IMG/VR virus record: IMGVR_UViG_2563366860_000007
Span: 1-40,364 of that record
Origin: a virus
Taxonomy: Duplodnaviria > Heunggongvirae > Uroviricota > Caudoviricetes
Length of the DNA stretch: 40,364 nucleotides
Direction: 5' to 3' (one strand)
The notes beneath the pieces were generated by a model. That model had not been told where the DNA came from. It was given only the letters and a program-made list of their open reading frames with translations, and ran no database searches. The position numbers and the translations under genes are program-made. Every line of letters begins with the position of its first letter. Position 1 is the first letter of the stretch. This document shows, one piece after another, positions 1 to 40,364 of this stretch.

Positions 1-249
1 ATGCGTATTGAAATCTGCATAGCCAAAGAAAAAATGACTAAAATGCCAACCGGTGCTGTGGATGCGTTAAAGGAAGAATTAACCCGACGCATCAGTAAGC
101 GTTATGACGATGTAGAAGTGATCGTAAAAGCCACCAGCAATGATGGGCTTTCTGTTACACGCACAGCAGATAAGGATTCTGCAAAAACATTTGTTCAGGA
201 GACTCTGAAAGATACCTGGGAGTCTGCTGACGAGTGGTTTGTTCACTAA
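1..249 (+). CDS. DinI-like protein (DNA damage-inducible protein I family), complete 82 aa
   Basis: Translation MRIE...[11 protein letters not shown] matches by recall the E. coli DinI pattern (MRIE start, ETWESAD-WFV C-terminus); opposite strand to the tail genes, so moron-like. Confidence 0.7.
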
Positions 250-317
250 TAAACACGTAAAATCGGTAACGGCTGGAAATCATTCAATACTCGCACTATC
301 GAAAGTTAACCAGCCAA

Positions 318-355
318 CCGCAGTATCCTGTCATGACAAGTTACTGCGGCTTTTT
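318..355 (+). terminator. Putative rho-independent terminator after dinI-like gene
   Basis: Inverted repeat CCGCAGTA...TTACTGCGG followed by a T-run (CTTTTTAC) on the plus strand. Confidence 0.4.
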
Positions 356-366
356 ACTTTTTATAT

Positions 367-654
367 TTAACGGATCAACATCCAGATCAGCAGACACGCC
401 ACCACCGGCACAGCAAAATCCATCAGGCTTGCCACATCCCACGCGCGTGGATCAAAACCGCCCCACCACGGCATGTTAATCCGCTTGCCATGCCCGAACA
501 TTTCAATCCAGCGATATTCTGCCTGGGTGTGTTCACGCGCAATGAAGAACGTACAACCGGCTATCGCCCCGTAAGCCCAGTTTCCGGTAAAAAGACCAGC
601 CAGTACCTGCACCGCCACGGCACAAAGCGCATGAAGTATCGACGTGATATCCAT
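367..654 (-). CDS. Hypothetical small membrane protein (95 aa)
   Basis: ATG start confirmed at 652-654; translation has two or three hydrophobic stretches (LHALCAVAVQVLAGLF, AVPVVACLLIWMLI); last gene of the minus-strand tail operon. Confidence 0.45.
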   Translation of the reverse strand: MDITSILHALCAVAVQVLAGLFTGNWAYGAIAGCTFFIAREHTQAEYRWIEMFGHGKRINMPWWGGFDPRAWDVASLMDFAVPVVACLLIWMLIR

Positions 655-663
655 CTGCTATCC

Positions 664-942
664 TTAAAACCACTCCCTGAGCGGGCGCTCTGGTGTAACC
701 ACCCACTCACGGAACACGGAATCATCAAATCCATCGTCAAGAAGACGGATATTAACAAAGTACCCTTCGTTTCGCGTGTATTCTGGTTCTCCGTCATCAG
801 AAACATCTGTCTCCCTGAACGTAAAACCAATCTCATCAACCAGAACGGCATTCTGCAGCTCTTCGTCCTCTTCCCAGTTAAGTTTCCTGAGAAATGCCCT
901 GAAATCTGCTTTATCACTGAAACGCAACGTGAAATCTCTCAC
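664..942 (-). CDS. Hypothetical acidic protein (92 aa) in the tfa position, coupled to the tail fibre gene
   Basis: GTG start overlaps the stf stop (GTGA); Asp/Glu-rich; no resemblance to lambda Tfa that I can recall. Confidence 0.4.
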   Translation of the reverse strand: MRDFTLRFSDKADFRAFLRKLNWEEDEELQNAVLVDEIGFTFRETDVSDDGEPEYTRNEGYFVNIRLLDDGFDDSVFREWVVTPERPLREWF

Positions 943-3002
943 TTCACAACCTCCCCAAGCTGCGCATCTGTTAGCTCTTTATGCCAGAGACGAAAATTCC
1001 TCACATGCCCAAATAAATGGCGTAATCCTGCTGTAGTTTGTCCACCAATGCGAATGGTTGCTGTACTCCGGATATATTCCCATGTGGTTTTTGTTTCGCT
1101 GGATATACGCCCGTTACTTACTGCACATGTAGACCGTTCGGACTTTACCCGCATACCAATAAGCATTTTTTTCAGCCCGGCATTTTCATTTATTCGTCGG
1201 TCTGAACCACCTATATCGCAATACGGAAAACCGTCGTACCCACCTGATGAACCAAACCCCATTACGATCCCCGCTCCGGTTTGATGACCGCCGGTATCAA
1301 AAACACGCGGCGCTGCATTTGGCGTTTTATACCAGTTCTTATGTACCTCACAAAGAACCGTAAAAGGAAGATTATAAAGATTATTATTAATTGGAACTGT
1401 AACTATATCGCTTGCGCGGGTAGCCGCCGTCGTTCCTGAGATAATAAAAGATGATGCACACGAACCATCCTCAACCTGAGGGGTGGCCAGATAAATATAG
1501 TCTCCAGATACGGTTGCTCCGCCCTGATTAGGAGAATACTGTATCTGAGATCCTATTTTTAACTCATCATCAATTGCCAGGATTGTTGCCTCTGCAAAAA
1601 TCCATCCGGTAGCTTCGTCCTTTCTGACTCTCGCTGTAACCCTTGAGTCCGCGCCACCTGTCATATTAATTTCAAGCGTTTGTGTATCAATATATGCATC
1701 ACCAAGAAAAGTTGTTGCACTACCGTCATATTTATCAAAGCGGATACGCAACCCTACCTGTCGTTCTGTTTTAAAACGACATGAGGTTGTCACGTACTTG
1801 TTATCGCCTGAAACATCAACTGACTTTGTAGCAGCAATTGATGCCATATTAATGGCTGACGTTTTCCCAATCAGAGAATCGTTACAAACAAACTTTCCAT
1901 AAGTAAAACCAAAACTATCAGTTCCAACCTCAGCGACATTCATATTTGCAGATTTACCCCAAGAAGCTGGAGTTGCTGAATTCAACATGTAGTTGGTTCG
2001 CTGACCTTCAATCAATAAACCTTCTTTTTCAAATCGTGGCTCATTAATTTCCGCCGTTTTCAGTTCGCCAGATTTATTGATATATGTTGCCGTTGATGCG
2101 CGACTGAAATTAACCTGTTTATCACTGGCAACCTGAACCACATTATCACCAATCTTCACTTTTTTATAACCCGGAGAATAGCCCGTAATCATATCCAGCG
2201 AATCATTAAAGGGTATCCACACATCCGGCAGCGGCTGTAAAACATATCTGTACGGCTCTGCTGTCTGGTTTGCGTATTCTCTGGCAGCATCTTCACTTGC
2301 TTTTGCTGCCGTCTGGCTTGCTGCCGATGCTTTCGCCGAGTTCGCCGCCGCTGTTTCGCTCACCTTTGCGTTGGCTTCACTGTCTTTGGCATTCGTCTCA
2401 CTGGTTTTCGCTGCCGTCTGGCTGGATTTTGCGTTTTTTTCGCTGGCCTTTGTGGCTGTCTCGCTATTTTTCGCGTTGGTTTCTGATTTTTTGGCTGCTG
2501 TCGCGGAGTTTGCCGATGCAGTCTGCGAGGCCGCTGCCGCCTGTGCGCTGTTAGCTGCATTCGTTTCTGAGGTTTTCGCCGCGTTCTTCGATGATGCCGC
2601 GGCAGTTTCGGATTTCTTTGCTGCCGCTGCGCTCTGTGATGATGCTCCGGCATGACGTGCCACTTCATTCACCATCAGCTCAAAACGGCGCAGTGCCTCC
2701 GGACGAACATCATCCTCCGTCATGGCGCCGAGAAAATCATTCAGCGTACCTGGTCTGGAACCTTCATAGACGGTAATGGTCCCGGCATGTGAAGGCGGAA
2801 AACCTTCAACCAGCAGGGTGACGCTGTACTGGCCATACTCAACATCCATGCTGTAACGCCCGGCTTCATCCGGATTTTCAGAGGCCACCGTGTTCACCAC
2901 CACCGTGCTGCTGGTCCGTCTGGCCTTCAGCACAATGGTGCAGTTCTGTACTGGTTTTCCTGTGCCATCTTTCAGCACACCTGAGATTTTTACTGCTGCC
3001 AT
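939..3002 (-). CDS. stf: Side tail fibre protein (lambda Stf-like N-terminus, collagen-like repeats, divergent C-terminal domain)
   Basis: N-terminus MAAVKISGVLKDGTGKPVQNCTI...GRYSMDVEYGQYSV closely matches recalled lambda Stf; Ala/Ser/Thr/Lys-rich repeats (KKSETNAKNSETA...) follow; ATG at 3000-3002 has a GGAG 6 nt upstream (the track start at 3008 is GTG). Confidence 0.85.
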   Translation of the reverse strand: MAAVKISGVLKDGTGKPVQNCTIVLKARRTSSTVVVNTVASENPDEAGRYSMDVEYGQYSVTLLVEGFPPSHAGTITVYEGSRPGTLNDFLGAMTEDDVRPEALRRFELMVNEVARHAGASSQSAAAAKKSETAAASSKNAAKTSETNAANSAQAAAASQTASANSATAAKKSETNAKNSETATKASEKNAKSSQTAAKTSETNAKDSEANAKVSETAAANSAKASAASQTAAKASEDAAREYANQTAEPYRYVLQPLPDVWIPFNDSLDMITGYSPGYKKVKIGDNVVQVASDKQVNFSRASTATYINKSGELKTAEINEPRFEKEGLLIEGQRTNYMLNSATPASWGKSANMNVAEVGTDSFGFTYGKFVCNDSLIGKTSAINMASIAATKSVDVSGDNKYVTTSCRFKTERQVGLRIRFDKYDGSATTFLGDAYIDTQTLEINMTGGADSRVTARVRKDEATGWIFAEATILAIDDELKIGSQIQYSPNQGGATVSGDYIYLATPQVEDGSCASSFIISGTTAATRASDIVTVPINNNLYNLPFTVLCEVHKNWYKTPNAAPRVFDTGGHQTGAGIVMGFGSSGGYDGFPYCDIGGSDRRINENAGLKKMLIGMRVKSERSTCAVSNGRISSETKTTWEYIRSTATIRIGGQTTAGLRHLFGHVRNFRLWHKELTDAQLGEVVK
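2270..2660 (-). repeat. Tandem collagen-like coding repeats inside stf
   Basis: Repeated DNA units of the form GCTGCCGTCTGGCT / TTCGC...GCCTTTG visible by eye; they also create long spurious ORFs in other frames. Confidence 0.6.
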
Positions 3003-3013
3003 ATCCACTCCAT

Positions 3014-3040
3014 AAAAAAGCCCGCCTGAACCGGCGGGCT
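3014..3040 (-). terminator. Putative rho-independent terminator downstream of lom
   Basis: Plus strand AAAAAA then GCCCGCC-TGAACC-GGCGGGC; on the minus strand this is a stem followed by a U-run, between the lom stop and stf start. Confidence 0.5.
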
Positions 3041-3066
3041 GTCATAACACTGTGTTACCTGGCTAA

Positions 3067-3666
3067 TCAGAACTTATAACCGACACCCACGATGAAACTG
3101 TTGGTACGCCAGTCACCGCTGCCGGAGCCTTCATAAGCGACATCAATGGCCACGGATTCGGTCGGGTTAAACTGCACGCCAGCTCCCCACGCCAGAGACG
3201 TGTTGCTGTGGCGACCGTCATCACTTCCGGTCAGCACATCGTGCTTTTTCCCCTTGTTGTCAGTTACGCGGAGATAATCCCCGGAGAAAGTCGACACACG
3301 GCTGTAAGCCACACCCGCCATCGCATACGCGCTGAACCATTCATTCACGCGTACAGACGGCCCCGCCATCACGCTGAACCAGCGGTTACGCACGGAATCT
3401 TCATGCCAGCGGGTATCGCTGTAGTGCGTTTTTTGCTCATCCTCAGCATTGGCATAACTGAAGGACGTAATCAGCCCCAGCGCGTCCGTAAACTCATAAC
3501 GGTATTTCACGTTAATCCCGTTCAGATTATCGCTGCCGGGAGCGTTCGTACGGGCATGAAGATACCCCGCGCTCAGTGTGGACTGATGTTCAGACGCCCA
3601 TGCAGGCGCACCGGATACGGACAGACAGATGGCTGCGGACAAAATGGCTGCACATAATTTACGCAT
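3067..3666 (-). CDS. lom: Outer membrane protein Lom (Ail/Lom family)
   Basis: Signal peptide MRKLCAAILSAAICLSVSGAPAWA and C-terminal VGVGYKF beta-barrel ending; sits between J and stf as in lambda. Confidence 0.85.
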   Translation of the reverse strand: MRKLCAAILSAAICLSVSGAPAWASEHQSTLSAGYLHARTNAPGSDNLNGINVKYRYEFTDALGLITSFSYANAEDEQKTHYSDTRWHEDSVRNRWFSVMAGPSVRVNEWFSAYAMAGVAYSRVSTFSGDYLRVTDNKGKKHDVLTGSDDGRHSNTSLAWGAGVQFNPTESVAIDVAYEGSGSGDWRTNSFIVGVGYKF

Positions 3667-3690
3667 AATTACCTCTCGCTTTTCTGCAAT

Positions 3691-3714
3691 AAAAAAGGCG
3701 CCATTTCTGGCGCC
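3691..3714 (-). terminator. Putative rho-independent terminator downstream of J
   Basis: Plus strand AAAAAA then GGCGCCATTTCTGGCGCC (perfect hairpin); stem then U-run on the minus strand, between the J stop and lom start. Confidence 0.5.
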
Positions 3715-3733
3715 CGTATATGGGTTATAAAAT

Positions 3734-6700
3734 TCAGCTAATCGTGATGCCTGCAGTGGCTTTCTTCATCACAACAACCAGCAAATCGCTGATACTTGCT
3801 GTGGGATACCAGCCATTTACCCACCATGCTGATACAGAAAACTCCAGCGTCATGTCGCCGCGACCAGCAGGCATATTAATAACACCACTGTAAACCAGCG
3901 TATTATCCAGCGCGGTACGGTTATAAATTTCAGCACCGTTTTTCTTCACTATCAGGCGGCATGACGAATAAGTATCGCTGTTCTCCTGCTCATGTCTGGC
4001 ACCGCTGAAAGCCACCGCCGGAATAACAATCTGCCGGTTAAACGGCTGATCGTCATAAACCCTGACGGTAATGGTTCCTGATGGCCAACGCTTCGGTGCA
4101 CGGGAGTCACGAGGGAAAGCCTTACCCACTGTTTTAACGAGATCGCCTTCAATCTGGTTTGCAGACAGTTTCCCTCTGATGACACAGTTCTCGTTAATGG
4201 TGACATTATTGAGCGTGCCGGTATTCGCCGTGATGGCTCCACTGATATCCGCATTGCGGGCTGTCAGCCTGCCATCCGGCGTCAGGGAAAACGTCGGAGG
4301 ATTGCCGGATGACGTGATGCTCACCGCAAACAGTCGCTTCAGGAACACGTCGTTCATGAACAGCTGATTCCCCTGCGCCACAAATAACGGCGTGGTGTTA
4401 CCGTTCTCCGGAGTAATCATCGCAATGCGATCGGCCTGCAGCAGAATGTTACTCAGCGTCTGACCATCGACATCCTCGATCCCCGCGCCAATCCCGGCCA
4501 CATAGGGAATACCGTTTTTTGTTTTCTGCACCTTCAGCATATACATGGCATTCAGCTCATTGCGCGTGTCTGACTGAACCCGCTGGATTTGCTGTATGGT
4601 CACGGCCTGGTCACCCAGCTTTTTATCCGTGGTCGAGGCAATTTCACTCCCTTTTTCATCCACGTACTGACGGACCTGTGCTATCTGCCGGGCGTTTTCT
4701 GACTGGCCCTGGCTGACTGTCTGCTTGATTTCACTTTGCTTTTTGTCCACGTACTGGCGGACCTGTGCTATCTGTCGGGTATTTTCCTCACTGCTCTGAC
4801 TGACCGTCTGTGAGATTTCACTGCTGACACGGTCCACTTTCTGACTCACCTGCGCGATGGCCAGCGTCTGATCCTCATTCTTTTTCGCAACCAGCTGCGT
4901 GAGGCTGTTTTCCGCCTCCCCGATTTTCCGGGTCACTTCCGCAATATCCGTGTCCATCCGCTGGCGGATGTCTTCTTCCAGTTGTCCGATATTCTCTTCC
5001 AGTTGAGTGACATCCGATCGCAGGGCTGACGCATCAATGCGCTTTTTCAGTGCCTGCCCCAGCAGCGTCTCATCTATCAGACCACGGAAAAATTCCAGAT
5101 ACCCTTTTGCATCATTGCTGGCCTGCCCGCTGGCTTCCACAAATGCAGACTTGCCCACCAGGTTGACACTGCGCACATAAAACCAGAAATCCATCCCCGG
5201 CTTAATCCGATCGCCCTGGACAGTCCACTGACTGCCGGTCCCCAGATAACGGGCAGATTTTTCCACCTGTGCCGTGTTCGTGATGCGTTTTTCTGAGAAC
5301 CAGAATTCAAACTGTACCGTCGGGTCATACACCGCAAGACGCGGGACCGCCGTTATCTGAAAATACCCCGGCGTCAGCTCAATCCGCGATGGCGCTGCCG
5401 GTGCGGCAATCCGGAACGATACCGACGCCGGATCGCCCTGCTGTCCCCACGCATTTACCGCCCGGACTGTCAGCCTGTAGTTCCCCAGAGCCAGTTGTGT
5501 GAAGCGGTATGTGGTTTCCGTCGTCCTGGCCGTGCTGACCAGCCGCTCACTGCCATCGTCCGCTGCCACGGTCAGGCGAAGCAGGAAGCTCACGCCCTTC
5601 ACCACCTTCGGCGTGTCCCAGCGCGCCAGCACCTGATATTCCCCGCTGTCTGCAGTGACTTCGGCGGTCAGATGCTGCACTGCTGGCGGCGTGACACCAT
5701 TCACCGTGCCGCTCTGGTCACCGTCAAAGTGCGCCCCGTTATCCACGATGGCTTCTTTTTCCGGTACATGCTGCACGGCGGTGATGGCATACGTGCCGTC
5801 ATCGTTCTCACGGATACTCACGCAGCGGAACAGGCGCTGGCGCAGCGTCGGCAGCTTCAGCCCCCACACGCTGTATCCGGCAACGCCGTCAGGAACACGG
5901 CTCACTTTTACCTTCACGCCGTCGGTGACGGACTGGACCTCCACGCTGACCGGATTACCACTTCCGTCAACCAGGCTTATCAGCGTGGTACCGGAGGATG
6001 GCAGCGTGATTTCACGGTCGAGCGTCAGTGTCCGCGTCTGGCTGTTCACCGCCAGCACGCGCCCGCCGGTGCTGATACCCGCATAGTCATCATCACAGAT
6101 TTCAATAACATCGCCCGGTACATGGCGAAGCCCTTCTGCGCCCACGCTGAAGTCCACGGTCTGCGTTTCCAGCAGCTCCGTTTTAATCAGCCACAGCCCG
6201 GCGCGGTGTGCCTGCCCCCGGCTGGTACAGCCAAAGGCATCCATCTTCGTGACATTACGACCGTAACGGGCAATGGCCCGCGTGTCCTCCACAAGCTCTG
6301 TCGCCGTCTCCCAGCCGTTATCCGGATCAATCCAGTTCACCTCAACGGCATTATGACGGTCCTTCAGGGCGCTGAAGCTGTAGCGGAACGGCGCGCCATC
6401 ATCCGGCATCACCACATTACTGCGGTTGTAGGTCCACACCTTATCTGACGGTCGGTCCTGCACGAACGTCAGCGTCTGCCCGTTCCATACCGGCATACAG
6501 CGCATCGCCGAGCAGAAATCACTGAGCACATCCCACGCCTTACGCTGTGTGGTCAGGTACGCATTACAGGTGATGCGCGGCTCCGTACCGCCAAAACCGT
6601 CCGGCACCGACTGGTCGCAATACTGGCCGATGACATACAGCGCCCATTTATCCACATCCGCCGCACCAAGACGTTTCCCCATGCCGTAGCGCGGGTGGGT

Positions 6701-7540
6701 CAGCATATCCCACAGACACCATGCCATGTTGTTGCTGTATGCTGGCTTAAACGTTCCGTCCCAGATACCGCTGTATTGCCGCGTCTGCGGGTTATAGTTC
6801 GACGGCACCTGCAGAATGCGCCCGCGCAGATGATAATTACGGCTCACCTGCTGGCTGCCGAACTGCTCCGAGTCCACCTGCACGCCGACCAGTGCCGTGT
6901 TCGGGTAGCACTGTTTCACATCGATAATTTCGGTGTATGACGACCAGAGCGTTTTGTTCTGCAGCTGGTCTGTGGTGCTGTCCGGCGTCATCCTGCGCAT
7001 CCGGATATTAAACGGGCGCGGCGGCAGGTTACCCACCACCACCGAGGCCAGATACTGTGAGGTGGTTTTGCCTTTAATGGTGATGTCTTTTTCCGTCACC
7101 CAGCCACCGTTACGTTGTATCTGAACCAGCAGGCGGACTTCCGACGGATTCCTGTCTCCCTTTGAGGTGGTTTCCACCAGTGCCTGTACACCGAAGGTAA
7201 AGCGCAGACGGTCGATGTTTGCCGACGTGATGGTCCGGGTGATCGGCGTTTCATATTTCACTTCCGTACCGAGCACCGTCTCGGAACCGGAGGATTCAAA
7301 TCCCTCCGGCGGTGACTGCTCCTGCTCACCTGCCCGGAACACCACCGTGACGCCGGAGATATTGGTATTCCCCTCACTGTCCAGCACCGGCGTACTGTTC
7401 AGCAGCACACTTTTTAATCCATCCACCGGACCTTCAATCGGCCCTTCGCTGATGGCATCAATCGCACTCAACAGCTGCGTGGATTTCAGGTTATCTTTCG
7501 CTTCGCGCGGGGTATGCCCCTTACTGCTGCCTTTACCCAT
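3734..7540 (-). CDS. J: Host specificity protein J (central tail fibre / tail tip), 1268 aa
   Basis: N-terminal ~1000 aa match recalled lambda J ([24 protein letters not shown]...); C-terminal part carries a coiled-coil repeat insertion and a divergent receptor-binding end. Confidence 0.9.
4641..4900 (-). repeat. About three tandem ~87-bp repeats inside J encoding a repeated coiled-coil segment
   Basis: Near-identical DNA units begin at about 4641, 4728 and 4812 (ATTTCAC...CACGTACTG.CGGACCTGTGCTATCTG); the protein shows ...[13 protein letters not shown]... then ...[13 protein letters not shown]... Confidence 0.6.
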
Positions 7541-7600
7541 TCGTCATGCTCCATAAACGACAAAACCGCCCGGAGGCGGTTTCACATAAAACATTTTGCA

Positions 7601-8272
7601 TCAGCGACCAATCACCACAACCTGACCACCGTCCCCTTCGTCTGCCGTGCTGATCTCCTGAGAAACCACCCGCGACCCCACACGCATTTCACCGTACAGA
7701 ACAGGCAGAACATTGCCCTGAGCAACCATGTTATCCAGTGAGGAAAAATAGGTGTTCTGTTTGCCGTTATCCGTTGTCTGTGTACGGGGAGTTCTGGCTT
7801 TCGGTGCCAGCATCTGCGCCACACCACCGAGCACCATACTGGCACCGAGAGAAAACAGGATGCCGGTCATACCACCGGCCCCAATGGCTGCCCCCCATGC
7901 TGCAAGGGTGGCTCCGGCAGTAAAGAATGATCCGGCAATGGCGGCAGCTCCCAGGACAATCTGGAATACACCACCTGACTTGGCCCCGGCGACTCTGGGA
8001 ACAATATGAATCACAGCGCCATCAGGCAGAGTCTCATGTAACTGCGCCGTTAATCCGGACGTGCTGACATCCCGCCCGGCAATCCGTACCTGATACCAGC
8101 CGTCGCTCAGTTTCTGACGAAACGCCGGGAGCTGTGTGGCCAGCGCCCGGATAGCTTCAGCCCCCGTTTTCACACGAAGATCGATGCGGCGGCCAAATCG
8201 TTGCAAATCCCCGTAAAGGCAGATGCGTGCCATGCCCGGTGACGCCAGAGGGAGTGTGTGCGTCGCTGCCAT
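7601..8272 (-). CDS. I: Tail assembly protein I
   Basis: 223 aa; MAATHTLPLASPGMARICLYGDLQRFGRRIDLRV matches recalled lambda gpI. Confidence 0.85.
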   Translation of the reverse strand: MAATHTLPLASPGMARICLYGDLQRFGRRIDLRVKTGAEAIRALATQLPAFRQKLSDGWYQVRIAGRDVSTSGLTAQLHETLPDGAVIHIVPRVAGAKSGGVFQIVLGAAAIAGSFFTAGATLAAWGAAIGAGGMTGILFSLGASMVLGGVAQMLAPKARTPRTQTTDNGKQNTYFSSLDNMVAQGNVLPVLYGEMRVGSRVVSQEISTADEGDGGQVVVIGR

Positions 8273-8913
8273 TTGTCGGTATACCTCTCTCGTTTGCTCA
8301 GTTGTTCAGGAATATGGTGCAGCAGCTCGCCATCACCACAGTAAATGGCGGCATGATTCGGCACCGATGAACCAAAACAGCACAGCAGCACATCGCCCGG
8401 TTGTGCTGATGACAACGGCACCTGATACAGCCCTGTGGCCTCCAGATTATCCAGATAGAGATTCTGACCGTGACGCCACCAGTCATCCTCGCGATGAAAA
8501 TCCGGCATCTCAATCCCCGCCAGATGATAAGCATCCCGGAACAGCGTGTAACAGTCCGTCACCCCGTGCTCAAAGCGCCGCCCGGTGAGATGCGGCACAC
8601 AGCGGAACTTATGAATCGTCCCCCGGCAGACCAGCCACCACGGCAAATCACTCTGCACCTGCAGCCGCCGGTCGGCCTCACTCAGCCAGGGCAGACCACC
8701 GGGGTGGCTGTGGACCAGCGCCACAATCTCACCCTGCATTTCTGCCTGCAGCCAGTCTTCCGGCGACATACGGAAATACGCCTCCGGCTCACCGGAGATA
8801 TTCACGCAGGGAAAATATCTTTCCCCCTCCGGCGTTCTCACTACGAAGCCGCACGACTCCGCTGGCGCACATCGCCGGGCGTGCGCCAGAATCGCTGATT
8901 CTGTCTCTGTCAT
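8170..8913 (-). CDS. K: Tail tip assembly protein K (MPN/JAMM plus NlpC/P60-like domains)
   Basis: JAMM motif HSHPGG...SEAD and a Cys-containing NlpC/P60-like region; ATG at 8911-8913 (MTETES...) gives 247 aa, the lambda-style annotated start (MSPEDW, 8769) gives 199 aa; its 3' end overlaps gene I by about 100 nt as in lambda. Confidence 0.75.
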   Translation of the reverse strand: MTETESAILAHARRCAPAESCGFVVRTPEGERYFPCVNISGEPEAYFRMSPEDWLQAEMQGEIVALVHSHPGGLPWLSEADRRLQVQSDLPWWLVCRGTIHKFRCVPHLTGRRFEHGVTDCYTLFRDAYHLAGIEMPDFHREDDWWRHGQNLYLDNLEATGLYQVPLSSAQPGDVLLCCFGSSVPNHAAIYCGDGELLHHIPEQLSKRERYTDKWQRRTHSLWRHRAWHASAFTGICNDLAAASIFV

Positions 8914-8917
8914 GGGA

Positions 8918-9616
8918 TTACTGCGAAAGTTTGTTAATAGAAAGGAAGCCGCCAAAGTTGCCGACATTATTGCGAAACTTACAACCACTCAGGCATTTGC
9001 TGCATTTATCCTTCGTGATATCGGACGTCGGCTGGTCATATTCATCCGCGACCGCCGGACCGTGATAACCGCACTCATCACCGCGATAGGTCCAGGTGCA
9101 GGTGTTGGCCAGCATGATACGCCCCGGAAAAACAGCGCCATCCGTTTCCGTCGGCGTGGACAGTACAAAAGAGGCACTCACCGCGCTCAGTTCGCTGCAC
9201 TGCTCGATGCGCCAGCGGCTGATCACCTCCTGCTCCGGATCGGCGTCACTGTTTCCGTTGACGAAGTTCACCGCATCCAGAAAACGGGCGTAAACCTTAC
9301 GCCGGACCACCGTTCCGCCGACCAGACTCTGCAGATCTTCCGCCATCCCGGTGACCATACCGTACAGGTTAGAAACCGTCAGCGTGGGGCGCGTACTGGT
9401 GCCTTTGCCATTCAGTTCGAAACCACTCCCCTGAATGGGATATGCCTGATACTGTCGCCCCTGCCAGGTGACCGGCTCACCTTTTTCGTTCTGCTCATTA
9501 CAGAAAAAATAACGTTCTCCACCAACCTCTGTCAGATCGATTTCCCAGAGCACCACGCTGGCAGACTGCTCCGCACGGGTGCATTCATTCAGTGTTTCCT
9601 GTCGGATATCCTGCAT
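8918..9616 (-). CDS. L: Minor tail protein L
   Basis: 232 aa; MQDIRQETLNECTRAEQSASVVLWEIDLTEVGGERYFFCNE matches recalled lambda gpL, including the C-terminal Cys cluster. Confidence 0.9.
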   Translation of the reverse strand: MQDIRQETLNECTRAEQSASVVLWEIDLTEVGGERYFFCNEQNEKGEPVTWQGRQYQAYPIQGSGFELNGKGTSTRPTLTVSNLYGMVTGMAEDLQSLVGGTVVRRKVYARFLDAVNFVNGNSDADPEQEVISRWRIEQCSELSAVSASFVLSTPTETDGAVFPGRIMLANTCTWTYRGDECGYHGPAVADEYDQPTSDITKDKCSKCLSGCKFRNNVGNFGGFLSINKLSQ

Positions 9617-9957
9617 CAGTTCACCACCTGCTCAATCGTACAGCTGAAATCACTGTACCGGGCGTTATCCGTGACGCTCCACTCCCGACACACCACCCTC
9701 ACCGTCCGGTTATGTTTCGGCGGTCGCCACAAAAAGGCACGGTAACCACCATGCCAGGATAAAAATTCATCCAGCCAGCGCCGGGTTGACTCATCCGTCA
9801 CCCGGAACACCGCCTGAAACGTCTTCAGTTGAGGATTCAGTCCTGTGGGGCGGCGCTGTTCATAACCGTCACCAAACCGAACCCTCACCACCGACGGTTT
9901 CTCACTCACCTGCATCCCTTCACGCGGGACCAGATGCAGCGTTTTTATCTCAGCCAC
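9616..9957 (-). CDS. M: Minor tail protein M
   Basis: 113 aa, lambda gpM-like; overlaps the H stop and L start. Confidence 0.8.
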   Translation of the reverse strand: MAEIKTLHLVPREGMQVSEKPSVVRVRFGDGYEQRRPTGLNPQLKTFQAVFRVTDESTRRWLDEFLSWHGGYRAFLWRPPKHNRTVRVVCREWSVTDNARYSDFSCTIEQVVN

Positions 9958-12900
9958 TCAGCATTCCTCCGTCACGTCGCATGGACAGCATCACCGCCTG
10001 CACCCGCTGGTCAATCAGCTGCACAAGACTGCCTGCCGCCTCCGGCCCTATCTGTCCGTTAGCCCCGTCATTCTGAATGGCGATGTGGTAGACCGGGGAA
10101 TACACCAGACCGGCACTGCCGTTCATACTGCCCACCGCGCGTACGCCCAGCGAGCCATCCGCCGCCCGGGTCAGGGGCATAATGGCTTCAGGTCCGGCTT
10201 CCCCCATCAGCCCGGCCCCTTTTGCAAACGCAAAGTACGTGGGCGTGTCCACAATGCTGTTGCTGTACGCACTCAGATTTGCCGATGTGTAAACACCACC
10301 TTTTGCGTTTGCCACTGCCCCCGAAATCCATCCGCCGACCGTACCAAGCCACCCTCCGGCACCGGAGAGTGATTTCAGTCCGTTAACAATGGCTGCATTC
10401 ATCAGAATTTTTGAAACTTCCCGGAGAACTGAACTCCCCCAGTTCCTCCAGTCCACAACATTCCCGGCCAGTGCATCGGAAATATTTGATACCAGCCCGT
10501 CCATCGTGGAAACGACAGCATCTGCCGCCTGCGAAGCATAATCGGTGGCACTGTCTGCCCAGTTCGTCAGCCCCTCTTTGAGCCCGGCATTCCAGTTACT
10601 GCGTAAAGCATCAGCCTTTGCATAATAATCCTGCTGATCGCTGAGACGCTCTTCCAGATATTTTTTATTCAGCTCTTTCTCCTGTTTCCACAGGGCTTCT
10701 TCAATTTCTCCGGCCTGATACTGTCTCAGTAGCTCGTTATTTTTCTGCTCAAACTCCTGCCGGATGCTCCACATTTCCTGAAGTCGTTCACGCATCCGTG
10801 AGCCTTCACCATATCCCAGTAACTGAGCCTCATTTGATGCTCTGACACTGGCATTACTGTCCGCCAGACTGCTCTCATACGCAGCAAGCTGCTCACGAAT
10901 CTTTTTCTGGTCGATAAGTGCTGCATTCTGCAAAAGCGTTTTTTTCTGCGCTTCTGACAGGGTTGATAATTCGCCCTGACTGACCTGATATTTCATCTTA
11001 GCCAGTTCAGTATTCTGCCCTGCCAGTGCTATCTGTTCTTTTTGCTGTTTAATCAGCCGTTTATAAATATCCTCTGTTTTTTCCGCTTCGGTCTTTTTAT
11101 GCGCTTTGGGTTTATTTGCCTGGTTATTTCGCCATGCATCCAGTGAGTTATTTATATAATTCAGTCTTGCTGTCTGATACGCCTCTCCCACAAAGCCGAG
11201 ATCATCCGCAGCATAACCCAGGCGGGCACGCTCACGAGCTTCCCCCTTCAGGCGGGACAGAGCCAGTTCGCGCTCGCTGTTATTCAGTGCGGTCTGCTGT
11301 TTATCATCCAGGGTTGCCTGTGGTAGCCGTAACGGTACATTCACCAGCCCCTGTCGCTGCTGAAGTAATTCATTACCGAGCCCGAGAAGGCGATTAAACT
11401 CGGTATGCTGCCCATTCATGATCAACAGGGACTGATACGCTTTGTTTTGTTCCGCTGCCTGTTGACGGATCAACGCCACCCGTCGCTCCTCCAGCCCGGC
11501 AAGCACATCCTGAATGGATTGCGCTTTGCCCTGCATTTGAGTGAGGCGAGACTGTTCAACTGCCAGTTGATTTGTTGCTTCTGCAAGCCCTTCTGTGACA
11601 GTTTTTACCGACGTCATGTGGTTAATCATAAAACCGTTATCGGTTGTCCAGCCCGGGTTTGCCAGCACATACTGATAGCCAGCAATTTTTTCCTGTAAGG
11701 ATTTAATCTTACTTTTCTGCTCGTCAATTAACCTGTTTTGCTCCTTCAGTGCCTGTCGCGTCTTTTCCTCATTATCTGACGCTTCAGGAAGCGACATTGC
11801 CGACGTTTTCTGGCGAATTTCGTCGATTGTTGCGGCATACTGGCGTGCAGATTCTCTGGCCTGCTCCTGATTCTGATACATCGTGTACCAGGCCGCAGCC
11901 CCCAGCATGACGAGTCCCGGCACACCACCAACCAGCCCCAGCGCGCCACTTAATAAACGACTCCCCACTGACGTAACATTATTCAGCGTTGTCTGTGCCG
12001 CTGTTCTGGCCGCAATATTACGGGTAAGTGACACCTGGGCAGCTGTCAGCTTCGCTTCTGCTGCGGCCTGCCTTTCGGTACCGCGAGCAGCAACAACCGC
12101 CTGTTGCGCACGATAAACCGCCGCACGCGCCCTGGCGGTTGCTATCTGTGTCCCCCGAAGTTGCACTTCAGCAAGAGCCACTTCGTTTCTGGCTGCAGTA
12201 ATTAATCCGGCAGTTGCAGATCCAGCAGACGACGCCATATTGCCAAAATATCGGGCTACCCCGACGGCAACCAGAGCACCGGCAGCGGTTGCCACGGTGT
12301 CAATATTGCCTGCAATACCATTCAGCACACCGGAGAGCGTCTTCGTCACTCCGCTTGCCTCGTTCGCACCACCAACCCAGGCCATAAAGGCGTTTTCAAC
12401 TTTGGTTGCAGAGGATGAAACCGTATCAGGCATTGCCGCATATTCATCACGTAATGCCCCAAGCTGACTAATCAGTGCAGGAACAACCTTATCGGCGGTC
12501 AACTTTCCGTTATCCGCCATGGCCTTCAGATCCTTACGGGCAACTCCCATTCCCGCAGCCAGAGCACGAATAACACGATCGCCGTTCTCATTCACCGAGT
12601 TAAACTCTTCACCGCGCAGCACTCCCTGCGCCAGAGCCTGACTGAACTGCGTGATCACCGAACTGGCTTCTGCTGTACTGGCACCGGATAATTTCAGGCC
12701 CGTGGAGATCGCCTCGGTGACTTTCAGTACCTCCTCAGAACTGTAACCATACTCCCGCATGGAAGCTGCAGAGCGGGCAAAAAGGCTGGCGTTATCAGAA
12801 AAAGCCGTCCCCGTTCTCTGGCTGATCGCCATTAATTCACGCTGTGATGACTGAAAATCATCACTGGACTGTGAGGCCTGCTTCAGACGGGCATTTACTG

Positions 12901-13183
12901 AATTCCACTCATCGGCGAGAGAAATAAGATGACCGGTAGCAAAAGCCCCGGCAAATGCCCCCGCCATGTTCAGTGCCGAAGATTTAGCTGTATTTATCTG
13001 ATCCGTCACTTCTGCCAGTGCACGCCGCATTTCACGGGATGCAGCAGCGGACTGTCGGCCTCCGTTCTGCATGGTACGGTAGTAATCCTGCCCCATACGC
13101 GAAGCCCGGGAGATCTCTGACTGGAATGACCGGGAATTTGCCGAGATTTTAATAATCAGTTCACGTAATGTCGCCACACTCAT
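9950..13183 (-). CDS. H: Tail tape measure protein H (1077 aa)
   Basis: Long alpha-helical, Ala/Gln-rich protein with lambda-family tape-measure N-terminus, located between the G/GT and M genes. Confidence 0.9.
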   Translation of the reverse strand: MSVATLRELIIKISANSRSFQSEISRASRMGQDYYRTMQNGGRQSAAASREMRRALAEVTDQINTAKSSALNMAGAFAGAFATGHLISLADEWNSVNARLKQASQSSDDFQSSQRELMAISQRTGTAFSDNASLFARSAASMREYGYSSEEVLKVTEAISTGLKLSGASTAEASSVITQFSQALAQGVLRGEEFNSVNENGDRVIRALAAGMGVARKDLKAMADNGKLTADKVVPALISQLGALRDEYAAMPDTVSSSATKVENAFMAWVGGANEASGVTKTLSGVLNGIAGNIDTVATAAGALVAVGVARYFGNMASSAGSATAGLITAARNEVALAEVQLRGTQIATARARAAVYRAQQAVVAARGTERQAAAEAKLTAAQVSLTRNIAARTAAQTTLNNVTSVGSRLLSGALGLVGGVPGLVMLGAAAWYTMYQNQEQARESARQYAATIDEIRQKTSAMSLPEASDNEEKTRQALKEQNRLIDEQKSKIKSLQEKIAGYQYVLANPGWTTDNGFMINHMTSVKTVTEGLAEATNQLAVEQSRLTQMQGKAQSIQDVLAGLEERRVALIRQQAAEQNKAYQSLLIMNGQHTEFNRLLGLGNELLQQRQGLVNVPLRLPQATLDDKQQTALNNSERELALSRLKGEARERARLGYAADDLGFVGEAYQTARLNYINNSLDAWRNNQANKPKAHKKTEAEKTEDIYKRLIKQQKEQIALAGQNTELAKMKYQVSQGELSTLSEAQKKTLLQNAALIDQKKIREQLAAYESSLADSNASVRASNEAQLLGYGEGSRMRERLQEMWSIRQEFEQKNNELLRQYQAGEIEEALWKQEKELNKKYLEERLSDQQDYYAKADALRSNWNAGLKEGLTNWADSATDYASQAADAVVSTMDGLVSNISDALAGNVVDWRNWGSSVLREVSKILMNAAIVNGLKSLSGAGGWLGTVGGWISGAVANAKGGVYTSANLSAYSNSIVDTPTYFAFAKGAGLMGEAGPEAIMPLTRAADGSLGVRAVGSMNGSAGLVYSPVYHIAIQNDGANGQIGPEAAGSLVQLIDQRVQAVMLSMRRDGGMLSG

Positions 13184-13193
13184 TCTCCGGACG

Positions 13194-13215
13194 AAAAAAA
13201 ACCGCCGAAGCGGTT
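13194..13215 (-). terminator. Possible partial terminator between the GT and H genes
   Basis: Plus strand AAAAAAAA then ACCGCCGAAGCGGT; stem then U-run on the minus strand. Confidence 0.35.
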
Positions 13216-13223
13216 ATGTTGAC

Positions 13224-13514
13224 TCACTGAGACACTATTAAAAGCGCGTTTTCCAGTCCGGCAAATGGATCTGAGACGCCTTCTGTCTGCTCCTGCTCCC
13301 ACTGAAGAAGCGCATCATTCAGTGGCACTTTGACCCCCTGCGCACCGTAAACAGCTGAAACAATCTGGGCAGCCCGGATATCAGCCCGCTCGTCACCCAG
13401 CGGGCTGAACCTGTCAAATTCTGCCCACATCATGATTTCTGATGCGGACATTTCCCGGCGTAACTCTGACAATGTGCGCCCCATCCTGAGCGCCAGCATC
13501 ATCAGAAAACGCAT
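13224..13514 (-). CDS. T: T-frame segment of the tail assembly chaperone GT (made only as a G-T fusion by -1 frameshift)
   Basis: This ORF is in the -1 frame relative to G and begins right at the slippery site at the G 3' end; same arrangement as lambda G/GT. Confidence 0.7.
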   Translation of the reverse strand: MRFLMMLALRMGRTLSELRREMSASEIMMWAEFDRFSPLGDERADIRAAQIVSAVYGAQGVKVPLNDALLQWEQEQTEGVSDPFAGLENALLIVSQ

Positions 13515-13525
13515 CCCCGGAAGCG

Positions 13526-13540
13526 CTACTTTTTTTTAAC
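13526..13540 (-). promoter_or_regulatory. Programmed -1 ribosomal frameshift slippery site (G to GT)
   Basis: Minus-strand mRNA reads GTT AAA AAA AAG TAG at the end of G (plus strand CTACTTTTTTTTAAC); the A-run sits immediately before the G stop and the T frame continues in -1. Confidence 0.65.
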
Positions 13541-13912
13541 CTCGCCGGCATCACTGATCAGTTCCAGAGACTGCCGAAGAAGCCGCGCATGCACCGGGCC
13601 ATACACGGCAATCACCTGTTCACGATCATCCTCTGAAAATACGGGTTGCAGTCCGGTATCACACAGAACATCAATGAACAGTTCAACATCTGCCTCCAGA
13701 TTTCGGCGGGCGCGCTCCGCAACGGATAACGGTGTCTCATCATCTTTTGCTTTAACGATCTCCTGCCAGCGCAACCAGGCTTCTGCAGAAGGTTCCCGTA
13801 ACACAACCGTTGCTCCCTCCCATTCAGGCACATCAACGGTTTTATGGCGAAACCCCGACATCGTTGCCAGTGCCAGATTACGGATATTTTTAGTCATCAC
13901 ATCCATCCTCAT
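13526..13912 (-). CDS. G: Tail assembly chaperone G
   Basis: 128 aa acidic protein ending ...AGEVKKK directly upstream of the T frame; its start overlaps the V stop. Confidence 0.75.
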   Translation of the reverse strand: MRMDVMTKNIRNLALATMSGFRHKTVDVPEWEGATVVLREPSAEAWLRWQEIVKAKDDETPLSVAERARRNLEADVELFIDVLCDTGLQPVFSEDDREQVIAVYGPVHARLLRQSLELISDAGEVKKK

Positions 13913-14616
13913 TAACTGACGGTTACAGTGCAGGAAGTGGAGGTCACTTTGTTAACCGGGCTCGCTGAATCAGAAATCTCGCAGGTATACGCACCCGCAT
14001 CACCGGATGATGCTGATGCCTTACTGAACGTTGCCGCCGTCTGTCCGGAAACAGGAGAACCACCTTTCTTCCAGACATAAGAATAAGGCGGCACACCACC
14101 CGCAGCCTCAACCGCCATTTCAAGTTTCGCTCCGGAAGCAACCCGCAGCGTGCTTTTTAAATTGGCCTTCACTTTCAGCGGCTCTGTCGTCAGCACAGGT
14201 TTACCTTTCAGACGCAGGGAAAACGTTGCAGCCACAACACCATTGGTTCCTGCAGACCAGGTATGCTGACGCACCTCTGCCATAAAGGTAAATCCGTTGC
14301 CTGACGGAAAAATAACTTTAAAGCCATACGTGGTGTCATTGTCATAGGCACTGCGCAACGCGTTCTGGGCAGCATTCAGATAAAAGTTGCCTGACATGGA
14401 AATCTCTGAAGCAGCCACAAGGCCGTTAATATTTTCCTGCTCAACAGAACACAGCGTGGTGACATCAATATCCTGCTTTTGTCCTGCGGTAAACTGCACC
14501 TCTTTGATTGTACAGCTCAGGCCAAGATAGCTGGCAGAATCCAGGGTTTCTGCTGTTACCGGTGCAGACGAAATCATAATTTTCGTCAGTTGCGAACGCT
14601 CAAAATTAGAGGACAT
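13912..14616 (-). CDS. V: Major tail protein V with C-terminal Ig-like domain
   Basis: ATG at 14614-14616 (MSSNFERSQL...) preceded by CAGGAGACGAGT; C-terminal region resembles a Big_2-type Ig-like domain as in lambda gpV. Confidence 0.8.
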   Translation of the reverse strand: MSSNFERSQLTKIMISSAPVTAETLDSASYLGLSCTIKEVQFTAGQKQDIDVTTLCSVEQENINGLVAASEISMSGNFYLNAAQNALRSAYDNDTTYGFKVIFPSGNGFTFMAEVRQHTWSAGTNGVVAATFSLRLKGKPVLTTEPLKVKANLKSTLRVASGAKLEMAVEAAGGVPPYSYVWKKGGSPVSGQTAATFSKASASSGDAGAYTCEISDSASPVNKVTSTSCTVTVS

Positions 14617-14633
14617 ACTCGTCTCCTGAAAAT

Positions 14634-14655
14634 AAAAAAACCCGCCAGCGGCGGG
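14634..14655 (-). terminator. Hairpin plus U-run immediately upstream of V (possible attenuator or terminator)
   Basis: Plus strand AAAAAAA then CCCGCCAGCGGCGGG; lies between the upstream tail-terminator gene stop and the V ribosome-binding site. Confidence 0.35.
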
Positions 14656-14675
14656 TGGGTAAATCATTAACGACC

Positions 14676-15020
14676 TCAGGCTATTACCTGAAATTCAAGC
14701 GTGGCTCTGCTCAGACGGGAGTCAGGATCATACCCCTGCGTTTTAGAAATAACGGAGGGTGCCAGTTTTCTTACCGCATCAAGCGCCTGCTCACGAATAT
14801 TATCTGCGTCATCAAGTACTGTCGCCCAGACATCGATCTGCACGGTAATTCTGGATTCAGCCTGCCCATCAAGCACATCAGATGCCGTGTCAGACACCAC
14901 AGAAAACACCAGCCACGGCGGAGATACCGCAGGCTTTCCCTCCGTCAGCGGGACCACATAAGGATAAACCTGTCCTCCGGCCAGCTGAGACAACAGGGAA
15001 TACAGTGTGCCCTCCCTCAT
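14676..15020 (-). CDS. Tail terminator / tail completion protein (gpU analogue)
   Basis: 114 aa in the position of lambda U, immediately upstream of V; family assignment by position only. Confidence 0.55.
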   Translation of the reverse strand: MREGTLYSLLSQLAGGQVYPYVVPLTEGKPAVSPPWLVFSVVSDTASDVLDGQAESRITVQIDVWATVLDDADNIREQALDAVRKLAPSVISKTQGYDPDSRLSRATLEFQVIA

Positions 15021-15466
15021 TTACTTAAGACCTCATCAATAGCCTGATTCATTCGCTGTATGGCAACCTGCGCCGCCAGCTCCTCTGTCGTATCGAAAGC
15101 CGGACGAATGAATGGATGCGCGGGCATGTTTATCGTTCCCAGCTCCACAAAGCGCCAGTAAAATGCATTTCGGGGATCGCTGGCTTTCATGCTGTTATCA
15201 CTGTTTCCGGTTCGCAGGTTCCGTCCGCGAATGTGGACACCCGAGATAATTTCCCCCCGACGCTTTGAACGCTGAGTGAGAACAACCACATTTTTCTTCA
15301 GTTTCCCGGTTCGCTCCGGCGCACGTTCAACAACTGCATCCCGCATAACTTCAGCACCGGCACGGGTGGCATCGCGCAGAACCTTATTGTTTTCTGCCCT
15401 GCTGAGCGCCTCCAAATCCCGTGCAATATCCGCCAGGCCGGAAAAATCAAGACTGAAATCCATCAC
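15017..15466 (-). CDS. Tail component, HK97 gp10-like (gpZ analogue)
   Basis: 149 aa (MMDFSLDFSGLADIARDLEAL...) in head-tail joining position; start overlaps the upstream gene stop. Confidence 0.6.
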   Translation of the reverse strand: MMDFSLDFSGLADIARDLEALSRAENNKVLRDATRAGAEVMRDAVVERAPERTGKLKKNVVVLTQRSKRRGEIISGVHIRGRNLRTGNSDNSMKASDPRNAFYWRFVELGTINMPAHPFIRPAFDTTEELAAQVAIQRMNQAIDEVLSK

Positions 15467-15801
15467 ACATTTCCCTTCAGGCTGCAGAGCATTTCAAGCC
15501 GGGTAGCGCGTGCATCCGGTATTGGTGGACCTTCTATACCCAGAATCGCGCCTTTGAATGCACCGGTCAGCACTTTCAGACGTGAAGTCGCTGTCACATC
15601 GCGCCGGAATCTCATCCAGACTCTGACCGTAGCCTGAGCGGTTTCTGCTCCGCCTGAGATTATCTCCCTCCCGCTGATACCCTTAACTTCTGCCCATACG
15701 GTAGCTCCCTCCGTCACCGTCTCCACCGGATGCCCTGACGGAGAGCGGGCGGTGGTGACATTCAGAATAATTACGCGATCACGTAATCTGCCCGCCTGCA
15801 T
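15463..15801 (-). CDS. Head closure / head-tail adaptor protein
   Basis: 112 aa; typical position and size between connector and tail-completion genes in HK97-like modules. Confidence 0.6.
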   Translation of the reverse strand: MQAGRLRDRVIILNVTTARSPSGHPVETVTEGATVWAEVKGISGREIISGGAETAQATVRVWMRFRRDVTATSRLKVLTGAFKGAILGIEGPPIPDARATRLEMLCSLKGNV

Positions 15802-15809
15802 GTCTCCTC

Positions 15810-16127
15810 CTACAAAGGAATAAAACGATAAGGCTCCAGAAGAGAAGAAAAACCAAACGGGACTGGTGCCTTGCTGACATCTGAGGAATTTTCCCGGTTT
15901 TCGTACCAGTGCCCGACCAGCAACATGAGCGCCAGCAAAACATCATCAGCTATAAGCACCCCTTCAGGATCACCTTCCGGCACCGTCTCCTCATAAAGCT
16001 TACGGTTGATAAAATTTTCTGCCTTGCGGCAGGCAGCCCGGAAATACAGCATCAGTAACTCATCATCAGTTGCATCATCTGTATCAATACGGCACTGCGC
16101 CCTGAGTTTTTCCACTATTGCTGCCAT
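15810..16127 (-). CDS. Head-tail connector protein (gp6-like)
   Basis: ATG at 16125-16127 (MAAIVEKLRAQ...) preceded by GGAG; the longer track ORF would run through the terminator after the capsid gene. Confidence 0.6.
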   Translation of the reverse strand: MAAIVEKLRAQCRIDTDDATDDELLMLYFRAACRKAENFINRKLYEETVPEGDPEGVLIADDVLLALMLLVGHWYENRENSSDVSKAPVPFGFSSLLEPYRFIPL

Positions 16128-16160
16128 CAGAAACTCCTGCCCGCAACACTGTGCGGGCAT

Positions 16161-16183
16161 AAAAAAACCGCGTCGGCGCGGTC
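16161..16183 (-). terminator. Rho-independent terminator after the major capsid gene
   Basis: Plus strand AAAAAAA then CCGCGTCGGCGCGG; perfect hairpin then U-run on the minus strand, directly downstream of the capsid stop at 16204. Confidence 0.55.
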
Positions 16184-16203
16184 TGTAACTGAACAACGAG
16201 TGG

Positions 16204-17421
16204 TTATTTGCCAGTGAGCGCCTTGATGGCTGCCACATCTTCCAGCACACAGTCAAAACGATGGAAAGCCAGAAATGCCACCTGATCAAACTCAGCATAA
16301 CGCTCAACCAGACGTTTCAGTTCCATATAAGTAACGCGGCGAATGATAAAGCGGTTGAAATCCCCCAGGAAAATGAATTTTTTTCCGGTACCAATCCCGT
16401 CAATAGCCTGATCAATAACATAAGGGATCCCCAGCACAGTAGCCGGCGTACCGCCTGCAATATCCGGCAGCCATAACGGGCGTTTCTGTCCATCCTCCAT
16501 CTCTTCAATAGTCTGCAATGTGGCATCATTGAATGCCCAGCGGTATTTCGGCCCACCACGATATGCCGGATCAATGGCATGTTTCAGGGCATTCATTTCT
16601 TTCCAGGTGAAAGCGGCAGAGGCTGCAGTCTGGATGGTTCCCGTCACCGACGCTGCCAGCCCTTTTGGCTGTAACGGTGATCCCGTTCCGGTCCCCTGAA
16701 CCAGATATTTTGCCTCTCCACGACCAATACGCTGGGCAATACGGTTTGCCAGATAAGATTCAATATCCACCCCACTGTCATGGAGCAGCTCATTGGACAC
16801 ACGAATTATTTTTGATGACAGCTTTTTAGCCCCCAGAATAGCGGTCCCGAACGTCACATCCTGTTCCGTTGCGGCTGTATTTTCCGCCAGCAGTTCGCCC
16901 TCTTCAGTCGTGCCATCAGACGTTGACCAGGTGATATCCTGCCCGGTTGATGTGGTCAGAAGTTGCGCCACACTGGCAATCCCGCCATAAGCCTTCATGG
17001 TGTCAATGATTTTGTTACGCATCTGCGTGGGCACCGTATATCCGCCCTGAGAATCCGTTGTTACACTCTGAGCCCGCAGTTCACGCATCAGATTACGCTC
17101 TTCAGCATTCAGTTCTGCAAATCCGGCACGCAGAAAACGGTTAAATGCCGCAGCGCGCTTCTCTTCCACCGCCTTTTTCCCGTTCTCCGCCTCATTATTC
17201 TGGCGCTCTTCCGGCCCGGACTCATCCACATATGCCTGATCCTGACGGCGCAACTCTTCTTCACGGGCGATTTGCTCATCCAGCGCATCCAGCTCAGCTT
17301 TCGCCCTGTTCCACTCTGCCCGTTGCTCATCAGTCCATGCGTTATCACCAATTTTTTCATGCAGTGCACGCATATCCTTTGCAATGGTGTTTCGTTTTTG
17401 CTTCATCTCATGAAGTTTCAT
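16204..17421 (-). CDS. Major capsid protein, HK97 family (with N-terminal scaffolding delta domain)
   Basis: 405 aa; coiled-coil Glu/Arg-rich N-terminus followed by a capsid fold region; sits after the prohead protease as in HK97. Confidence 0.9.
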   Translation of the reverse strand: MKLHEMKQKRNTIAKDMRALHEKIGDNAWTDEQRAEWNRAKAELDALDEQIAREEELRRQDQAYVDESGPEERQNNEAENGKKAVEEKRAAAFNRFLRAGFAELNAEERNLMRELRAQSVTTDSQGGYTVPTQMRNKIIDTMKAYGGIASVAQLLTTSTGQDITWSTSDGTTEEGELLAENTAATEQDVTFGTAILGAKKLSSKIIRVSNELLHDSGVDIESYLANRIAQRIGRGEAKYLVQGTGTGSPLQPKGLAASVTGTIQTAASAAFTWKEMNALKHAIDPAYRGGPKYRWAFNDATLQTIEEMEDGQKRPLWLPDIAGGTPATVLGIPYVIDQAIDGIGTGKKFIFLGDFNRFIIRRVTYMELKRLVERYAEFDQVAFLAFHRFDCVLEDVAAIKALTGK

Positions 17422-17435
17422 CGTCAGTAGTATCC

Positions 17436-18035
17436 TTATGCATTAAGAAGGGTCAAAAGACGCTCACGCGCCATTCGTTCGTTAACAGCTTTCTTCAGCG
17501 CACCACTCGCCCGCGCTTCCTGCCAGGCTTTCATTGAGCGGACACCAGAGTCTGCGTCCTGATAGGCCGGATATGTCACCGGGCTGACGTCATACAGACG
17601 AGAAATGCGCGTGATTTCCCGGATAACAATCCCCTCGTCGTCTTCATACCAGCTCTCTCCGTCACGGGCGACACGAAACGCGAACGAGGACTGATTAATG
17701 TCACCACGCAACATTGGAGACAGCACCAGGTCACAAATAGTCGGAGTATCCGGTGCAACAATGTCATAACGTAAACCGCGTTCATCCACCGACAATGACA
17801 ACGTGCCGGCAGAACTTCGTCCGAGAATGAAATTAGGATCATGATTAAACAAGCCACGTACATCATCATTCAGTACATCATCAAAAGCCCCCGGCTTGAT
17901 GATTTCACGAAATCCCCACAGAGGTTCTGAACGACTGTTAAATACCGAGCCATAGCCCAGAATGTGGGTCGGGGCATTATCATATTGTTCCGCCCGCACC
18001 TCCCCGCTGTAACAGCGCGTTTCACGGTCATTCAT
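17436..18035 (-). CDS. Prohead protease, HK97 family
   Basis: 199 aa; located between the portal and major capsid genes; sequence consistent with recalled HK97 gp4-type proteases. Confidence 0.85.
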   Translation of the reverse strand: MNDRETRCYSGEVRAEQYDNAPTHILGYGSVFNSRSEPLWGFREIIKPGAFDDVLNDDVRGLFNHDPNFILGRSSAGTLSLSVDERGLRYDIVAPDTPTICDLVLSPMLRGDINQSSFAFRVARDGESWYEDDEGIVIREITRISRLYDVSPVTYPAYQDADSGVRSMKAWQEARASGALKKAVNERMARERLLTLLNA

Positions 18036-19254
18036 CGTTCTTTTCCTCTTTGCCTTTCGTATCTTTAAAGTTATTCAACGGATTTGCTGCATTTACGCTG
18101 ACCAGCATTTCATCCAGACCGTCAACCGGGTTCATATCCTCAAATGCCCTGGCTTCATTCCGACTCATCCAGCCATCTGTAATGGCAAAGTGATAGAACT
18201 GCGCACGCTCCTGTGGGGTCCCACGGAGCAACCCCGTGAGGTTGAAACGAACGTAATACCCGGCAGCCCGTTCTGTACGGGTAAACAGGCGACGGTTAAG
18301 CTCCTGCTCCCAGTTCGCAACCCAGGGCATCATCGTGTAGCGAACAAACTGAATCGCCTGCTGCGTAATATTCGAAAATGTGGCTTTTTCCAGGTCATTA
18401 ATCATGTGCGCCGGGACATTAAAAATCCCGGCAATCATCGACCGGTTCAGCTTGGTCATATCAATGATCTGAGCATCCACCGGAGAAACTGTCAGAGCGC
18501 GGTAATCCAGTTGCGCAGGCAGCAACATGGTTTTATTTTCCTGGCTGCGAAGCGCTGTCACCGCCCGCTGCCACATATTTTTAAGCCTGCCCCAGCTTTG
18601 TTCGTTCAGTTCATTTTTCACAGAAATAATACCGGCAGGACGGGCATTACCGTTAAAAAAGGCGCTGGTATACTGCTGGCCACTCATTCCCATACCAATG
18701 GTTTCAGCATGCTGCATGATCGGGCTCAGTCCCATTTTCTGATTGTTTCCCAGCGCCCTGATATGGATCATGTCGTCCGGACTTACCGCAAATGCACCCT
18801 CTTCGTTATACACCCCGTAAGTATGACGCCCACCGGTGTTAAGTAACGTAGTTTCCCATGGCATACAGCATTCAAGGCTGGTAACCTCTCCACGACGATT
18901 ACGTTTTACCCACGTATAACCATTGCCCCACCCCAGCACATGACGCTGCTTCAGTTCCCGCCACTTATAGCTGGTCTGCCAGGCATTCGGTTCATCATGA
19001 ACGAGCCAGAACAACGGATGATCGCGTGCAGGCTGAACATGCTCATTCGTTTTTCGCATCACATGCAGGGGCATCTGAGCCACACTGGATGAAATAACAT
19101 AAATACAGGCATAGACAGCAGCCAGCTTCATGGATGTTTCCGGACTGACATACACATCCCGGGCAAAAATATTATCCGTCTCAGCGGCCTCTCCGGTTAC
19201 CGGAACCGAGGGATTTTCCAGAGGCTCACTGCGAAACAGAGCATCAAGAAGCAT
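18028..19254 (-). CDS. Portal protein, HK97 family
   Basis: 408 aa in the position between large terminase and protease; acidic C-terminus. Confidence 0.9.
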   Translation of the reverse strand: MLLDALFRSEPLENPSVPVTGEAAETDNIFARDVYVSPETSMKLAAVYACIYVISSSVAQMPLHVMRKTNEHVQPARDHPLFWLVHDEPNAWQTSYKWRELKQRHVLGWGNGYTWVKRNRRGEVTSLECCMPWETTLLNTGGRHTYGVYNEEGAFAVSPDDMIHIRALGNNQKMGLSPIMQHAETIGMGMSGQQYTSAFFNGNARPAGIISVKNELNEQSWGRLKNMWQRAVTALRSQENKTMLLPAQLDYRALTVSPVDAQIIDMTKLNRSMIAGIFNVPAHMINDLEKATFSNITQQAIQFVRYTMMPWVANWEQELNRRLFTRTERAAGYYVRFNLTGLLRGTPQERAQFYHFAITDGWMSRNEARAFEDMNPVDGLDEMLVSVNAANPLNNFKDTKGKEEKNDE

Positions 19255-19401
19255 GTTTTCTCCTCATGGACACCACCAGTGCATAAAGCAGCAACAAACA
19301 GCCCGACAGCATCAGAGACGCTGGCAGACCTGCATACAGATAAACGCCAGCAGTGAGCAAACCGAAACCGATCAGCCCGGTCATATCAGTAATAAGCTGT
19401 T

Positions 19402-21159
19402 TCACAGAATTAACAGGTCCTCATCAGGATCAAGCGTGGACAGAAAGTCATTCACGCCCCCGCCATTTACCAGAAAGCGGCTCATGGCCGTAAAAAGTGC
19501 AACAGGGCCGTCGATTTTGGCTTCAGGCGTGGATTTATTCGGGAAGATGTTGTCGTTTTTGTCCGGTTTTACCGTAACGTTAGACATCATCCAGTTCATG
19601 ACCGGATGATTGCTGTGATGGAAACGCCCGGCATAAACCAGTGATTCCGTTTCCTTCATGGCCTCTGACAGATTGCGGACCGTCTGCGGAACCTCCACCA
19701 GCGGTATCCCTTCTTCAGCCAGTGCCAGGCTGAACTGCATTGCGCTCCACGGGTCAAATCCCAGTTCCCTGAGGTTTTCACCGCCAATCCATTCCAGTAA
19801 GTCACTTTTTATCTGAGCATGATCGATAACATCACCATCCGTCAGGATGAGCTTATCCATCTCCGCCCACTTCCGGTAAAGTTCTGCCTGCTGCCGCGAG
19901 CATCGCTCCAGCCGTCCTTCCGGAAGCCAGAATTTAAAATCAGCATGAACATGTCCGTTATCGGTTCGCCAGAGTTTTGCCGCCGCACAGATATCAATCT
20001 TATGAGCAAGGTCTACGCCGACCCACATGGGATATGTTTTCAGCTCATGTTGTGGAGCAATGTATTCGCACTTCTCCCACTTAATCATATCCATCCAGGC
20101 AGATTCGGCAGTGACCCACACATTCATGTGTTTGGTAAAAAAATTCACCCGCGCAGAGACCTGCTCCTTCGCTTTTTTCGCCAGACGACGCAGATCATCC
20201 CAGCGTTTACAGATGCCCAGGCCAGGATTCGCTTTCTGCCAGACCGTTTCATCAAACGGATCATCTCCCTCATCAAGCGTGTAAATGATCGCAAAGTAAG
20301 AGTCGTCTTTTACAGCGCCCTCCACGTCGCTGTTATAGCCTCGCAATACCTTGATGGCGTAATCACGCTGCTCGTAACAAATCCCTTCCTTGTTAAAGCC
20401 AGCCGTGGTGATACCAAATAACAGGGACTGCAGACGGGCACCGGTTGCCGTTTCCAGAACGTCCCACACGTCGCGGGTTTTATGTGCATGCAGCTCATCA
20501 ATAATGGCGCAGTGGATGTTCAGACCGTCCAGGTTGTTTGCATCCGAGGAAAGCGGTTCAAATTTTGATGCGCTCTGCTCCTGGTAAATCGCCAGCTTGT
20601 TGAAATCAAACAACCGCCCGAGTGTCGACCGGGCTTTTCTGACCATATTTTTGGCGTCTTCAAACACGATTCTGGCCTGGTCACGCGTGGTTGCGGCTGA
20701 ATACACCTCAGCTCCGCCTTCACTATCTGCCCCCGTCATATACAGGCCGATACCCGATGACAGTGTTGATTTTGCGTTTTTACGGGCGACTTCGTTGTAC
20801 GCCGTCCGGAACCGGCGCACCATCACCGGACGTCCGCTGCCATCGCTGCGCATGACAACTTCCCCGGTTTCTTCATTGACCAGCGGAATGACAAAACCAA
20901 AAATATTAATGAGGATAAATACATGCCAGTCCATCAACTCAATGGGCTGGCCTGCCAGTGCCCCTTTTACATGAGGCACAAATTTGTAGAAATTCAGGAT
21001 GTGCTGCGCACGGGGTTCACTGAAATAAATCCCCCGCTTTTCGCCGTACTTCAGATCATCAAGAAAACGCTGGCAGGCCAGGCGGACAAATTCGCCAGCA
21101 ACAATTTCTCCTGCAACAACACGTTCGGCGTAGCGGATCCCGTCAGCCACTTTTGCCAT
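19402..21159 (-). CDS. Terminase large subunit
   Basis: 585 aa; ATPase region followed by a nuclease region; start overlaps the small terminase stop. Confidence 0.9.
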   Translation of the reverse strand: MAKVADGIRYAERVVAGEIVAGEFVRLACQRFLDDLKYGEKRGIYFSEPRAQHILNFYKFVPHVKGALAGQPIELMDWHVFILINIFGFVIPLVNEETGEVVMRSDGSGRPVMVRRFRTAYNEVARKNAKSTLSSGIGLYMTGADSEGGAEVYSAATTRDQARIVFEDAKNMVRKARSTLGRLFDFNKLAIYQEQSASKFEPLSSDANNLDGLNIHCAIIDELHAHKTRDVWDVLETATGARLQSLLFGITTAGFNKEGICYEQRDYAIKVLRGYNSDVEGAVKDDSYFAIIYTLDEGDDPFDETVWQKANPGLGICKRWDDLRRLAKKAKEQVSARVNFFTKHMNVWVTAESAWMDMIKWEKCEYIAPQHELKTYPMWVGVDLAHKIDICAAAKLWRTDNGHVHADFKFWLPEGRLERCSRQQAELYRKWAEMDKLILTDGDVIDHAQIKSDLLEWIGGENLRELGFDPWSAMQFSLALAEEGIPLVEVPQTVRNLSEAMKETESLVYAGRFHHSNHPVMNWMMSNVTVKPDKNDNIFPNKSTPEAKIDGPVALFTAMSRFLVNGGGVNDFLSTLDPDEDLLIL

Positions 21160-21641
21160 CAGTCTCTCGCTTTTAAAAGCTCTGCCAGCGGATCAACATT
21201 ATCCGGTCCGGCGGTATTTACTTTTGCCCGGCTTGCCGGTGACATACCAAATTCTGCAAGCATCGCCCGGATCCGCTTCCAGGCATCCGCTTTCATCGCA
21301 GCAGCCGGGTGTGCCTTAATCAGCACATCACCGTTCTGCGTTTCCGAGCGGTAGGTGTACCCCTCAACATCGAGTGTTTCGCAGTGATGCCGGTATTCGG
21401 TATAGGCTTCCACCAGTAGCTCAAGCGCACGCGCATCAAGCTGAGAAATGATCCCTTCCGCATTCAGCTCTTCCGCCATTCGCCTGAACCAGTACTTCCC
21501 CTGCGCCCCTAAATGTTGCGGAATTTTAGGGAGACCTTTTTCATCCTTTTTAGCGGTTTTTTTGAGGTCTTTAACTGGCCGCTTTGAGGGGTTGCCTCGT
21601 ATCAAATGCAGGCGTGGCGGGGTTTTCGGGGGTCCAGACAT
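21159..21641 (-). CDS. Terminase small subunit (P27 family)
   Basis: 160 aa basic protein immediately upstream of the large terminase. Confidence 0.8.
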   Translation of the reverse strand: MSGPPKTPPRLHLIRGNPSKRPVKDLKKTAKKDEKGLPKIPQHLGAQGKYWFRRMAEELNAEGIISQLDARALELLVEAYTEYRHHCETLDVEGYTYRSETQNGDVLIKAHPAAAMKADAWKRIRAMLAEFGMSPASRAKVNTAGPDNVDPLAELLKARD

Positions 21642-21785
21642 AATCGGTTTTACCTATCAATCATTTAATCACATTCCAAAAAAAAGTTTTCGAACCTGCG
21701 GCGATGCGAGGAAAGGTCAGGCGGCGGTACTGAGCAGCCAGGGCTGCAGAGATTTGACCCGCCCCCCTGCAGATAGGAACTGTTA

Positions 21786-22136
21786 TCAGTTGATGCGTTC
21801 ACGCGCTGTTTTTGCTTTATGACAGGGCCAGCACAGACTCTGCAGGTTACTGTCTGCATCCGTGCCACCATGAGCTTTCGGAATGATGTGGTCCACAGTT
21901 CTGGCTTCAACGGCTCTCCCATTGCGCAGGCAGTTCTGACACAGATGATTATCACGCTTCAGTATGCGCGCACGTATGGCATCCCATTTCGAGCCATAGC
22001 CACGCTGGTGGCGGCTCAGTCCGCGTTGATGCTGTACCCATCCTTCGCCACGATGTTTATCGCAGTAACCAGAACTGTCTGTGGTTGTACCTGCACATCC
22101 ACGCTTACGGCAGGCGCGTGGGATTCGTGGGGGCAT
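21786..22136 (-). CDS. HNH endonuclease (packaging-associated)
   Basis: 116 aa with Cys pairs and a His-containing HNH core (DHIIPKAHGG...CWPCH); adjacent to the terminase as in HK97-like cos phages. Confidence 0.85.
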   Translation of the reverse strand: MPPRIPRACRKRGCAGTTTDSSGYCDKHRGEGWVQHQRGLSRHQRGYGSKWDAIRARILKRDNHLCQNCLRNGRAVEARTVDHIIPKAHGGTDADSNLQSLCWPCHKAKTARERIN

Positions 22137-22178
22137 AAATACCTCATACCCTGCGAAATGTTTACCACGATAAAAAGG

Positions 22179-22646
22179 CTACTTAATGCACTGAGTGCGG
22201 ATATACTCCTGTGCCCCTTCCAGTTGCATCTGCATCGTCATCAGCCGCTCTCTGAGGGTGAAATAATCCCGTTCAGCGGTGTCTGCCAGTCGGGGGCTGG
22301 TTGCATTATCCACGCCGGAGGTGCCGGTGGCTTCACGCACGGTACCGGGGCAGGTGGCGTTGATCCGCAGGCGCTTACGACCAGCGGCAACGTCAGCGCG
22401 AAGAGTTTCATTTTCAGCTCTCGCATCGGCTAATTCCCTCGAGTATTTTGCATCGAGCGCAGCAACATCACGCTGACGCTGCTGCATGTCAGCGATGGTG
22501 GCGGTCAGCTGCTTCAGCTCACTGACTTTTTTATCACGCTGTTCTTTGTAGGTGATGGCGTTATCACGGTAATGATTAACCGCCCACGACAGGCAGACGA
22601 TGATGCAGATAACCAGAGCATAAATAATCGCGGCGACTCTGCTCAC
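22179..22646 (-). CDS. Rz: Spanin inner-membrane subunit Rz (i-spanin)
   Basis: Close match to recalled lambda Rz (...[29 protein letters not shown]...[15 protein letters not shown]...); probable GTG start at 22644-22646 overlapping the lysozyme stop. Confidence 0.85.
22241..22426 (-). CDS. Rz1: Spanin outer-membrane lipoprotein Rz1 (o-spanin), embedded in Rz in another frame
   Basis: [23 protein letters not shown]... with lipobox LVVSAC and Pro-rich body, similar to lambda Rz1; wholly inside Rz. Confidence 0.8.
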
Positions 22647-23176
22647 TGCTCTATCCCCCAACAGGCTAATGCGCTTTCCTGGTCACGACGAATAACTTGC
22701 CCATAGCAGTTATTTGAACGTATGCGGCAATCGCGCCCACCATCCTTAATCCACCAGCGAATCGCTTCGCATGCCCCCTTACGATCACCGGCATTCAGCC
22801 GCTTATAAAACGTCGACGGGAAACACTTACCGGGGCCAATGTTGTACGGACAGAATGACGCGATCCCCGCTTTCTGGGGTTCGGTCAGCGGCACTCTGAT
22901 GTTTTTCTCCACCCACGCCAGCGCTTTATCACGCTCAATGGCGTTAACCTGGTCGCATTTTTCCTTCGACAACTTCATGCCCGGAACGACAGGTTTGCCA
23001 TCCACCATGATGGCACCACGGCAGATGGTCCAGATACCTGCACCATCACGGTATGCCGTGGTGTGGTTGCCTTCCTTTTCATCCAGAAACTGGTCGAGAA
23101 TGTCAGGCGCAGGCGCACCTGCGGCAATCAGCGCCAGAACGGCAGCCGACAGGCCGTATCTGATTTTTGCGTTCAT
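22643..23176 (-). CDS. Phage lysozyme (T4-type, GH24) with probable SAR signal-anchor-release N-terminus
   Basis: Catalytic E...D...T spacing in [16 protein letters not shown]; weakly hydrophobic Gly/Ala-rich N-terminus [17 protein letters not shown] typical of SAR endolysins. Confidence 0.85.
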
Positions 23177-23226
23177 GGATATTTATCAGGATTTATCGGT
23201 TCCGAATACCTGGATATGTTAAGTCT

Positions 23227-23571
23227 TCAGCCCAGCGGTGGAGTCTTCAGAGAACCAGTAATTCTTCCCGGTAGCTTTCCTTTGTAGGTTATCCACACAT
23301 TCTGCGCCTCTAAAATTACGGGGCGCTTTTCCGGCGACTGCTCACCCCCTTCACATAACCCGGCAGCAACATCCAGGAAGACCTGTCTGATGCTCCTTCT
23401 GGCTGCTTCCTCATAAAACTCCAGCGCGGCACCTTCAACACGGTCCAGCGAGATGTCCAGGTCAAAAATTTCACCGTCAAAGCGTTTTTTGTCCCGTAAC
23501 GCTAAAGTTACCGTAACTTTATTCTCAAAATTGCGGATCCCTTTCACAATCAGTTCATAGTTTTGAGTCAT
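23227..23571 (-). CDS. Hypothetical protein between holin and lysozyme (DUF1327 / YdfR-like by position)
   Basis: 114 aa ORF; position matches the small conserved gene between holin and endolysin in Qin-type lysis cassettes; assignment is positional. Confidence 0.45.
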   Translation of the reverse strand: MTQNYELIVKGIRNFENKVTVTLALRDKKRFDGEIFDLDISLDRVEGAALEFYEEAARRSIRQVFLDVAAGLCEGGEQSPEKRPVILEAQNVWITYKGKLPGRITGSLKTPPLG

Positions 23572-23575
23572 TGAA

Positions 23576-23791
23576 TTACTCTCCCCGTGCAGCCTTACGA
23601 CGGTCCTCTCTGATTTTGAAATACAGGTTAGTCAGATATGTCAGGAAGCCCAGAACCAGACTCCCCAGTACACCAATCGCAGCCCACTGTGACGGACTGA
23701 CCTGATCAAGCCACTGTAAAAACCAGTAGCCAGCACTGCCTGCGGAGGTGCCGTAGGCAATGCCCGTTGAAATTTTATCCATGGATTTCAT
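23576..23791 (-). CDS. Class II holin, phage 21 S-like pinholin with dual-start motif
   Basis: 71 aa from the ATG at 23789-23791: [71 protein letters not shown], matching recalled S21; two Met codons (MKSM) and two TM helices. Confidence 0.85.
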
Positions 23792-23924
23792 AGCCTCACC
23801 TCCGCAGCGAACGGATGGCGTAGTTATAAGGGGAGCGAAAAAGAAAGAATGCGCGATTGCGCAATATGGTAACGTCAGGGTATTATCCACTGGCTGAATA
23901 GATCACTTCACGTTTTTTGTTCCT

Positions 23925-23990
23925 TGCCGCCCGTATCCATATGCGGGCTTTTTTTTGCATGTAAAAAGGCCCCAACACATGTGCGTGGGG
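23925..23990. terminator. Pair of hairpins upstream of the holin (possible bidirectional terminators)
   Basis: GCCCGTAT-CC-ATATGCGGGC followed by T8 (plus-strand terminator) and AAAAA-GGCCCC-N13-GGGGCC (minus-strand terminator). Confidence 0.4.
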
Positions 23991-24192
23991 CCTGAGAGTA
24001 TACATGGTTTCAGTCAACTGCATGGTGCCGGGTGCCTCCCGGTGAATTCAGTACCAGCACCTGAATCCGCGATTATCCCATATACCTACTCGCTGATTGC
24101 CCATCCGCACAGGGGGATTCACCATGCCAGTTTCTTTTAACAAACTCCCCGCAAAACAGACAACTGTCAACCGTCTGAATTGTGAGACATTT

Positions 24193-24218
24193 AAAAAAAA
24201 GGCCCGCAAAAGCGAGCC
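24193..24218 (-). terminator. Rho-independent terminator just downstream of the tRNA cluster
   Basis: Plus strand AAAAAAAA then GGCCCGCAAAAGCGAGCC; on the minus strand a 7-bp stem (with one G-U pair) and UUUU loop followed by U8. Confidence 0.5.
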
Positions 24219-24232
24219 GGGAAAAATAAGTC

Positions 24233-24309
24233 TGGCGCGTTGTACTGGATTCGAACCAGTGACCGATTGCTTAGAAGGCAATTGCTCTGTCCGGTTGAGC
24301 TAACAACGC
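24233..24309 (-). tRNA. tRNA-Arg (anticodon UCU)
   Basis: Hand-folded cloverleaf: acceptor GCGTTGT/ACAACGC perfect, anticodon arm ATTGC-CTTCTAA-GCAAT, T-loop GGTTCGAATCC, encoded CCA; third gene of an Ile-Arg-Arg cluster like ileZ-argN-argO of Stx phages. Confidence 0.8.
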
Positions 24310-24322
24310 AGGGTACAGATAA

Positions 24323-24399
24323 TGGACCGCCTTCGGGGACTCGAACCCCGCGCAACCAGCTTCGAAGGCTGGTGCTCTATCCTGATGAGCTAATGGCGG
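24323..24399 (-). tRNA. tRNA-Arg (anticodon UCG by hand folding)
   Basis: Acceptor CCGCCAT/AAGGCGG with one A-A mismatch at 6:67, anticodon arm CCAGC-CTTCGAA-GCTGG, T-arm CGGGG-TTCGAGT-CCCCG, encoded CCA. Confidence 0.7.
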
Positions 24400-24406
24400 T
24401 ATGTGA

Positions 24407-24482
24407 TGGTGGCCCTTGCTGGATTTGAACCAGCGACCTGGCGATTATGAGTCGCTCGCTCTCACCACTGAGCTAAAGGGCC
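24407..24482 (-). tRNA. tRNA with CAU anticodon, Ile2 (ileX/ileZ-like) backbone
   Basis: Acceptor GGCCCTT/AAGGGCC, anticodon loop CTCATAA, T-loop GGTTCAAATCC; backbone resembles recalled E. coli ileX (lysidine-modified CAU reading AUA) rather than elongator or initiator Met tRNA. Confidence 0.75.
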
Positions 24483-24522
24483 GGGAGCCGCATAATAACG
24501 ACGCGTAATTAATTCTTCAATA

Positions 24523-24801
24523 TCATCCGTTCTGGCTGACTAAATCCTGTACTTCCCGAACCGCCTGCTCAAAACGTTCAGTCTCCAGCTCAACGCCAAT
24601 TGCACGACGCCCGAGCGCCAGTGCCGCTTTCACTGTCGAACCCGACCCCATGAAAAAATCTGCAATCAGGTCACCCGGACGACTGCTAGCGCTGATTATC
24701 TGCTGCAGCATTTCTGCCGGTTTTTCGCACGGATGTTTCCCGGGATAGAACTGCACCGGTTTATGCGTCCAGACATCGGTATACGGCACCTGCGCCGTCA
24801 C
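24523..24801 (-). pseudogene. C-terminal remnant of a beta-class N6/N4 DNA methyltransferase
   Basis: 92-codon ORF with motif I DFFMGSGST and a HPCEKP region typical of the C-terminus of DPPY-first methylases, but no DPPY motif and only a GTG start; an in-frame stop lies about 33 codons upstream. Confidence 0.65.
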
Positions 24802-24859
24802 GCCAAAATACCGCCGCAGTCGGCATTCACAACCACCAGCGCATTTAACGTTCAGCCAT

Positions 24860-24884
24860 AAAAAAACCCGCTCGCGGCGGGTTT
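24860..24884 (-). terminator. tR'-like rho-independent terminator shortly downstream of Q
   Basis: Plus strand AAAAAAA then CCCGCTCGCGGCGGG; perfect GC-rich hairpin followed by U7 on the minus strand, about 70-90 nt downstream of the Q stop. Confidence 0.6.
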
Positions 24885-24886
24885 AA

Positions 24887-24952
24887 GCTGTGTGGCGAAG
24901 TAACCACTCTTAACATACTGACATACTTTTTGCGGACCGCACTAATCATTTT
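24887..24952 (-). promoter_or_regulatory. Predicted late promoter pR' / qut region
   Basis: Short AT-rich interval between the Q stop and the tR' hairpin; assignment by position (Q acts at a promoter just downstream of its own gene); individual promoter elements not resolved. Confidence 0.4.
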
Positions 24953-25333
24953 TTACTTTTTTAGCAGCCAGTCGTCCATCTCCAGTCTTACCCCCAGCAC
25001 AGACAAACATCCGTCAATAAACCCTTCGGCTATCTGCATCTCAATTCGTATTGCTTTTTCGCTTTTCTTTCTCGTCCTGGCTATCTGTCTTTTTGATATT
25101 CGCAACAAATAATGAGCAATGAGAAGCGAATACTCCTCAGGTTTTTTCTGCTTCAGACGAGCAAGACAGTTTTCAATGATAAGTCCGTCATCATCGCAGC
25201 AGGCCGGACGTGGTTTAGTGGCAGATGGTAAAAGTCCTTTGAATCCGGCAGCGATCGGAGAATAGTCCACCCCGGTGTTACCACTTGCAGCCCATGCCCC
25301 CCAGCGTTCAAGAACCATCTGAATATCACGCAT
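24953..25333 (-). CDS. Late antiterminator Q (QuuD-like family)
   Basis: ATG at 25331-25333 (MRDIQMVLERWGAWAA...AAGFKGL...RPACCDDD...) matches recalled DLP12 QuuD; the longer track start at 25348 is GTG. Confidence 0.8.
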   Translation of the reverse strand: MRDIQMVLERWGAWAASGNTGVDYSPIAAGFKGLLPSATKPRPACCDDDGLIIENCLARLKQKKPEEYSLLIAHYLLRISKRQIARTRKKSEKAIRIEMQIAEGFIDGCLSVLGVRLEMDDWLLKK

Positions 25334-25350
25334 CAACTTTCTCCACAAAA

Positions 25351-26340
25351 TCAGGCCAGCACGCCAATTGCCAGCGCACGATCGATAAAACGAAATATCA
25401 GCTCCAGCTGGGAGCCATACTTCTCTTCAAATGCCACGGTATCCGCATGCAGCTCGTCGTGATGCTTTCTGCACAAAGGCAACACAAAGAGGTCATGCGC
25501 TTTTGTACCCATTCCCCCCTGACCGTGGCCTATCAGGTGGTGGGGATCATCAGCTGGCTTTCCACAACATGCACACGGCTGTGTCTTAACCCAGCGCGTG
25601 TACTTTTCATTAACCCAGCGGCGACGTTTTGGGCGTAACATAAAAGACTCCGGCGACTCCGGATCCACTTTCAGCGCCAGCACCTTTTTCGCTTTATCCT
25701 GGATAATGCTGGTGGCAGGAACCGAAGGAACAAGGTCACTCTCCCGGGTGACAGACGGCACAACAGGCTTCGGTAATCTCAGTGCCTTACGGGCTGCACT
25801 TTCCGGTAAGGCATCCGCCAGGTCATTACGAACCAGCCACCAGCACAGTTCCGGCATTGTCACAACGTGACTGTCATCAAAACCGAGATCACGGCGCACA
25901 ACAGATAACACCCAGCGGGCACAGTTATCCGTTGCCATTGATTCCAGCCGTTCCGTGAACTGGTCACGGAGAAGATTGTCACAGTGCCAGCACAGACGGA
26001 TTGCGCCTGGCGCGTGCCGCATTGTGGTCATGTTCTCGCTGTGCCAGTCGGAATGAGGCCACTGACAGCCCTTTTCACGAAGTAACCAGCTCTCAAGGCA
26101 TTCCACGCCACCAGCACGACGGATCACCGCCTCATGGCGGAACACGGCCCGAACGGCAGGATCATCCGCCAGCGGTTGTGATGCTGCCGGAACGGCACCA
26201 CTGGCAAAAGATGAATAACGTTCCGGCTCAGGCTCCAGCAGGACGCGCCCCTGCATAAACAGGGGCATCAGCTCTGAACCGGGTCTGAACAAGACGATCC
26301 CCATACGCGGGGCTATTTCAGGGGTCAGCAGTGCTCTCAA
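25351..26340 (-). CDS. DUF968-like protein with C-terminal Cys/His motif (YdfU-like)
   Basis: 329 aa; C-terminal CACCGKPADDPHHLIGHGQGG...CRKHHDELH suggests a zinc-binding or HNH-like motif; immediately upstream of Q. Confidence 0.55.
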   Translation of the reverse strand: MRALLTPEIAPRMGIVLFRPGSELMPLFMQGRVLLEPEPERYSSFASGAVPAASQPLADDPAVRAVFRHEAVIRRAGGVECLESWLLREKGCQWPHSDWHSENMTTMRHAPGAIRLCWHCDNLLRDQFTERLESMATDNCARWVLSVVRRDLGFDDSHVVTMPELCWWLVRNDLADALPESAARKALRLPKPVVPSVTRESDLVPSVPATSIIQDKAKKVLALKVDPESPESFMLRPKRRRWVNEKYTRWVKTQPCACCGKPADDPHHLIGHGQGGMGTKAHDLFVLPLCRKHHDELHADTVAFEEKYGSQLELIFRFIDRALAIGVLA

Positions 26341-26349
26341 CGTAGAACC

Positions 26350-26865
26350 TCACAGCACAATCTGTTTCAGTTTCTGTACCGCTTTCCCCATATCCGCCAT
26401 AGCATCAACAAACTCATCAAATTTACGACTTGCCATTCCATACGCCTGGAGGATTTCCAGTTTCAGAGGATCCAGTTGCTTTTTAATTTCCGCACGATCA
26501 TTAAATTTCTTCTCTGCTTCTTCCGCAGCCCTGATCAGCTCCTCAGCATGCCTGCGTAATTCATCCGGAGTAACGGTCTTTTTAATCACAACGGGTTCCT
26601 CTGTTTTTACTGGTATTTCACTATTTACTGCCTGATGTCCAAATTTAGGATGATGTAACGTTGTAGTTCTTCCATCATTCGCAACGACCAGAAGTCCACT
26701 GTCGCGGATAATGCCAATGAGTATCTCCTTATCCCTTTTATTCAGTAGACTGTACGCCTGCACTTTCTGTGATATCTGGGTCAGTGTTGCGCCTTCCGGC
26801 ATTCGTTCAACAAAACGTTTAACCCTGGATAAAACTGGCTGCAGATGGGGTGGTGTAATTCTCAT
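26350..26865 (-). CDS. Hypothetical protein (possible N-terminal winged helix, C-terminal coiled coil)
   Basis: 171 aa ORF in the operon; no family recognised. Confidence 0.45.
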   Translation of the reverse strand: MRITPPHLQPVLSRVKRFVERMPEGATLTQISQKVQAYSLLNKRDKEILIGIIRDSGLLVVANDGRTTTLHHPKFGHQAVNSEIPVKTEEPVVIKKTVTPDELRRHAEELIRAAEEAEKKFNDRAEIKKQLDPLKLEILQAYGMASRKFDEFVDAMADMGKAVQKLKQIVL

Positions 26866-26880
26866 GCTCCACGCCTCCCA

Positions 26881-27678
26881 TCAGTGAACGGTATCGAGCA
26901 GCTTTAACAGCTCAGGAAATCGGGATTCGAAGAAATGCGGCTGCGTCTCGCGCGGATTTGCAGGACTGGTGATGTTCTTGCCGAACATGCAGCCTTTCGC
27001 GGTCAGCGACCAGAATTTTTTGATGTTGTTAATCGCGGTACGGCTGTATCGTTCGCGTTGTTCAACGATCCCCAGCTTCGCCATCTGGTGATATGCCTGA
27101 TTAGCCGTCAGGCGGATACCATACTGCTTCAGCAGTGCACTCAGTGACAGCGTGGGGCGGCTTGAGCCATCAGGCGCGTCAGCAGGAGCATCAATGGCAT
27201 AGCGCGGTGCCAGATTCGGTAAGCCAACAGCCTCCTGGAGTTTCTGACAGGCACCAAGCACTGAAGAGTTAGACAGGTTTAATTCCCGGCGCATAAAGTC
27301 CAGCAGAATCACACCAGCCTGCATCTTGTCAGCAGCCTGTCCGGATAATTTATCCGGTGCGCTGGTTACCGTATCGAAAGTACGGATCACCTTCAGATGG
27401 AATGACGGACTGATCCACATTGCATAGGCATACACCAGTTCTTTGCAGACATACGTCCCCTGGTTATTTCCGCCACGAATAACGTTAACAGGCTCTATAT
27501 TGACCGAGTTGCAAATCTGCAACTCGCTTATTAAACGTTCAGTTTGCTCATTGCGGAGCCAGAATGCAGGCTTATGCTTATCCAGAGAACCGGCAGCCCT
27601 GTGTAGATCGTTCAGGCTGTAACGCCCATAAGCATCACGACGAACTTCAATACCATCAATGACCATCAGATTATTCAT
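26881..27678 (-). CDS. KilA-N domain protein (possible antirepressor)
   Basis: N-terminus GIEVRRDAYGRYSLNDLHRAAG...KPAFWLRNEQTERLI resembles the KilA-N domain; C-terminal half unassigned. Confidence 0.7.
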   Translation of the reverse strand: MNNLMVIDGIEVRRDAYGRYSLNDLHRAAGSLDKHKPAFWLRNEQTERLISELQICNSVNIEPVNVIRGGNNQGTYVCKELVYAYAMWISPSFHLKVIRTFDTVTSAPDKLSGQAADKMQAGVILLDFMRRELNLSNSSVLGACQKLQEAVGLPNLAPRYAIDAPADAPDGSSRPTLSLSALLKQYGIRLTANQAYHQMAKLGIVEQRERYSRTAINNIKKFWSLTAKGCMFGKNITSPANPRETQPHFFESRFPELLKLLDTVH

Positions 27679-27697
27679 ACTTCGTTTCTCCTCTTAA

Positions 27698-28087
27698 TCA
27701 GGCGGCTGCACCCGCCGTTTTCTCGTACTTACTGATAGTGATCTCGACCTTCCCTTCCGGGATAACTGGTCCCCACTCCACCAGCATTCTTTTCACCTGG
27801 CTGTCGTCTTCCCACACACCCGCGTGGGTCAGGGCGTCAAACAGCGCCTTGTTATAGTTGTCCAGATCGCGGATCCGGTTATCCGGAGTAAACAACACGA
27901 TCTCCACTGAAGCAGGTGCCGACGTTGGTTTCGGCAGACGACGTAACTGCTCAACTATTGCTGCGCACGCCGCGCTCTGGAATTTTCGCCCCGCCGAGCT
28001 TATCAGGCTCTTACCAGCAAACGCCCCTTTGTTGGGGTGTCGCCAGTACGTGTTCACGCTGGGCGGAAAAGGCAGGATCAGCTTCAT
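27698..28087 (-). CDS. rusA: Holliday junction resolvase RusA
   Basis: MKLILPFPPSVNTYWRH...RIRDLDNYNKALFDALTHAGVWEDDSQV matches recalled RusA family; start overlaps the upstream gene stop. Confidence 0.9.
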   Translation of the reverse strand: MKLILPFPPSVNTYWRHPNKGAFAGKSLISSAGRKFQSAACAAIVEQLRRLPKPTSAPASVEIVLFTPDNRIRDLDNYNKALFDALTHAGVWEDDSQVKRMLVEWGPVIPEGKVEITISKYEKTAGAAA

Positions 28088-28410
28088 ACTTTCAGGTCCC
28101 TCTCATGTAACCAGTGGGTTGCACGCAGCCTTGCGTTTTCCTCACCGGCAAGCAGTGAGCGGATAATCCCGACCGCTTCGCTGTCGTCGTCCTTCACTGC
28201 GGTATGAAGCGTGATCCCCCGGGCCACACCACGCTTTATCGTGATGACGCCTTTTTTCTCCAGTGCGCGAAGATGCTCCACCGCTGCATTCACTGAACGG
28301 TATCCCAGCATGGTTGCCACCTCCTGATTGGTTGGCGGGAAGCCACGTTCTTTCTGATAAGAAATCAGCATATCCAGCACCTGCTGCTGGCATTGAGTTA
28401 ACGTCGTCAT
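28084..28410 (-). CDS. LexA-like DNA-binding domain protein (no peptidase domain)
   Basis: 108 aa; LTQCQQQVLDMLISYQKERGFPPTNQEVATMLGYRSVNAAVEHLRALEKKGVI resembles the LexA N-terminal winged HTH; no S24 Ser/Lys region. Confidence 0.6.
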   Translation of the reverse strand: MTTLTQCQQQVLDMLISYQKERGFPPTNQEVATMLGYRSVNAAVEHLRALEKKGVITIKRGVARGITLHTAVKDDDSEAVGIIRSLLAGEENARLRATHWLHERDLKV

Positions 28411-29060
28411 GCCGCCATCTCCCTGACCAGTTTTTCTGCCTGCTGGCGAACCTGCGCCAGAAAGGCCTCACCACATGCCTCAAGTTCATCGCGCCCGATG
28501 TAGCTGATTGCCGGTCCCTTCCAGGTCTTGTCGAAAACAGCAATAGCACCAGCGAAGAAAGCGCCTGTCGGTACCTGCTTCTCGTCTTTCGGGATAAACC
28601 AGGCAGGCAGTTCAAAACCAATACGCCCTCGAATAAAAGCAATATGGTCCGCATCTTCCGGCCACCACACTTCGCTGGTGGCAGCTTTGATCAGGAAAAC
28701 ATAGCGCCCCCCCTTATCACGCATGGCACTGGCATGTTTCATGATGTAACGCATGCCGGTGATGTATTGCCCCTCATGCTGACTGGCGCGGCTGTATGGG
28801 GGATTACCAAAGGCAGCCCCTTTAAGCTCCGCAAGACGTTCTGACCAGTCATGCGCCAGCGCGTTGTCTTCCGCCGTGTAATACGCAGCACATTTGGCGT
28901 TATCACCGTCAGTGAACAGATCCAGAACAAACGGGCCAAACAGGGTGTTAATTCCCCAGAAAATGTTGTCCGGCGTGCGCCACTGATCGCCCACTTCCTT
29001 CAGTTCATGGGCTGGTTTGTTCCGCAGTTCCACCAGCGCCTGGCAATATTTATTACTCAT
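28407..29060 (-). CDS. Phage DNA N6-adenine methyltransferase (Dam family)
   Basis: NPPY motif (GNPPYSR); ATG at 29058-29060 (MSNKYCQALVEL...) overlaps the upstream gene stop (TAATG). Confidence 0.8.
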   Translation of the reverse strand: MSNKYCQALVELRNKPAHELKEVGDQWRTPDNIFWGINTLFGPFVLDLFTDGDNAKCAAYYTAEDNALAHDWSERLAELKGAAFGNPPYSRASQHEGQYITGMRYIMKHASAMRDKGGRYVFLIKAATSEVWWPEDADHIAFIRGRIGFELPAWFIPKDEKQVPTGAFFAGAIAVFDKTWKGPAISYIGRDELEACGEAFLAQVRQQAEKLVREMAA

Positions 29061-29554
29061 TAAGCCCCCACGAAATTCCCTGACAGATACCACTCTTCAC
29101 CCGATGCAGCGCGCTTGCTGCTTTTCCGTAAGCACCGCTCACGACGTGCCAGAAAATTGTTTCGTTCTGGCTGGGAGTGGCTTTCACGGAATGCCGCCAT
29201 CCACACCGTTGCAGCACGACGGTATAAGCCCCTGGACTCCAGTTCTTCAGCCTGGCGGGTCAGGCACAAAATCACACGGGGATCGTTAGTGCCGACATAG
29301 AAATTGCGCACAGGTCTGGTTTCACGAACTGGTTGTGGTTCCGGATCCTGCGCTCTCTCAGTCAGGCGTGGGAAATGTCTGCGTGTATCTCCTTCACAAC
29401 GGTGAGCCACACGCCCACTCTGACGTAACTTGCTTGCTGACTGCAGAACGCGCTGCCGTGAGTAACCAGCAAAAGCATCCGCAATGTCTCCGGAAGTACA
29501 CCCCGGATGGGCTTCAATGAATTTCTGAACGTCATTCAAAAGACTCATGATCAC
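29060..29554 (-). CDS. Hypothetical protein, possibly PerC-like regulator; coupled to the replication initiator
   Basis: 164 aa; C-terminal LESRGLYRRAATVWMAAF resembles the recalled PerC-family core; start overlaps the O-like stop (ATGA); sits where lambda P would be but is not P-like. Confidence 0.35.
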   Translation of the reverse strand: MIMSLLNDVQKFIEAHPGCTSGDIADAFAGYSRQRVLQSASKLRQSGRVAHRCEGDTRRHFPRLTERAQDPEPQPVRETRPVRNFYVGTNDPRVILCLTRQAEELESRGLYRRAATVWMAAFRESHSQPERNNFLARRERCLRKSSKRAASGEEWYLSGNFVGA

Positions 29555-30543
29555 CCCCTGAATCCTGCCGGGATCTGGCTGTAGTCCACATTGTCGTAAC
29601 TGGCTTTGAAGTACGGGTCTTCGCGTTTTTCGGTGTACGTGCTTACGGACGGCGATAAGCGCAGGGAAAGCTCATCCCATTTTTCCCGCAGCTTCGACGG
29701 GCTGAGCACGTTACGGCACCAGAACGGATCGCGGCTGACGCGGCTGTACATCTCGCAGATTTGTTTGTGAGTACGACCATCCTGCACACACATCAGGCGA
29801 ATTTCGTTTGCCCATGCTGTCCAGTTCGGTTCTTTGGGACGAACCACCTCGCCGTCACATTCGGCGGCCTGCTCGTACAGGGCGATGATTTTTTTCCAGA
29901 GCCACTGTGCGCAGGTCAAATCATCCTGCGTTCCCCACTGGCGCTTTTTAGGGCTGAATACAACCGCATCAGGATGGCGAGTTAAAAACTCCTGTTCAGC
30001 CGTTTGCGTGTCCGGTTGCGAAGCGTCCGGACGAGAAGAGGTTTTATTCTCTGTAGTAATCTCTGTTGTATTCTCTGTAAGATCATTGGGCCATTTTGAC
30101 CCGATGACAGCGTGTCGTTTTGAACCAATGGATCGTGTCATTTTGCGCCCATCCATCAGGTCACTTTGACCCGATGGAGAAGTGCATTTTGACCTGATGG
30201 ATTCGTTCACTTTGACCTCTTCTAAAAGCTCACTTTCATAGTTGATCGTGTAGAAGTTGGTCATGTCACGCTTCGATTTATTGAGTTGCTCGCGACGCAA
30301 AACCCCAAGTGATTTCAGGCTTGCAAATGTGCGTTTCAGAGTGGACTCTGACCAGAACGGAAACTGCTCCAGCCACTGTTCTGTCGTGTTATAAACCCAG
30401 CGAATTCCGCCATGCTCAGTGCCTGAATTCGTTTCATTCAGCCAGTAATGAAGCTGCTGCAACACAATTGCCTCATTCAGACCAATACGGCATGCAAGAT
30501 CACGATTTATCACAATGGGCTGGGATGTCATTAACAGGCTCAT
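29551..30543 (-). CDS. Replication initiation protein (lambda O-like role) containing the origin iterons
   Basis: 330 aa; an iteron array lies inside the coding sequence as in lambda O; family membership not resolved. Confidence 0.6.
   Translation of the reverse strand: MSLLMTSQPIVINRDLACRIGLNEAIVLQQLHYWLNETNSGTEHGGIRWVYNTTEQWLEQFPFWSESTLKRTFASLKSLGVLRREQLNKSKRDMTNFYTINYESELLEEVKVNESIRSKCTSPSGQSDLMDGRKMTRSIGSKRHAVIGSKWPNDLTENTTEITTENKTSSRPDASQPDTQTAEQEFLTRHPDAVVFSPKKRQWGTQDDLTCAQWLWKKIIALYEQAAECDGEVVRPKEPNWTAWANEIRLMCVQDGRTHKQICEMYSRVSRDPFWCRNVLSPSKLREKWDELSLRLSPSVSTYTEKREDPYFKASYDNVDYSQIPAGFRG
30091..30215. repeat. Origin-of-replication iterons inside the initiator gene
   Basis: Five to six direct repeats of about 22-23 bp with core (C/T)ATTTTGACC(C/T)GATGG, for example CCATTTTGACCCGATGACAG, TCACTTTGACCCGATGGAGA, TGCATTTTGACCTGATGGATT. 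Confidence 0.65.
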
Positions 30544-30712
30544 GACCGACCTCTATTTCCCTGAATTTACGACGAAACTGTTCGAGCGGACTGAAGCATT
30601 CATGTTCATAGCCTTCACGGAGGTAGATAACCCGTTGTGTTTCCGGCTCCCAACGAATGACTCTGACGGGCACTCCGTAGTGATCTTTGAACCAGCGGTT
30701 AACTTGTCGCAA
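30500..30712 (-). CDS. Possible small protein (70 aa, TTG start) upstream of the initiator
   Basis: TTG start with GGAG 7 nt upstream; translation [40 protein letters not shown]... looks protein-like; overlaps ORF 30553..30891 in another frame. Confidence 0.35.
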
Positions 30713-30891
30713 AGGACTGTCTCCTTCTGCCGGTTGAAATCACCCACAGCCCACTCTGCAAAGCTGTGGGTTACAATTTCCCTGTCACCTGGTACATTCA
30801 CTGCATAGCAATACTCCACCTTCGCTTTTCCACCCGGCACAGGAAGCGCAATCAGTTGCGAGCGACGGTAGTGTGTTGTTAAACTGTTCAT
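30553..30891 (-). CDS. Hypothetical ORF coupled to the CII-like gene (112 aa)
   Basis: ATG overlaps the upstream stop (ATGA); N-terminal part plausible, C-terminal part low-complexity; contains the CCCACAGC...GCTGTGGG palindrome. Confidence 0.3.
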
Positions 30892-31529
30892 GCGTTAGTT
30901 TCTCCACAACCAGAAGCAATCGACGCCACGACGCCCGGAGCTGCACACTCGCGGGCGTTACTCTTTTCCGGCGCACAAAAAACACGAAATAACAGTGTTA
31001 AATGCTCCTGCCACTTCGCCATTACTTGGTAGCTGTTCTCTTCGATTTGCTCACGCTCAGCTTGGTCAATAACTCCATCAGCAGTTGCCTTGCGTAAGTA
31101 CTGGGAATGCTTGCCAATCCATTCTATTGACTCCATCAGCCGCTGATTAATGTCACCATTGTCAATGTCATCAATGACCACCAGCGGCACAAACACCCCA
31201 TTACTACGACGGGCTATTGCATCCGTTACATGCCTGGTACCACTGGCATCCTGTAAAACCATGGCCCACTCAAGTGGAAAAATTTGATCCCCACCGCTAC
31301 GCAGTCTGTTATGCAATTGATCTTTTGCTGGGGTGATATCATCAGATTTATACAAACCAAGAATTTCTGCTGCTTCCTCATAGCCATGAGGTAAATCAGC
31401 AATCGTTCTTCGTATTGCTGCCACCAGCCATGCTGGTTGCTTATCAACTTTCCATTCAGGTTCTTTACCCACGTTTAAGCCCTCATATCTGTGGTTTCTG
31501 TAAATCGATTTATCCATTAGATTTTTCAT
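30888..31529 (-). CDS. CII-like / YdaT-like regulatory protein (start uncertain)
   Basis: Second gene of the rightward early operon after the Cro-like gene; ATG candidates at 31529 and 31517, the track start at 31586 is GTG; family by position and weak recall. Confidence 0.45.
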
Positions 31530-31710
31530 AAAGCTCAGGTTTAAATGGCAACCGTCCGCAAGTTCTATATGCAGCCTCTGCTGCACGTCCTTTTGGAATT
31601 AACTGGCCAGGACGGTTTCGCCACTGATAAACGGCTTCAGTTGTTATGCCGAAAAAAGCAGCAACTTTCTCAATGCTGCCGAAGTAGCTTTCGATATCGT
31701 CAGTCGTCAT
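31510..31710 (-). CDS. cro: Cro-like repressor (YdaS-like HTH)
   Basis: 66 aa; FFGITTEAVYQWRNRPGQLIPKGRAAE resembles YdaS/Cro-type HTH proteins; divergent from the CI gene. Confidence 0.7.
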   Translation of the reverse strand: MTTDDIESYFGSIEKVAAFFGITTEAVYQWRNRPGQLIPKGRAAEAAYRTCGRLPFKPELYEKSNG

Positions 31711-31807
31711 ATGCCCTCCAAACTAAGTTTTATTAGATGTTAATTATCAATCTATCTTAGGTCAATAAAAACTAAGATTACTTAGTAATTAAAGAAATGG
31801 TGCTCCT
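31711..31807. promoter_or_regulatory. Divergent immunity-region promoters with operator sites (OR-like)
   Basis: 97-bp intergenic region between cro-like and cI starts with repeated half-sites ACTAAG / CTTAGT: perfect inverted repeat ACTAAGATTACTTAGT at 31771..31786, ACTAAG at 31722, CTTAG at 31756. Confidence 0.6.
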
Positions 31808-32434
31808 ATGGAAACGGTTGGTCAGCGTATAAAAGCTCTGAGAAGAGTTACCAGAACGTCCCAGAAAGAATTGGGTAAATTTTGTGGAGTAAGTGACGTT
31901 GCTGTGGGGTACTGGGAGAAAGACATCAATGTCCCTGGTGGGGAAGCACTTTCAAAATTAGCGAAGTTCTTCAATACGTCAATAGATTACATTCTTTATG
32001 GTGCGGAGTTTGAAGGCAAACTCGTCACAAACATGCGCAGAGTTCCTGTAATCTCGTGGGTTCAGGCTGGGCAGTTTACTGAGTGCAGGACAGCAGAAGT
32101 GTTTAGTGAAGTAGACAAGTGGGTAGATACATCATTAAAGATTGGTGATAACTCATTTGCATTGGAGGTTAAAGGCGACTCCATGACTAACCCTAACGGC
32201 CTCCCAACAATACCAGAAGGCGCAACAGTGATTGTAGATCCTGATGCAGAACCCCGGCATGGAAAAATAGTCATCGCTAGACTTGATGGAACAAACGAAG
32301 CCACAGTAAAAAAATTAGTTATCGATGGCCCTCAAAAGTTTTTAGTGCCATTAAATCCCCGGTACCCCAACATCCCGATCAATGGTAATTGCCTCATCAT
32401 TGGTGTAGTCAAAGGAGTTCAATACGAACTCTAG
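31808..32434 (+). CDS. cI: CI-type prophage repressor (HTH plus S24 LexA-like peptidase domain)
   Basis: N-terminal HTH (QRIKALRRVTRTSQKELGKFCGVSDVAVGYWE) and C-terminal autocleavage domain with GDSM Ser and downstream KK. Confidence 0.9.
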   Translation: METVGQRIKALRRVTRTSQKELGKFCGVSDVAVGYWEKDINVPGGEALSKLAKFFNTSIDYILYGAEFEGKLVTNMRRVPVISWVQAGQFTECRTAEVFSEVDKWVDTSLKIGDNSFALEVKGDSMTNPNGLPTIPEGATVIVDPDAEPRHGKIVIARLDGTNEATVKKLVIDGPQKFLVPLNPRYPNIPINGNCLIIGVVKGVQYEL

Positions 32435-32453
32435 CCCCCCCTTTTCTCTAACC

Positions 32454-32490
32454 AAAACACCGAACTAAGAAAAGTTTGGTGTTTTCTCTT
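32454..32490 (+). terminator. Hairpin plus T-rich tract downstream of cI, flanked by operator-like half-sites
   Basis: AAAACACC-N16-GGTGTTTT followed by CTCTT; ACTAAG half-sites at 32463 and 32500 (same motif as in OR). Confidence 0.35.
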
Positions 32491-32790
32491 GCCATTAAAA
32501 CTAAGTTAAGTTAGATTTTATATCAAAGATAACGAACAGGCAGGACGCCCACGAAGTAGCCGCCTGGGGCATATGAAGTCCAGGATGATTCGTTAGTACC
32601 AAAAAAGCGCCCTACCGGACGCTTCGCTCTTTAAAAATCAGTAACCCTCACTTTGGGCCTGGATCTGGTGGCCTGGGACGAGGTGGAATATGAAAAGGCT
32701 CTATTGGTCGACTCATTATCCAATCCTATTATGTCTCATTTCTTCGGTTTCGGTGGTTTCGGCTTCGGAGGTACATGTCCGTGAACTGGA

Positions 32791-33285
32791 TTATGCTTGT
32801 TGGTCATCATTAATATCCGTTAGTTCATTCTCTAGAGGTAGATCTCCCGCACACCAAGCTATAAATTTTTCTTTGGTTGTTAAATCGTACTTAGTTGGAA
32901 CACCAGCAAAAATACAGGCCCGAATGAAAGCCGCTCGTTCAAGTGATTTCCATGGATTACTATCAGTATCTTGGATTTTTAAATACCTAGCTTGCAACTG
33001 ATCTTCAGGAAGGGTATCAGACTCAATCAGCAGTCTTTTGTAATGCCTCGCTTGCTCTTTAGACATTCCAGCCTCTTGGCCAAACTGATAGACCAACTGA
33101 AGAACCGAAAGTACGGCAACAAACAAACCGAAAATAAATAAATTACTGTACGGGGCGAAAACTGAAAAACCGAGAACGATTAACATCAACGTTATTAATT
33201 TATCAATGCGAGTTAACAACGTGTAATTCATCTTCTCCAATACATAAGAGTAGTGAACATAAAATTTATAATCGTCTCTGGTCAT
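32791..33285 (-). CDS. SieB-like membrane protein (candidate superinfection exclusion / abortive infection), AT-rich moron
   Basis: 164 aa; two adjacent TM helices (LITLMLIVLGFSVFAPY, LFIFGLFVAVLSVLQLVY) then a charged soluble C-terminus; antisense to the flanking early-left genes, as recalled for sieB in the Rac prophage; visibly AT-rich. Confidence 0.5.
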   Translation of the reverse strand: MTRDDYKFYVHYSYVLEKMNYTLLTRIDKLITLMLIVLGFSVFAPYSNLFIFGLFVAVLSVLQLVYQFGQEAGMSKEQARHYKRLLIESDTLPEDQLQARYLKIQDTDSNPWKSLERAAFIRACIFAGVPTKYDLTTKEKFIAWCAGDLPLENELTDINDDQQA

Positions 33286-33670
33286 ATTAGTCTCAGTTTT
33301 CCTTGGGTGGTTTTGGAGGAACTGGAGGCTTTTGTCTTAACGGCACATGCCTCTCCTCATACTTATCTACACATAGATCCATATAAATCCTTATCGTTGT
33401 TGGGGAGGGTTACATAATAACCAAATCCTTGTTGTTGGGGAATAACCAGGTCCACCTCGCCTGATGTGGCTAAAAGCAGGCACATAACAGCTAAGTATTT
33501 TCAACCAGAGAGAATCCTTAGCGTTGTGGTGAATGCGCAGGCTGATGCGCGAAAGACATTGCAGCTATTGCGGAAAAGAGCTGTTCGGCGGGGCAATTAA
33601 ACGCCCGTGAGAGTCTGAAATAACCGCAAGCCGGAGATCAGCACCGGTCACCACAACAGCCACTGCTTTG

Positions 33671-33718
33671 GCGGTACCAGTTTGTACACTTGCTTCCGGC
33701 TGGTACCGCTCTTTTTAC
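33671..33718 (+). terminator. Strong rho-independent terminator upstream of the early-left gene cluster
   Basis: GCGGTACCAG-N19-CTGGTACCGC (10-bp perfect stem) followed by TCTTTTTAC on the plus strand. Confidence 0.5.
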
Positions 33719-33853
33719 AAAACAGAGAAGAGCATCACCGGACGACGGGCTCATAACCCAATCCATCCGGGCGGCTGCCACCGCAGGTGTTCTTCTCTGT
33801 TTTGTGGAGAAACCAACCGACCTTGCAGGGTCGATATGATGAGGAGCAGCAAA

Positions 33854-34216
33854 ATGGCTAGCGAACGCAGTACTGATGTGCAGGCATTTATCGGGGAGCT
33901 GGACGGCGGCGTATTTGAAACCAAAATCGGCGCAGTTCTCAGTGAAGTCGCTTCCGGTGTGATGAACACGAAAACCAAAGGTAAGGTCTCGCTCAACCTG
34001 GAAATCGAACCGTTTGATGAGAACCGTGTGAAAATCAAACACAAACTCTCATATGTTCGCCCGACTAACCGCGGGAAAATTTCTGAAGAAGACACCACCG
34101 AAACGCCGATGTATGTCAATCGCGGTGGTCGCCTGACTATTCTGCAGGAAGACCAGGGACAATTACTGACTCTTGCCGGTGAACCTGACGGAAAACTCCG
34201 CGCAGCAGGTCATTAA
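33854..34216 (+). CDS. YfdP-like hypothetical protein (120 aa)
   Basis: ATG at 33854 preceded by GAGGAG; size and following gene order match recalled CPS-53 yfdP-yfdQ-yfdR-yfdS; the track ORF start at 33668 runs through the terminator and is rejected. Confidence 0.5.
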   Translation: MASERSTDVQAFIGELDGGVFETKIGAVLSEVASGVMNTKTKGKVSLNLEIEPFDENRVKIKHKLSYVRPTNRGKISEEDTTETPMYVNRGGRLTILQEDQGQLLTLAGEPDGKLRAAGH

Positions 34217-34281
34217 TATCGTTCTTAATTAACTGATTATTTATCTCATCACTGAATATCTTAATATAGTGAGGACTTATT

Positions 34282-35106
34282 ATGTCTCAGAACTTAGACG
34301 CAACCGCAATTAATCAAATCCATGCCCTTATTTCTGCTCAGGGTGTTAATGAAATTATCAGTAAGATTGGTGCCGATGCTGTGGCATTGCCTGAGAATTT
34401 CCGCATTCATGATCTGGAAAAATTTAATTTAAATCGCTTCCGTTTCCGTGGTGCGCTTTCCACTGCCAGCATCGATGACTTTACCCGTTATTCTAAAGAT
34501 CTTGCAGATGAAGGCACCCGCTGCTTTATCGATGCTGATAATATGCGTGCCGTCAGTGTGCTTAACCTGGGTACTATTGATGAACCAGGTCACGCAGATA
34601 ACACCGCCACTCTCAAACTGAAAAAGACAGCACCGTTCTCTGCCCTGTTGTCTGTTAACGGCGAGCGTAACTCCCAGAAATCACTGGCAGAATGGATTGA
34701 AGACTGGGCCGACTACCTTGTGGGCTTTGATGCTAATGGTGACGCCATTCAGGCAACAAAAGCGGCTGCGGCAATCCGTAAAATCACGATTGAAGCAAAC
34801 CAGACCGCTGATTTTGAAGATAATGACTTCAGCGGCAAACGCTCCCTGATGGAATCTGTCGAAGCGAAGACCAAAGACATTATGCCAGTGGCATTTGAAT
34901 TTAAATGCGTTCCGTTTGAAGGTCTGAAAGAACGTCCGTTTAAATTACGCCTCAGCATTATCACTGGCGATCGTCCTGTACTGGTTCTGCGCATTATTCA
35001 GCTGGAAGCGGTGCAGGAAGATATGGCTAACGAATTTCGTGATCTGCTTGTTGAGAAATTCAAAGACAGCAAAGTAGAAACCTTTATTGGTACTTTCACC
35101 GCCTGA
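34282..35106 (+). CDS. YfdQ-like protein (DUF2303 family)
   Basis: 274 aa, same length and position as recalled CPS-53 YfdQ. Confidence 0.6.
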
Positions 35107-35233
35107 TTTCATTACTGCAAATGCCCCTGCGGGGGCATTTATGGAAACGTAATTAACTCAATAATCACCGGATGGTGAGGGCTTCCTTTTACCCAAATTC
35201 AGCGCGGTGCAGCGCATATACGTGGAGAACAAA

Positions 35234-35770
35234 ATGTCATTTATTAAAACTTTTTCCGGGAAGCATTTTTATTATGACAAGATAAATAAAGATGACATCG
35301 TTATTAACGATATCGCGGTTTCCCTTTCAAATATCTGTCGCTTTGCCGGTCATCTTTCTCACTTCTACAGCGTCGCCCAACATGCGGTGCTTTGCAGCCA
35401 GCTGGTGCCGCAGGAATTTGCTTTTGAAGCGTTAATGCATGATGCAACAGAAGCGTATTGCCAGGACATCCCAGCTCCACTGAAACGCCTTCTTCCTGAC
35501 TATAAACGGATGGAAGAAAAAATAGACGCCGTAATCCGTGAGAAATACGGGTTACCTCCTGTTATGAGCACGCCAGTGAAATATGCCGATCTCATTATGC
35601 TGGCAACCGAACGTCGCGATCTCGGGCTTGATGATGGCTCTTTCTGGCCTGTACTGGAAGGTATCCCGGCGACAGAGATGTTCAAAGTTATTCCACTGTC
35701 ACCAGGCCATGCCTACGGGATGTTTATGGAACGTTTTAACGAGTTATCGGAGTTACGCAAATGCGCATGA
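35234..35770 (+). CDS. yfdR: HD-domain 5'-deoxynucleotidase (YfdR-like)
   Basis: ATG at 35234 (MSFIKTFSGKHFYYDKINKDD...) with GGAGA upstream; HD motifs VAQHAV and LMHDATEAY; near-identity to recalled E. coli YfdR. Confidence 0.8.
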   Translation: MSFIKTFSGKHFYYDKINKDDIVINDIAVSLSNICRFAGHLSHFYSVAQHAVLCSQLVPQEFAFEALMHDATEAYCQDIPAPLKRLLPDYKRMEEKIDAVIREKYGLPPVMSTPVKYADLIMLATERRDLGLDDGSFWPVLEGIPATEMFKVIPLSPGHAYGMFMERFNELSELRKCA

Positions 35771-36123
35771 ATGTTTTCGAAATGGAAGGGTTTCTTCGCG
35801 GGAAATGTGTACCACGAGATCTGAAAGTGAATGAAACAAATGCTGAGTACCTGGTACGTAAATTCGATGCGCTTGAAGCTAAATGTGCGGCACTGGAAAA
35901 CAAAATAATACCAGTGTCAGCTGAACTGCCGCCAGCAAATGAAAGTGTTCTGTTATTTGATGCTAACGGAGAAGGCTGGCTAATTGGCTGGCGTTCTCTC
36001 TGGTACACCTGGGGACAAAAAGAAACCGGAGAATGGCTGTGGACATTTCAGGTCGGGGACCTTGAAAACGTCAATATCACTCACTGGGCAGTAATGCCGA
36101 AAGCACCGAAGAATAAAAAATGA
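35761..36123 (+). CDS. DUF551 protein (YfdS-like)
   Basis: 120 aa; C-terminal W-rich motif (GWLIGWRSLWYTWGQ...THWAVMPKAP) characteristic of DUF551. Confidence 0.6.
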   Translation: MRMNVFEMEGFLRGKCVPRDLKVNETNAEYLVRKFDALEAKCAALENKIIPVSAELPPANESVLLFDANGEGWLIGWRSLWYTWGQKETGEWLWTFQVGDLENVNITHWAVMPKAPKNKK

Positions 36124-36323
36124 GCGTGATAAAAACTCATACAGGAATTGTTATCACCCGAGACGGTCCGCAGGTAAAAAAACTGCACCAGACAAAGCGG
36201 ATGTGGGTCGTCGGAAAAAACGAGTTTTACCACAAAGAAACCGGACGCCGCCACTTTGCAGAAAATACTCGCCGCCGACTGCTGATCGATACCATCAAGC
36301 CTATCGAGGTGAAGCATGTTTAA
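36120..36323 (+). CDS. Hypothetical protein (67 aa)
   Basis: Start overlaps the upstream stop; basic small protein; no family recognised. Confidence 0.4.
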   Translation: MSVIKTHTGIVITRDGPQVKKLHQTKRMWVVGKNEFYHKETGRRHFAENTRRRLLIDTIKPIEVKHV

Positions 36324-36555
36324 ACAGAACGAAAAATCTATCGCTCAAATTGCTGAGTATATCCCGCGTGCGTGCCGGGATATGCAGTTGCAGGAAGCCA
36401 AAGCACGCCTGGAGAAAAAAATTGCGCTCTATATCGATGACGGCTGTGATGCCGCCGTTCTTAACGCGGCGTTCGCGCCAGCTCTTAACAGTCATACGCG
36501 AAAGTCTTTTTTTTCGTGCATCGCAGCGCAGATCCGTAAAGGAGGCAACCAGTGA
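36316..36555 (+). CDS. Hypothetical protein (79 aa)
   Basis: Translationally coupled with both neighbours (overlapping start and stop). Confidence 0.4.
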   Translation: MFKQNEKSIAQIAEYIPRACRDMQLQEAKARLEKKIALYIDDGCDAAVLNAAFAPALNSHTRKSFFSCIAAQIRKGGNQ

Positions 36556-37151
36556 GCAACATTAACTATCAGGTACTGCGTGAAAAGGCAGAGAAAGCAA
36601 CTAAAGGAAGCTACATCGTAGGGCATACATCTGTTAACCAACACGGCAATTTAACAGGAGTTTTTGTTTGTCAAAAATGGAAAGGAGAACCCGGTGGCGT
36701 AATTGCAGAATGTCACGTTAACTGCCTGGTTGAAACAGATGCTCAGGCTTATGCAAACGCTGAATTCATAGCAGAGGCTAACCCGGCTACCGTGCTGGCA
36801 CTGCTGGATGAACAGGAAAGAAACCAGCAATACATCAAACGCCGCGACCAGGAGAACGAGGATATTGCGCTAACGGTAGGGAAGCTGCGCGTTGAGCTTG
36901 AGGAGACAAAATCAAAACTCAACGAGCAGCGCGAGTATTACGAGGGAGTTATCTCTGATGGGTGCAAGCGTATTGCTGAACTGGAAGCGCGGGAAGTTCA
37001 ATTACCGACTCGCTACGACCTTCGATATGGACACCCGATAAATGCAGATGAGCGACATGTCATGATACCTAAAGAAAATGGCAGTTGGCTTTACCTGATT
37101 GACCTAGAACACGCATTACGCGTCGCTGGCATTCGCATCAAAGGAGAGTGA
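36552..37151 (+). CDS. Ead/Ea22-like protein
   Basis: 199 aa; N-terminus MSNINYQVLREKAEKATKGSY... and central coiled coil resemble recalled Ea22-family proteins of lambdoid early-left regions. Confidence 0.55.
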   Translation: MSNINYQVLREKAEKATKGSYIVGHTSVNQHGNLTGVFVCQKWKGEPGGVIAECHVNCLVETDAQAYANAEFIAEANPATVLALLDEQERNQQYIKRRDQENEDIALTVGKLRVELEETKSKLNEQREYYEGVISDGCKRIAELEAREVQLPTRYDLRYGHPINADERHVMIPKENGSWLYLIDLEHALRVAGIRIKGE

Positions 37152-37152
37152 G

Positions 37153-37344
37153 ATGGACGGACAAATATCAATTGTTCGACCGGGAGCATGTGACGATCGC
37201 GAGATACGAATGATTATTCGTCTGGCGAGGGGGAAAACAATAACTGCTCTCATTACTCCAGAAAATCTCGCATTATCATTAACAGGAAAGTCAGACCTGC
37301 CAGTAGAGCTAAAGCTGCGAAATGTTGAGATTAAGGTGAAATAG
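37153..37344 (+). CDS. Hypothetical protein (63 aa)
   Basis: Small ORF tightly packed between neighbours. Confidence 0.4.
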   Translation: MDGQISIVRPGACDDREIRMIIRLARGKTITALITPENLALSLTGKSDLPVELKLRNVEIKVK

Positions 37345-37346
37345 CT

Positions 37347-38273
37347 ATGACCACTATTACCAAAGAACGTATCGAATTATTCATTAAAAATCCGCTTGAT
37401 AACGGACTTACCCGTGGCGAACAAATGGAACTGGCACGAATTGCTCTGGCATCGCTGGAAGCAGAGCCGATAGGTTTCCGTTGCAGGCGCAATGATAACC
37501 TTGGTGATTGGAGTTACGTATATCATCGAGAGCCAGATGATTTTGAGCGCAAACATTTAGTGATAGAGGGCATTTACGCCGCCCCTCCAGCACCGGTAGT
37601 GCCTGAAGAAGCAACTCCGGAAAACGTAGAAATGCTCTCTGGCTATGTTTCAACGTACAAATTAACCGATAGCGAGCGCGATATTGCTGCCGAAATATGG
37701 AACGCCTGCCGCGCCGCCATGCTTCAGTCCGGAAACTTTCGGGAAAACAAGAATTCGTCAACCAATAATTTTCGGGAAATCGCGGAAACGTCAACCAACT
37801 ATCCGGCAATTCCTAGTGAGGTGTTGTCCGCAATCCTGAAGGTTGCCAGGATTCGTGCCGATTTCGATGATTTTGACGGTGACAGGCGAGGTATCGGTGA
37901 TTGTCTGGATGAGGCTGAGCAAGAGCTTATCGTTACCATTAACAAATATGCCAGTCAGTTGGCAGCAGAACCTATAGCGCCTAATGACGTTCGAGAGCAG
38001 ACAGCCATTCCACAAGTTCCGGTAACTCCGGATGGTTGGATAAGCTGTAGTGAGCGAATGCCAGAAATGGGAGAGCGACAATGCTATGTGTTAGCTGCTG
38101 ACTTTAAAAACAACTACCCACCAAGCATCCCCAACACTCAGGTCGGCGTATATGGCGACTGGTTTAATGATGGCAAGCCCACTTGGGATGACGGTGGTGG
38201 CGAAGACCTGTATCTCAAGGAGGTAACCCACTGGATGCCGCTGCCAGAACCGCCGCAGGAGGTGAATCAATGA
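37347..38273 (+). CDS. Hypothetical protein with C-terminal DUF551-like domain
   Basis: 308 aa; C-terminus DGWISCSERMPE...GVYGDWF...THWMPLPEPP parallels the YfdS-like W-rich motif. Confidence 0.55.
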   Translation: MTTITKERIELFIKNPLDNGLTRGEQMELARIALASLEAEPIGFRCRRNDNLGDWSYVYHREPDDFERKHLVIEGIYAAPPAPVVPEEATPENVEMLSGYVSTYKLTDSERDIAAEIWNACRAAMLQSGNFRENKNSSTNNFREIAETSTNYPAIPSEVLSAILKVARIRADFDDFDGDRRGIGDCLDEAEQELIVTINKYASQLAAEPIAPNDVREQTAIPQVPVTPDGWISCSERMPEMGERQCYVLAADFKNNYPPSIPNTQVGVYGDWFNDGKPTWDDGGGEDLYLKEVTHWMPLPEPPQEVNQ

Positions 38274-38353
38274 GCTGGCGTGATGCAATCGTAACTCTGG
38301 GGGTGGTATTCGCAGCAGCGTTTGTTGTGTTCTCGATTTGTCGATGGGGATAA
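38270..38353 (+). CDS. Possible 27-aa hydrophobic peptide
   Basis: ATG overlaps the upstream stop (ATGA) with AGGAGGTG 7 nt upstream; translation MSWRDAIVTLGVVFAAAFVVFSICRWG; too short for the ORF track. Confidence 0.4.
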   Translation: MSWRDAIVTLGVVFAAAFVVFSICRWG

Positions 38354-38357
38354 CCAC

Positions 38358-38600
38358 ATGTTCGCTTTGATTCAACGCAGTCAGATATACACGGACAGAG
38401 CCGGATACCCCGTGGTGATTACTCGCATCACTGAGCACTCAGTGTTCTTTCGACGGATGGACGGACGATCCGGGCGGGTACGCATTGGTGAGTTAAACTG
38501 CCTGTTCGAACATATTGACCACCAGGAGTACCGCAAAATTCTGGCAGAAACAGAGCAGGAAGCTCATCTGAAAAAATTACGGGCCATGAAAAGGAAGTAA
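38358..38600 (+). CDS. Hypothetical protein (80 aa)
   Basis: ATG at 38358 (MFALIQRSQIYTDRAGYPVVITR...) preceded by GGGGA; the longer track start is less likely. Confidence 0.45.
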   Translation: MFALIQRSQIYTDRAGYPVVITRITEHSVFFRRMDGRSGRVRIGELNCLFEHIDHQEYRKILAETEQEAHLKKLRAMKRK

Positions 38601-38603
38601 AGA

Positions 38604-38750
38604 ATGAATAAAGCATTTGAACGATGGGGCCACCAGCGTTACGGCAATCGCTATGACCTGACACGAGATGTTGACGGTTTCTACTGTCGTGAAATTGTGA
38701 AACGAATGTTTGAAGTGTGGTGCCACTGCCGTGGGCTGAGTGTTGTGTGA
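38604..38750 (+). CDS. Possible small protein (48 aa)
   Basis: ATG at 38604 preceded by AAGGAAG; translation MNKAFERWGHQRYGNRYDLTRDVDGFYCREIVKRMFEVWCHCRGLSVV. Confidence 0.4.
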   Translation: MNKAFERWGHQRYGNRYDLTRDVDGFYCREIVKRMFEVWCHCRGLSVV

Positions 38751-38758
38751 GGTAATGC

Positions 38759-38995
38759 ATGGGCAATGTGATTCAACTGGCTCCCAATGAATGGGTTTGT
38801 GAAAGCGTTCTAATCGCAATTACCGGGCTCAAACCAGGCACAATTCTTCGGGCCCGGAAAGAATGCTGGATGGTTGGAAGAGAGTATATTCACGTATCAC
38901 CAGACGGTAATCCAAAGCCTTCCAGTGAATGTATGTATAACAGAAAAGCAATAGATGCCTGGGTCGCTTCAATGAAAAACAAACAACCTGGGTGA
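38759..38995 (+). CDS. xis: Excisionase-like protein (Xis)
   Basis: 78 aa immediately upstream of int; EWVCESVLIAITGLKPGTILRARKECWMVGREYIHVSPDG resembles recalled excisionase-like proteins of E. coli prophages; GAGGT upstream. Confidence 0.6.
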   Translation: MGNVIQLAPNEWVCESVLIAITGLKPGTILRARKECWMVGREYIHVSPDGNPKPSSECMYNRKAIDAWVASMKNKQPG

Positions 38996-39050
38996 TTTAA
39001 TGCCATGAAGTATGTAAGCTCGTATCGCTCTTGGGCGTCTGGAGGTATCA

Positions 39051-40364
39051 ATGGATAAAGTCAAATATCCAACAGGCGTCGAAAACCACGGCGGCACATT
39101 ACGCATCTGGTTTAATTTTAAAGGTAAACGTGTCAGGGAAAATCTTGGTGTCCCTGACACTGCCAAGAACAGGAAGATCGCCGGGGAACTGCGGACATCG
39201 GTATGTTTTGCCATCCGCACAGGAAGCTTTGATTATGCCGCACAGTTCCCTGACTCCCCCAACCTTCAGGCTTTTGGGGTAAGTAAAAAAGAAATTACGG
39301 TGAAGGAACTTGAAGAAAAGTGGCTGGATCTGAAACGAATGGAAATCTCTGCAAATGCATTCAATCGCTATGAATCCGTTGCAAGAACGATGGTTCCGAA
39401 AATTGGAGGCAGCAGACTGGTGTCATCGGTAACCAAAGAGGAATTGCTGTATATCAGGAAAGATTTACTGACCGGGTATCAGAATTCAACGAAAAACAAA
39501 GCAGCAGCAAAAGGACGGAGCGTCGTTACTGTAAATTATTACATGACAACTATCGCTGGAATGTTTCAGTTTGCTGCAGATCACGGTTACTTAGAAGCAA
39601 ATCCCTTCCAGGGAATTAAGCCTCTTAAAAGAGCCAGGGCAGAGCCAGATCCGCTAACTCGTGACGAATTTATTCGCCTGATAGATGCTTGCCGACATCA
39701 GCAGACGAAAAACCTGTGGTCATTGGCTGTGTACACAGGAATGCGTCACGGTGAACTGGTCTCCCTGGCCTGGGAAGATATCGATCTGAAAGCAGGAACT
39801 ATTACTATCAGGCGCAATTATACGAAACTCAGTGAGTTCACTCTACCTAAAACTGAAGCAAGTACAAACAGGGTTGTGCATCTTATCCAGCCCGCTATCA
39901 GTGTCCTGAAAAATCAGGCTGAAATGACAAGACTGGGTAAGCAGCACCACATCAAGGTTCAACTACGTGAATATGGGCGCTCAGTGAATCATGAATGTAC
40001 TTTCGTATTTAACCCCCAGGTGGTTAGAAAAAGCAAACAGGTCGGTTTTATCTACAAGGTAGATTCTATTGGCGACTCATGGGAAACAGCCGTTAAGCGT
40101 GCGGGCATCAGGCACCGGAAAGCATACCAGTCACGACACACTTATGCGTGCTGGTCATTATCTGCCGGAGCAAACCCAAGCTTCATTGCCAGCCAGATGG
40201 GCCATGCAAGTGCCCAGATGGTATTCAATGTATACGGAGCATGGATGACTGACAGTAATGCAGAACAGATCGCAATGCTGAATCAGAAGCTGGCAGATTA
40301 TGTCCCAATGATGTCCCATGGTCACCAAAGTGACACAAGAGACTTATTAAAATCAGTAGGTTAG
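39051..40364 (+). CDS. int: Tyrosine site-specific integrase
   Basis: 437 aa with arm-binding-type N-terminus and catalytic region (conserved Arg, HxxR in RHTYACW, C-terminal Tyr region); stop codon at the window edge, so attL lies outside. Confidence 0.9.
   Translation: MDKVKYPTGVENHGGTLRIWFNFKGKRVRENLGVPDTAKNRKIAGELRTSVCFAIRTGSFDYAAQFPDSPNLQAFGVSKKEITVKELEEKWLDLKRMEISANAFNRYESVARTMVPKIGGSRLVSSVTKEELLYIRKDLLTGYQNSTKNKAAAKGRSVVTVNYYMTTIAGMFQFAADHGYLEANPFQGIKPLKRARAEPDPLTRDEFIRLIDACRHQQTKNLWSLAVYTGMRHGELVSLAWEDIDLKAGTITIRRNYTKLSEFTLPKTEASTNRVVHLIQPAISVLKNQAEMTRLGKQHHIKVQLREYGRSVNHECTFVFNPQVVRKSKQVGFIYKVDSIGDSWETAVKRAGIRHRKAYQSRHTYACWSLSAGANPSFIASQMGHASAQMVFNVYGAWMTDSNAEQIAMLNQKLADYVPMMSHGHQSDTRDLLKSVG

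Follow-up and report, generated by a model that had tools for sequence, protein, structure and literature searches.

The AT-rich gene that lies antisense between the cI repressor gene and the early-left genes of this prophage centres a conserved cassette of 3-4 ORFs, in which a predicted two-TM membrane protein is accompanied by proline-rich micro-ORFs. The original prediction had raised the possibility of a single-gene exclusion factor, a description that no longer holds now that the gene is seen to have these companions; it had passed over the three micro-ORFs, the terminator of the cassette and the PL promoter. Our best reading, which is tentative, is that the cassette is a SieB-analogous membrane module for exclusion or abortive infection, expressed in the lysogen together with its peptide partners and silenced on induction. 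We regard it as a self-contained "moron" set backwards at the head of the early-left (PL) transcription unit. The elements of this region within the window, by which we mean the whole stretch of 40,364 nucleotides analyzed, are the following:

31808..32434, (+): cI-type repressor gene (Pfam HTH_3 3.5e-9 and Peptidase_S24 1.6e-27), convergent with the cassette
32454..32485, (+): cI terminator hairpin, 13-nt arms 92% complementary, 6-nt loop, T-run at the end
32489..32517, (+): PL-like promoter, TTGCCA-17-TAGATT in the promoter scan, between cI and the 2TM gene
32500..32515: OL operator ACTAAGTTAAGTTAGA, matching the OR sites at 31722-31737 and 31771-31786
32598..32625, (-): intrinsic terminator of the cassette from RNA folding, 9-bp stem, 4-nt loop, U6
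32648..32716, (-): sORF-D2, 22 aa, MSRPIEPFHIPPRPRPPDPGPK, with an ATG and an SD-like sequence, the cross-genus motif and third-position saturation
32736..32810, (-): sORF-D1, 24 aa, MMTNKHNPVHGHVPPKPKPPKPKK, in a different frame from the 2TM gene, whose 3' end it overlaps
32791..33285, (-): 2TM gene, an intact 164-aa ATG ORF for a predicted two-TM inner-membrane protein (phrog_6315 family; distantly SLATT-like)
33293..33382, (-): sORF-U, 29 aa, MDLCVDKYEERHVPLRQKPPVPPKPPKEN, its stop 7 nt before the ATG of the 2TM gene
33383..33530, (-): promoter/leader platform, conserved and non-coding
33670-33716, (+): terminator hairpin with a T-run, on the PL transcript, before the yfdP-like gene
33712-33809, (+): long hairpin on the PL transcript, outside the cassette
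33854..34216, (+): yfdP-like gene

The 2TM ORF is identical to a RefSeq CDS, WP_001513551.1, labelled "hypothetical protein". It had been described as encoding an antisense protein of 164 aa with two adjacent TM helices, and the intact ATG ORF, the hydropathy profile and structure prediction all bear this out. The hydrophobic helices span approximately residues 30-46 and 50-67, are separated by a 3-residue loop and reach Kyte-Doolittle 17-mer peaks of 2.18 and 2.69, while two AF2 models (pLDDT 76 and 82) present a helical hairpin, H3-42/H50-88. K/R-bearing segments on both sides of the helix pair suggest an N-in/C-in topology, which is the likely one, with a cytoplasmic C-terminal helical domain of ~95 aa. 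This domain had been predicted to be charged, and over 97 aa its net charge is -5. The GC content of the ORF is 0.378 versus a mean of 0.511 for the window (sd 0.047, 495-nt windows). It is the lowest-GC 495-nt window of the 40 kb, with only 0.1% equally low, and the AT-rich character noticed earlier is thereby confirmed. The gene also lies where it had been placed, downstream of the repressor and on the strand opposite to its neighbors: the ORF ends 357 bp past the cI stop, and cI and the yfdP-like, yfdQ and yfdR genes all run the other way, on the (+) strand.

The 164-aa protein matched phrog_6315, a group of no known function, with an E of 9e-64 (residues 1-150 on profile positions 2-151/152), and its residues 74-164 matched phrog_23697. 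We identified 72 close homologs, and the family amounts to 228 clusters at 50% identity, with full-length members, all of 150-180 aa, from Gammaproteobacteria and one betaproteobacterium. As these homologs and clusters span the full length, the 2TM gene is a conserved gene and not a chance ORF. The hosts of the cassette are Escherichia, Klebsiella, Enterobacter, Salmonella, Citrobacter, Pectobacterium, Sodalis and Providencia, and its carriers include P2/186-like as well as lambdoid phages; a scan of genome contigs yielded only 3 loci. Members are found almost exclusively in temperate phages. A distant branch has become fixed in the sopE2 virulence islet of Salmonella (>1500 sequences), and in the Salmonella chromosomal branch the membrane gene is retained without micro-ORFs. 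Literature searches by peptide motif, accession and PHROG identifier found no experimental report on the family; the Gifsy GiPD474 paper concerns an unrelated ATPase and not the 2TM family.

On the (-) strand, sORF-U precedes the 2TM gene, and D1 and D2 follow it. Across the family the micro-ORFs are 21-48 aa long and have in common the motif H-x-P-x3-4-[RK]-P-P-x-P, found at 78 of 85 loci. An ATG with an SD-like sequence is present in 48 of the 52 distinct micro-ORFs, at fixed distances from the main gene. The D-type micro-ORFs, often present in two copies, possess their own ATG and SD in 30 of 33 cases, and the D1 start is fixed at +465..+478 from the 2TM ATG in all lineages. All four CCN codons are used at the invariant proline positions, and codon entropy reaches 1.4-1.6 bits at the third position versus 0.4-0.6 at positions 1-2, an excess that holds also at residues not demanded by the motif search. 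Conservation extends beyond proline to a His, to Y, E, Q and K in U and to P, N/F and H in D. Scanning IMG/VR with the motif gave at least 120 matches; among the matches listed, all 24 in loci with the family gene lie in ATG-start ORFs, whereas of 32 short reading frames at loci lacking that gene just one has an upstream ATG. On sequence comparison, the micro-ORFs are under selection at the protein level and are specific to the 2TM family. A glycine-rich ORF on the (+) strand (32653..32784) was rejected: it mirrors the proline codons of the opposite strand, and the wobble pattern fits the (-) strand.

Family members of 26-37% identity, in L209, Fels-2 and the Yersinia, Providencia and EKP1 phages, are also accompanied by sORF-U, which is annotated as a CDS in the Providencia and EKP1 records. 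Its stop, 7-8 nt before the membrane gene, falls inside the SD of that gene (TGAGGT), and translation of the 2TM gene may be coupled to that of sORF-U. In Pectobacterium P0013, D1 is fused in frame to the 2TM protein, and in the AF2 model of this fusion the tail has a pLDDT of 76 versus 49-54 for the linker. Apidaecin carries the motif YIPQPRPPHP and oncocin the motif YLPRPRPP, and the micro-ORF core, [Y/H]-[I/V]-P-x-P-R-P-P-x-P, resembles both. Unlike apidaecin, oncocin and Bac7, however, the peptides are encoded by a prophage inside the bacterium and have one extra motif residue, and unlike proline-rich antimicrobial peptides they have no signal peptide or export signal. Such conserved, unannotated micro-ORFs show the extent of small-protein biology in phage immunity regions.

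In 73 of 85 loci the family gene is followed downstream, at a median distance of 384 bp, by a convergent cI-like repressor gene. In Fels-2, a P2-like Yersinia phage, Providencia PSTNGR2lys and EKP1, every homolog runs antisense to an early or late lytic operon, and so do relatives in 186/P2-like phages and in other lambdoid slots; placement antisense to lytic operons is conserved across four different phage architectures. A rule as strict as this fits a function that needs to be shut off during the lytic growth of the carrier, and would offer a simple and general route to self-immunity. In the window, a 31-nt block at PL is 77% identical to OR, and the PL-like promoter is predicted to fire antisense into the cassette. 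In three genera a promoter of PL type points toward the cassette, the equivalent convergent promoters being TTGACA-16-CATAAT in locus L041 and TTGACT-16-TAATAT in L008; the stem sequence of the cassette terminator recurs downstream of the cassette in the same two loci.

We propose that the cassette is expressed in the lysogen while cI keeps PL silent. The membrane protein would be a latent membrane-perturbing effector, analogous to SieB of lambda and P22 and to SLATT/2TM effectors, which would abort or exclude infection by other phages. The proline-rich peptides may partner this effector as regulators, as antitoxin-like plugs or as setters of its translation level. Upon prophage induction, strong convergent transcription from PL would run antisense through the cassette and shut it off, a silencing that would spare the carrier phage's own lytic cycle. 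Judged by its position, its orientation and its weak similarity to SLATT/2TM effectors, the 2TM family appears a good candidate for a phage-exclusion module of a new type. Should the cassette indeed exclude phages, it would be a compact and widespread addition to the prophage defence repertoire, and one that current defence finders miss (no match in PADLOC).

The gene had been assigned to the lambdoid slot for exclusion genes, and the comparison with lambda upholds this. Lambda sieB (34482-35036) is on the strand opposite to N and likewise antisense inside the PL operon, which makes the positional analogy stronger than the original prediction had recognized. The SieB-like identity put forward at the same time did not survive the HMM check. 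PF14163 (SieB) matched neither the window protein (E<=0.1) nor 106 relatives (sets of 37+70), lambda SieB scored 1e-29 against it in the same library as a positive control, and hhalign of the family alignment A2 with lambda SieB returned a probability of 0.5% and an E of 0.12; SieB membership was rejected on these grounds. Like SieB of lambda and P22, the protein is a prophage product of ~160-190 aa whose two TM helices lie near the N terminus and whose C-terminal domain is cytoplasmic, its gene is embedded antisense in a repressor-controlled early-left operon, and its expression in the lysogen is presumed. This likeness is a resemblance of design and not evidence of homology, and SieB, unlike the 2TM cassette, has no proline-rich micro-ORF partners. 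A candidate for an Esc-type internal start, the SieB feature that yields a self-protecting fragment, is Met74 of the window protein, with AGAGG five nt upstream. It is specific to the window lineage; elsewhere in the alignment, in 36 homologs, the site is occupied by L, S, A, V or I.

RexB of lambda is likewise a membrane protein encoded beside cI, and is the lysogen-expressed effector of an abortive-infection system; unlike the 2TM protein, it spans the membrane with four TM helices, is encoded on the cI strand and requires the RexA sensor. PF15968 (RexB) matched neither the window protein nor its relatives (positive control, lambda RexB, 8.5e-92), and with two TM helices instead of four and no rexA adjacent, RexB membership was rejected. 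HEPN models (Cthe_2314-like) gave 3+2 weak matches among relatives, the best at 0.0081, and were dismissed because the catalytic R-x4-6-H signature is not conserved, the conserved segment being SKEQ-x-[RK]-x-Y. Profile searches found no holin or TA family match for the window protein or its relatives, and holin membership was rejected accordingly. The window protein itself had no match in Pfam or NCBIfam and none that was significant in PADLOC.

Among the relatives, the only PADLOC families matched were 2TM/4TM CBASS effectors, RT-associated SLATT and one candidate family: "Effector 2TM" matched 7 of 70 members (best 7.6e-5) and RT-associated SLATT 2+2 of 70. In NCBIfam, TIGR04402 matched 27 of 37 members (best 1.7e-4), with 12-17 bits in six individually listed members versus a cut-off of 70, and SLATT_4/5 matched some members (SLATT_5 best 5.1e-4). 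Pfam gave SLATT_5 (0.034), SLATT_fungal (0.077) and DUF4231 (0.0095), with 1-2 members each; DUF4231 and TIGR04402 we take to be grouped with SLATT. Except for TIGR04402, each SLATT-clan model matched a minority of members, and none matched the window protein or its relatives above its curated threshold. Three relatives carry SLATT names in UniRef. Foldseek against viral models placed SLATT proteins at ranks 2-5, 7 and 11, with probabilities of 0.89-0.98 and a TM of ~0.5 but an E of 0.15-1, and structure searches of the PDB returned generic helical matches only. Two-helix hairpins are easily matched by chance, which weakens signals of this type. Taken together, these matches form a weak but recurrent signal, consistent with kinship to SLATT/CBASS-type 2TM effectors but sub-threshold.

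The likeness lies in a two-TM hairpin core flanked by helices and in HMM and fold matches to these and to no other defence family. SLATT/CBASS-type 2TM effectors, reportedly treated by Burroughs and colleagues in 2015, are said to act as the effector of DRT10 and DRT3. SLATT proteins are regarded as predicted pore-forming effectors, and their trigger is an open question. Unlike in SLATT systems, the 2TM protein is stand-alone and its partners are proline-rich peptides of 21-48 aa; its gene sits inside phage lytic operons and outside defence islands. No SMODS, SLOG, RT or cyclase gene was found within 5-6 kb of the 2TM gene in the loci examined (Enterobacter, Klebsiella, Pectobacterium, Salmonella, Fels-2, Yersinia, Providencia and EKP1). 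With no nucleotide-signalling, RT or other sensor nearby, activation would differ from that of known SLATT systems; a stand-alone SLATT-like effector, if confirmed, would allow activation to be studied without a signalling enzyme. We consider unlikely a related scheme, a hitherto undescribed multi-component prophage immunity module in which a SLATT-like pore protein, stand-alone and switched off via PL, would be sensed for or regulated by the proline-rich micro-proteins, which resemble antimicrobial peptides (H-x-P-P-x-P-R-P-P-x-P). There, the micro-proteins would either gate the pore directly or couple its synthesis to the state of the translation machinery through polyproline/EF-P stalling.

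The SieB-analogous module that we prefer has to be weighed against superinfection exclusion, in which DNA entry would be blocked at the inner membrane and the cell spared, as with P22 SieA, T4 Imm and HK97 gp15-like proteins. A prophage inner-membrane protein, probably expressed in the lysogen and encoded in this antisense position, would suit such a role, and sequence alone cannot separate abortive infection from entry exclusion. However, such homology signals as there are, though weak, favor effector-type 2TM/SLATT proteins over known entry blockers, and a large conserved cytoplasmic domain with cytoplasmic peptide partners would be unexpected for a simple block, so that we find this explanation distinctly doubtful. 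It is also unlikely that the protein serves host fitness (stress, envelope or host interaction) as a lysogenic-conversion product and is mere cargo of its slot. The same promoter/terminator platform does bear unrelated uncharacterized cargo in 40% of E. coli genomes, and the sopE2 islet holds its own fixed branch, but the near restriction of the family to temperate phages and its strict antisense rule in four architectures argue against this.

A toxin-antitoxin-like addiction or lysis-modulating module, in which the peptides or leader coupling would restrain a toxin- or holin-like protein in the service of prophage maintenance or lysis timing instead of defence, would account for other features. 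As in hok/mok, a small upstream ORF ends a few nt before the start codon of a membrane protein, here inside the SD, and expression can be countered by an antisense transcript, in this case from PL, in the manner of a type I antitoxin RNA; moreover, the cassette adjoins a holin gene in EKP1. Unlike Hok, however, the 2TM protein is three times larger, its 150-180 aa and large soluble domain setting it apart from type I toxins (<60 aa) and class II holins. Unlike mok, sORF-U is conserved, proline-rich and does not overlap the main reading frame, and no dedicated antisense sRNA gene was found at the cassette (Rfam, no match). The missing holin or TA family match makes this module quite improbable, as does the location: apart from EKP1, every phage examined has the cassette in its early/immunity region, and the cassette is oriented against the lysis genes. 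We give still less credence to the view that the proline-rich ORFs are cis-acting translational elements (polyproline/EF-P stalling) or frameshifted remnants of a C-terminal tail. PPxPP tracts are classic EF-P-dependent stall sites, sORF-U is placed exactly as a regulatory leader peptide would be, and the 3' end of the main gene is overlapped by D1, which in Pectobacterium is in frame with it. Yet a stalling tract would have no need of the conserved His and flanking non-proline residues, and the D-type ORFs lie downstream of the main gene with their own start signals, often paired.

Upstream of sORF-U, ~100 nt of the leader platform are nearly invariant across genera. This element contains a hairpin, GCCTG-N13-CAGGC (33459..33481), direct repeats ACAAC-N-AAGGATT (33386-33400, 33424-33438 and 33513-33527) and, between repeats, a candidate -10 located by eye, TATTAT (33414..33419), at whose position L041 and Providencia have TATAAT. 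On the cassette strand no sigma-70 promoter exceeded the scan thresholds in the window, L041 or L008. Compensatory changes preserve the hairpin in L083, L085, Fels-2 and the Yersinia phage. A structured RNA leader was nevertheless rejected, RNAalifold supporting one 5-bp hairpin with one compensatory pair among 22 sequences, and Rfam gave no match on 32400-33900 at E<=1. A promoter/RBS platform is the better reading of this element, since it lies directly before the start codons of unrelated cargo; 2182 of the 5426 E. coli genomes (~40%) have it together with other cargo. The alternative cargo includes the ECs1072 family and YmfI, for which no defence annotation was found; given this cargo without a known defence role, it is not established that the slot is a defence hotspot. 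Present with interchangeable cargo in ~40% of complete E. coli genomes, the shared promoter/leader and terminator platform points to a cargo-swap slot open to systematic mining. From the sequence, the two GGA repeats were considered as candidate CsrA sites, and a CRP-like site was considered likewise, but we claim neither. Beyond the leader, the stretch 33670..33809 on the PL transcript, which includes an inverted repeat, folds with an MFE of -77.6 kcal/mol (z -6.6 versus shuffles).

Our analysis showed that the gene proposed as SieB-like in the original prediction is an intact ORF at 32791..33285 (−), here called the 2TM gene, with a product of 164 aa. It belongs to a cassette encoded on the − strand, mapped here with its surroundings:

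31808..32434, +, cI repressor gene (HTH_3 and S24)
32454..32485, inverted repeat, terminator hairpin directly after the cI stop
32489..32517, +, promoter-like site TTGCCA-17-TAGATT (promoter scan)
32500..32515, operator-like sequence ACTAAGTTAAGTTAGA inside the promoter-like site, matching two OR operators between cI and cro
32598..32625, −, intrinsic terminator with a 9-bp stem and U6 (RNA fold)
32648..32716, −, sORF-D2, peptide MSRPIEPFHIPPRPRPPDPGPK
32736..32810, −, sORF-D1, overlapping the 3′ end of the 2TM gene in another frame, peptide MMTNKHNPVHGHVPPKPKPPKPKK
32791..33285, −, 2TM gene
33293..33382, −, sORF-U, peptide MDLCVDKYEERHVPLRQKPPVPPKPPKEN
about 33383..33530, −, conserved non-coding element upstream of sORF-U
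33670..33809, +, strong terminator hairpin with T-run and a 98-nt long hairpin (MFE −77.6 kcal/mol, z −6.6)

An identical CDS stands in RefSeq, labelled hypothetical protein, for E. coli AR_0013 and 46 other complete genomes; the window itself is a lambdoid E. coli prophage of the SfV / SfIV / mEp460 / CPS-53 type. The product, a conserved membrane protein, contains a hairpin of two helices. Hydropathy places adjacent helices at residues 30–46 and 50–67 with a three-residue loop between them, K/R-bearing segments flank the pair at either side, and the C-terminal domain (97 aa) is acidic. In the AF2 models a long hairpin of helices precedes four short ones (pLDDT 76 for the window protein, 82 for a relative). 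At 0.378, the GC content of the ORF is the lowest among 495-nt windows of the 40-kb window (mean 0.511, sd 0.047), and its strand is opposite to that of the cI, yfdP-like, yfdQ (DUF2303) and yfdR genes, all (+). The original prediction, which had described two adjacent TM helices, a charged C-terminal domain, AT-rich DNA and antisense orientation to the flanking genes, was therefore right about the gene. Its SieB label is wrong: no family member scores on PF14163, a model on which lambda SieB, used as control, reaches 1e-29. The family profile aligned to lambda SieB gave an hhalign probability of 0.5%, and RexB membership was likewise ruled out.

Searches of Pfam, NCBIfam and PADLOC with the window protein returned no match, and phrog_6315 (function not known) matched it over its full length (9e-64). 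A word-indexed search retrieved 72 homologs (53–98% identity), all in Enterobacterales, and a full HMMER scan of 1.84 billion representatives yielded 228 clusters, all full length and of 150–180 aa, including Gilliamella, Photobacterium, Cobetia, Regiella, Dickeya and Microvirgula. Weak matches below the curated thresholds were obtained with family members for NCBIfam TIGR04402 (27/37 members, best 1.7e-4), SLATT_5 (5e-4) and SLATT_4, for Pfam SLATT_5, SLATT_fungal and DUF4231 (one or two members each), and for the PADLOC models CBASS ‘Effector 2TM’ (7/70 members, 7.6e-5) and RT-associated SLATT (2+2 of 70). UniRef names three relatives SLATT, and Foldseek placed giant-virus SLATT proteins at ranks 2–5, 7 and 11 (probability ≤0.97, TM ~0.5, E 0.15–1). 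The sole recurrent weak signals point to SLATT/2TM effectors. Because every match falls below threshold and PDB structure searches were uninformative, we call the protein SLATT-like, not SLATT; homology is unproven and it may be a distant SLATT relative. In general, SLATT effectors are taken to be predicted pore formers, and what sets them off is not yet known. A separate family branch, ~27% identical and comprising >1500 sequences (L015–L019, L211), is fixed in the Salmonella chromosome at the sopE2 islet, outside any prophage, with sopE2 and a DUF1398 gene as neighbours, and has none of the micro-ORFs.

The single-gene view of the original prediction proved incomplete, as the 2TM gene is accompanied by conserved, family-specific proline-rich micro-proteins, one translationally juxtaposed to it and another occasionally fused. 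The U/D1/D2 arrangement recurs in Enterobacter, Klebsiella and Pectobacterium loci. We analyzed 85 loci with a family match (65 from IMG/VR, 3 genome loci and an initial set), and the motif H-x-P-x3-4-[RK]-P-P-x-P was present in flanking same-strand frames at 78 of them. All four CCN codons are used for the invariant prolines. Within the motif core, entropy at third positions amounts to 1.6 bits (D) and 1.4 bits (U), compared to 0.4–0.6 at positions 1 and 2, and the same codon pattern is seen at conserved residues outside the search pattern (Y, E, Q, P, K in U; P, P, R in D). This codon pattern reflects selection on the peptides encoded by the − strand. The glycine-rich ORF of 43 aa on the + strand (32653-32784; …FFGFGGFGFGGTCP) is their antisense shadow, as the codon-position pattern shows the − strand to be the coding one.

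An ATG start preceded by an SD-like sequence was found for 48 of 52 distinct micro-ORFs. The sORF-U stop lies 7–8 nt ahead of the 2TM ATG, inside the SD of the 2TM gene (TGAGGT), with a distance of 17–18 nt in one clade; the start of D1 is fixed at +465..+478 from the 2TM ATG and that of D2 lies at +545..+576. In Pectobacterium, D1 and the 2TM protein form an in-frame fusion, in whose AF2 model the last ten residues have a pLDDT of 76 and the linker 49–54, which at most hints at docking. A back-translated motif scan of IMG/VR gave at least 120 stretches. Among the matches listed, all 24 in 2TM-family loci sit in ATG-start ORFs; the remainder, again among the matches listed, are long proline-rich proteins or short frames without a family gene, and only 1 of the 32 listed short frames at loci without a family gene has an upstream ATG. 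U is kept with family members merely 26–37% identical (L209, Fels-2, Yersinia vB_YenM_42.18, Providencia PSTNGR2lys and EKP1) and is annotated as a CDS in the Providencia PSTNGR2lys and EKP1 records, while the D peptides occur only in the enterobacterial lambdoid clade. The peptide core presumably resembles apidaecin and oncocin in sequence, which we take as a lead only.

We read the promoter-like site at 32489..32517 as PL/OL, the lambdoid early-left promoter and operator; a 31-nt block shares 77% identity with OR. The predicted PL transcript (+) would run antisense across the whole cassette and would carry the hairpins at 33670..33809 between the cassette and the yfdP-like gene. No N-like gene lies between PL and these hairpins, Rfam gave no match for 33670-33809, and the hairpins may represent an antitermination RNA, put-like or of another kind. 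A mechanical ORF list gives a TTG-initiated ORF of 182 aa at 33668-34216 (+), of which RefSeq calls just the 120-aa yfdP-like part (33854..34216, +); the stretch before it, which coincides in part with the hairpin region, is probably non-coding.

The module is obligatorily antisense in the lytic operons that house it, whether repressor-controlled or late. A cI-type repressor is convergent downstream of the 2TM gene at 73 of 85 loci (median 384 bp). Strong promoters facing the cassette follow the cI terminator directly in an E. coli locus (L041; TTGACA-16-CATAAT) and a Klebsiella locus (L008; TTGACT-16-TAATAT), in both of which the cassette terminator stem is also conserved. Homologs elsewhere are antisense too: within the early lytic operon of Fels-2 (186-like) and of a P2-like Yersinia phage, inside the PL operon of Providencia PSTNGR2lys, and between the genes for the Q antiterminator and the holin in EKP1. 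The module thus occupies four different slots and lies backwards in a lytic transcription unit every time, the same rule as for lambda sieB. The Fels-2 record (NC_010463.1 30343-30804) holds an intact 154-aa family member and sORF-U (MSDSDNFHVLPRPAPAPKPEPGQDKK), both unannotated; its opposite-strand calls, STM2733.1 and part of a fil-like gene, are probably mis-annotations.

In our proposal, the cassette would be expressed in the lysogen, and convergent transcription would silence it once the carrier phage turns lytic. By analogy with SieB and SLATT effectors, the 164-aa protein would be a membrane-perturbing exclusion or abortive-infection effector. The micro-ORF peptides would regulate it. 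As a joint package this is a tentative proposal, which we place a little short of an even chance. Rival explanations are that the protein blocks entry in superinfection exclusion, that the cassette is a toxin–antitoxin-like or lysis-modulating module, or that the 2TM gene is a non-defence conversion gene; for the micro-ORFs, the rival is that they are purely cis-acting polyproline leaders. The design, a prophage membrane protein antisense in an early operon, follows a known pattern, that of SieB. The family is uncharacterised, and its window member has no PADLOC match; the literature searched mentions neither the proline-rich partners and their motifs nor the protein accession nor the PHROG id.

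The ~100 nt preceding sORF-U hardly vary between genera, while coding parts diverge 30–45%. The hairpin GCCTG-N13-CAGGC in this element stays paired through compensatory changes in the Yersinia phage, Fels-2, L083 and L085. Its two direct repeats (TCCCCAACAAC-AAGGAT) co-vary between lineages, suggestive of either gene conversion or a shared binding factor, and the TAnnnT hexamer between them is TATTAT in the window and TATAAT in L041 and Providencia. The form ACAAC-N-AAGGATT occurs in three − strand copies (33386-33400, 33424-33438, 33513-33527), each containing GGA, one of which is the SD of sORF-U; the two nearest sORF-U change together, e.g. AACAAC to ACAGTC in both. No site passed a sigma-70 promoter scan of the cassette strand in the window, L041 or L008.

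Of the 5426 complete E. coli genomes, 2182 contain this leader element (~112 nt; 33388-33500, −), which makes it far commoner than the 2TM gene. In strain 1EC213 (L216:2501-2612) it runs directly into the ATG of an unrelated antisense ECs1072-family cargo, and in K-12 e14 (L217:2501-2550) the 5′ half lies ahead of ymfI, a gene in antisense orientation with the cohE (ymfK) repressor on one side and ymfH/xisE/intE on the other. We therefore read the leader element as a shared expression platform, which with the conserved terminator brackets a cargo-swap slot beside cI. Phages with the same cI have other cargo in the slot, with no known function on annotation check. Phage vB_EcoS-569R4 carries an antisense 144-aa ECs1072-family gene there (L002:2896-3330), and mEp460_4F5 a sense 122-aa HTH_17 protein (L003:2713-3081) with a weak PADLOC mad1 match (5.7e-5).

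Follow-up and report, generated by a model that had tools for sequence, protein, structure and literature searches.

A conserved leader RNA and a boxA-like motif at the pL end of an N-less SfV/e14-type prophage as candidates for N-independent antitermination

The repressor end and the pL promoter

The window, the whole stretch of 40,364 nucleotides that was analysed (IMG/VR record IMGVR_UViG_2563366860_000007), is a lambdoid E. coli prophage of the SfV/e14 type. An identical E. coli genome annotated by PGAP contains Q and lacks N. The order of the genome map is that of lambda, running from cI over pL and a leader to the early-left genes and xis/int. Its repressor end comprises the following features.

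31808..32434, plus strand: cI-type repressor (HTH and peptidase S24, LexA family); open reading frame, PGAP 'LexA family protein', Pfam Peptidase_S24 (1.6e-27) and HTH_3
32454..32490, plus strand: hairpin AAAACACCGAACU/AGUUUGGUGUUUU with a U-rich tail, probably terminating the repressor transcript and adjoining the -35 element of pL; read from the sequence
32489..32517, plus strand: pL promoter, TTGCCA-17-TAGATT; consensus scan
32500..32514, plus strand: operator-like site ACTAAGTTAAGTTAG in pL; pattern ACTAAG-N3-5-TTAG
32530..32595, plus strand: conserved 66-nt leader RNA; covariance model, covariation and RNAalifold

The pL promoter is the only plus-strand sigma-70-like site in the 3 kb scanned (31400..34400), with a predicted transcript start at about 32524. 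The operator pattern occurs only at OR (31722 and 31771/2) and in pL, at 0.03 occurrences expected by chance. Judged from these motifs, the predicted pL is repressor-controlled and is the start of the early-left transcript of an N-less prophage. The putative terminator behind the repressor gene is not among the results of the consensus scan; in SfV, the annotation places a 'putative rho-independent terminator' at the corresponding position 3' of cI.

An earlier note on this DNA had reported that no Arg-rich N-like protein is encoded, and this is upheld. PGAP annotates no N gene in the prophage and lists Q as the only antiterminator, and a scan for Arg-rich reading frames gave only out-of-frame or antisense shadows. 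Phage mEp237 likewise lacks N.

A conserved leader RNA

The leader RNA begins about 6 nt past the predicted transcript start and spans approximately +6..+71. Its helix P1 (32530-36/32589-95) encloses P2 (32539-41/32547-49) and P3 (32563-67/32580-84), and a probable pseudoknot pairs 32559-61 with 32568-70. The element CACGAAGUAGC and a junction AUGA are invariant. The covariance model matches 32528..32597 with 89.6 bits (E 8.5e-29), which is the sole copy in the window; neither the pR side nor any other part holds a second one. In alignment A1, 91.3% of cells are paired versus 73.4% in shuffled alignments and 25-47% in slid controls. The covariation score is 0.468 versus 0.141 after shuffling and was reached by none of 500 shuffles. 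Double changes affect six of the seven pairs of P1 and all five pairs of P3. The covariation was reproduced on 87 distinct sequences from species-representative genomes, and RNAalifold independently yields P1, P2 and P3. The fold predicted from this covariation is a three-way junction in which P1 encloses P2 and P3. The pseudoknot is probable, supported by one free covarying pair, as part of the core was preset in the pattern scans, so that the 3' arm of P2 and two of the three pseudoknot pairs are invariant by construction. The single-sequence fold shows no gain in stability over shuffles (z -0.44).

The 66-nt RNA is a previously undescribed family. At the gathering threshold, Rfam 15 finds in the whole window only STnc100 and three tRNAs, all outside the region, and at E<=10 one spurious snoRNA match in 32400..33900. 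No account was found in the literature of this RNA, nor of a boxA in such prophage leaders. A hammerhead-like reading of the junction (AUGA/CGAA) was ruled out by its topology, as read from the alignment, and the ribozyme models of Rfam are silent. The coordinates of the earlier note start just 3' of the leader RNA, and this most informative feature of the region was missed there.

Among 5426 complete E. coli genomes, 1845 (34%) carry the leader RNA. Strain K-12 is included with the e14 copy (NC_000913.3, 1202109..1202179, minus strand), while the Rac prophage of K-12 holds a decayed copy only. The RNA is kept across hosts from an Aeromonas phage to the Enterobacterales. T5-like phages also have it, in their pre-early (first-step-transfer) region. 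Of 198 loci, 83 have a strong promoter at most 120 nt upstream, versus 3 of 198 controls. A same-strand reading frame ends at most 300 nt upstream in 154 of 178 loci; those sampled encode mostly HTH/S24 repressors and in one case RexB. The first genes downstream belong to 66 unrelated clusters, which indicates that no partner protein is encoded beside the leader RNA.

The hairpin and boxA

The leader RNA is followed by two short elements.

32605..32624, no strand assigned: hairpin AAGCGCC-CUACC-GG(A)CGCUU; minus-strand terminator prediction and recurrence of the cassette
32625..32638, plus strand: boxA CGCTCTTTAAAAAT; identical to the rrnB boxA GCTCTTTAACAAT in 12 of 13 positions

BoxA comprises 8 nt recognized by NusB-NusE, with a double-stranded RNA binding site adjacent (PMC3177189). 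On the plus strand, the hairpin lies directly 5' of boxA, as boxB does in rrn leaders. The gap between hairpin and boxA is 1 nt in the window and 2 nt in rrnB, for which the leader of K-12 was taken. The motif is located about 100 nt 3' of the predicted pL start and is CGCUCUUA-like, the lambda-type form of boxA. Compared with the rrn form GCUCUUUAACAAU, the window agrees in 12 of 13 positions (GCTCTTTAAAAAT), and its relatives, which carry GCTCTTTAACAAT(TT), agree with the K-12 rrnB leader in 13/13 to 15/15. In 40 kb there is a single GCTCTTTAA core; 0.31 are expected, and at least one is present in 27 of 100 shuffles.

Taken alone, the window boxA is not beyond chance; what backs it are the other loci, and on that comparison the boxA call is probably real. 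The earlier note had pointed to CGCTCTTTA at 32625..32633; the plus-strand motif is there and has gained rrn-type comparative backing. A conventional nut site, with boxB following boxA, is absent from the prophage. The core GCTCTTTAA has no second occurrence that could mark a nut site 3' of pR and cro, where the cro-ymfL gap measures 37 nt. No boxB hairpin (short stem, GNRA-like pentaloop) follows boxA in the window; the fold there pairs antisense micro-ORF sequence only. The boxC UGUGUGGG, present in rrnB, is absent from 32639..32700. The sequence 3' of boxA is entirely different between the window and Kati-type relatives.

The cassette of hairpin and boxA recurs in 95 distinct contexts, and in 69 of these it sits 60-130 nt after the leader RNA. 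Of 121 loci, 23 have a sense-strand boxA 3' of the RNA, two have one in antisense orientation, and none has it 5' of the RNA; only about 20% of the leader-RNA elements have one.

The 13-mer might be functionless on the plus strand, riding with an antisense terminator cassette or acting in the antisense 3' UTR. On the minus strand, the hairpin and a T6 run (32601..32606) form a predicted intrinsic terminator of the antisense gene cluster (32623..32598, -11.4 kcal/mol), and an antisense reading frame ends at most 300 nt beyond the cassette in 62 of 68 contexts. The hairpin is more simply read as this terminator, with which the 13-mer could be carried along, and the window motif by itself is not significant. 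However, the identity of 13-15 bases with rrnB is far beyond chance, an exact 13-mer match being expected about 0.0007 times in the 48 kb scanned. The order of hairpin and boxA is that of the rrn leader, and the cassettes are situated almost exclusively in pL leaders. In addition, boxA follows the leader RNA without any hairpin in locus L070 and in T5-like phages; a T5-like Providencia phage has the RNA, 10 nt, and then an identical CGCTCTTTAAAAAT. A passenger role of the motif is considered unlikely, with appreciable weight left to it.

From pL to yfdP

On its way from boxA to the first conserved sense gene, transcription from pL meets an antisense gene cluster (see below) and the following features.

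33388..33853, plus strand: conserved non-coding block common to SfV, Kati and e14; 82-83% identity to Kati and SfV
33670..33718, plus strand: tL, strong intrinsic terminator GGCGGUACCAG...CUGGUACCGC with UCUUUUU; -19 to -21 kcal/mol, in the pL transcription path
33717..33805, plus strand: long hairpin of about 25 bp that begins within the U-tract of tL; minimum-free-energy and centroid structures
33854..34216, plus strand: yfdP, with which the conserved sense genes of the early-left operon begin (yfdQ, yfdR and others come next); PGAP, PHROG 204

A transcript from pL to yfdP is untranslated over about 1.2 kb. It runs antisense to a micro-ORF, a 164-aa gene and two further micro-ORFs in the cluster as a whole and then meets tL. 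The SfV annotation gives the homologous hairpin as a putative terminator, and the versions of Kati and e14 have a divergent loop. Folding over 33560..33860 gave a z-score of -4.16. No plus-strand promoter was predicted in 33388..33853, including the interval between tL and yfdP. The C-over-G (rut-like) composition of the sense leader is unremarkable. Counted with strict terminator finders, a permissive version having been dropped as too noisy, a strong sense-strand terminator lies within 2.5 kb in 40 of 84 loci; towards pR the figure is 21 of 84. In roughly half of the loci none is predicted within this range.

Comparison with known systems

Among the closest known systems are the put RNAs (putL/putR) of phage HK022, which antiterminate in cis in dependence on the zinc-binding domain of the RNA polymerase beta' subunit. 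HK022 putL corresponds to +3..+72 of the pL transcript (PMC9378689). In both cases, a lambdoid phage without N opens its pL transcript with a structured RNA of about 70 nt and has terminators further downstream. The put RNA consists of two stems in a V, whereas the leader RNA has a three-way junction and a probable pseudoknot, lacks a copy on the pR side and is often accompanied by boxA; antitermination by it is proposed here. The covariance model gave no match in the HK022 immunity region, and blastn found none to the put RNAs. In global alignments, the scores of the leader RNA against putL and putR were reached by 10% and 4% of shuffles, respectively, while that of putL against putR was reached by 0%. 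A resemblance to putL (ACGAAC..GGC and CAGGAUGA at similar spacing) was rejected: the bases concerned belong to variable helices of the new family, and neither the covariance model nor the alignments bore it out.

Lambda nutL occupies the same place of the genome map and also has a boxA on the leader. Unlike in lambda, there is no N, no boxB 3' of boxA and no nutR, and boxA is of the rrn type and located 3' of a hairpin instead of 5'. The rrn leader signal (boxB-boxA-boxC; NusB/E/A/G, SuhB, S4) shares the succession of a hairpin, 1-2 nt and GCUCUUUAA(C/A)AAU, and the expected task of guarding a long untranslated RNA from Rho would be the same. Differences to rrn are the missing boxC, the setting in a phage leader rather than rRNA, and a hairpin of unrelated sequence that doubles as an opposite-strand terminator. 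BoxA also guards untranslated CRISPR arrays against Rho (PMC7665894). There, too, it stands ahead of a long untranslated transcript otherwise terminated by Rho. In the prophage, by contrast, the untranslated stretch is the antisense of a gene cluster inserted in a phage operon, and the function of boxA would be analogous.

Proposed antitermination and alternative readings

The N gene is absent from many lambdoid phages. To our knowledge, the passage of early terminators in N-less lambdoid phages is still guesswork. A 2025 survey offered only 'perhaps put-like RNA' for one N-less lambdoid phage (PMC12315714). Without N and a conventional nut site, early-left transcription must cope with terminators in another way. 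On the proposed reading, the interval serves as 5' leader to a pL operon under repressor control, and the leader RNA and boxA take the place of N and nut. The leader RNA would act in cis on the RNA polymerase by which it is made and, like HK022 put, render it terminator-resistant. BoxA would load NusB/NusE and other Nus factors, which may protect the extended untranslated leader against Rho, in the way known from rrn operons and CRISPR arrays. The two elements would jointly allow N-independent read-through of tL and Rho. Counting against the proposal are the dissimilarity of the leader RNA to putL/putR and the missing pR-side copy, as well as the loci with no predicted strong terminator, the small share of elements with a boxA, the one-base deviation and chance-level frequency of the window boxA, the simpler reading of its hairpin as an antisense terminator, and the unremarkable stability of the single-sequence fold. 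The reading is regarded as having slightly less than an even chance for this prophage.

An extension to other phages is advanced more tentatively and is on balance doubtful. The leader RNA may represent a new structural class of cis antiterminator, one that is unrelated to put and works by modifying RNA polymerase. Jointly with the mobile cassette of hairpin and boxA it would replace N and nut at pL in a large proportion of the temperate phages of the Enterobacterales, and it may have been co-opted in the pre-early region of lytic T5-like phages.

Alternatively, the leader RNA could be a 5'-UTR element that, instead of acting on RNA polymerase, makes the mRNA more stable or adjusts how well the first early-left gene is translated, with tL being leaky or yfdP having its own promoter. 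In most loci the RNA is at the extreme 5' end: the distance from the -10 element to P1 is 13 nt in the window and has a median of 14 nt over 83 loci. In e14, SfV, YeP1 and AH07, a sense gene begins 24-37 nt after P1. The invariant single-stranded bases and the probable pseudoknot, however, exceed the needs of a protective stem, and in some loci another module precedes the RNA, which then lies about 65 nt into the transcript. The fold never takes in the start codon or Shine-Dalgarno sequence of the gene that follows, the window has no sense gene for 1.2 kb after the RNA, and a promoter behind tL was not predicted. A mere 5'-UTR function is rated as rather unlikely.

An aptamer or protein-binding site, i.e. 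a riboswitch-like sensor or the target of a host or phage factor encoded elsewhere, could gate early-left expression instead of antiterminating constitutively. Three-way junction, pseudoknot and invariant core are typical of aptamers, and the conservation from the Aeromonas phage to the Enterobacterales points to a conserved ligand or partner. Against this stand the lack of a conserved expression platform on the 3' side, where the sequence is a mosaic across loci, the lack of a conserved neighbouring protein, and the lack of a match to any Rfam riboswitch class. Such gating seems distinctly unlikely.

Early-left regions tend to hold anti-defence genes. This, the occurrence in both early-left and T5-like pre-early regions, and the position as first RNA made on induction or infection would suit an action in trans, for instance by serving as decoy for a nuclease or a host defence, with the early promoter merely making it first. 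In every case, however, the RNA heads a long operon in cis, and no conserved terminator directly 3' would release a small RNA, which makes a role in trans improbable.

The 103-aa reading frame and the antisense genes

The part of the leader beyond boxA had drawn attention to a plus-strand reading frame, which faces a cluster of minus-strand genes.

32690..33001, plus strand: 103-aa ATG reading frame of the earlier note; judged a non-coding antisense shadow
32648..32716, minus strand: micro-ORF 3 (22 aa, MSRPIEPFHIPPRPRPPDPGPK); Pro codons CCACCTC are the complement of GAGGTGG
32736..32810, minus strand: micro-ORF 2 (24 aa, MMTNKHNPVHGHVPPKPKPPKPKK); complement of the 'TTCGG repeat' (32743..32768)
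32791..33285, minus strand: 164-aa protein with two predicted transmembrane helices, antisense 'moron' gene; PHROG 6315 (function unknown, E 9e-64), PGAP hypothetical protein
33293..33382, minus strand: micro-ORF 1 (29 aa, ...HVPLRQKPPVPPKPPKEN); ends 8 nt before the start codon of the 164-aa gene

The frame and the GAGGTGG at 32680..32686, 3 nt ahead of its ATG, are both present as described, and 211 of its 312 nt overlap the 164-aa gene, in agreement with the antisense position given. That it is a real overlapping gene is highly improbable despite its length and this Shine-Dalgarno-like sequence: it has no PHROG match, only sub-threshold Pfam/NCBIfam matches and no PGAP call, the frame is broken or absent in loci L037, L104, L089 and L110 while the antisense gene is intact there (36-67% aa identity), and the apparent ribosome binding site and repeat are complements of conserved Pro codons. 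The TTCGG-rich repeat lies inside the frame rather than preceding it, and the 'low-complexity' composition is the antisense image of the Pro/Lys-rich micro-ORFs. On this comparative evidence, the 103-aa frame is best described as a coding shadow of the minus-strand genes, not a gene.

The minus-strand genes recur elsewhere. The 164-aa protein has eight homologues with 36-67% identity. Homologues of micro-ORF 2, also of 24 aa, occur at the same position in L104 and L089, and counterparts of micro-ORF 1 in L037, L104 and L089. Across loci, the motif H[VI]PP[KR]P[KR]PP.P.PK was found in 11 antisense versus 0 sense small reading frames.

The 'SieB-like' label given to the 164-aa gene turned out to be positional. 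The sieB genes of lambda, P22 and Rac encode a small membrane protein antisense in the pL operon (in Rac between racR and kilR) and resemble the 164-aa gene in location, direction, length (162-164 aa) and a pair of hydrophobic helices. Unlike these, the 164-aa gene has no detectable homology, and proline-rich flanking micro-ORFs are not known for sieB. Homology to SieB was rejected: there is no Pfam match at E<=0.1 and none in NCBIfam or PADLOC, BLASTP against Rac SieB gave E 0.026, and hhalign a probability of 0.3%. A PDB profile search with the protein returned nothing. A false gene call is removed, and proline-rich small reading frames can mimic a Shine-Dalgarno sequence plus reading frame on the opposite strand.

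Implications for N-less phages

For N-less phages, the precisely bounded and covariation-backed RNA at the head of pL is a concrete candidate. If active, the leader RNA would raise the number of RNA-only phage antiterminator classes to just two, and it would provide a compact new part for synthetic read-through control.

Early-left region of the prophage

A complete lambdoid prophage, integrated beside prfC, makes up the window. An identical copy, annotated by PGAP, is present in E. coli MS8345. Its gene list comprises an integrase, the early-left genes yfdP/Q/R, a LexA-family repressor, Cro and a YmfL/cII-like protein, besides replication genes, a Q-family antiterminator, lysis genes and HK97-type morphogenesis genes. 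Immediately downstream of Q, the segment 23957..24482 (minus strand) contains three tRNA genes and a 133-bit match to the sRNA STnc100, a placement like that in the late-leader regions of Stx-type phages. The interval from cI to yfdP resembles the phages SfV, SfII, SfIV and Kati in blocks only. It contains the following features:

32400..32639, block matching Kati; the sub-part 32531..32594 also matches SfV (98%)
32489..32517, plus strand, predicted early-left promoter pL (TTGCCA-17-TAGATT)
32500..32514, operator-like site within pL
32530..32595, plus strand, 66-nt leader RNA
32605..32624, hairpin of the boxA cassette
32625..32638, plus strand, boxA of the cassette
32640..33388, middle part, a replaceable insert
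32648..32716, minus strand, micro-ORF 3 (22 aa)
32736..32810, minus strand, micro-ORF 2 (24 aa)
32791..33285, minus strand, 164-aa gene
33293..33382, minus strand, micro-ORF 1 (29 aa), ending 8 nt before the 164-aa start codon
33388/33452..33900, block matching both Kati and SfV
33670..33718, plus strand, intrinsic terminator tL

The pL site is the sole sigma-70-like site on the plus strand of 31400..34400, and the transcript is therefore expected to start near 32524. The operator-like pattern ACTAAG-N3-5-TTAG (chance expectation 0.03) occurs at three places in the whole window, two at OR in the cro-cI gap and the third inside pL.

A conserved leader RNA

The 64 bases common to the window and SfV prompted a blastn search, which found a block of about 60 nt in 56 phage records. 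The hosts belong to Escherichia, Shigella, Salmonella, Klebsiella, Yersinia, Citrobacter, Pantoea, Pectobacterium, Providencia and Aeromonas. Lambda, P22, 21, HK97 and HK022 were not among these records. The block is unannotated in nearly all of them; a few carry a hypothetical protein there, and Providencia phage records annotate it as terminal repeat. In annotated phages a promoter precedes the block, which follows the stop codon of the repressor gene, encoded on the same strand, at a distance of 110-170 nt. Pattern scans of IMG/VR gave at least 120 loci, and those of species-representative genomes gave 111, nearly all from Enterobacterales.

The RNA is predicted to fold into a three-way junction of helices P1, P2 and P3 with a probable pseudoknot. 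P1, P3 and one free pseudoknot pair are supported by A1, an alignment of 93 sequences without gaps: 91.3% of cells were paired vs 73.4% in shuffles, and the covariation score of 0.468 (0.141 shuffled) was reached by 0 of 500 shuffles. Slid controls gave 25-47% paired. An independent alignment from genomes, fitted by covariance model (A2, 87 distinct rows), reproduced the result, and RNAalifold on its own predicts P1, P2 and P3. Because GCCCACGAAGTAGC and the GC of GCRWAHGAA were set in the scan pattern, the invariant 3' arm of P2 and two of the three pseudoknot pairs are conserved by construction. Support for the pseudoknot is the one free pair (over A1 and A2, CG 59-64, UG 21-22, UA 1-5, GC 1-2). 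Longer-loop P2 variants (GGC-AAGGAAA-GCC) retain the hairpin. In the window the covariance model hit once, at 32528..32597 (89.6 bits), with no hit on the pR side and none in HK022; homology with put, the cis-acting antiterminator RNA of HK022, was rejected on this negative and on alignment tests. No Rfam family matched, and no description of the RNA was found in Rfam 15 or in the literature searched.

Of 5426 complete E. coli genomes, 1845 contain the RNA, which is unannotated in all five records among the matches listed. K-12 harbors a copy in the ymfK-ymfJ intergenic region of e14 (70.5 bits; locus L134 7110..7180, NC_000913.3 1202109..1202179, minus strand), behind an SfV-type pL and about 870 nt upstream of a tL-like terminator. 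Its pseudoknot partner GGC is replaced by UAC. K-12 Rac contains only a decayed copy. Full-length copies in assemblies labelled as the non-Enterobacterales Chryseobacterium sp. 18061 (L167, 77 bits; also encoding a homologue of the 164-aa protein) and Vagococcus sp. WN89Y (L220, 84 bits) could represent contamination or recent transfer.

A same-strand ORF ends within 300 nt upstream of the RNA in 154 of 178 loci (median gap 147 nt). In 32 sampled upstream ORFs, Pfam detected HTH_3 (14 ORFs), Peptidase_S24 (9), Phage_CI_repr (6) and RexB (1), the layout of the lambda immunity region. A promoter scoring at least 9 of 12 stands no more than 120 nt before the RNA in 83 of 198 loci vs 3 of 198 controls, with a median of 14 nt from the end of the -10 element to P1. 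The first sense ORFs downstream fall into 66 unrelated clusters, so no partner protein is encoded beside the RNA.

A second conserved leader module, GCGCAGCAGGU..AACGUUCCGCC-loop-GGCG-WUAAGGG, stands before or after the 66-nt RNA in mEp237 (L005), SPN3UB (L010), Rac (L133), the loci L012, L114, L044 and L055 and many IMG/VR loci, chiefly from Gifsy-like, RecE/Kil-type phages; the cassette can come next. This module is absent from the window.

The boxA cassette

The 66-nt RNA is followed directly by an A6 run, the hairpin and CGCTCTTTAAAAAT. The window contains the 9-mer GCTCTTTAA a single time vs 0.31 expected, which alone is not significant, and boxA might be a hitch-hiker. The cassettes of relatives contain GCTCTTTAACAAT(TT), with 13-15 bases identical to the K-12 rrnB boxA; in the rrnB leader a hairpin likewise ends 2 nt before boxA. 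Of 121 loci, 23 have GCTCTT[TA]A in sense no more than 400 nt downstream of the RNA, none upstream and two in antisense. A cassette scan gave 95 distinct occurrences, 69 with an exact RNA core 60-130 nt upstream and about ten more with diverged copies; most others come after the second leader module.

Of 68 distinct contexts downstream of boxA, 62 contain an antisense ORF (90 aa or longer) whose end lies no more than 300 nt past boxA, and hairpin plus T6 read on the minus strand form a good terminator. The cassette is therefore two-faced, a terminator of the antisense gene cluster and, for pL transcription in sense, a hairpin with boxA. In two T5-like Providencia phages the RNA is followed after 10 nt by an identical CGCTCTTTAAAAAT without the hairpin, ahead of the pre-early genes A2 and A1, which argues for selection of boxA on the sense strand. 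The lytic T5-like phages L063 and L011 (PR1 of Providencia, in its terminal repeat) have promoter, RNA and boxA before A2/A1. Judged by these copies, the RNA also occurs outside temperate phages. The boxA of the window was rated a further member of the known kind.

The antisense gene cluster

CGCTCTTTA lies at 32625..32633 and an ATG ORF of 103 aa at 32690..33001 (plus strand), where the earlier note had placed them; GAGGTGG, in the note the Shine-Dalgarno sequence of this ORF, is at 32680..32686. A TTCGG repeat said to precede this ORF lies inside it (32743..32768). The proposal of a real overlapping gene did not hold. The frame is broken or absent in all four homologous loci examined (L037, L104, L089, L110), where the minus-strand 164-aa gene is intact, and PGAP calls the latter only. 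The 103-aa product has no PHROG match and sub-threshold matches only in Pfam and NCBIfam; on these comparisons the ORF is a shadow of minus-strand coding. The label "SieB-like" for the 164-aa gene failed every sequence test run. Its product matches PHROG 6315, a family without assigned function, and has homologues in five other loci (36-67% identity).

Micro-ORFs 1-3 flank this membrane-protein gene and have a common proline-rich motif, H[VI]PP[KR]P[KR]PP.P.PK. Counterparts are present in L037, L104 and L089, and over all loci such small ORFs are antisense to pL in 11 cases and sense in none. GAGGTGG is the complement of Pro-Pro-Arg codons of micro-ORF 3, the TTCGG repeat that of Pro/Lys codons of micro-ORF 2. 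The predicted peptides could be EF-P-dependent stalling leader peptides or resemble proline-rich antimicrobial peptides. Upstream of micro-ORF 1, a minus-strand direct repeat, CCCCAACAAC(AAGGAT / GATAAGGAT) at about 33400..33470, falls in a block whose sequence is conserved between the loci that encode the 164-aa protein. The repeat could serve the cluster as promoter or regulatory site; a consensus scan revealed no minus-strand promoter nearby.

Terminators and the proposed mechanism

Over 1.2 kb of pL transcript, no conserved sense ORF is located between boxA and yfdP (33854). The terminator tL is strong, with a GC-rich stem of 10-13 bp followed by UCUUUUU. Its SfV homologue is annotated as putative terminator, and the hairpin persists in Kati and e14, its loop diverged. 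No plus-strand promoter is predicted after tL. A strong sense-strand terminator follows the RNA within 2.5 kb in 40 of 84 loci vs 21 in the pR direction. The non-coding block 33388..33853 upstream of yfdP is conserved in SfV, Kati and e14, and folds far better than shuffles (z -4.2); over 3000 E. coli records match parts of the query 32400..33900, which includes it. In the U-tract of tL begins a further hairpin (33717..33805, about 25 bp), and its AAGAGC can alternatively pair with GCUCUU of tL, a possible switch in the predicted fold.

The PGAP annotation of the whole MS8345 prophage lacks an N gene, which bears out the absence of N noted earlier. Among the pL-strand ORFs of the early-left region, a single one is Arg-rich (36203..36565, plus strand; product VGRRKKRVLPQRNRT...); it is an alternative frame spanning two small annotated genes and was judged a probable shadow. 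The lambdoid phage mEp237 (O, P, Ren, CII, Q, Kil, RecET) carries the 66-nt RNA and likewise no annotated N.

A 5'-UTR element for stability or translation, an aptamer or protein-binding site and a trans-acting RNA are rival explanations of the leader RNA. We infer a put-like role, because position, cis arrangement, lack of a partner gene, downstream terminators and absence of N fit. Put-like RNA modifies the RNA polymerase transcribing it (PMC9378689), and the 66-nt RNA would act in this way. NusB/NusE bind 8 nt of boxA, while an adjoining site binds double-stranded RNA (PMC3177189), and in CRISPR arrays boxA and Nus factors protect untranslated RNA from Rho (PMC7665894). The boxA behind the leader RNA would provide the same protection to the untranslated pL transcript. 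The leader RNA itself was regarded as a novel form, and perhaps a separate class, of cis-acting leader element.

Follow-up and report, generated by a model that had tools for sequence, protein, structure and literature searches.

The leader ahead of yfdP in a prophage early-left operon: a probable chain of plus-strand RNA modules headed by sRNA-17

Layout of the region ahead of yfdP

The window (the whole stretch of DNA analysed, 40,364 nt) carries ahead of the gene yfdP a 568-bp stretch, 33286-33853, that is the subject of this study. This "leader" is a mosaic of separate modules and not a single attenuator, and in our judgement the region is probably a chain of plus-strand RNA modules heading the prophage early-left operon (yfdP-yfdQ-yfdR and the genes that follow), the first of which is the small RNA sRNA-17. 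The features, in order along the window, are:

33285, minus strand: start ATG of a 164-aa gene, bordering the spacer that carries the direct repeats
33396-33406 and 33431-33441, no strand assigned: two exact copies of the direct repeat GTTGTTGGGGA, in the spacer between the start of the 164-aa gene and the sRNA gene
33448-33482, plus strand: conserved word CCACCTCGCCTGATGTGGCTAAAAGCAGGC, with a potential GCCUG/CAGGC hairpin
33522/3-33715, plus strand: sRNA-17 gene, placed by exact primer and probe matches (PMC7719688)
33523-33531, plus strand: 5' strand of P1, GUUGUGGUG, acceptor-like, pairing with 33649-33657
33533-33610, plus strand: 25-aa ORF MRRLMRERHCSYCGKELFGGAIKRP, within the RNA core and in our judgement no gene
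33535-33550, plus strand: P2 hairpin GCGCA-GGCUGA-UGCGC, D-arm-like, by covariation
33551-33629, plus strand: variable middle, a long P3 arm in this subfamily, by MFE fold (UUGCGG at 33568-33573 with CCGCAA at 33624-33629)
33630-33648, plus strand: P4 hairpin GCCGG-AGAUCAGCA-CCGGU, T-arm-like, stacked directly on the 3' strand of P1
33649-33657, plus strand: 3' strand of P1, CACCACAAC, by covariation
33658-33669, plus strand: 12-nt linker AGCCACUGCUUU from core to terminator, single-stranded in the family model
33670-33716, plus strand: intrinsic terminator of sRNA-17, with 13 bp in its stem (33670-33682 paired to 33698-33710), 15 nt in its loop and UCUUUUU after it
33716-33806, plus strand: E2, a conserved three-way-junction RNA, by covariation
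33818-33833, plus strand: hairpin CGACCU-UGCA-GGGUCG, by covariation of its stem
33841-33846 and 33854, plus strand: RBS GAGGAG and start codon of yfdP (RefSeq yfdP, WP_000135680.1)

The neighbouring 164-aa gene on the minus strand has no Pfam match at E<=0.01, the SieB family included, and yfdP is likewise without a Pfam family. In the spacer, the direct repeats that a sequence-only reading of this DNA had pointed out at 33396 and 33431 are exact and real; the expected number of 11-mer repeats of this kind in 568 bp is, by arithmetic, about 0.04, and both copies are retained in SfIV and PhiR49_1 and missing from mEp460 and cdtI, which have a different upstream flank. The repeat may be a site for a regulator or a repeat belonging to a promoter region. 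The word CCACCTCGCCTGATGTGGCTAAAAGCAGGC recurs in many related phages, where it precedes the cassette or stands immediately before the terminator module, and in phage LLS it directly follows pL; its conservation is one of sequence only, since covariation was looked for and none was seen. Near the 5' end of the sRNA the only -10-like word is GAGAAT at 33510-33515.

Identity and fold of sRNA-17

The first module was identified by mapping the primers in Table S2 of a published study onto the window. In that study (Sun et al. 2020, Front Microbiol 11:574833; PMC7719688) sRNA-17 is a 193-nt RNA from a mEp460-like prophage of E. coli K1 RS218, defined by 5' and 3' RACE and Northern blot and induced in stationary phase, for which no Rfam homologue, an Mfold structure only and no family analysis were given; reads have also been reported in transcriptomes of other pathogenic E. 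coli. Eight of the published oligonucleotides lie inside the RNA and match the window exactly, jointly covering 165 of the 194 nt of 33522-33715: the full-length R and F primers (at 33522 and 33684-33715), the Northern probe (the reverse complement of 33584-33633) and RACE primers at 33550, 33584, 33594-33612, 33616-33633 and 33650-33668. The published 5' end coincides with the first base of P1, and the published 3' RACE end falls at 33715, within the U-tract of the terminator. The published identification primer F matches 33832-33852 and yfdP starts at 33854, so that the context directly upstream of yfdP is as published, and from 33517 onward the window is 99.7% identical to mEp460.

The RS218 and window copies have the same sequence, strand and ends and lie in the same mEp460-like module directly upstream of yfdP. 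They differ in their upstream flanks: that of RS218 is ArcA-bound, while that of the window is of the SfIV/e14 type and has no match to the published promoter primers or to the 5' portion of deletion arm H2; because of this difference the reported ArcA control is not transferable to the window copy. A discrete 193-nt RNA with these ends has been shown to exist in a lysogen (RS218) in which the downstream genes are meanwhile essentially silent (yfdP 0.49 reads and yfdR 0 reads in the wild type; PMC7719688). Because the published sRNA-17 mutant carried a Cm cassette, the changes in expression seen in it, among them a rise of about 95-fold in yfdP, may be polar (PMC7719688). The RNA is absent from the RefSeq annotation and has no Rfam model, and an Rfam scan of 32400-34300 gave no match either at the gathering threshold or at E<=10. 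While sRNA-17 itself is already known, and the window holds no new kind of system, its family-level fold and the structure of E2 appear not to have been described before.

The strong terminator that had been noticed at 33671-33718 is genuine, as its position is conserved with a different stem sequence in ST64B, Kp4866-6, phiNP and LLS and the 3' RACE end lies in its U-tract. A simple promoter and terminator scan missed it because its loop is longer than 8 nt, and folding was relied on instead. Within 90 nt, a terminator is present for just 29 of 100 family members; many copies can therefore not be free-standing sRNAs that end at a terminator.

Covariation supports a model in which the core of sRNA-17 folds as a tRNA-like cloverleaf: P1 resembles an acceptor stem, P2 a D arm and P4 a T arm, and P3 is variable. 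Across 64 distinct phage homologues, 95.4% of cells in the whole core are paired and 14 of the 24 pairs have changed on both sides, which none of 500 shuffles reached; the sampled sequences are interrelated, so that the shuffle counts for the core, as for E2, are not probabilities, and the pair counts were made on joined 5' and 3' cores, the middle of 40-190 nt being unalignable between subfamilies. P1 has 9 bp, of which the top four (GGUG/CACC) are kept across the family; seven of the nine changed on both sides in the 64 cores, the 5' hexamers take 38 different forms, each matched by its partner, and the mean length is 7.9 with true partners against 6.1 with shuffled ones. P2 is 100% paired with two pairs changed on both sides, in a sample gathered with a pattern that fixed most of P2 and under-sampled its variation, and P4 is 97.5% paired with four of five pairs changed on both sides. 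The P2 loop (33541-33545) is complementary to the P4 loop (33638-33642; GCUGA/UCAGC), and this loop-loop helix is 99.7% paired, its replacements being nine G-U and one A-U. G-U pairs exceed the A-C pairs implied by the opposite strand, which favours an RNA of the plus strand.

The MFE fold of the region yields P1, P2, P3, P4 and the terminator. The P3 arm encloses a GGCGGG/CCCGU(G) hairpin, and this inner hairpin is preserved in one homologous locus, L030, by a change from GGCGGG/GCCCGU to GGCAGG/GCCUGU. Part of the linker is placed by the MFE fold in a small 3-bp hairpin; the linker is a possible candidate for a seed or Hfq-contact region, and in the SfIV, e14 and LLS cassettes its place is taken by an RprA-like word, UUGCUGUGUGUAGUCUUUG. 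Conservation is much stronger in the scaffold than in the middle, the reverse of what is found in most base-pairing sRNAs, which hints that the scaffold itself is functional.

E2 and the UGCA hairpin

E2 is composed of H1, with 19 pairs (33716-33736 with 33786-33806), H2 (CCGGA/UCCGG, 33738-33742 with 33766-33770), which encloses GGG-CUCAUAA-CCC, and H3, a hairpin of variable length at 33772-33783. The 13-bp inverted repeat that had been placed at about 33718 and 33787 is real (AAAACAGAGAAGA at 33719 and TCTTCTCTGTTTT at 33791) and lies within H1, a covarying helix. We found E2 in 75 distinct versions ahead of different first genes. In a sample gathered with a pattern fixing part of H2, E2 is 97.6% paired, nine pairs have changed on both sides, and 0 of 500 shuffles reach the covariation score. 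Its many G-U pairs disfavour a minus-strand element or a DNA palindrome and point to RNA of the plus strand. The earlier reading had named structure prediction with covariance analysis across homologous prophages as its check, and covariation shows conservation of the fold both in the core and in E2.

The UGCA-loop hairpin lies 12 nt after a conserved word, GGAGAAAC, and 7 nt ahead of the RBS. Its stem covaries (CGACCU, GGCGGU, AGCGCCU, AACGCC) and its loop stays UGCA, GGCA or GUGCAG. A reading frame is open from 33668 into yfdP, and SfIV_34 is annotated as such a fusion; an N-terminal extension of YfdP was rejected, because E2 indels are not multiples of three and the same leader stands before different first genes.

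In phage lambda the N-leader carries nutL and then an RNase III-sensitive hairpin before N. E2 resembles it in forming an extended helix between pL and the first early-left gene, within the 5' UTR of that gene, but differs in being a three-way junction with a conserved inner hairpin, and here there is neither an N gene nor a boxB-like GNRA-type loop.

Relatives, alternative readings and a working model

SfIV, ST64B and e14 carry at exactly this slot a cassette of the STnc100 type with an identical P1. The SfIV positional homologue matches Rfam STnc100 (RF02076) from end to end, terminator included, with 38.4 bits (E=4e-5), and ST64B and e14 score 35.1 and 29.2 bits, all three below the 47-bit gathering threshold; the window copy has no match to RF02076 in 32400-34300 even at E<=10. 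A canonical STnc100 lies elsewhere in the window, at 23957-24156, beside three tRNA genes. STnc100 and the window copy share a GGUG...CACC closing stem with an AAU junction, hairpins on the 5' and 3' sides of a variable middle, the 3' one stacked on the closing stem, and a terminator, whereas the P2 and P4 sequences and the GCUGA/UCAGC loop-loop pairing are specific to the sRNA-17 type, and sRNA-17 sits in the early-left leader, STnc100 in the late leader. Both STnc100 and PasD are Hfq-bound sRNAs found by RIL-seq.

In all, at least 27 cassette types occur between identical flanks at this slot, the core being swapped for STnc100-type, cdtI-type, tRNA-like and at least 20 other cores, and some phages having none; mosaic breakpoints coincide with the P1 arms (33516/33523 and 33649/33658). 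The same core, 98% identical, is found in lambdoid prophages, P1-like plasmids and phage IME207, and the same scaffold in tRNA arrays of P1-like, N4-like and Vi1-like phages.

DicF, from the Qin prophage, is a 53-nt sRNA of an immunity-region operon, released by processing and with an intrinsic terminator, with dicB next; it is without a tRNA-like core. Like sRNA-17 it is an sRNA in a lambdoid early operon with a terminator ahead of downstream phage genes. By reading, UUUGGCGGUACCAGUUU in the window resembles UUUGGCGGUAUCAGUUU of DicF, and a weak match to DicF (28.5 bits, E=0.002) comes from the terminator module in the e14 cassette; the Rfam DicF model has no match in 32400-34300 of the window.

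Among the alternatives, the one that survives best takes the tRNA-like scaffold as the active part, either as a decoy, competitor or substrate for RNase P, the CCA-adding enzyme or tRNA-targeting defence nucleases, or as an RNase P-processed carrier that releases and stabilises the variable insert. The geometry agrees with a tRNA mimic, in that a P1 of 7-9 bp is stacked on a 5-bp P4, 3 nt separate P1 from P2, and a loop-loop contact replaces that of the D-loop and T-loop. So does the genomic setting: of 101 copies, 19 have a tRNA gene no more than 500 nt away, compared with 5% of random positions, and all 19 are on the same strand as that gene; copies cluster on the same strand also with T-arm-like minihelices directly upstream, occur in tRNA arrays of P1-like plasmids and, in IME207 and IME11, adjoin tRNA genes. 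On the same P1, sister cassettes carry canonical D- and T-arm sequences, and in 26 of 94 copies a CCA is found no more than 2 nt from the end of P1 (about 5% expected, by arithmetic on uniform base composition). The near-identity of the core in lambdoid prophages, P1-like plasmids and IME207, and the published 5' end at the first base of P1, point the same way. Yet the core is unrecognised by ARAGORN and by the Rfam tRNA and YrlA models, it has no anticodon-like loop, and CCA is missing in most copies; moreover, the reading is compatible with a trans-acting sRNA role and not exclusive of it. As the account of the locus we hold it to be rather unlikely. That the core is a tRNA gene was rejected, as ARAGORN called nothing even in tRNA-looking sister cassettes: it found no tRNA in the homologous loci L002-L004, L006 and L011 or in the sister-cassette loci, and the Rfam tRNA, c4, tmRNA and YrlA models have no match in the region.

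The c4 RNA of P1 and P7 has a 5' end made by RNase P. This RNA, the tRNA-like domain of tmRNA and YrlA share with the core an acceptor-like stem on a T-like arm, an insert replacing the anticodon region, the association with tRNA genes and a 5' end at the first base of the closing stem. The core departs from them in its Watson-Crick loop-loop helix, which stands in place of the D-loop/T-loop contact, and shows no evident aminoacylation or Ro-binding features. Literature searches found no described tRNA-like phage RNA family. We raise tentatively, as a single proposal in two parts, that sRNA-17, STnc100/PasD and at least 20 other cores form one undescribed class of interchangeable phage tRNA-mimic cassettes, and that E2 is a second new class, a cis-regulatory RNA gating prophage early-left operons. 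Such a cassette class may be defined by an acceptor-like stem, D-like and T-like arms joined by a Watson-Crick loop-loop contact and a free variable arm, and may be carried in tRNA arrays and operon leaders by lambdoid, P1-like, N4-like and Vi1-like phages and by siphoviruses such as IME207. Selection may then keep the scaffold and not the insert, and the partner of the scaffold would be a conserved host machine, for instance RNA polymerase, tRNA-targeting defence nucleases, or RNase P and further enzymes of tRNA processing.

An antitermination-type element like put had been suggested for this region from its sequence. Under that reading the folded core would bind RNA polymerase in cis, and transcripts from pL would pass the terminator at 33670-33716 and later ones and reach yfdP...int. 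The placement of some copies is in keeping with it: in two homologous loci (L083 and L095) the core, in the manner of putL after pL, begins about 10 nt past the -10 of a promoter that is under repressor control and directly follows cI; downstream come the terminator, E2 and yfdP, and no further promoter is apparent. The HK633 copy lies in a late leader between pR'/qut and the holin gene. Other family members belong to long tRNA arrays that are not translated and in which anti-termination would be of use, a scaffold near-invariant across hosts fits a conserved host machine, and a boxA-like word, TGCTCTTT, occurs in 33 of 116 upstream flanks, with the exact rrn boxA TGCTCTTTAACAA in locus L032. 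The HK022 put RNA is formed of two stem-loops, about 70 nt in a V shape (PMC9378689). Although putL and putR, like the region studied here, are promoter-proximal structured RNAs of lambdoid early operons upstream of terminators, the RNA here differs from put in its architecture, being a four-helix cloverleaf and ending at its own terminator, and the complete HK022 genome, searched by local blastn-short and by motif scans for matches to the sRNA core, E2 and the pL leader, gave chance words only. The published RNA stops at the terminator with yfdP and yfdR silent in the expressing lysogen, and the unrelated cores at the same slot, or none in some phages, are hard to fit to one polymerase-binding surface. 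The flank of the window copy is without a boxA-like word, and between pL and yfdP there is no N-like ORF, so that an N/nut site was not found either. What stands of the suggestion is a conserved structured RNA; the put-like mechanism, given an RNA that is dissimilar to HK022 and ends at its own terminator, we regard as improbable.

It is more improbable still that the element acts as DNA, the arms GTTGTGGTGAAT...CACCACAAC being recombination linkers for cassette swapping with no RNA function. The many cassette types between identical flanks and the breakpoints at the P1 arms would be expected from linkers, but P1 covaries widely, with 38 different 5' hexamers and matching partners, tolerance of G-U pairs is confined to one strand, covariation extends to P4 and to the loop-loop pairing, and the RNA has been detected experimentally (PMC7719688). 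The two roles are compatible, and the arms of the structured RNA may double as recombination anchors.

The region is neither a leader-peptide attenuator, nor an operator, nor the pL promoter. The ORF, the pentamers CTAAG (33491) and CTTAG (33517) and a downstream terminator, from which a leader peptide controlling the terminator and repressor half-sites had been read, are all present, but we give that interpretation next to no credence: the 25-aa Arg-rich ORF is unconserved, its AUG being part of the invariant GGUGAAUG in the P1-P2 junction and opening 84 different peptides of 6-200 aa across 105 distinct homologues, its sole SD-like bases lie inside P1, it ends 60 nt ahead of the terminator stem, an alternative pairing with that stem was sought in the fold and none found, and the pentamers are at chance level (about 0.55 of each expected per 568 nt), while the longer operator word AACTAAG is confined to OR (31721, 31770) and OL (32463, 32499). 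OL/pL follows cI directly, at 32463-32517 and thus some 1 kb upstream of the region, with a promoter-like TTGCCA-17-TAGATT at 32489-32517 beside the OL operator words.

The reading we prefer, a chain of RNA modules with sRNA-17 first, leads to a working model. sRNA-17 consists of the cloverleaf, the 12-nt linker and the intrinsic terminator where its transcript ends and, by analogy with its Hfq-bound structural relatives STnc100 and PasD, may act in trans as a base-pairing regulator; the compact tRNA-like core would lend stability and possibly a tRNA-type site for 5' processing. The terminator could double as a barrier that holds the early-left operon silent in the lysogen. The 5' UTR of that operon would be made up of E2 (33716-33806) and the UGCA-loop hairpin (33818-33833); both would be used only once transcription from pL (32489-32517) passes the terminator after induction, and would probably govern the first gene through its processing, stability or translation.

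With sRNA-17 missing from RefSeq and Rfam, the locus has been re-discovered as an "odd intergenic region" and covered by spurious ORFs such as the 25-aa one; spurious protein calls also lie on sister cassettes, as SfIV_34/35 and probably ymfH of K-12 e14. The covariation-supported fold ties sRNA-17 to STnc100 and PasD and to a near-invariant tRNA-like scaffold common to very different phages, and so moves the question from the mRNA pairing partners of sRNA-17 to the binding partner of the scaffold. The terminator, E2 and the UGCA hairpin together make up a conserved gate before the early-left operon in a large group of enterobacterial prophages (SfV, SfIV, ST64B, mEp460, e14 and CPS-53-like).

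A published small RNA upstream of yfdP

The window is of the E. coli lambdoid prophage type of SfV, SfIV, mEp460 and CPS-53, and the region between its 164-aa gene and yfdP (33286-33853) has no RefSeq annotation and gives zero Rfam matches at gathering thresholds or at E<=10. Of 5426 complete E. coli genomes, 2893 have parts of this query and only 39 have at least 80% of it; breakpoints within the region set a mosaic of three pieces. The 164-aa membrane protein, called SieB-like in an earlier sequence-only reading, matches no Pfam family at all, SieB included. On either side of its gene lie mini-ORFs (33293-33382 and 32736-32810, both minus strand) with Pro/Lys-rich C-terminal tails, ...RQKPPVPPKPPKEN and ...VPPKPKPPKPKK, a likeness that may reflect chance or a recurring motif.

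Genes, mosaic pieces, mapped primers and MFE helices
31510-31710, minus: cro
31808-32434, plus: LexA-family (cI-like) repressor gene
32791-33285, minus: 164-aa membrane-protein gene
Upstream flank: mosaic piece 1, common to SfIV, SfV and e14
33516-33658: mosaic piece 2, core, ~143 nt
33522: start of published full-length R primer
33523-33531 with 33649-33657, plus: P1 (acceptor-like)
33535-33550, plus: P2 (D-like)
33568-33573 with 33624-33629, plus: P3 (variable), long
33584-33633: Northern probe (reverse complement)
33630-33648, plus: P4 (T-like), stacked on P1
33522-33715: all five RACE primers
33715: end of published full-length F primer
33649-33853: mosaic piece 3, terminator and yfdP leader, near-invariant in cdtI, Stx2 phages, SfIV and others
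33818-33833: hairpin after conserved GGAGAAAC; stem covaries, loop UGCA or GGCA; ribosome-binding site follows
33854-34216, plus: yfdP
3' of yfdP, plus: yfdQ (DUF2303), then yfdR

A literature search on yfdP led to sRNA-17 (Sun et al. 2020, PMC7719688), a 193-nt RNA that E. coli K1 RS218 carries in an mEp460-like prophage and that was mapped by 5' and 3' RACE and confirmed by Northern blot. The published primer table matches the window exactly and by primer identity places the RNA at 33522/3-33715 on the plus strand; the strong terminator noted from sequence, a hairpin with U-tract at 33670-33716, is on this mapping its 3' end. The authors reported no Rfam homologue and gave the structure as an Mfold drawing only (PMC7719688). 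The RS218 promoter fragment bound by ArcA-P (PMC7719688) is absent from the window, which has an SfIV/e14-type upstream flank, so ArcA control cannot be assumed for this copy.

Two of the five features listed in the sequence-only reading are at chance level. The 11-nt direct repeat is there (33396 and 33431), as are CTAAG (33491) and CTTAG (33517), which lose their operator-like status given ~0.55 copies per pentamer expected in 568 nt. An Arg-rich 25-aa ORF (33533-33610) likewise exists, its AUG lying in the invariant GGUGAAUG of the core, but among homologues the peptides that begin at this AUG number 84 different ones, 6-200 aa long, so the ORF is judged to be neither a gene nor a leader peptide.

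Fold of the core and its likeness to tRNA

Structure prediction and covariation across homologues, proposed as checks in that reading, support a conserved RNA fold. In its MFE fold the 193-nt RNA comprises P1 to P4, a short linker and the terminator, and the loops of P2 (GGCUGA) and P4 (AGAUCAGCA) are complementary over 5-6 nt. Homologues with both ends of the core, 5' and 3', number more than 100 distinct sequences, drawn from IMG/VR and from cultured Escherichia, Klebsiella and Salmonella phages; the middles that separate these ends are unrelated and 40-190 nt long. Hafnia, Pantoea, Enterobacter, Stenotrophomonas and Aeromonas phages match over a shorter length, at the conserved 5' end only. 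With the two ends joined in 64 distinct members, 95.4% of cells are paired and 14 of 24 pairs change on both sides (P1 7/9, P4 4/5, P2 2/5), in a sample of mutually related sequences collected with a pattern that held most of P2 constant. The loop-loop helix shows one A-U and nine G-U replacements. None of 500 shuffles reaches the pairing and covariation values, slid controls collapse, and P1 has 7.9 paired positions with true partners against 6.1 with shuffled ones; its G-U tolerance points to the plus strand.

As modelled, the core appears to reproduce a cloverleaf layout, with P1 (7-9 bp) on the 5-bp P4, a 3-nt junction, D-like P2 and the loop-loop contact. A tRNA gene lies within 500 nt of 19/101 copies, compared with 5% for random positions, and is on the same strand in all 19. 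A P1-like phage-plasmid has two copies between tRNA-Thr and tRNA-Ser, one 98% identical to the core of the window and the other a second variant; in IME207 the core is just upstream of tRNA-Ser and tRNA-Arg, in N4-like IME11 ~460 nt upstream of tRNA genes, within 2 kb devoid of annotated genes, and in Magnus (Ackermannviridae) within a stretch annotated with tiny hypothetical ORFs only. T-arm-like minihelices stand directly 5' of many copies. The sister cassettes L208 and L213 combine the same P1 with canonical D- and T-arm sequences; ARAGORN called no tRNA in them. The published 5' end is the first base of P1; RNase P-type processing would fit this, and so would a transcription start, with the -10-like GAGAAT at 33510-33515.

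Several further observations concern these surroundings. The tRNA array of the P1-like plasmid pEc-050-T20-ESBL_3 (L005, 2772-3860) holds tRNA-Asn, tRNA-Thr, a T-arm-like minihelix and tRNA-Ser, with the core at 3001-3143, the second variant at 3442-3528 before tRNA-Ser and a partial STnc100-like element at 3739-3859 after it; phage RCS47 has the same core annotated as 'putative lipoprotein Plp'. A boxA-like TGCUCUUU precedes P1 by 5-13 nt in 33/116 distinct 5' flanks (L012-L131), and at one locus, L032, an exact rrn boxA (TGCTCTTTAACAA) lies ~50 nt upstream of the scaffold. Some copies carry complementary GGTAAGAGCAT after P1, extending the closing stem to ~19 bp, which could be an RNase III site.

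Different cassettes before a common leader

In the same slot and flanks, SfIV and PhiR49_1 have a different core with an identical P1; this stretch matches Rfam STnc100 over its whole length, with the terminator, at 38.4 bits (E=4e-5), short of the gathering score (47). ST64B and K-12 e14 match likewise. STnc100 and PasD, two sRNAs that associate with Hfq, share a structure. A canonical STnc100 lies in the window's late region at 23957-24156 (minus, 133 bits), directly downstream of three tRNA genes; here (23957-24482, minus) a tRNA-like sRNA accompanies tRNA genes just as the sRNA-17 scaffold does in other phages. At least 27 cassette types occur in 113 distinct regions preceding a terminator and the junction E2 described below (37 STnc100-type, 24 cdtI-type, 16 sRNA-17-type), and some regions have none.

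The cassette-terminator linker of phage LLS (L136, 1370-1506), and those of SfIV, phiNP, Kp4866-6 and e14, contain UUGCUGUGUGUAGUCUUUGCCC, which is near-identical to the 3' half of RprA, an sRNA of the host. The Rfam RprA score is 40.8 bits, short of the gathering score (70); given this likeness the linker may be an RprA mimic. The window's sRNA-17 has a shortened form, AGCCACUGCUUUGG.

The long-range inverted repeat (13 bp, arms at 33719 and 33791) proves to be the centre of a 19-pair helix, 33716-33736 with 33786-33806, closing a three-way junction (E2) that holds a conserved hairpin, CCGGA/UCCGG around GGG-CUCAUAA-CCC, and one of variable length. Across 28 distinct versions 97.6% of cells are paired and nine pairs change on both sides (one position is GC:15/CG:13), G-U pairs are common, and not one of 500 shuffles attains the covariation score. 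Different first genes follow this terminator-E2-hairpin leader in different phages, and it recurs in ST64B, phiNP, Kp4866-6, LLS and e14.

Protein annotations overlie these RNAs. In e14 (L248, 1543-1900), ymfH (1576-1887), just upstream of xisE, covers an STnc100-type cassette, an RprA/DicF-like word, a terminator and an E2 homologue, and is, on this overlap, probably a spurious ORF. Hypothetical proteins across cassette, terminator and E2 in SfIV (SfIV_34, SfIV_35; L002, 2413-3325), PhiR49_1 (242-aa CDS; L004, 1975-2888) and mEp460 (mEp460_036; L003, 2622-2765) are likely ORF-calling artefacts on structured RNA.

Function of the region

The best supported reading is that sRNA-17 is a discrete product ending at its own terminator. 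By analogy with its relatives STnc100 and PasD it would act in trans; the terminator would double as a block that silences the early-left operon in the lysogen, with E2 and the hairpin as the putative 5' UTR of that operon. Conservation is higher in the scaffold than in the insert, which makes a function centred on the scaffold, such as tRNA mimicry, a possible alternative.

A put-like antitermination element acting in cis is disfavoured. It could appeal to two IMG/VR loci (L083, L095) with a repressor-controlled promoter whose -10 lies ~10 nt before the start of the core and with the operon beyond the terminator, but the published RNA ends at that terminator and wild-type RNA-seq with sRNA-17 expressed gave 0.49 reads for yfdP and 0 for yfdR (PMC7719688), so the terminator is efficient in the lysogen. 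The ~95-fold yfdP rise in the sRNA-17 mutant (PMC7719688) is uninformative because a Cm cassette was inserted and the terminator kept (deletion arm H1, 33666-33704). The promoter of those two loci (~7990-8070) is a palindrome-flanked TTGACA-18-TACATT directly after a cI-like gene; judged by this layout their sRNA would be the first pL product, repressed in the lysogen, unlike in RS218.

The region is not the true pL, since the operator word AACTAAG is restricted to OR (31721, 31770) and OL (32463, 32499) and a promoter-like TTGCCA-17-TAGATT lies beside the latter at 32489-32517, ~1 kb upstream and directly after cI. Directly 3' of OL/pL on the plus strand is a conserved structured leader of ~65 nt, GAACAGGCAGGACGCCCACGAAGUAGCCGCC...GGAUGAUUCG (about 32537-32600), common to ST64B and phiNP, with compensatory changes in its inner hairpin; as a nut- or put-like site of this phage group, should there be one, it is a better candidate than 33286-33853.

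The structural observations made from sequence were largely right and the mechanistic readings mostly not, and the centrepiece of the region, sRNA-17, is already known. As far as the searchable literature shows, what is new is the covariation-supported tRNA-like fold, the link of sRNA-17 to the STnc100/PasD group and to widespread phage cassettes, and the conserved E2 and hairpin leader.

Follow-up and report, generated by a model that had tools for sequence, protein, structure and literature searches.

The segment at 33854-38750 (+) of the window, by which we mean the whole 40,364-nt stretch that was analysed, is an ordinary, already annotated early-left operon of a lambda-like E. coli prophage of the SfV/mEp460/LLS type. 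Its gene block is not new, the core being a near-identical copy of the yfdP-yfdQ-yfdR-yfdS cassette of the K-12 prophage CPS-53. As a whole, the segment is probably best explained as a delayed-early leftward operon belonging to a lambdoid prophage of this type, apparently intact, in which the cassette would restrain host initiation.

Composition of the gene block and its relatives

Twelve intact, closely packed genes fill the segment, bounded by the repressor and by xis/int. The operon runs on into the latter two, past the range covered by the first-pass annotation, in the following order:

33854..34216, +, yfdP, 120 aa; 99% identity to K-12 YfdP; phrog_204, E 1e-49
34282..35106, +, yfdQ, 274 aa, DUF2303 (Pfam, 311.9 bits); 100% identity to K-12 YfdQ
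35234..35770, +, yfdR, 178 aa, HD-domain phosphohydrolase; 98% identity to K-12 YfdR; phrog_318, E 4e-110; top PDB hit the HD protein Atu1052 (2gz4), E 2e-13
35761..36123, +, yfdS, 120 aa, C-terminal DUF551; 98% identity to K-12 YfdS over 117 aa; phrog_583, E 2e-81
36120..36323, +, 67-aa basic protein; phrog_1226, E 2e-42; annotated in relatives
36316..36555, +, 79-aa protein; phrog_1344, E 1e-52
36552..37151, +, Ead/Ea22-like protein, 199 aa, GTG start; PF13935, 139.8 bits
37153..37344, +, 63-aa protein; phrog_1222, E 2e-39; the mEp460 equivalent is gp28
37347..38273, +, 308-aa acidic protein (pI 4.5) with C-terminal DUF551 (72.1 bits, residues 230-304)
38270..38353, +, gene for a hydrophobic membrane-type peptide of 27 aa with a single helix; start overlapping the preceding stop codon (ATGA)
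38358..38600, +, DUF4222 protein, 80 aa; PF13973, 48.5 bits; phrog_285
38604..38750, +, 48-aa protein; phrog_3871, E 1e-33; WP_001043968.1 in RefSeq relatives
38759..38995, +, xis (excisionase); PF06806, 112 bits; phrog_539
39051..40364, +, int, tyrosine integrase, 437 aa; a listed ORF and the last gene of the operon

All of the ORFs named in the first-pass annotation, including the Ea22-like gene and the second DUF551 gene, are in place on the + strand, yet its list had missed three more small genes (67 aa, 79 aa and the 80-aa DUF4222 gene). The tight packing it described was borne out: junctions range from -10 to +8 nt, overlapping or nearly abutting, except at yfdP/yfdQ (65 nt) and yfdQ/yfdR (127 nt); the start of the 67-aa ORF and the yfdS stop overlap by 4 nt, and a ribosome-binding site lies upstream of each gene. 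The small ORFs of 27, 48 and 63 aa are likewise real (PHROG matches for 48 and 63 aa, frame conservation for 27 aa) and translationally coupled.

Calling the first four genes merely "YfdP/Q/R/S-like" recognized the block but proved too weak a description, given protein identities of 99, 100, 98 and 98% to the CPS-53 (KpLE1) proteins. The anticipated synteny holds in full, with the same four genes in the same order, spacing and overlaps, and DNA homology to K-12 spanning exactly 33835-36111 at 98.4% identity. Beyond this point CPS-53, which is located at argW, goes on with yfdT, ypdJ and torI (its xis), whereas the cassette analysed here lies within an apparently complete prophage, with eight other accessory genes and another xis/int pair after it; the trace of yfdT is limited to a weak similarity at the N terminus of the 308-aa protein (first 41 aa; one pairwise comparison, 36% identity, E 0.014). 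Also unlike CPS-53, the near-identical relative is inserted in yecE (DUF72), and in NZ_CP159118 the homologous site-specific integrase abuts the DUF72 (yecE) gene.

The cassette is widespread: of 5426 complete E. coli genomes, 2446 contain the 2.28-kb yfdPQRS block at a coverage of 80% or more, and it is found in 46 phage records, including SfV orf29-32, and also in Stx phages. SfV (orf28-32) carries yfdPQRS at 97% identity, but there the yfd genes make up the entire early-left operon. In mEp460 (gp27-gp35) the likeness (97.5% over 33517-36601) extends from yfdP into the beginning of the Ea22-like gene, whose middle and end are not in common, and resumes at 96.4% over 37147-37367, which takes in the 63-aa ORF and the opening codons of the gene for the 308-aa DUF551 protein; mEp460 has an additional exonuclease gene ahead of xis. 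Both phages share with the window a right arm made of a single O-like gene followed by PerC-like, Dam, LexA-like, RusA and KilA-N genes, but differ from it in their immunity regions and integrases.

The Ea22-like, DUF551 and DUF4222 genes and the ORFs of 27, 48, 63, 67 and 79 aa are typical mosaic "ea"/exo-xis-type accessory genes. As in the lambda exo-xis region (ea22, orf60a, orf61, orf63, ea8.5), these are early, small, coupled ORFs adjoining xis, pL-transcribed in lambda, and the N-terminal and coiled-coil part of Ea22 (lambda residues 1-118) is 61% identical to translated window 36702-37037. The C-terminal domain of lambda Ea22 differs, finding no match in the window, and the other lambda ORFs have no homologue there; in lambda, moreover, exo, bet and gam adjoin the region, whereas this phage lacks them. 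Among these genes, the 27-aa ORF, preceded by a GGAGGTGA ribosome-binding site, is to judge from its sequence a conserved membrane-type peptide gene, a detail that is new here. Although as many as 29 of 81 nt differ in the diverged prophages L004-L008, its start, stop, length and hydrophobicity are kept there, as are the peptide ends, M[SN]W[PR][DE]A...S[IL][CF]RWG. It had no match in PHROG or PADLOC and is unannotated in the closest RefSeq relatives, while RefSeq annotates a 40-aa version in NZ_CP058571.

Candidate promoter and structured leader

Two features upstream of yfdP bear on how the block may be expressed:

32489..32521, +, candidate pL/OL from a promoter scan (TTGCCA, 17 nt, TAGATT) with an operator-like repeat lying across it
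33708..33808, +, hairpin of the untranslated leader RNA, long and stable, 45 nt ahead of yfdP; 25-nt arms 84% complementary

The candidate pL/OL, which is new here, comes just after cI, which stops at 32434, and after a terminator-like hairpin (32454-32485), and a mosaic breakpoint relative to L004 falls at 32529. Its 31-nt repeat has a 77% identical counterpart between cro and cI (31712-31742), an intergenic region where two further copies of the AAACTAAG..TTAG motif occur, consistent with a putative promoter role for 32489-32521. The scan returned 8 promoter-like sites against 11.8 in shuffled sequence, i.e., fewer than by shuffling; it detected no recognizable promoters belonging to the block genes inside the early operon, nor did we find a convincing internal terminator on its + strand. 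The leader (33700-33860) folds with an MFE of -65.3 kcal/mol (z-score -5.4 versus shuffles); its hairpin had no match in Rfam and is absent from K-12 CPS-53, whose homology begins at 33835. Upon induction or infection, transcription would most likely start at a repressor-controlled promoter just downstream of cI (~32489-32517) and then pass through the long structured leader and the entire gene string to xis and int.

Recombination without a Rec module

The block occupies the position of the lambda Red genes, and the observation that it contains no recombinase genes holds for homologous-recombination modules. A tblastn search of the entire window matched none of lambda exo, bet, gam, kil, cIII and N, and the scanned ORFs contained no Pfam recombinase domain (the ten largest of the block, the 48-aa ORF, xis and eight ORFs elsewhere), while the site-specific genes xis and int lie directly downstream. 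The ORF at 27698-28087 (-, nin region) falls in a collinear segment 96.5% identical to L004, where a RusA resolvase is annotated, and by its position may be the counterpart of that gene.

Such an absence defines a described class of lambdoid phage and is not an oddity of this locus (PMC12315714). The window holds 14 Chi sites against 1.7 expected, 11 on the - strand (the conventional top strand) and 3 on the other; 8 of the 11 fall at the right end of the virion map (22.7-31.4 kb), and another - strand site lies inside the 48-aa ORF (38630-38637). The missing Rec module and the many Chi sites together place the prophage, as far as sequence features go, in the LLS class, published as "no Rec module, high Chi" (PMC12315714). 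Like LLS, it lacks a Rec module, a RecBCD inhibitor and an N homologue, clusters its Chi sites toward the right end with most in the putatively active orientation, has a yfdP/yfdQ/HD-gene cluster in the early-left operon, and has an O-like gene as its only replication gene. LLS differs in having 23 Chi sites, and its gp37-39 are reported as 76-90% identical to ST64B proteins. The strong, oriented enrichment argues that recombination is delegated to host RecBCD, on which this phage, having no module of its own, would putatively rely.

Readings of the yfdPQRS cassette

The first-pass annotation took the genes around the HD enzyme to be functionally undescribed, which is poorly supported: yfdQRS/T have been linked to inhibition of oriC, and Ea22 is described as pro-lysogenic, its homologues tuning the lysis-lysogeny decision (PMC10834534). 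In K-12, YfdR binds domain I of DnaA, the initiator of host replication, via Phe46, multicopy yfdQ and yfdR with either yfdS or yfdT inhibit oriC initiation in vivo, and extracts oversupplied with YfdQRST inhibit initiation in vitro, yfdP being dispensable (PMC4776307). Since the window proteins are 98-100% identical to those of CPS-53, these experiments apply to them directly, and the window's yfdR corresponds to the gene for the DnaA-binding protein of that prophage. DnaA blocking is the only tested activity of the yfdPQRS genes (in the K-12 copy), and restraint of host initiation parallels reports for lambda P and for the exo-xis region, the latter linked to the lysis-lysogeny decision as well as to inhibited replication of host DNA. 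Holding back host chromosome initiation is the most likely early-phase role that we infer for the cassette. As YfdR has kept its HD active site intact, it may also act, secondarily, as a weak deoxynucleotidase. Against this, the phenotype was obtained only from multicopy plasmids, deletion of yfdQRST had no effect, and the authors allowed for an overexpression artefact (PMC4776307). The DnaA and initiation evidence comes entirely from work on the K-12 copy, none of it from phage infection.

The view of the first-pass annotation, that YfdR is mainly a 5'-deoxynucleotidase remodelling early dNMP/dNTP pools among unrelated passenger genes, is a weaker reading and appears unlikely. In its favour, RefSeq and PHROGs call the family a 5'-deoxynucleotidase or deoxyribonucleoside 5'-monophosphate phosphatase, the metal and catalytic residues are conserved in a predicted HD fold shared with the housekeeping E. 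coli 5'-deoxynucleotidase YfbR (H69-D70, E73 and D78 align with YfbR H68-D69, E72 and D77, within an HD...E...D...P.P.K motif), and multicopy yfdQRS/T raises resistance to hydroxyurea, a phenotype connected to dNTP supply. [quoted passage not shown] Furthermore, dNMP hydrolysis would work against phage replication. The hydroxyurea phenotype matches that of a diaA null mutant, has its explanation in reduced initiation, and requires yfdQ and yfdS/T besides yfdR.

The other readings are less probable still. [quoted passage not shown] In Xylella phage Usme the pair shares an operon with an ERF recombinase, an exonuclease and an SSB, phage ArgO145 reportedly combines the cluster with a full Rec module, not all Rec-less phages have the cluster, and the oriented Chi enrichment favours RecBCD. 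Slightly more doubtful is the proposal that these are lysogenic-conversion, defence or anti-defence genes ("morons") protecting the lysogen or countering host immunity: deletion of CPS-53, or of yfdQ or yfdS, raises H2O2 or acid sensitivity, YfdQ overproduction set off production of another resident phage in BW25113, and the region is rich in small, fast-evolving ORFs, the 27-aa peptide among them; but a PADLOC search matched none of the twelve block proteins, the genes lie within a repressed early operon with no recognizable promoters of their own, and their orientation and coupling are of the lytic-cycle early-gene type. That the block is an inert, functionless remnant is hardly credible, being already largely refuted by conservation. 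The K-12 copy does persist in a defective prophage, where its deletion has no growth phenotype, and relative NZ_CP159118 has a frameshift (in the 79-aa ORF) and a truncation in two block genes. Here, however, all twelve ORFs are intact in a prophage with full head, tail, lysis, replication and immunity modules, YfdQ keeps 70 invariant columns across genera at 57-75% identity, the YfdP-YfdQ pairing is held across bacterial orders, and plaque-forming phages, SfV and mEp460 among them, carry the cassette.

Restraint of host initiation does not account for every part of the cassette. YfdP-YfdQ is an old gene pair, found beside an ERF/exonuclease/SSB module in Xylella/Xanthomonas phages (a detail that is new here), and since it occurs there without YfdR, it must serve some separate function not covered by the DnaA model. 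YfdP homologues bear the precomputed Pfam family PF27127, and its AF2 model (pLDDT 63) has one helix, three strands and a C-terminal tail that is conserved yet disordered. The DUF551 match of YfdS scores 21.0 bits against a cut-off of 22.

An early-left operon built around the yfdPQRS cassette

The window holds a complete lambda-like prophage in inverted orientation, its - strand carrying the tail, head, terminase, lysis, Q, nin and replication genes, and its + strand the repressor, the early-left genes, xis and int. A prophage that occupies yecE (DUF72) in the E. coli genome NZ_CP159118 is collinear with the one here at 93-99.8% identity and differs from it by a few swapped modules, the immunity region among them. 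A 171-aa ORF (26350-26865, - strand; phrog_2539) was seen in a segment that the closest relative lacks; beyond phrog_2539 it had only chance-level PADLOC hits to Csm2 (E 0.002). Within the early-left part, twelve + strand genes lie head to tail between positions 33854 and 38750, listed here together with the repressor, xis and int.

Genes of the repressor, early-left and integration regions
31808-32434, +, repressor (cI)
33854-34216, +, yfdP
34282-35106, +, yfdQ (DUF2303)
35234-35770, +, yfdR (HD domain)
35761-36123, +, yfdS (DUF551)
36120-36323, +, 67-aa ORF
36316-36555, +, 79-aa ORF
36552-37151, +, Ead/Ea22-like gene
37153-37344, +, 63-aa ORF (full-length PHROG match, E 2e-39; annotated in relatives)
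37347-38273, +, 308-aa DUF551 protein
38270-38353, +, 27-aa ORF
38358-38600, +, DUF4222 gene
38604-38750, +, 48-aa ORF (full-length PHROG match, E 1e-33; annotated in relatives)
38759-38995, +, xis
39051-40364, +, int

Neighboring genes of the block overlap by at most 10 nt or are separated by at most 8 nt, with the exception of the yfdP/yfdQ (65 nt) and yfdQ/yfdR (127 nt) gaps, and a purine-rich, Shine-Dalgarno-like stretch precedes most of the genes. The first-pass annotation had described this block as a YfdPQRS-like early-left module with an Ea22-like protein, a second DUF551 protein and several small coupled ORFs, and the coordinates and profile matches bear this description out; its interpretation of the block proved partly right.

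The synteny with the cryptic prophage CPS-53 of E. coli K-12, which it had proposed to check, is present. YfdP, YfdQ, YfdR and YfdS are 99, 100, 98 and 98% identical in amino acid sequence to their K-12 counterparts over their full length (YfdS, 117 of 120 aa), the gene order is the same, and the DNA is collinear from 33835 to 36111 at 98.4% identity. Since this homology starts 19 nt 5' of yfdP and ends a few codons short of the end of yfdS, yfdPQRS is a discrete mosaic cassette. Coverage of the cassette reaches at least 80% in 2446 of the 5426 complete E. coli genomes, where a genome with any match holds as many as seven, and likewise in 46 phage records, among them SfV (orf29-32), mEp460, 1720a-02 and Stx2c-converting phages. 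Parts of the whole 5.5-kb region were found in 4400 of the 5426 genomes, yet at least 80% of the present combination in only 16, so that the module order 3' of yfdS is one shuffle among many. What lies here is a familiar accessory operon of the early-left region, standard and very common, with the CPS-53/SfV yfdPQRS cassette at its core.

Reported inhibition of DnaA, the HD domain of YfdR and the YfdP-YfdQ pair

The genes of the block had been taken as functionally undescribed apart from the HD-domain enzyme, a view that does not hold for the core cassette, for which an activity on DnaA and oriC has been published in K-12. [quoted passage not shown] In multicopy, this set inhibits initiation at oriC in several genetic backgrounds; an oversupply of YfdQRST in protein extracts likewise inhibits it in vitro, and purified YfdR binds domain I of DnaA, a binding that depends on Phe46 of DnaA (PMC4776307). 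The authors drew a parallel with lambda P, also a DnaA inhibitor, and mentioned the SfV homologues, and conceded that overexpression may mislead; deletion of the genes gave no phenotype (PMC4776307). Because the proteins encoded here are virtually the same, inhibition of DnaA at oriC has the strongest support of any activity for the cassette, and by near-identity it would carry over from K-12; what the cassette does in the phage cycle we infer.

The earlier proposal that the HD enzyme remodels dNMP pools is a possible but weaker reading. In its favor, YfdR keeps the HD catalytic motif (H50, H69-D70, E73, D78 and D118), with the H...HD...D metal ligands conserved: H69-D70, E73 and D78 align with the motifs of YfbR and Atu1052, placing YfdR in the HD-domain metal-dependent phosphohydrolase superfamily, and H50 (VAQH) and D118 (KYAD) are aligned with Atu1052 (KKAD for the latter), the equivalence of D118 to KQAD of YfbR being read from the sequences only, as MAFFT left that part unaligned. 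[quoted passage not shown]

YfdQ is a full DUF2303 protein (PF10065; 311.9 bits against a cut-off of 26.6, profile positions 2-269 of 269), and a homologue of it has been solved (PDB 9o7m, 36 chains of one sequence), for which our literature search found no publication. The 9o7m protein belongs to Xanthomonas and Xylella phages of ~43 kb and shares 98.8% identity with one from phage MET23-P3. In Xylella phage Usme, a YfdP homologue lies directly 5' of the YfdQ homologue (hhalign probability 99.2%, E 2e-19), and further along the operon (locus L010, 5490-11017) come a 470-aa protein weakly matching DUF1351 and genes for an ERF recombinase, an exonuclease and an SSB. From these arrangements, we conclude that YfdP-YfdQ is an old, conserved two-gene unit independent of YfdR. 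Its coexistence with a full recombination module in Usme argues against the pair being such a module itself. When the YfdQ model was searched against BFVD, on the idea that YfdQ might be a recombinase or SSB in disguise, every hit was another DUF2303 protein, and the model showed no link to any annealing-protein fold. The predicted model of YfdP (pLDDT 63) was too poor for a fold search, and a sequence search of the PDB with YfdP gave nothing significant. We also considered 9o7m as a YfdP-YfdQ complex and set this aside, the YfdP homologue of the same phage group being without a PDB match. YfdP-YfdQ is a widespread phage pair without an annotated fold relative and with one solved structure. 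In a few database proteins (P0010, P0073 and P0160), YfdQ (PF10065) and YfdP (PF27127) domains occur in one short polypeptide; these are 95-100% identical to the E. coli genes and resemble fusions created by a frameshift or deletion more than natural ones.

A Rec-less, Chi-rich prophage with an O-only replication module

None of lambda exo, bet, gam, kil, cIII or N gave a tblastn match anywhere in the window, and in the block ORFs that were scanned, Pfam and PHROGs yielded no recombinase, SSB or Gam/Abc2 (RecBCD-inhibitor) domain, in agreement with the earlier statement that recombinase genes are missing. This situation has been published: Zheng et al. reported that 22% of lambdoid phages have no Rec module, and that in almost every one of them Chi sites are numerous and oriented so as to activate RecBCD that enters at the right end of the DNA (PMC12315714). 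Their LLS class takes in lambdoid phages without a Rec module whose Chi sites number 8 or more in the active orientation and no more than 6 in the inactive one (PMC12315714). The window contains 14 Chi sites (GCTGGTGG; positions 131-38637) against 1.72 expected from shuffles. Eleven lie on the - strand, the conventional top strand, and three on the + strand, i.e., 11 active and 3 inactive sites, which places the prophage within the class by its sequence. Eight of the 11 - strand sites fall at 22.7-31.4 kb (22751-31428), across the lysis, Q, nin and replication genes at the right end of the virion map. The prophage shares further traits of the class, namely a single O-like replication gene, no helicase loader, no N homologue and the yfdP/Q/R cluster, which Zheng et al. 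name explicitly and judge unlikely to be a recombinase (PMC12315714). It is, in short, of the Rec-less, Chi-rich LLS type.

Replication genes
29551-30543, -, O-like/DnaD-like gene (phrog_391, E 1e-101)
29060-29554 and 28407-29093, PerC-like gene, then Dam methylase gene, directly after the O-like gene

No P-type loader, helicase or primase was found in the replication module. The same O-only layout occurs in CPS-53 (yfdO-yfdN-yfdM), SfV and mEp460, and DnaB loading by O-only lambdoid replicons is reported as not yet understood (PMC12315714); the cassette is a candidate player in this step. We raise, as an idea that is probably wrong, that yfdPQRS is a stand-in for the host takeover by lambda P in O-only, Rec-less, N-less lambdoid phages. 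YfdR would occupy Phe46 of DnaA, the docking site of DnaB and DiaA, oriC would be shut down, and DnaB-DnaC would be freed for the phage origin, with YfdP-YfdQ forming a large assembly that would assist the YfdR step. The idea fits the joint occurrence of the cassette and an O-only right arm (O, PerC-like, Dam, RusA) in four of four elements (the window, CPS-53, SfV and mEp460), and the 36 chains in 9o7m fit a large YfdQ assembly. Yet these four elements are close relatives and their co-occurrence may reflect shared descent, which is why we hold the idea to be improbable. The discovery value of the region is small, its genes being annotated in thousands of genomes and both the core activity and the Rec-less class being published; as an apparently intact prophage, the window would lend itself well to work on yfdPQRS, DnaB loading and the YfdP-YfdQ pair.

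Remaining genes of the block, the leader and its surroundings

The Ead/Ea22-like protein matches PF13935 (139.8 bits, cut-off 27). It is 61% identical to residues 1-118 of lambda Ea22, comprising the N-terminal and coiled-coil part, but the C-terminal domain of lambda Ea22 (~102-182) has no match in the window, the tblastn alignment ending at lambda residue 118. Ea22 homologues have been described as pro-lysogenic (PMC10834534). DUF551, known from the literature as a portable C-terminal domain on several different N-terminal modules, occurs here on two proteins: the 308-aa acidic protein (PF04448, 72.1 bits, cut-off 22), whose first 41 residues are weakly similar to YfdT, and YfdS, which at 21.0 bits falls just short of the cut-off and is still listed as DUF551 in the literature. 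The two do not qualify as paralogues, as they share the Pfam DUF551 profile alone and no pairwise BLASTP similarity. A defence or anti-defence role for the block was likewise considered and dropped, as none of the 12 block proteins matched a defence-system family of PADLOC-DB v2 (threshold E <= 0.01).

The 27-, 48- and 63-aa ORFs noticed in the first-pass annotation are real genes, two of them belonging to PHROG families and the 27-aa one being kept across relatives; the small ORFs of the block showed no homology to lambda orf60a, orf61, orf63 or ea8.5. The 27-aa ORF is without annotation in the closest relatives, and RefSeq gives a longer form of 40 aa in one genome. We compared it among five related prophages, some with 29 differences among the 81 coding nucleotides. 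In all five, the ORF is exactly 27 codons long, and both the ATGA overlap with the upstream stop and the GGAGGTGA ribosome-binding site are kept. The peptide ends are conserved (M[SN]W[PR][DE]A...S[IL][CF]RWG), the core is uniformly hydrophobic and both other frames contain stops. From this pattern, we regard the ORF as a real gene for a small peptide, probably of membrane type. At position 4 the window encodes Arg where five of five relatives encode Pro, a single-nucleotide difference (CGT vs CCT).

Just 3' of the cI stop and a terminator-like hairpin (32454-32485), there is a promoter-like site (TTGCCA, 17 nt, TAGATT; 32489-32517). It is overlapped, up to 32521, by a copy of an operator-like repeat from the cro/cI intergenic region (31712-31792), a mosaic junction with a relative of different immunity follows right after it, at 32529, and no N-like gene was found 3' of it. 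These features point to 32489-32521 as the probable pL/OL. A transcript from this pL would cross a 164-aa gene on the - strand in antisense and then a ~570-nt leader with short repeats and a hairpin before reaching yfdP. The leader carries direct repeats (33386-33527; AATCCTT.T.GTTGT and AATAACC..ATCC, three copies each) and a very stable hairpin of ~100 nt (33708-33808; z -5.4), and parts of it occur, unannotated or patchily annotated, in 2893 of 5426 E. coli genomes. A known structured RNA in the block or leader was looked for in Rfam, with no match at E <= 1 over 32400-39100.

The 164-aa gene itself (32791-33285, - strand), between cI and yfdP, is placed and oriented like lambda sieB. Its product has a long, hydrophobic, membrane-like central stretch and matches phrog_6315, with no Pfam or PADLOC match. 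At the Rfam gathering threshold, the only matches in the whole window, outside the block and leader, were to three tRNA genes and, over its full length, to the sRNA family STnc100 (133 bits); they lie together at 23957-24482 on the - strand, between Q and the lysis genes.
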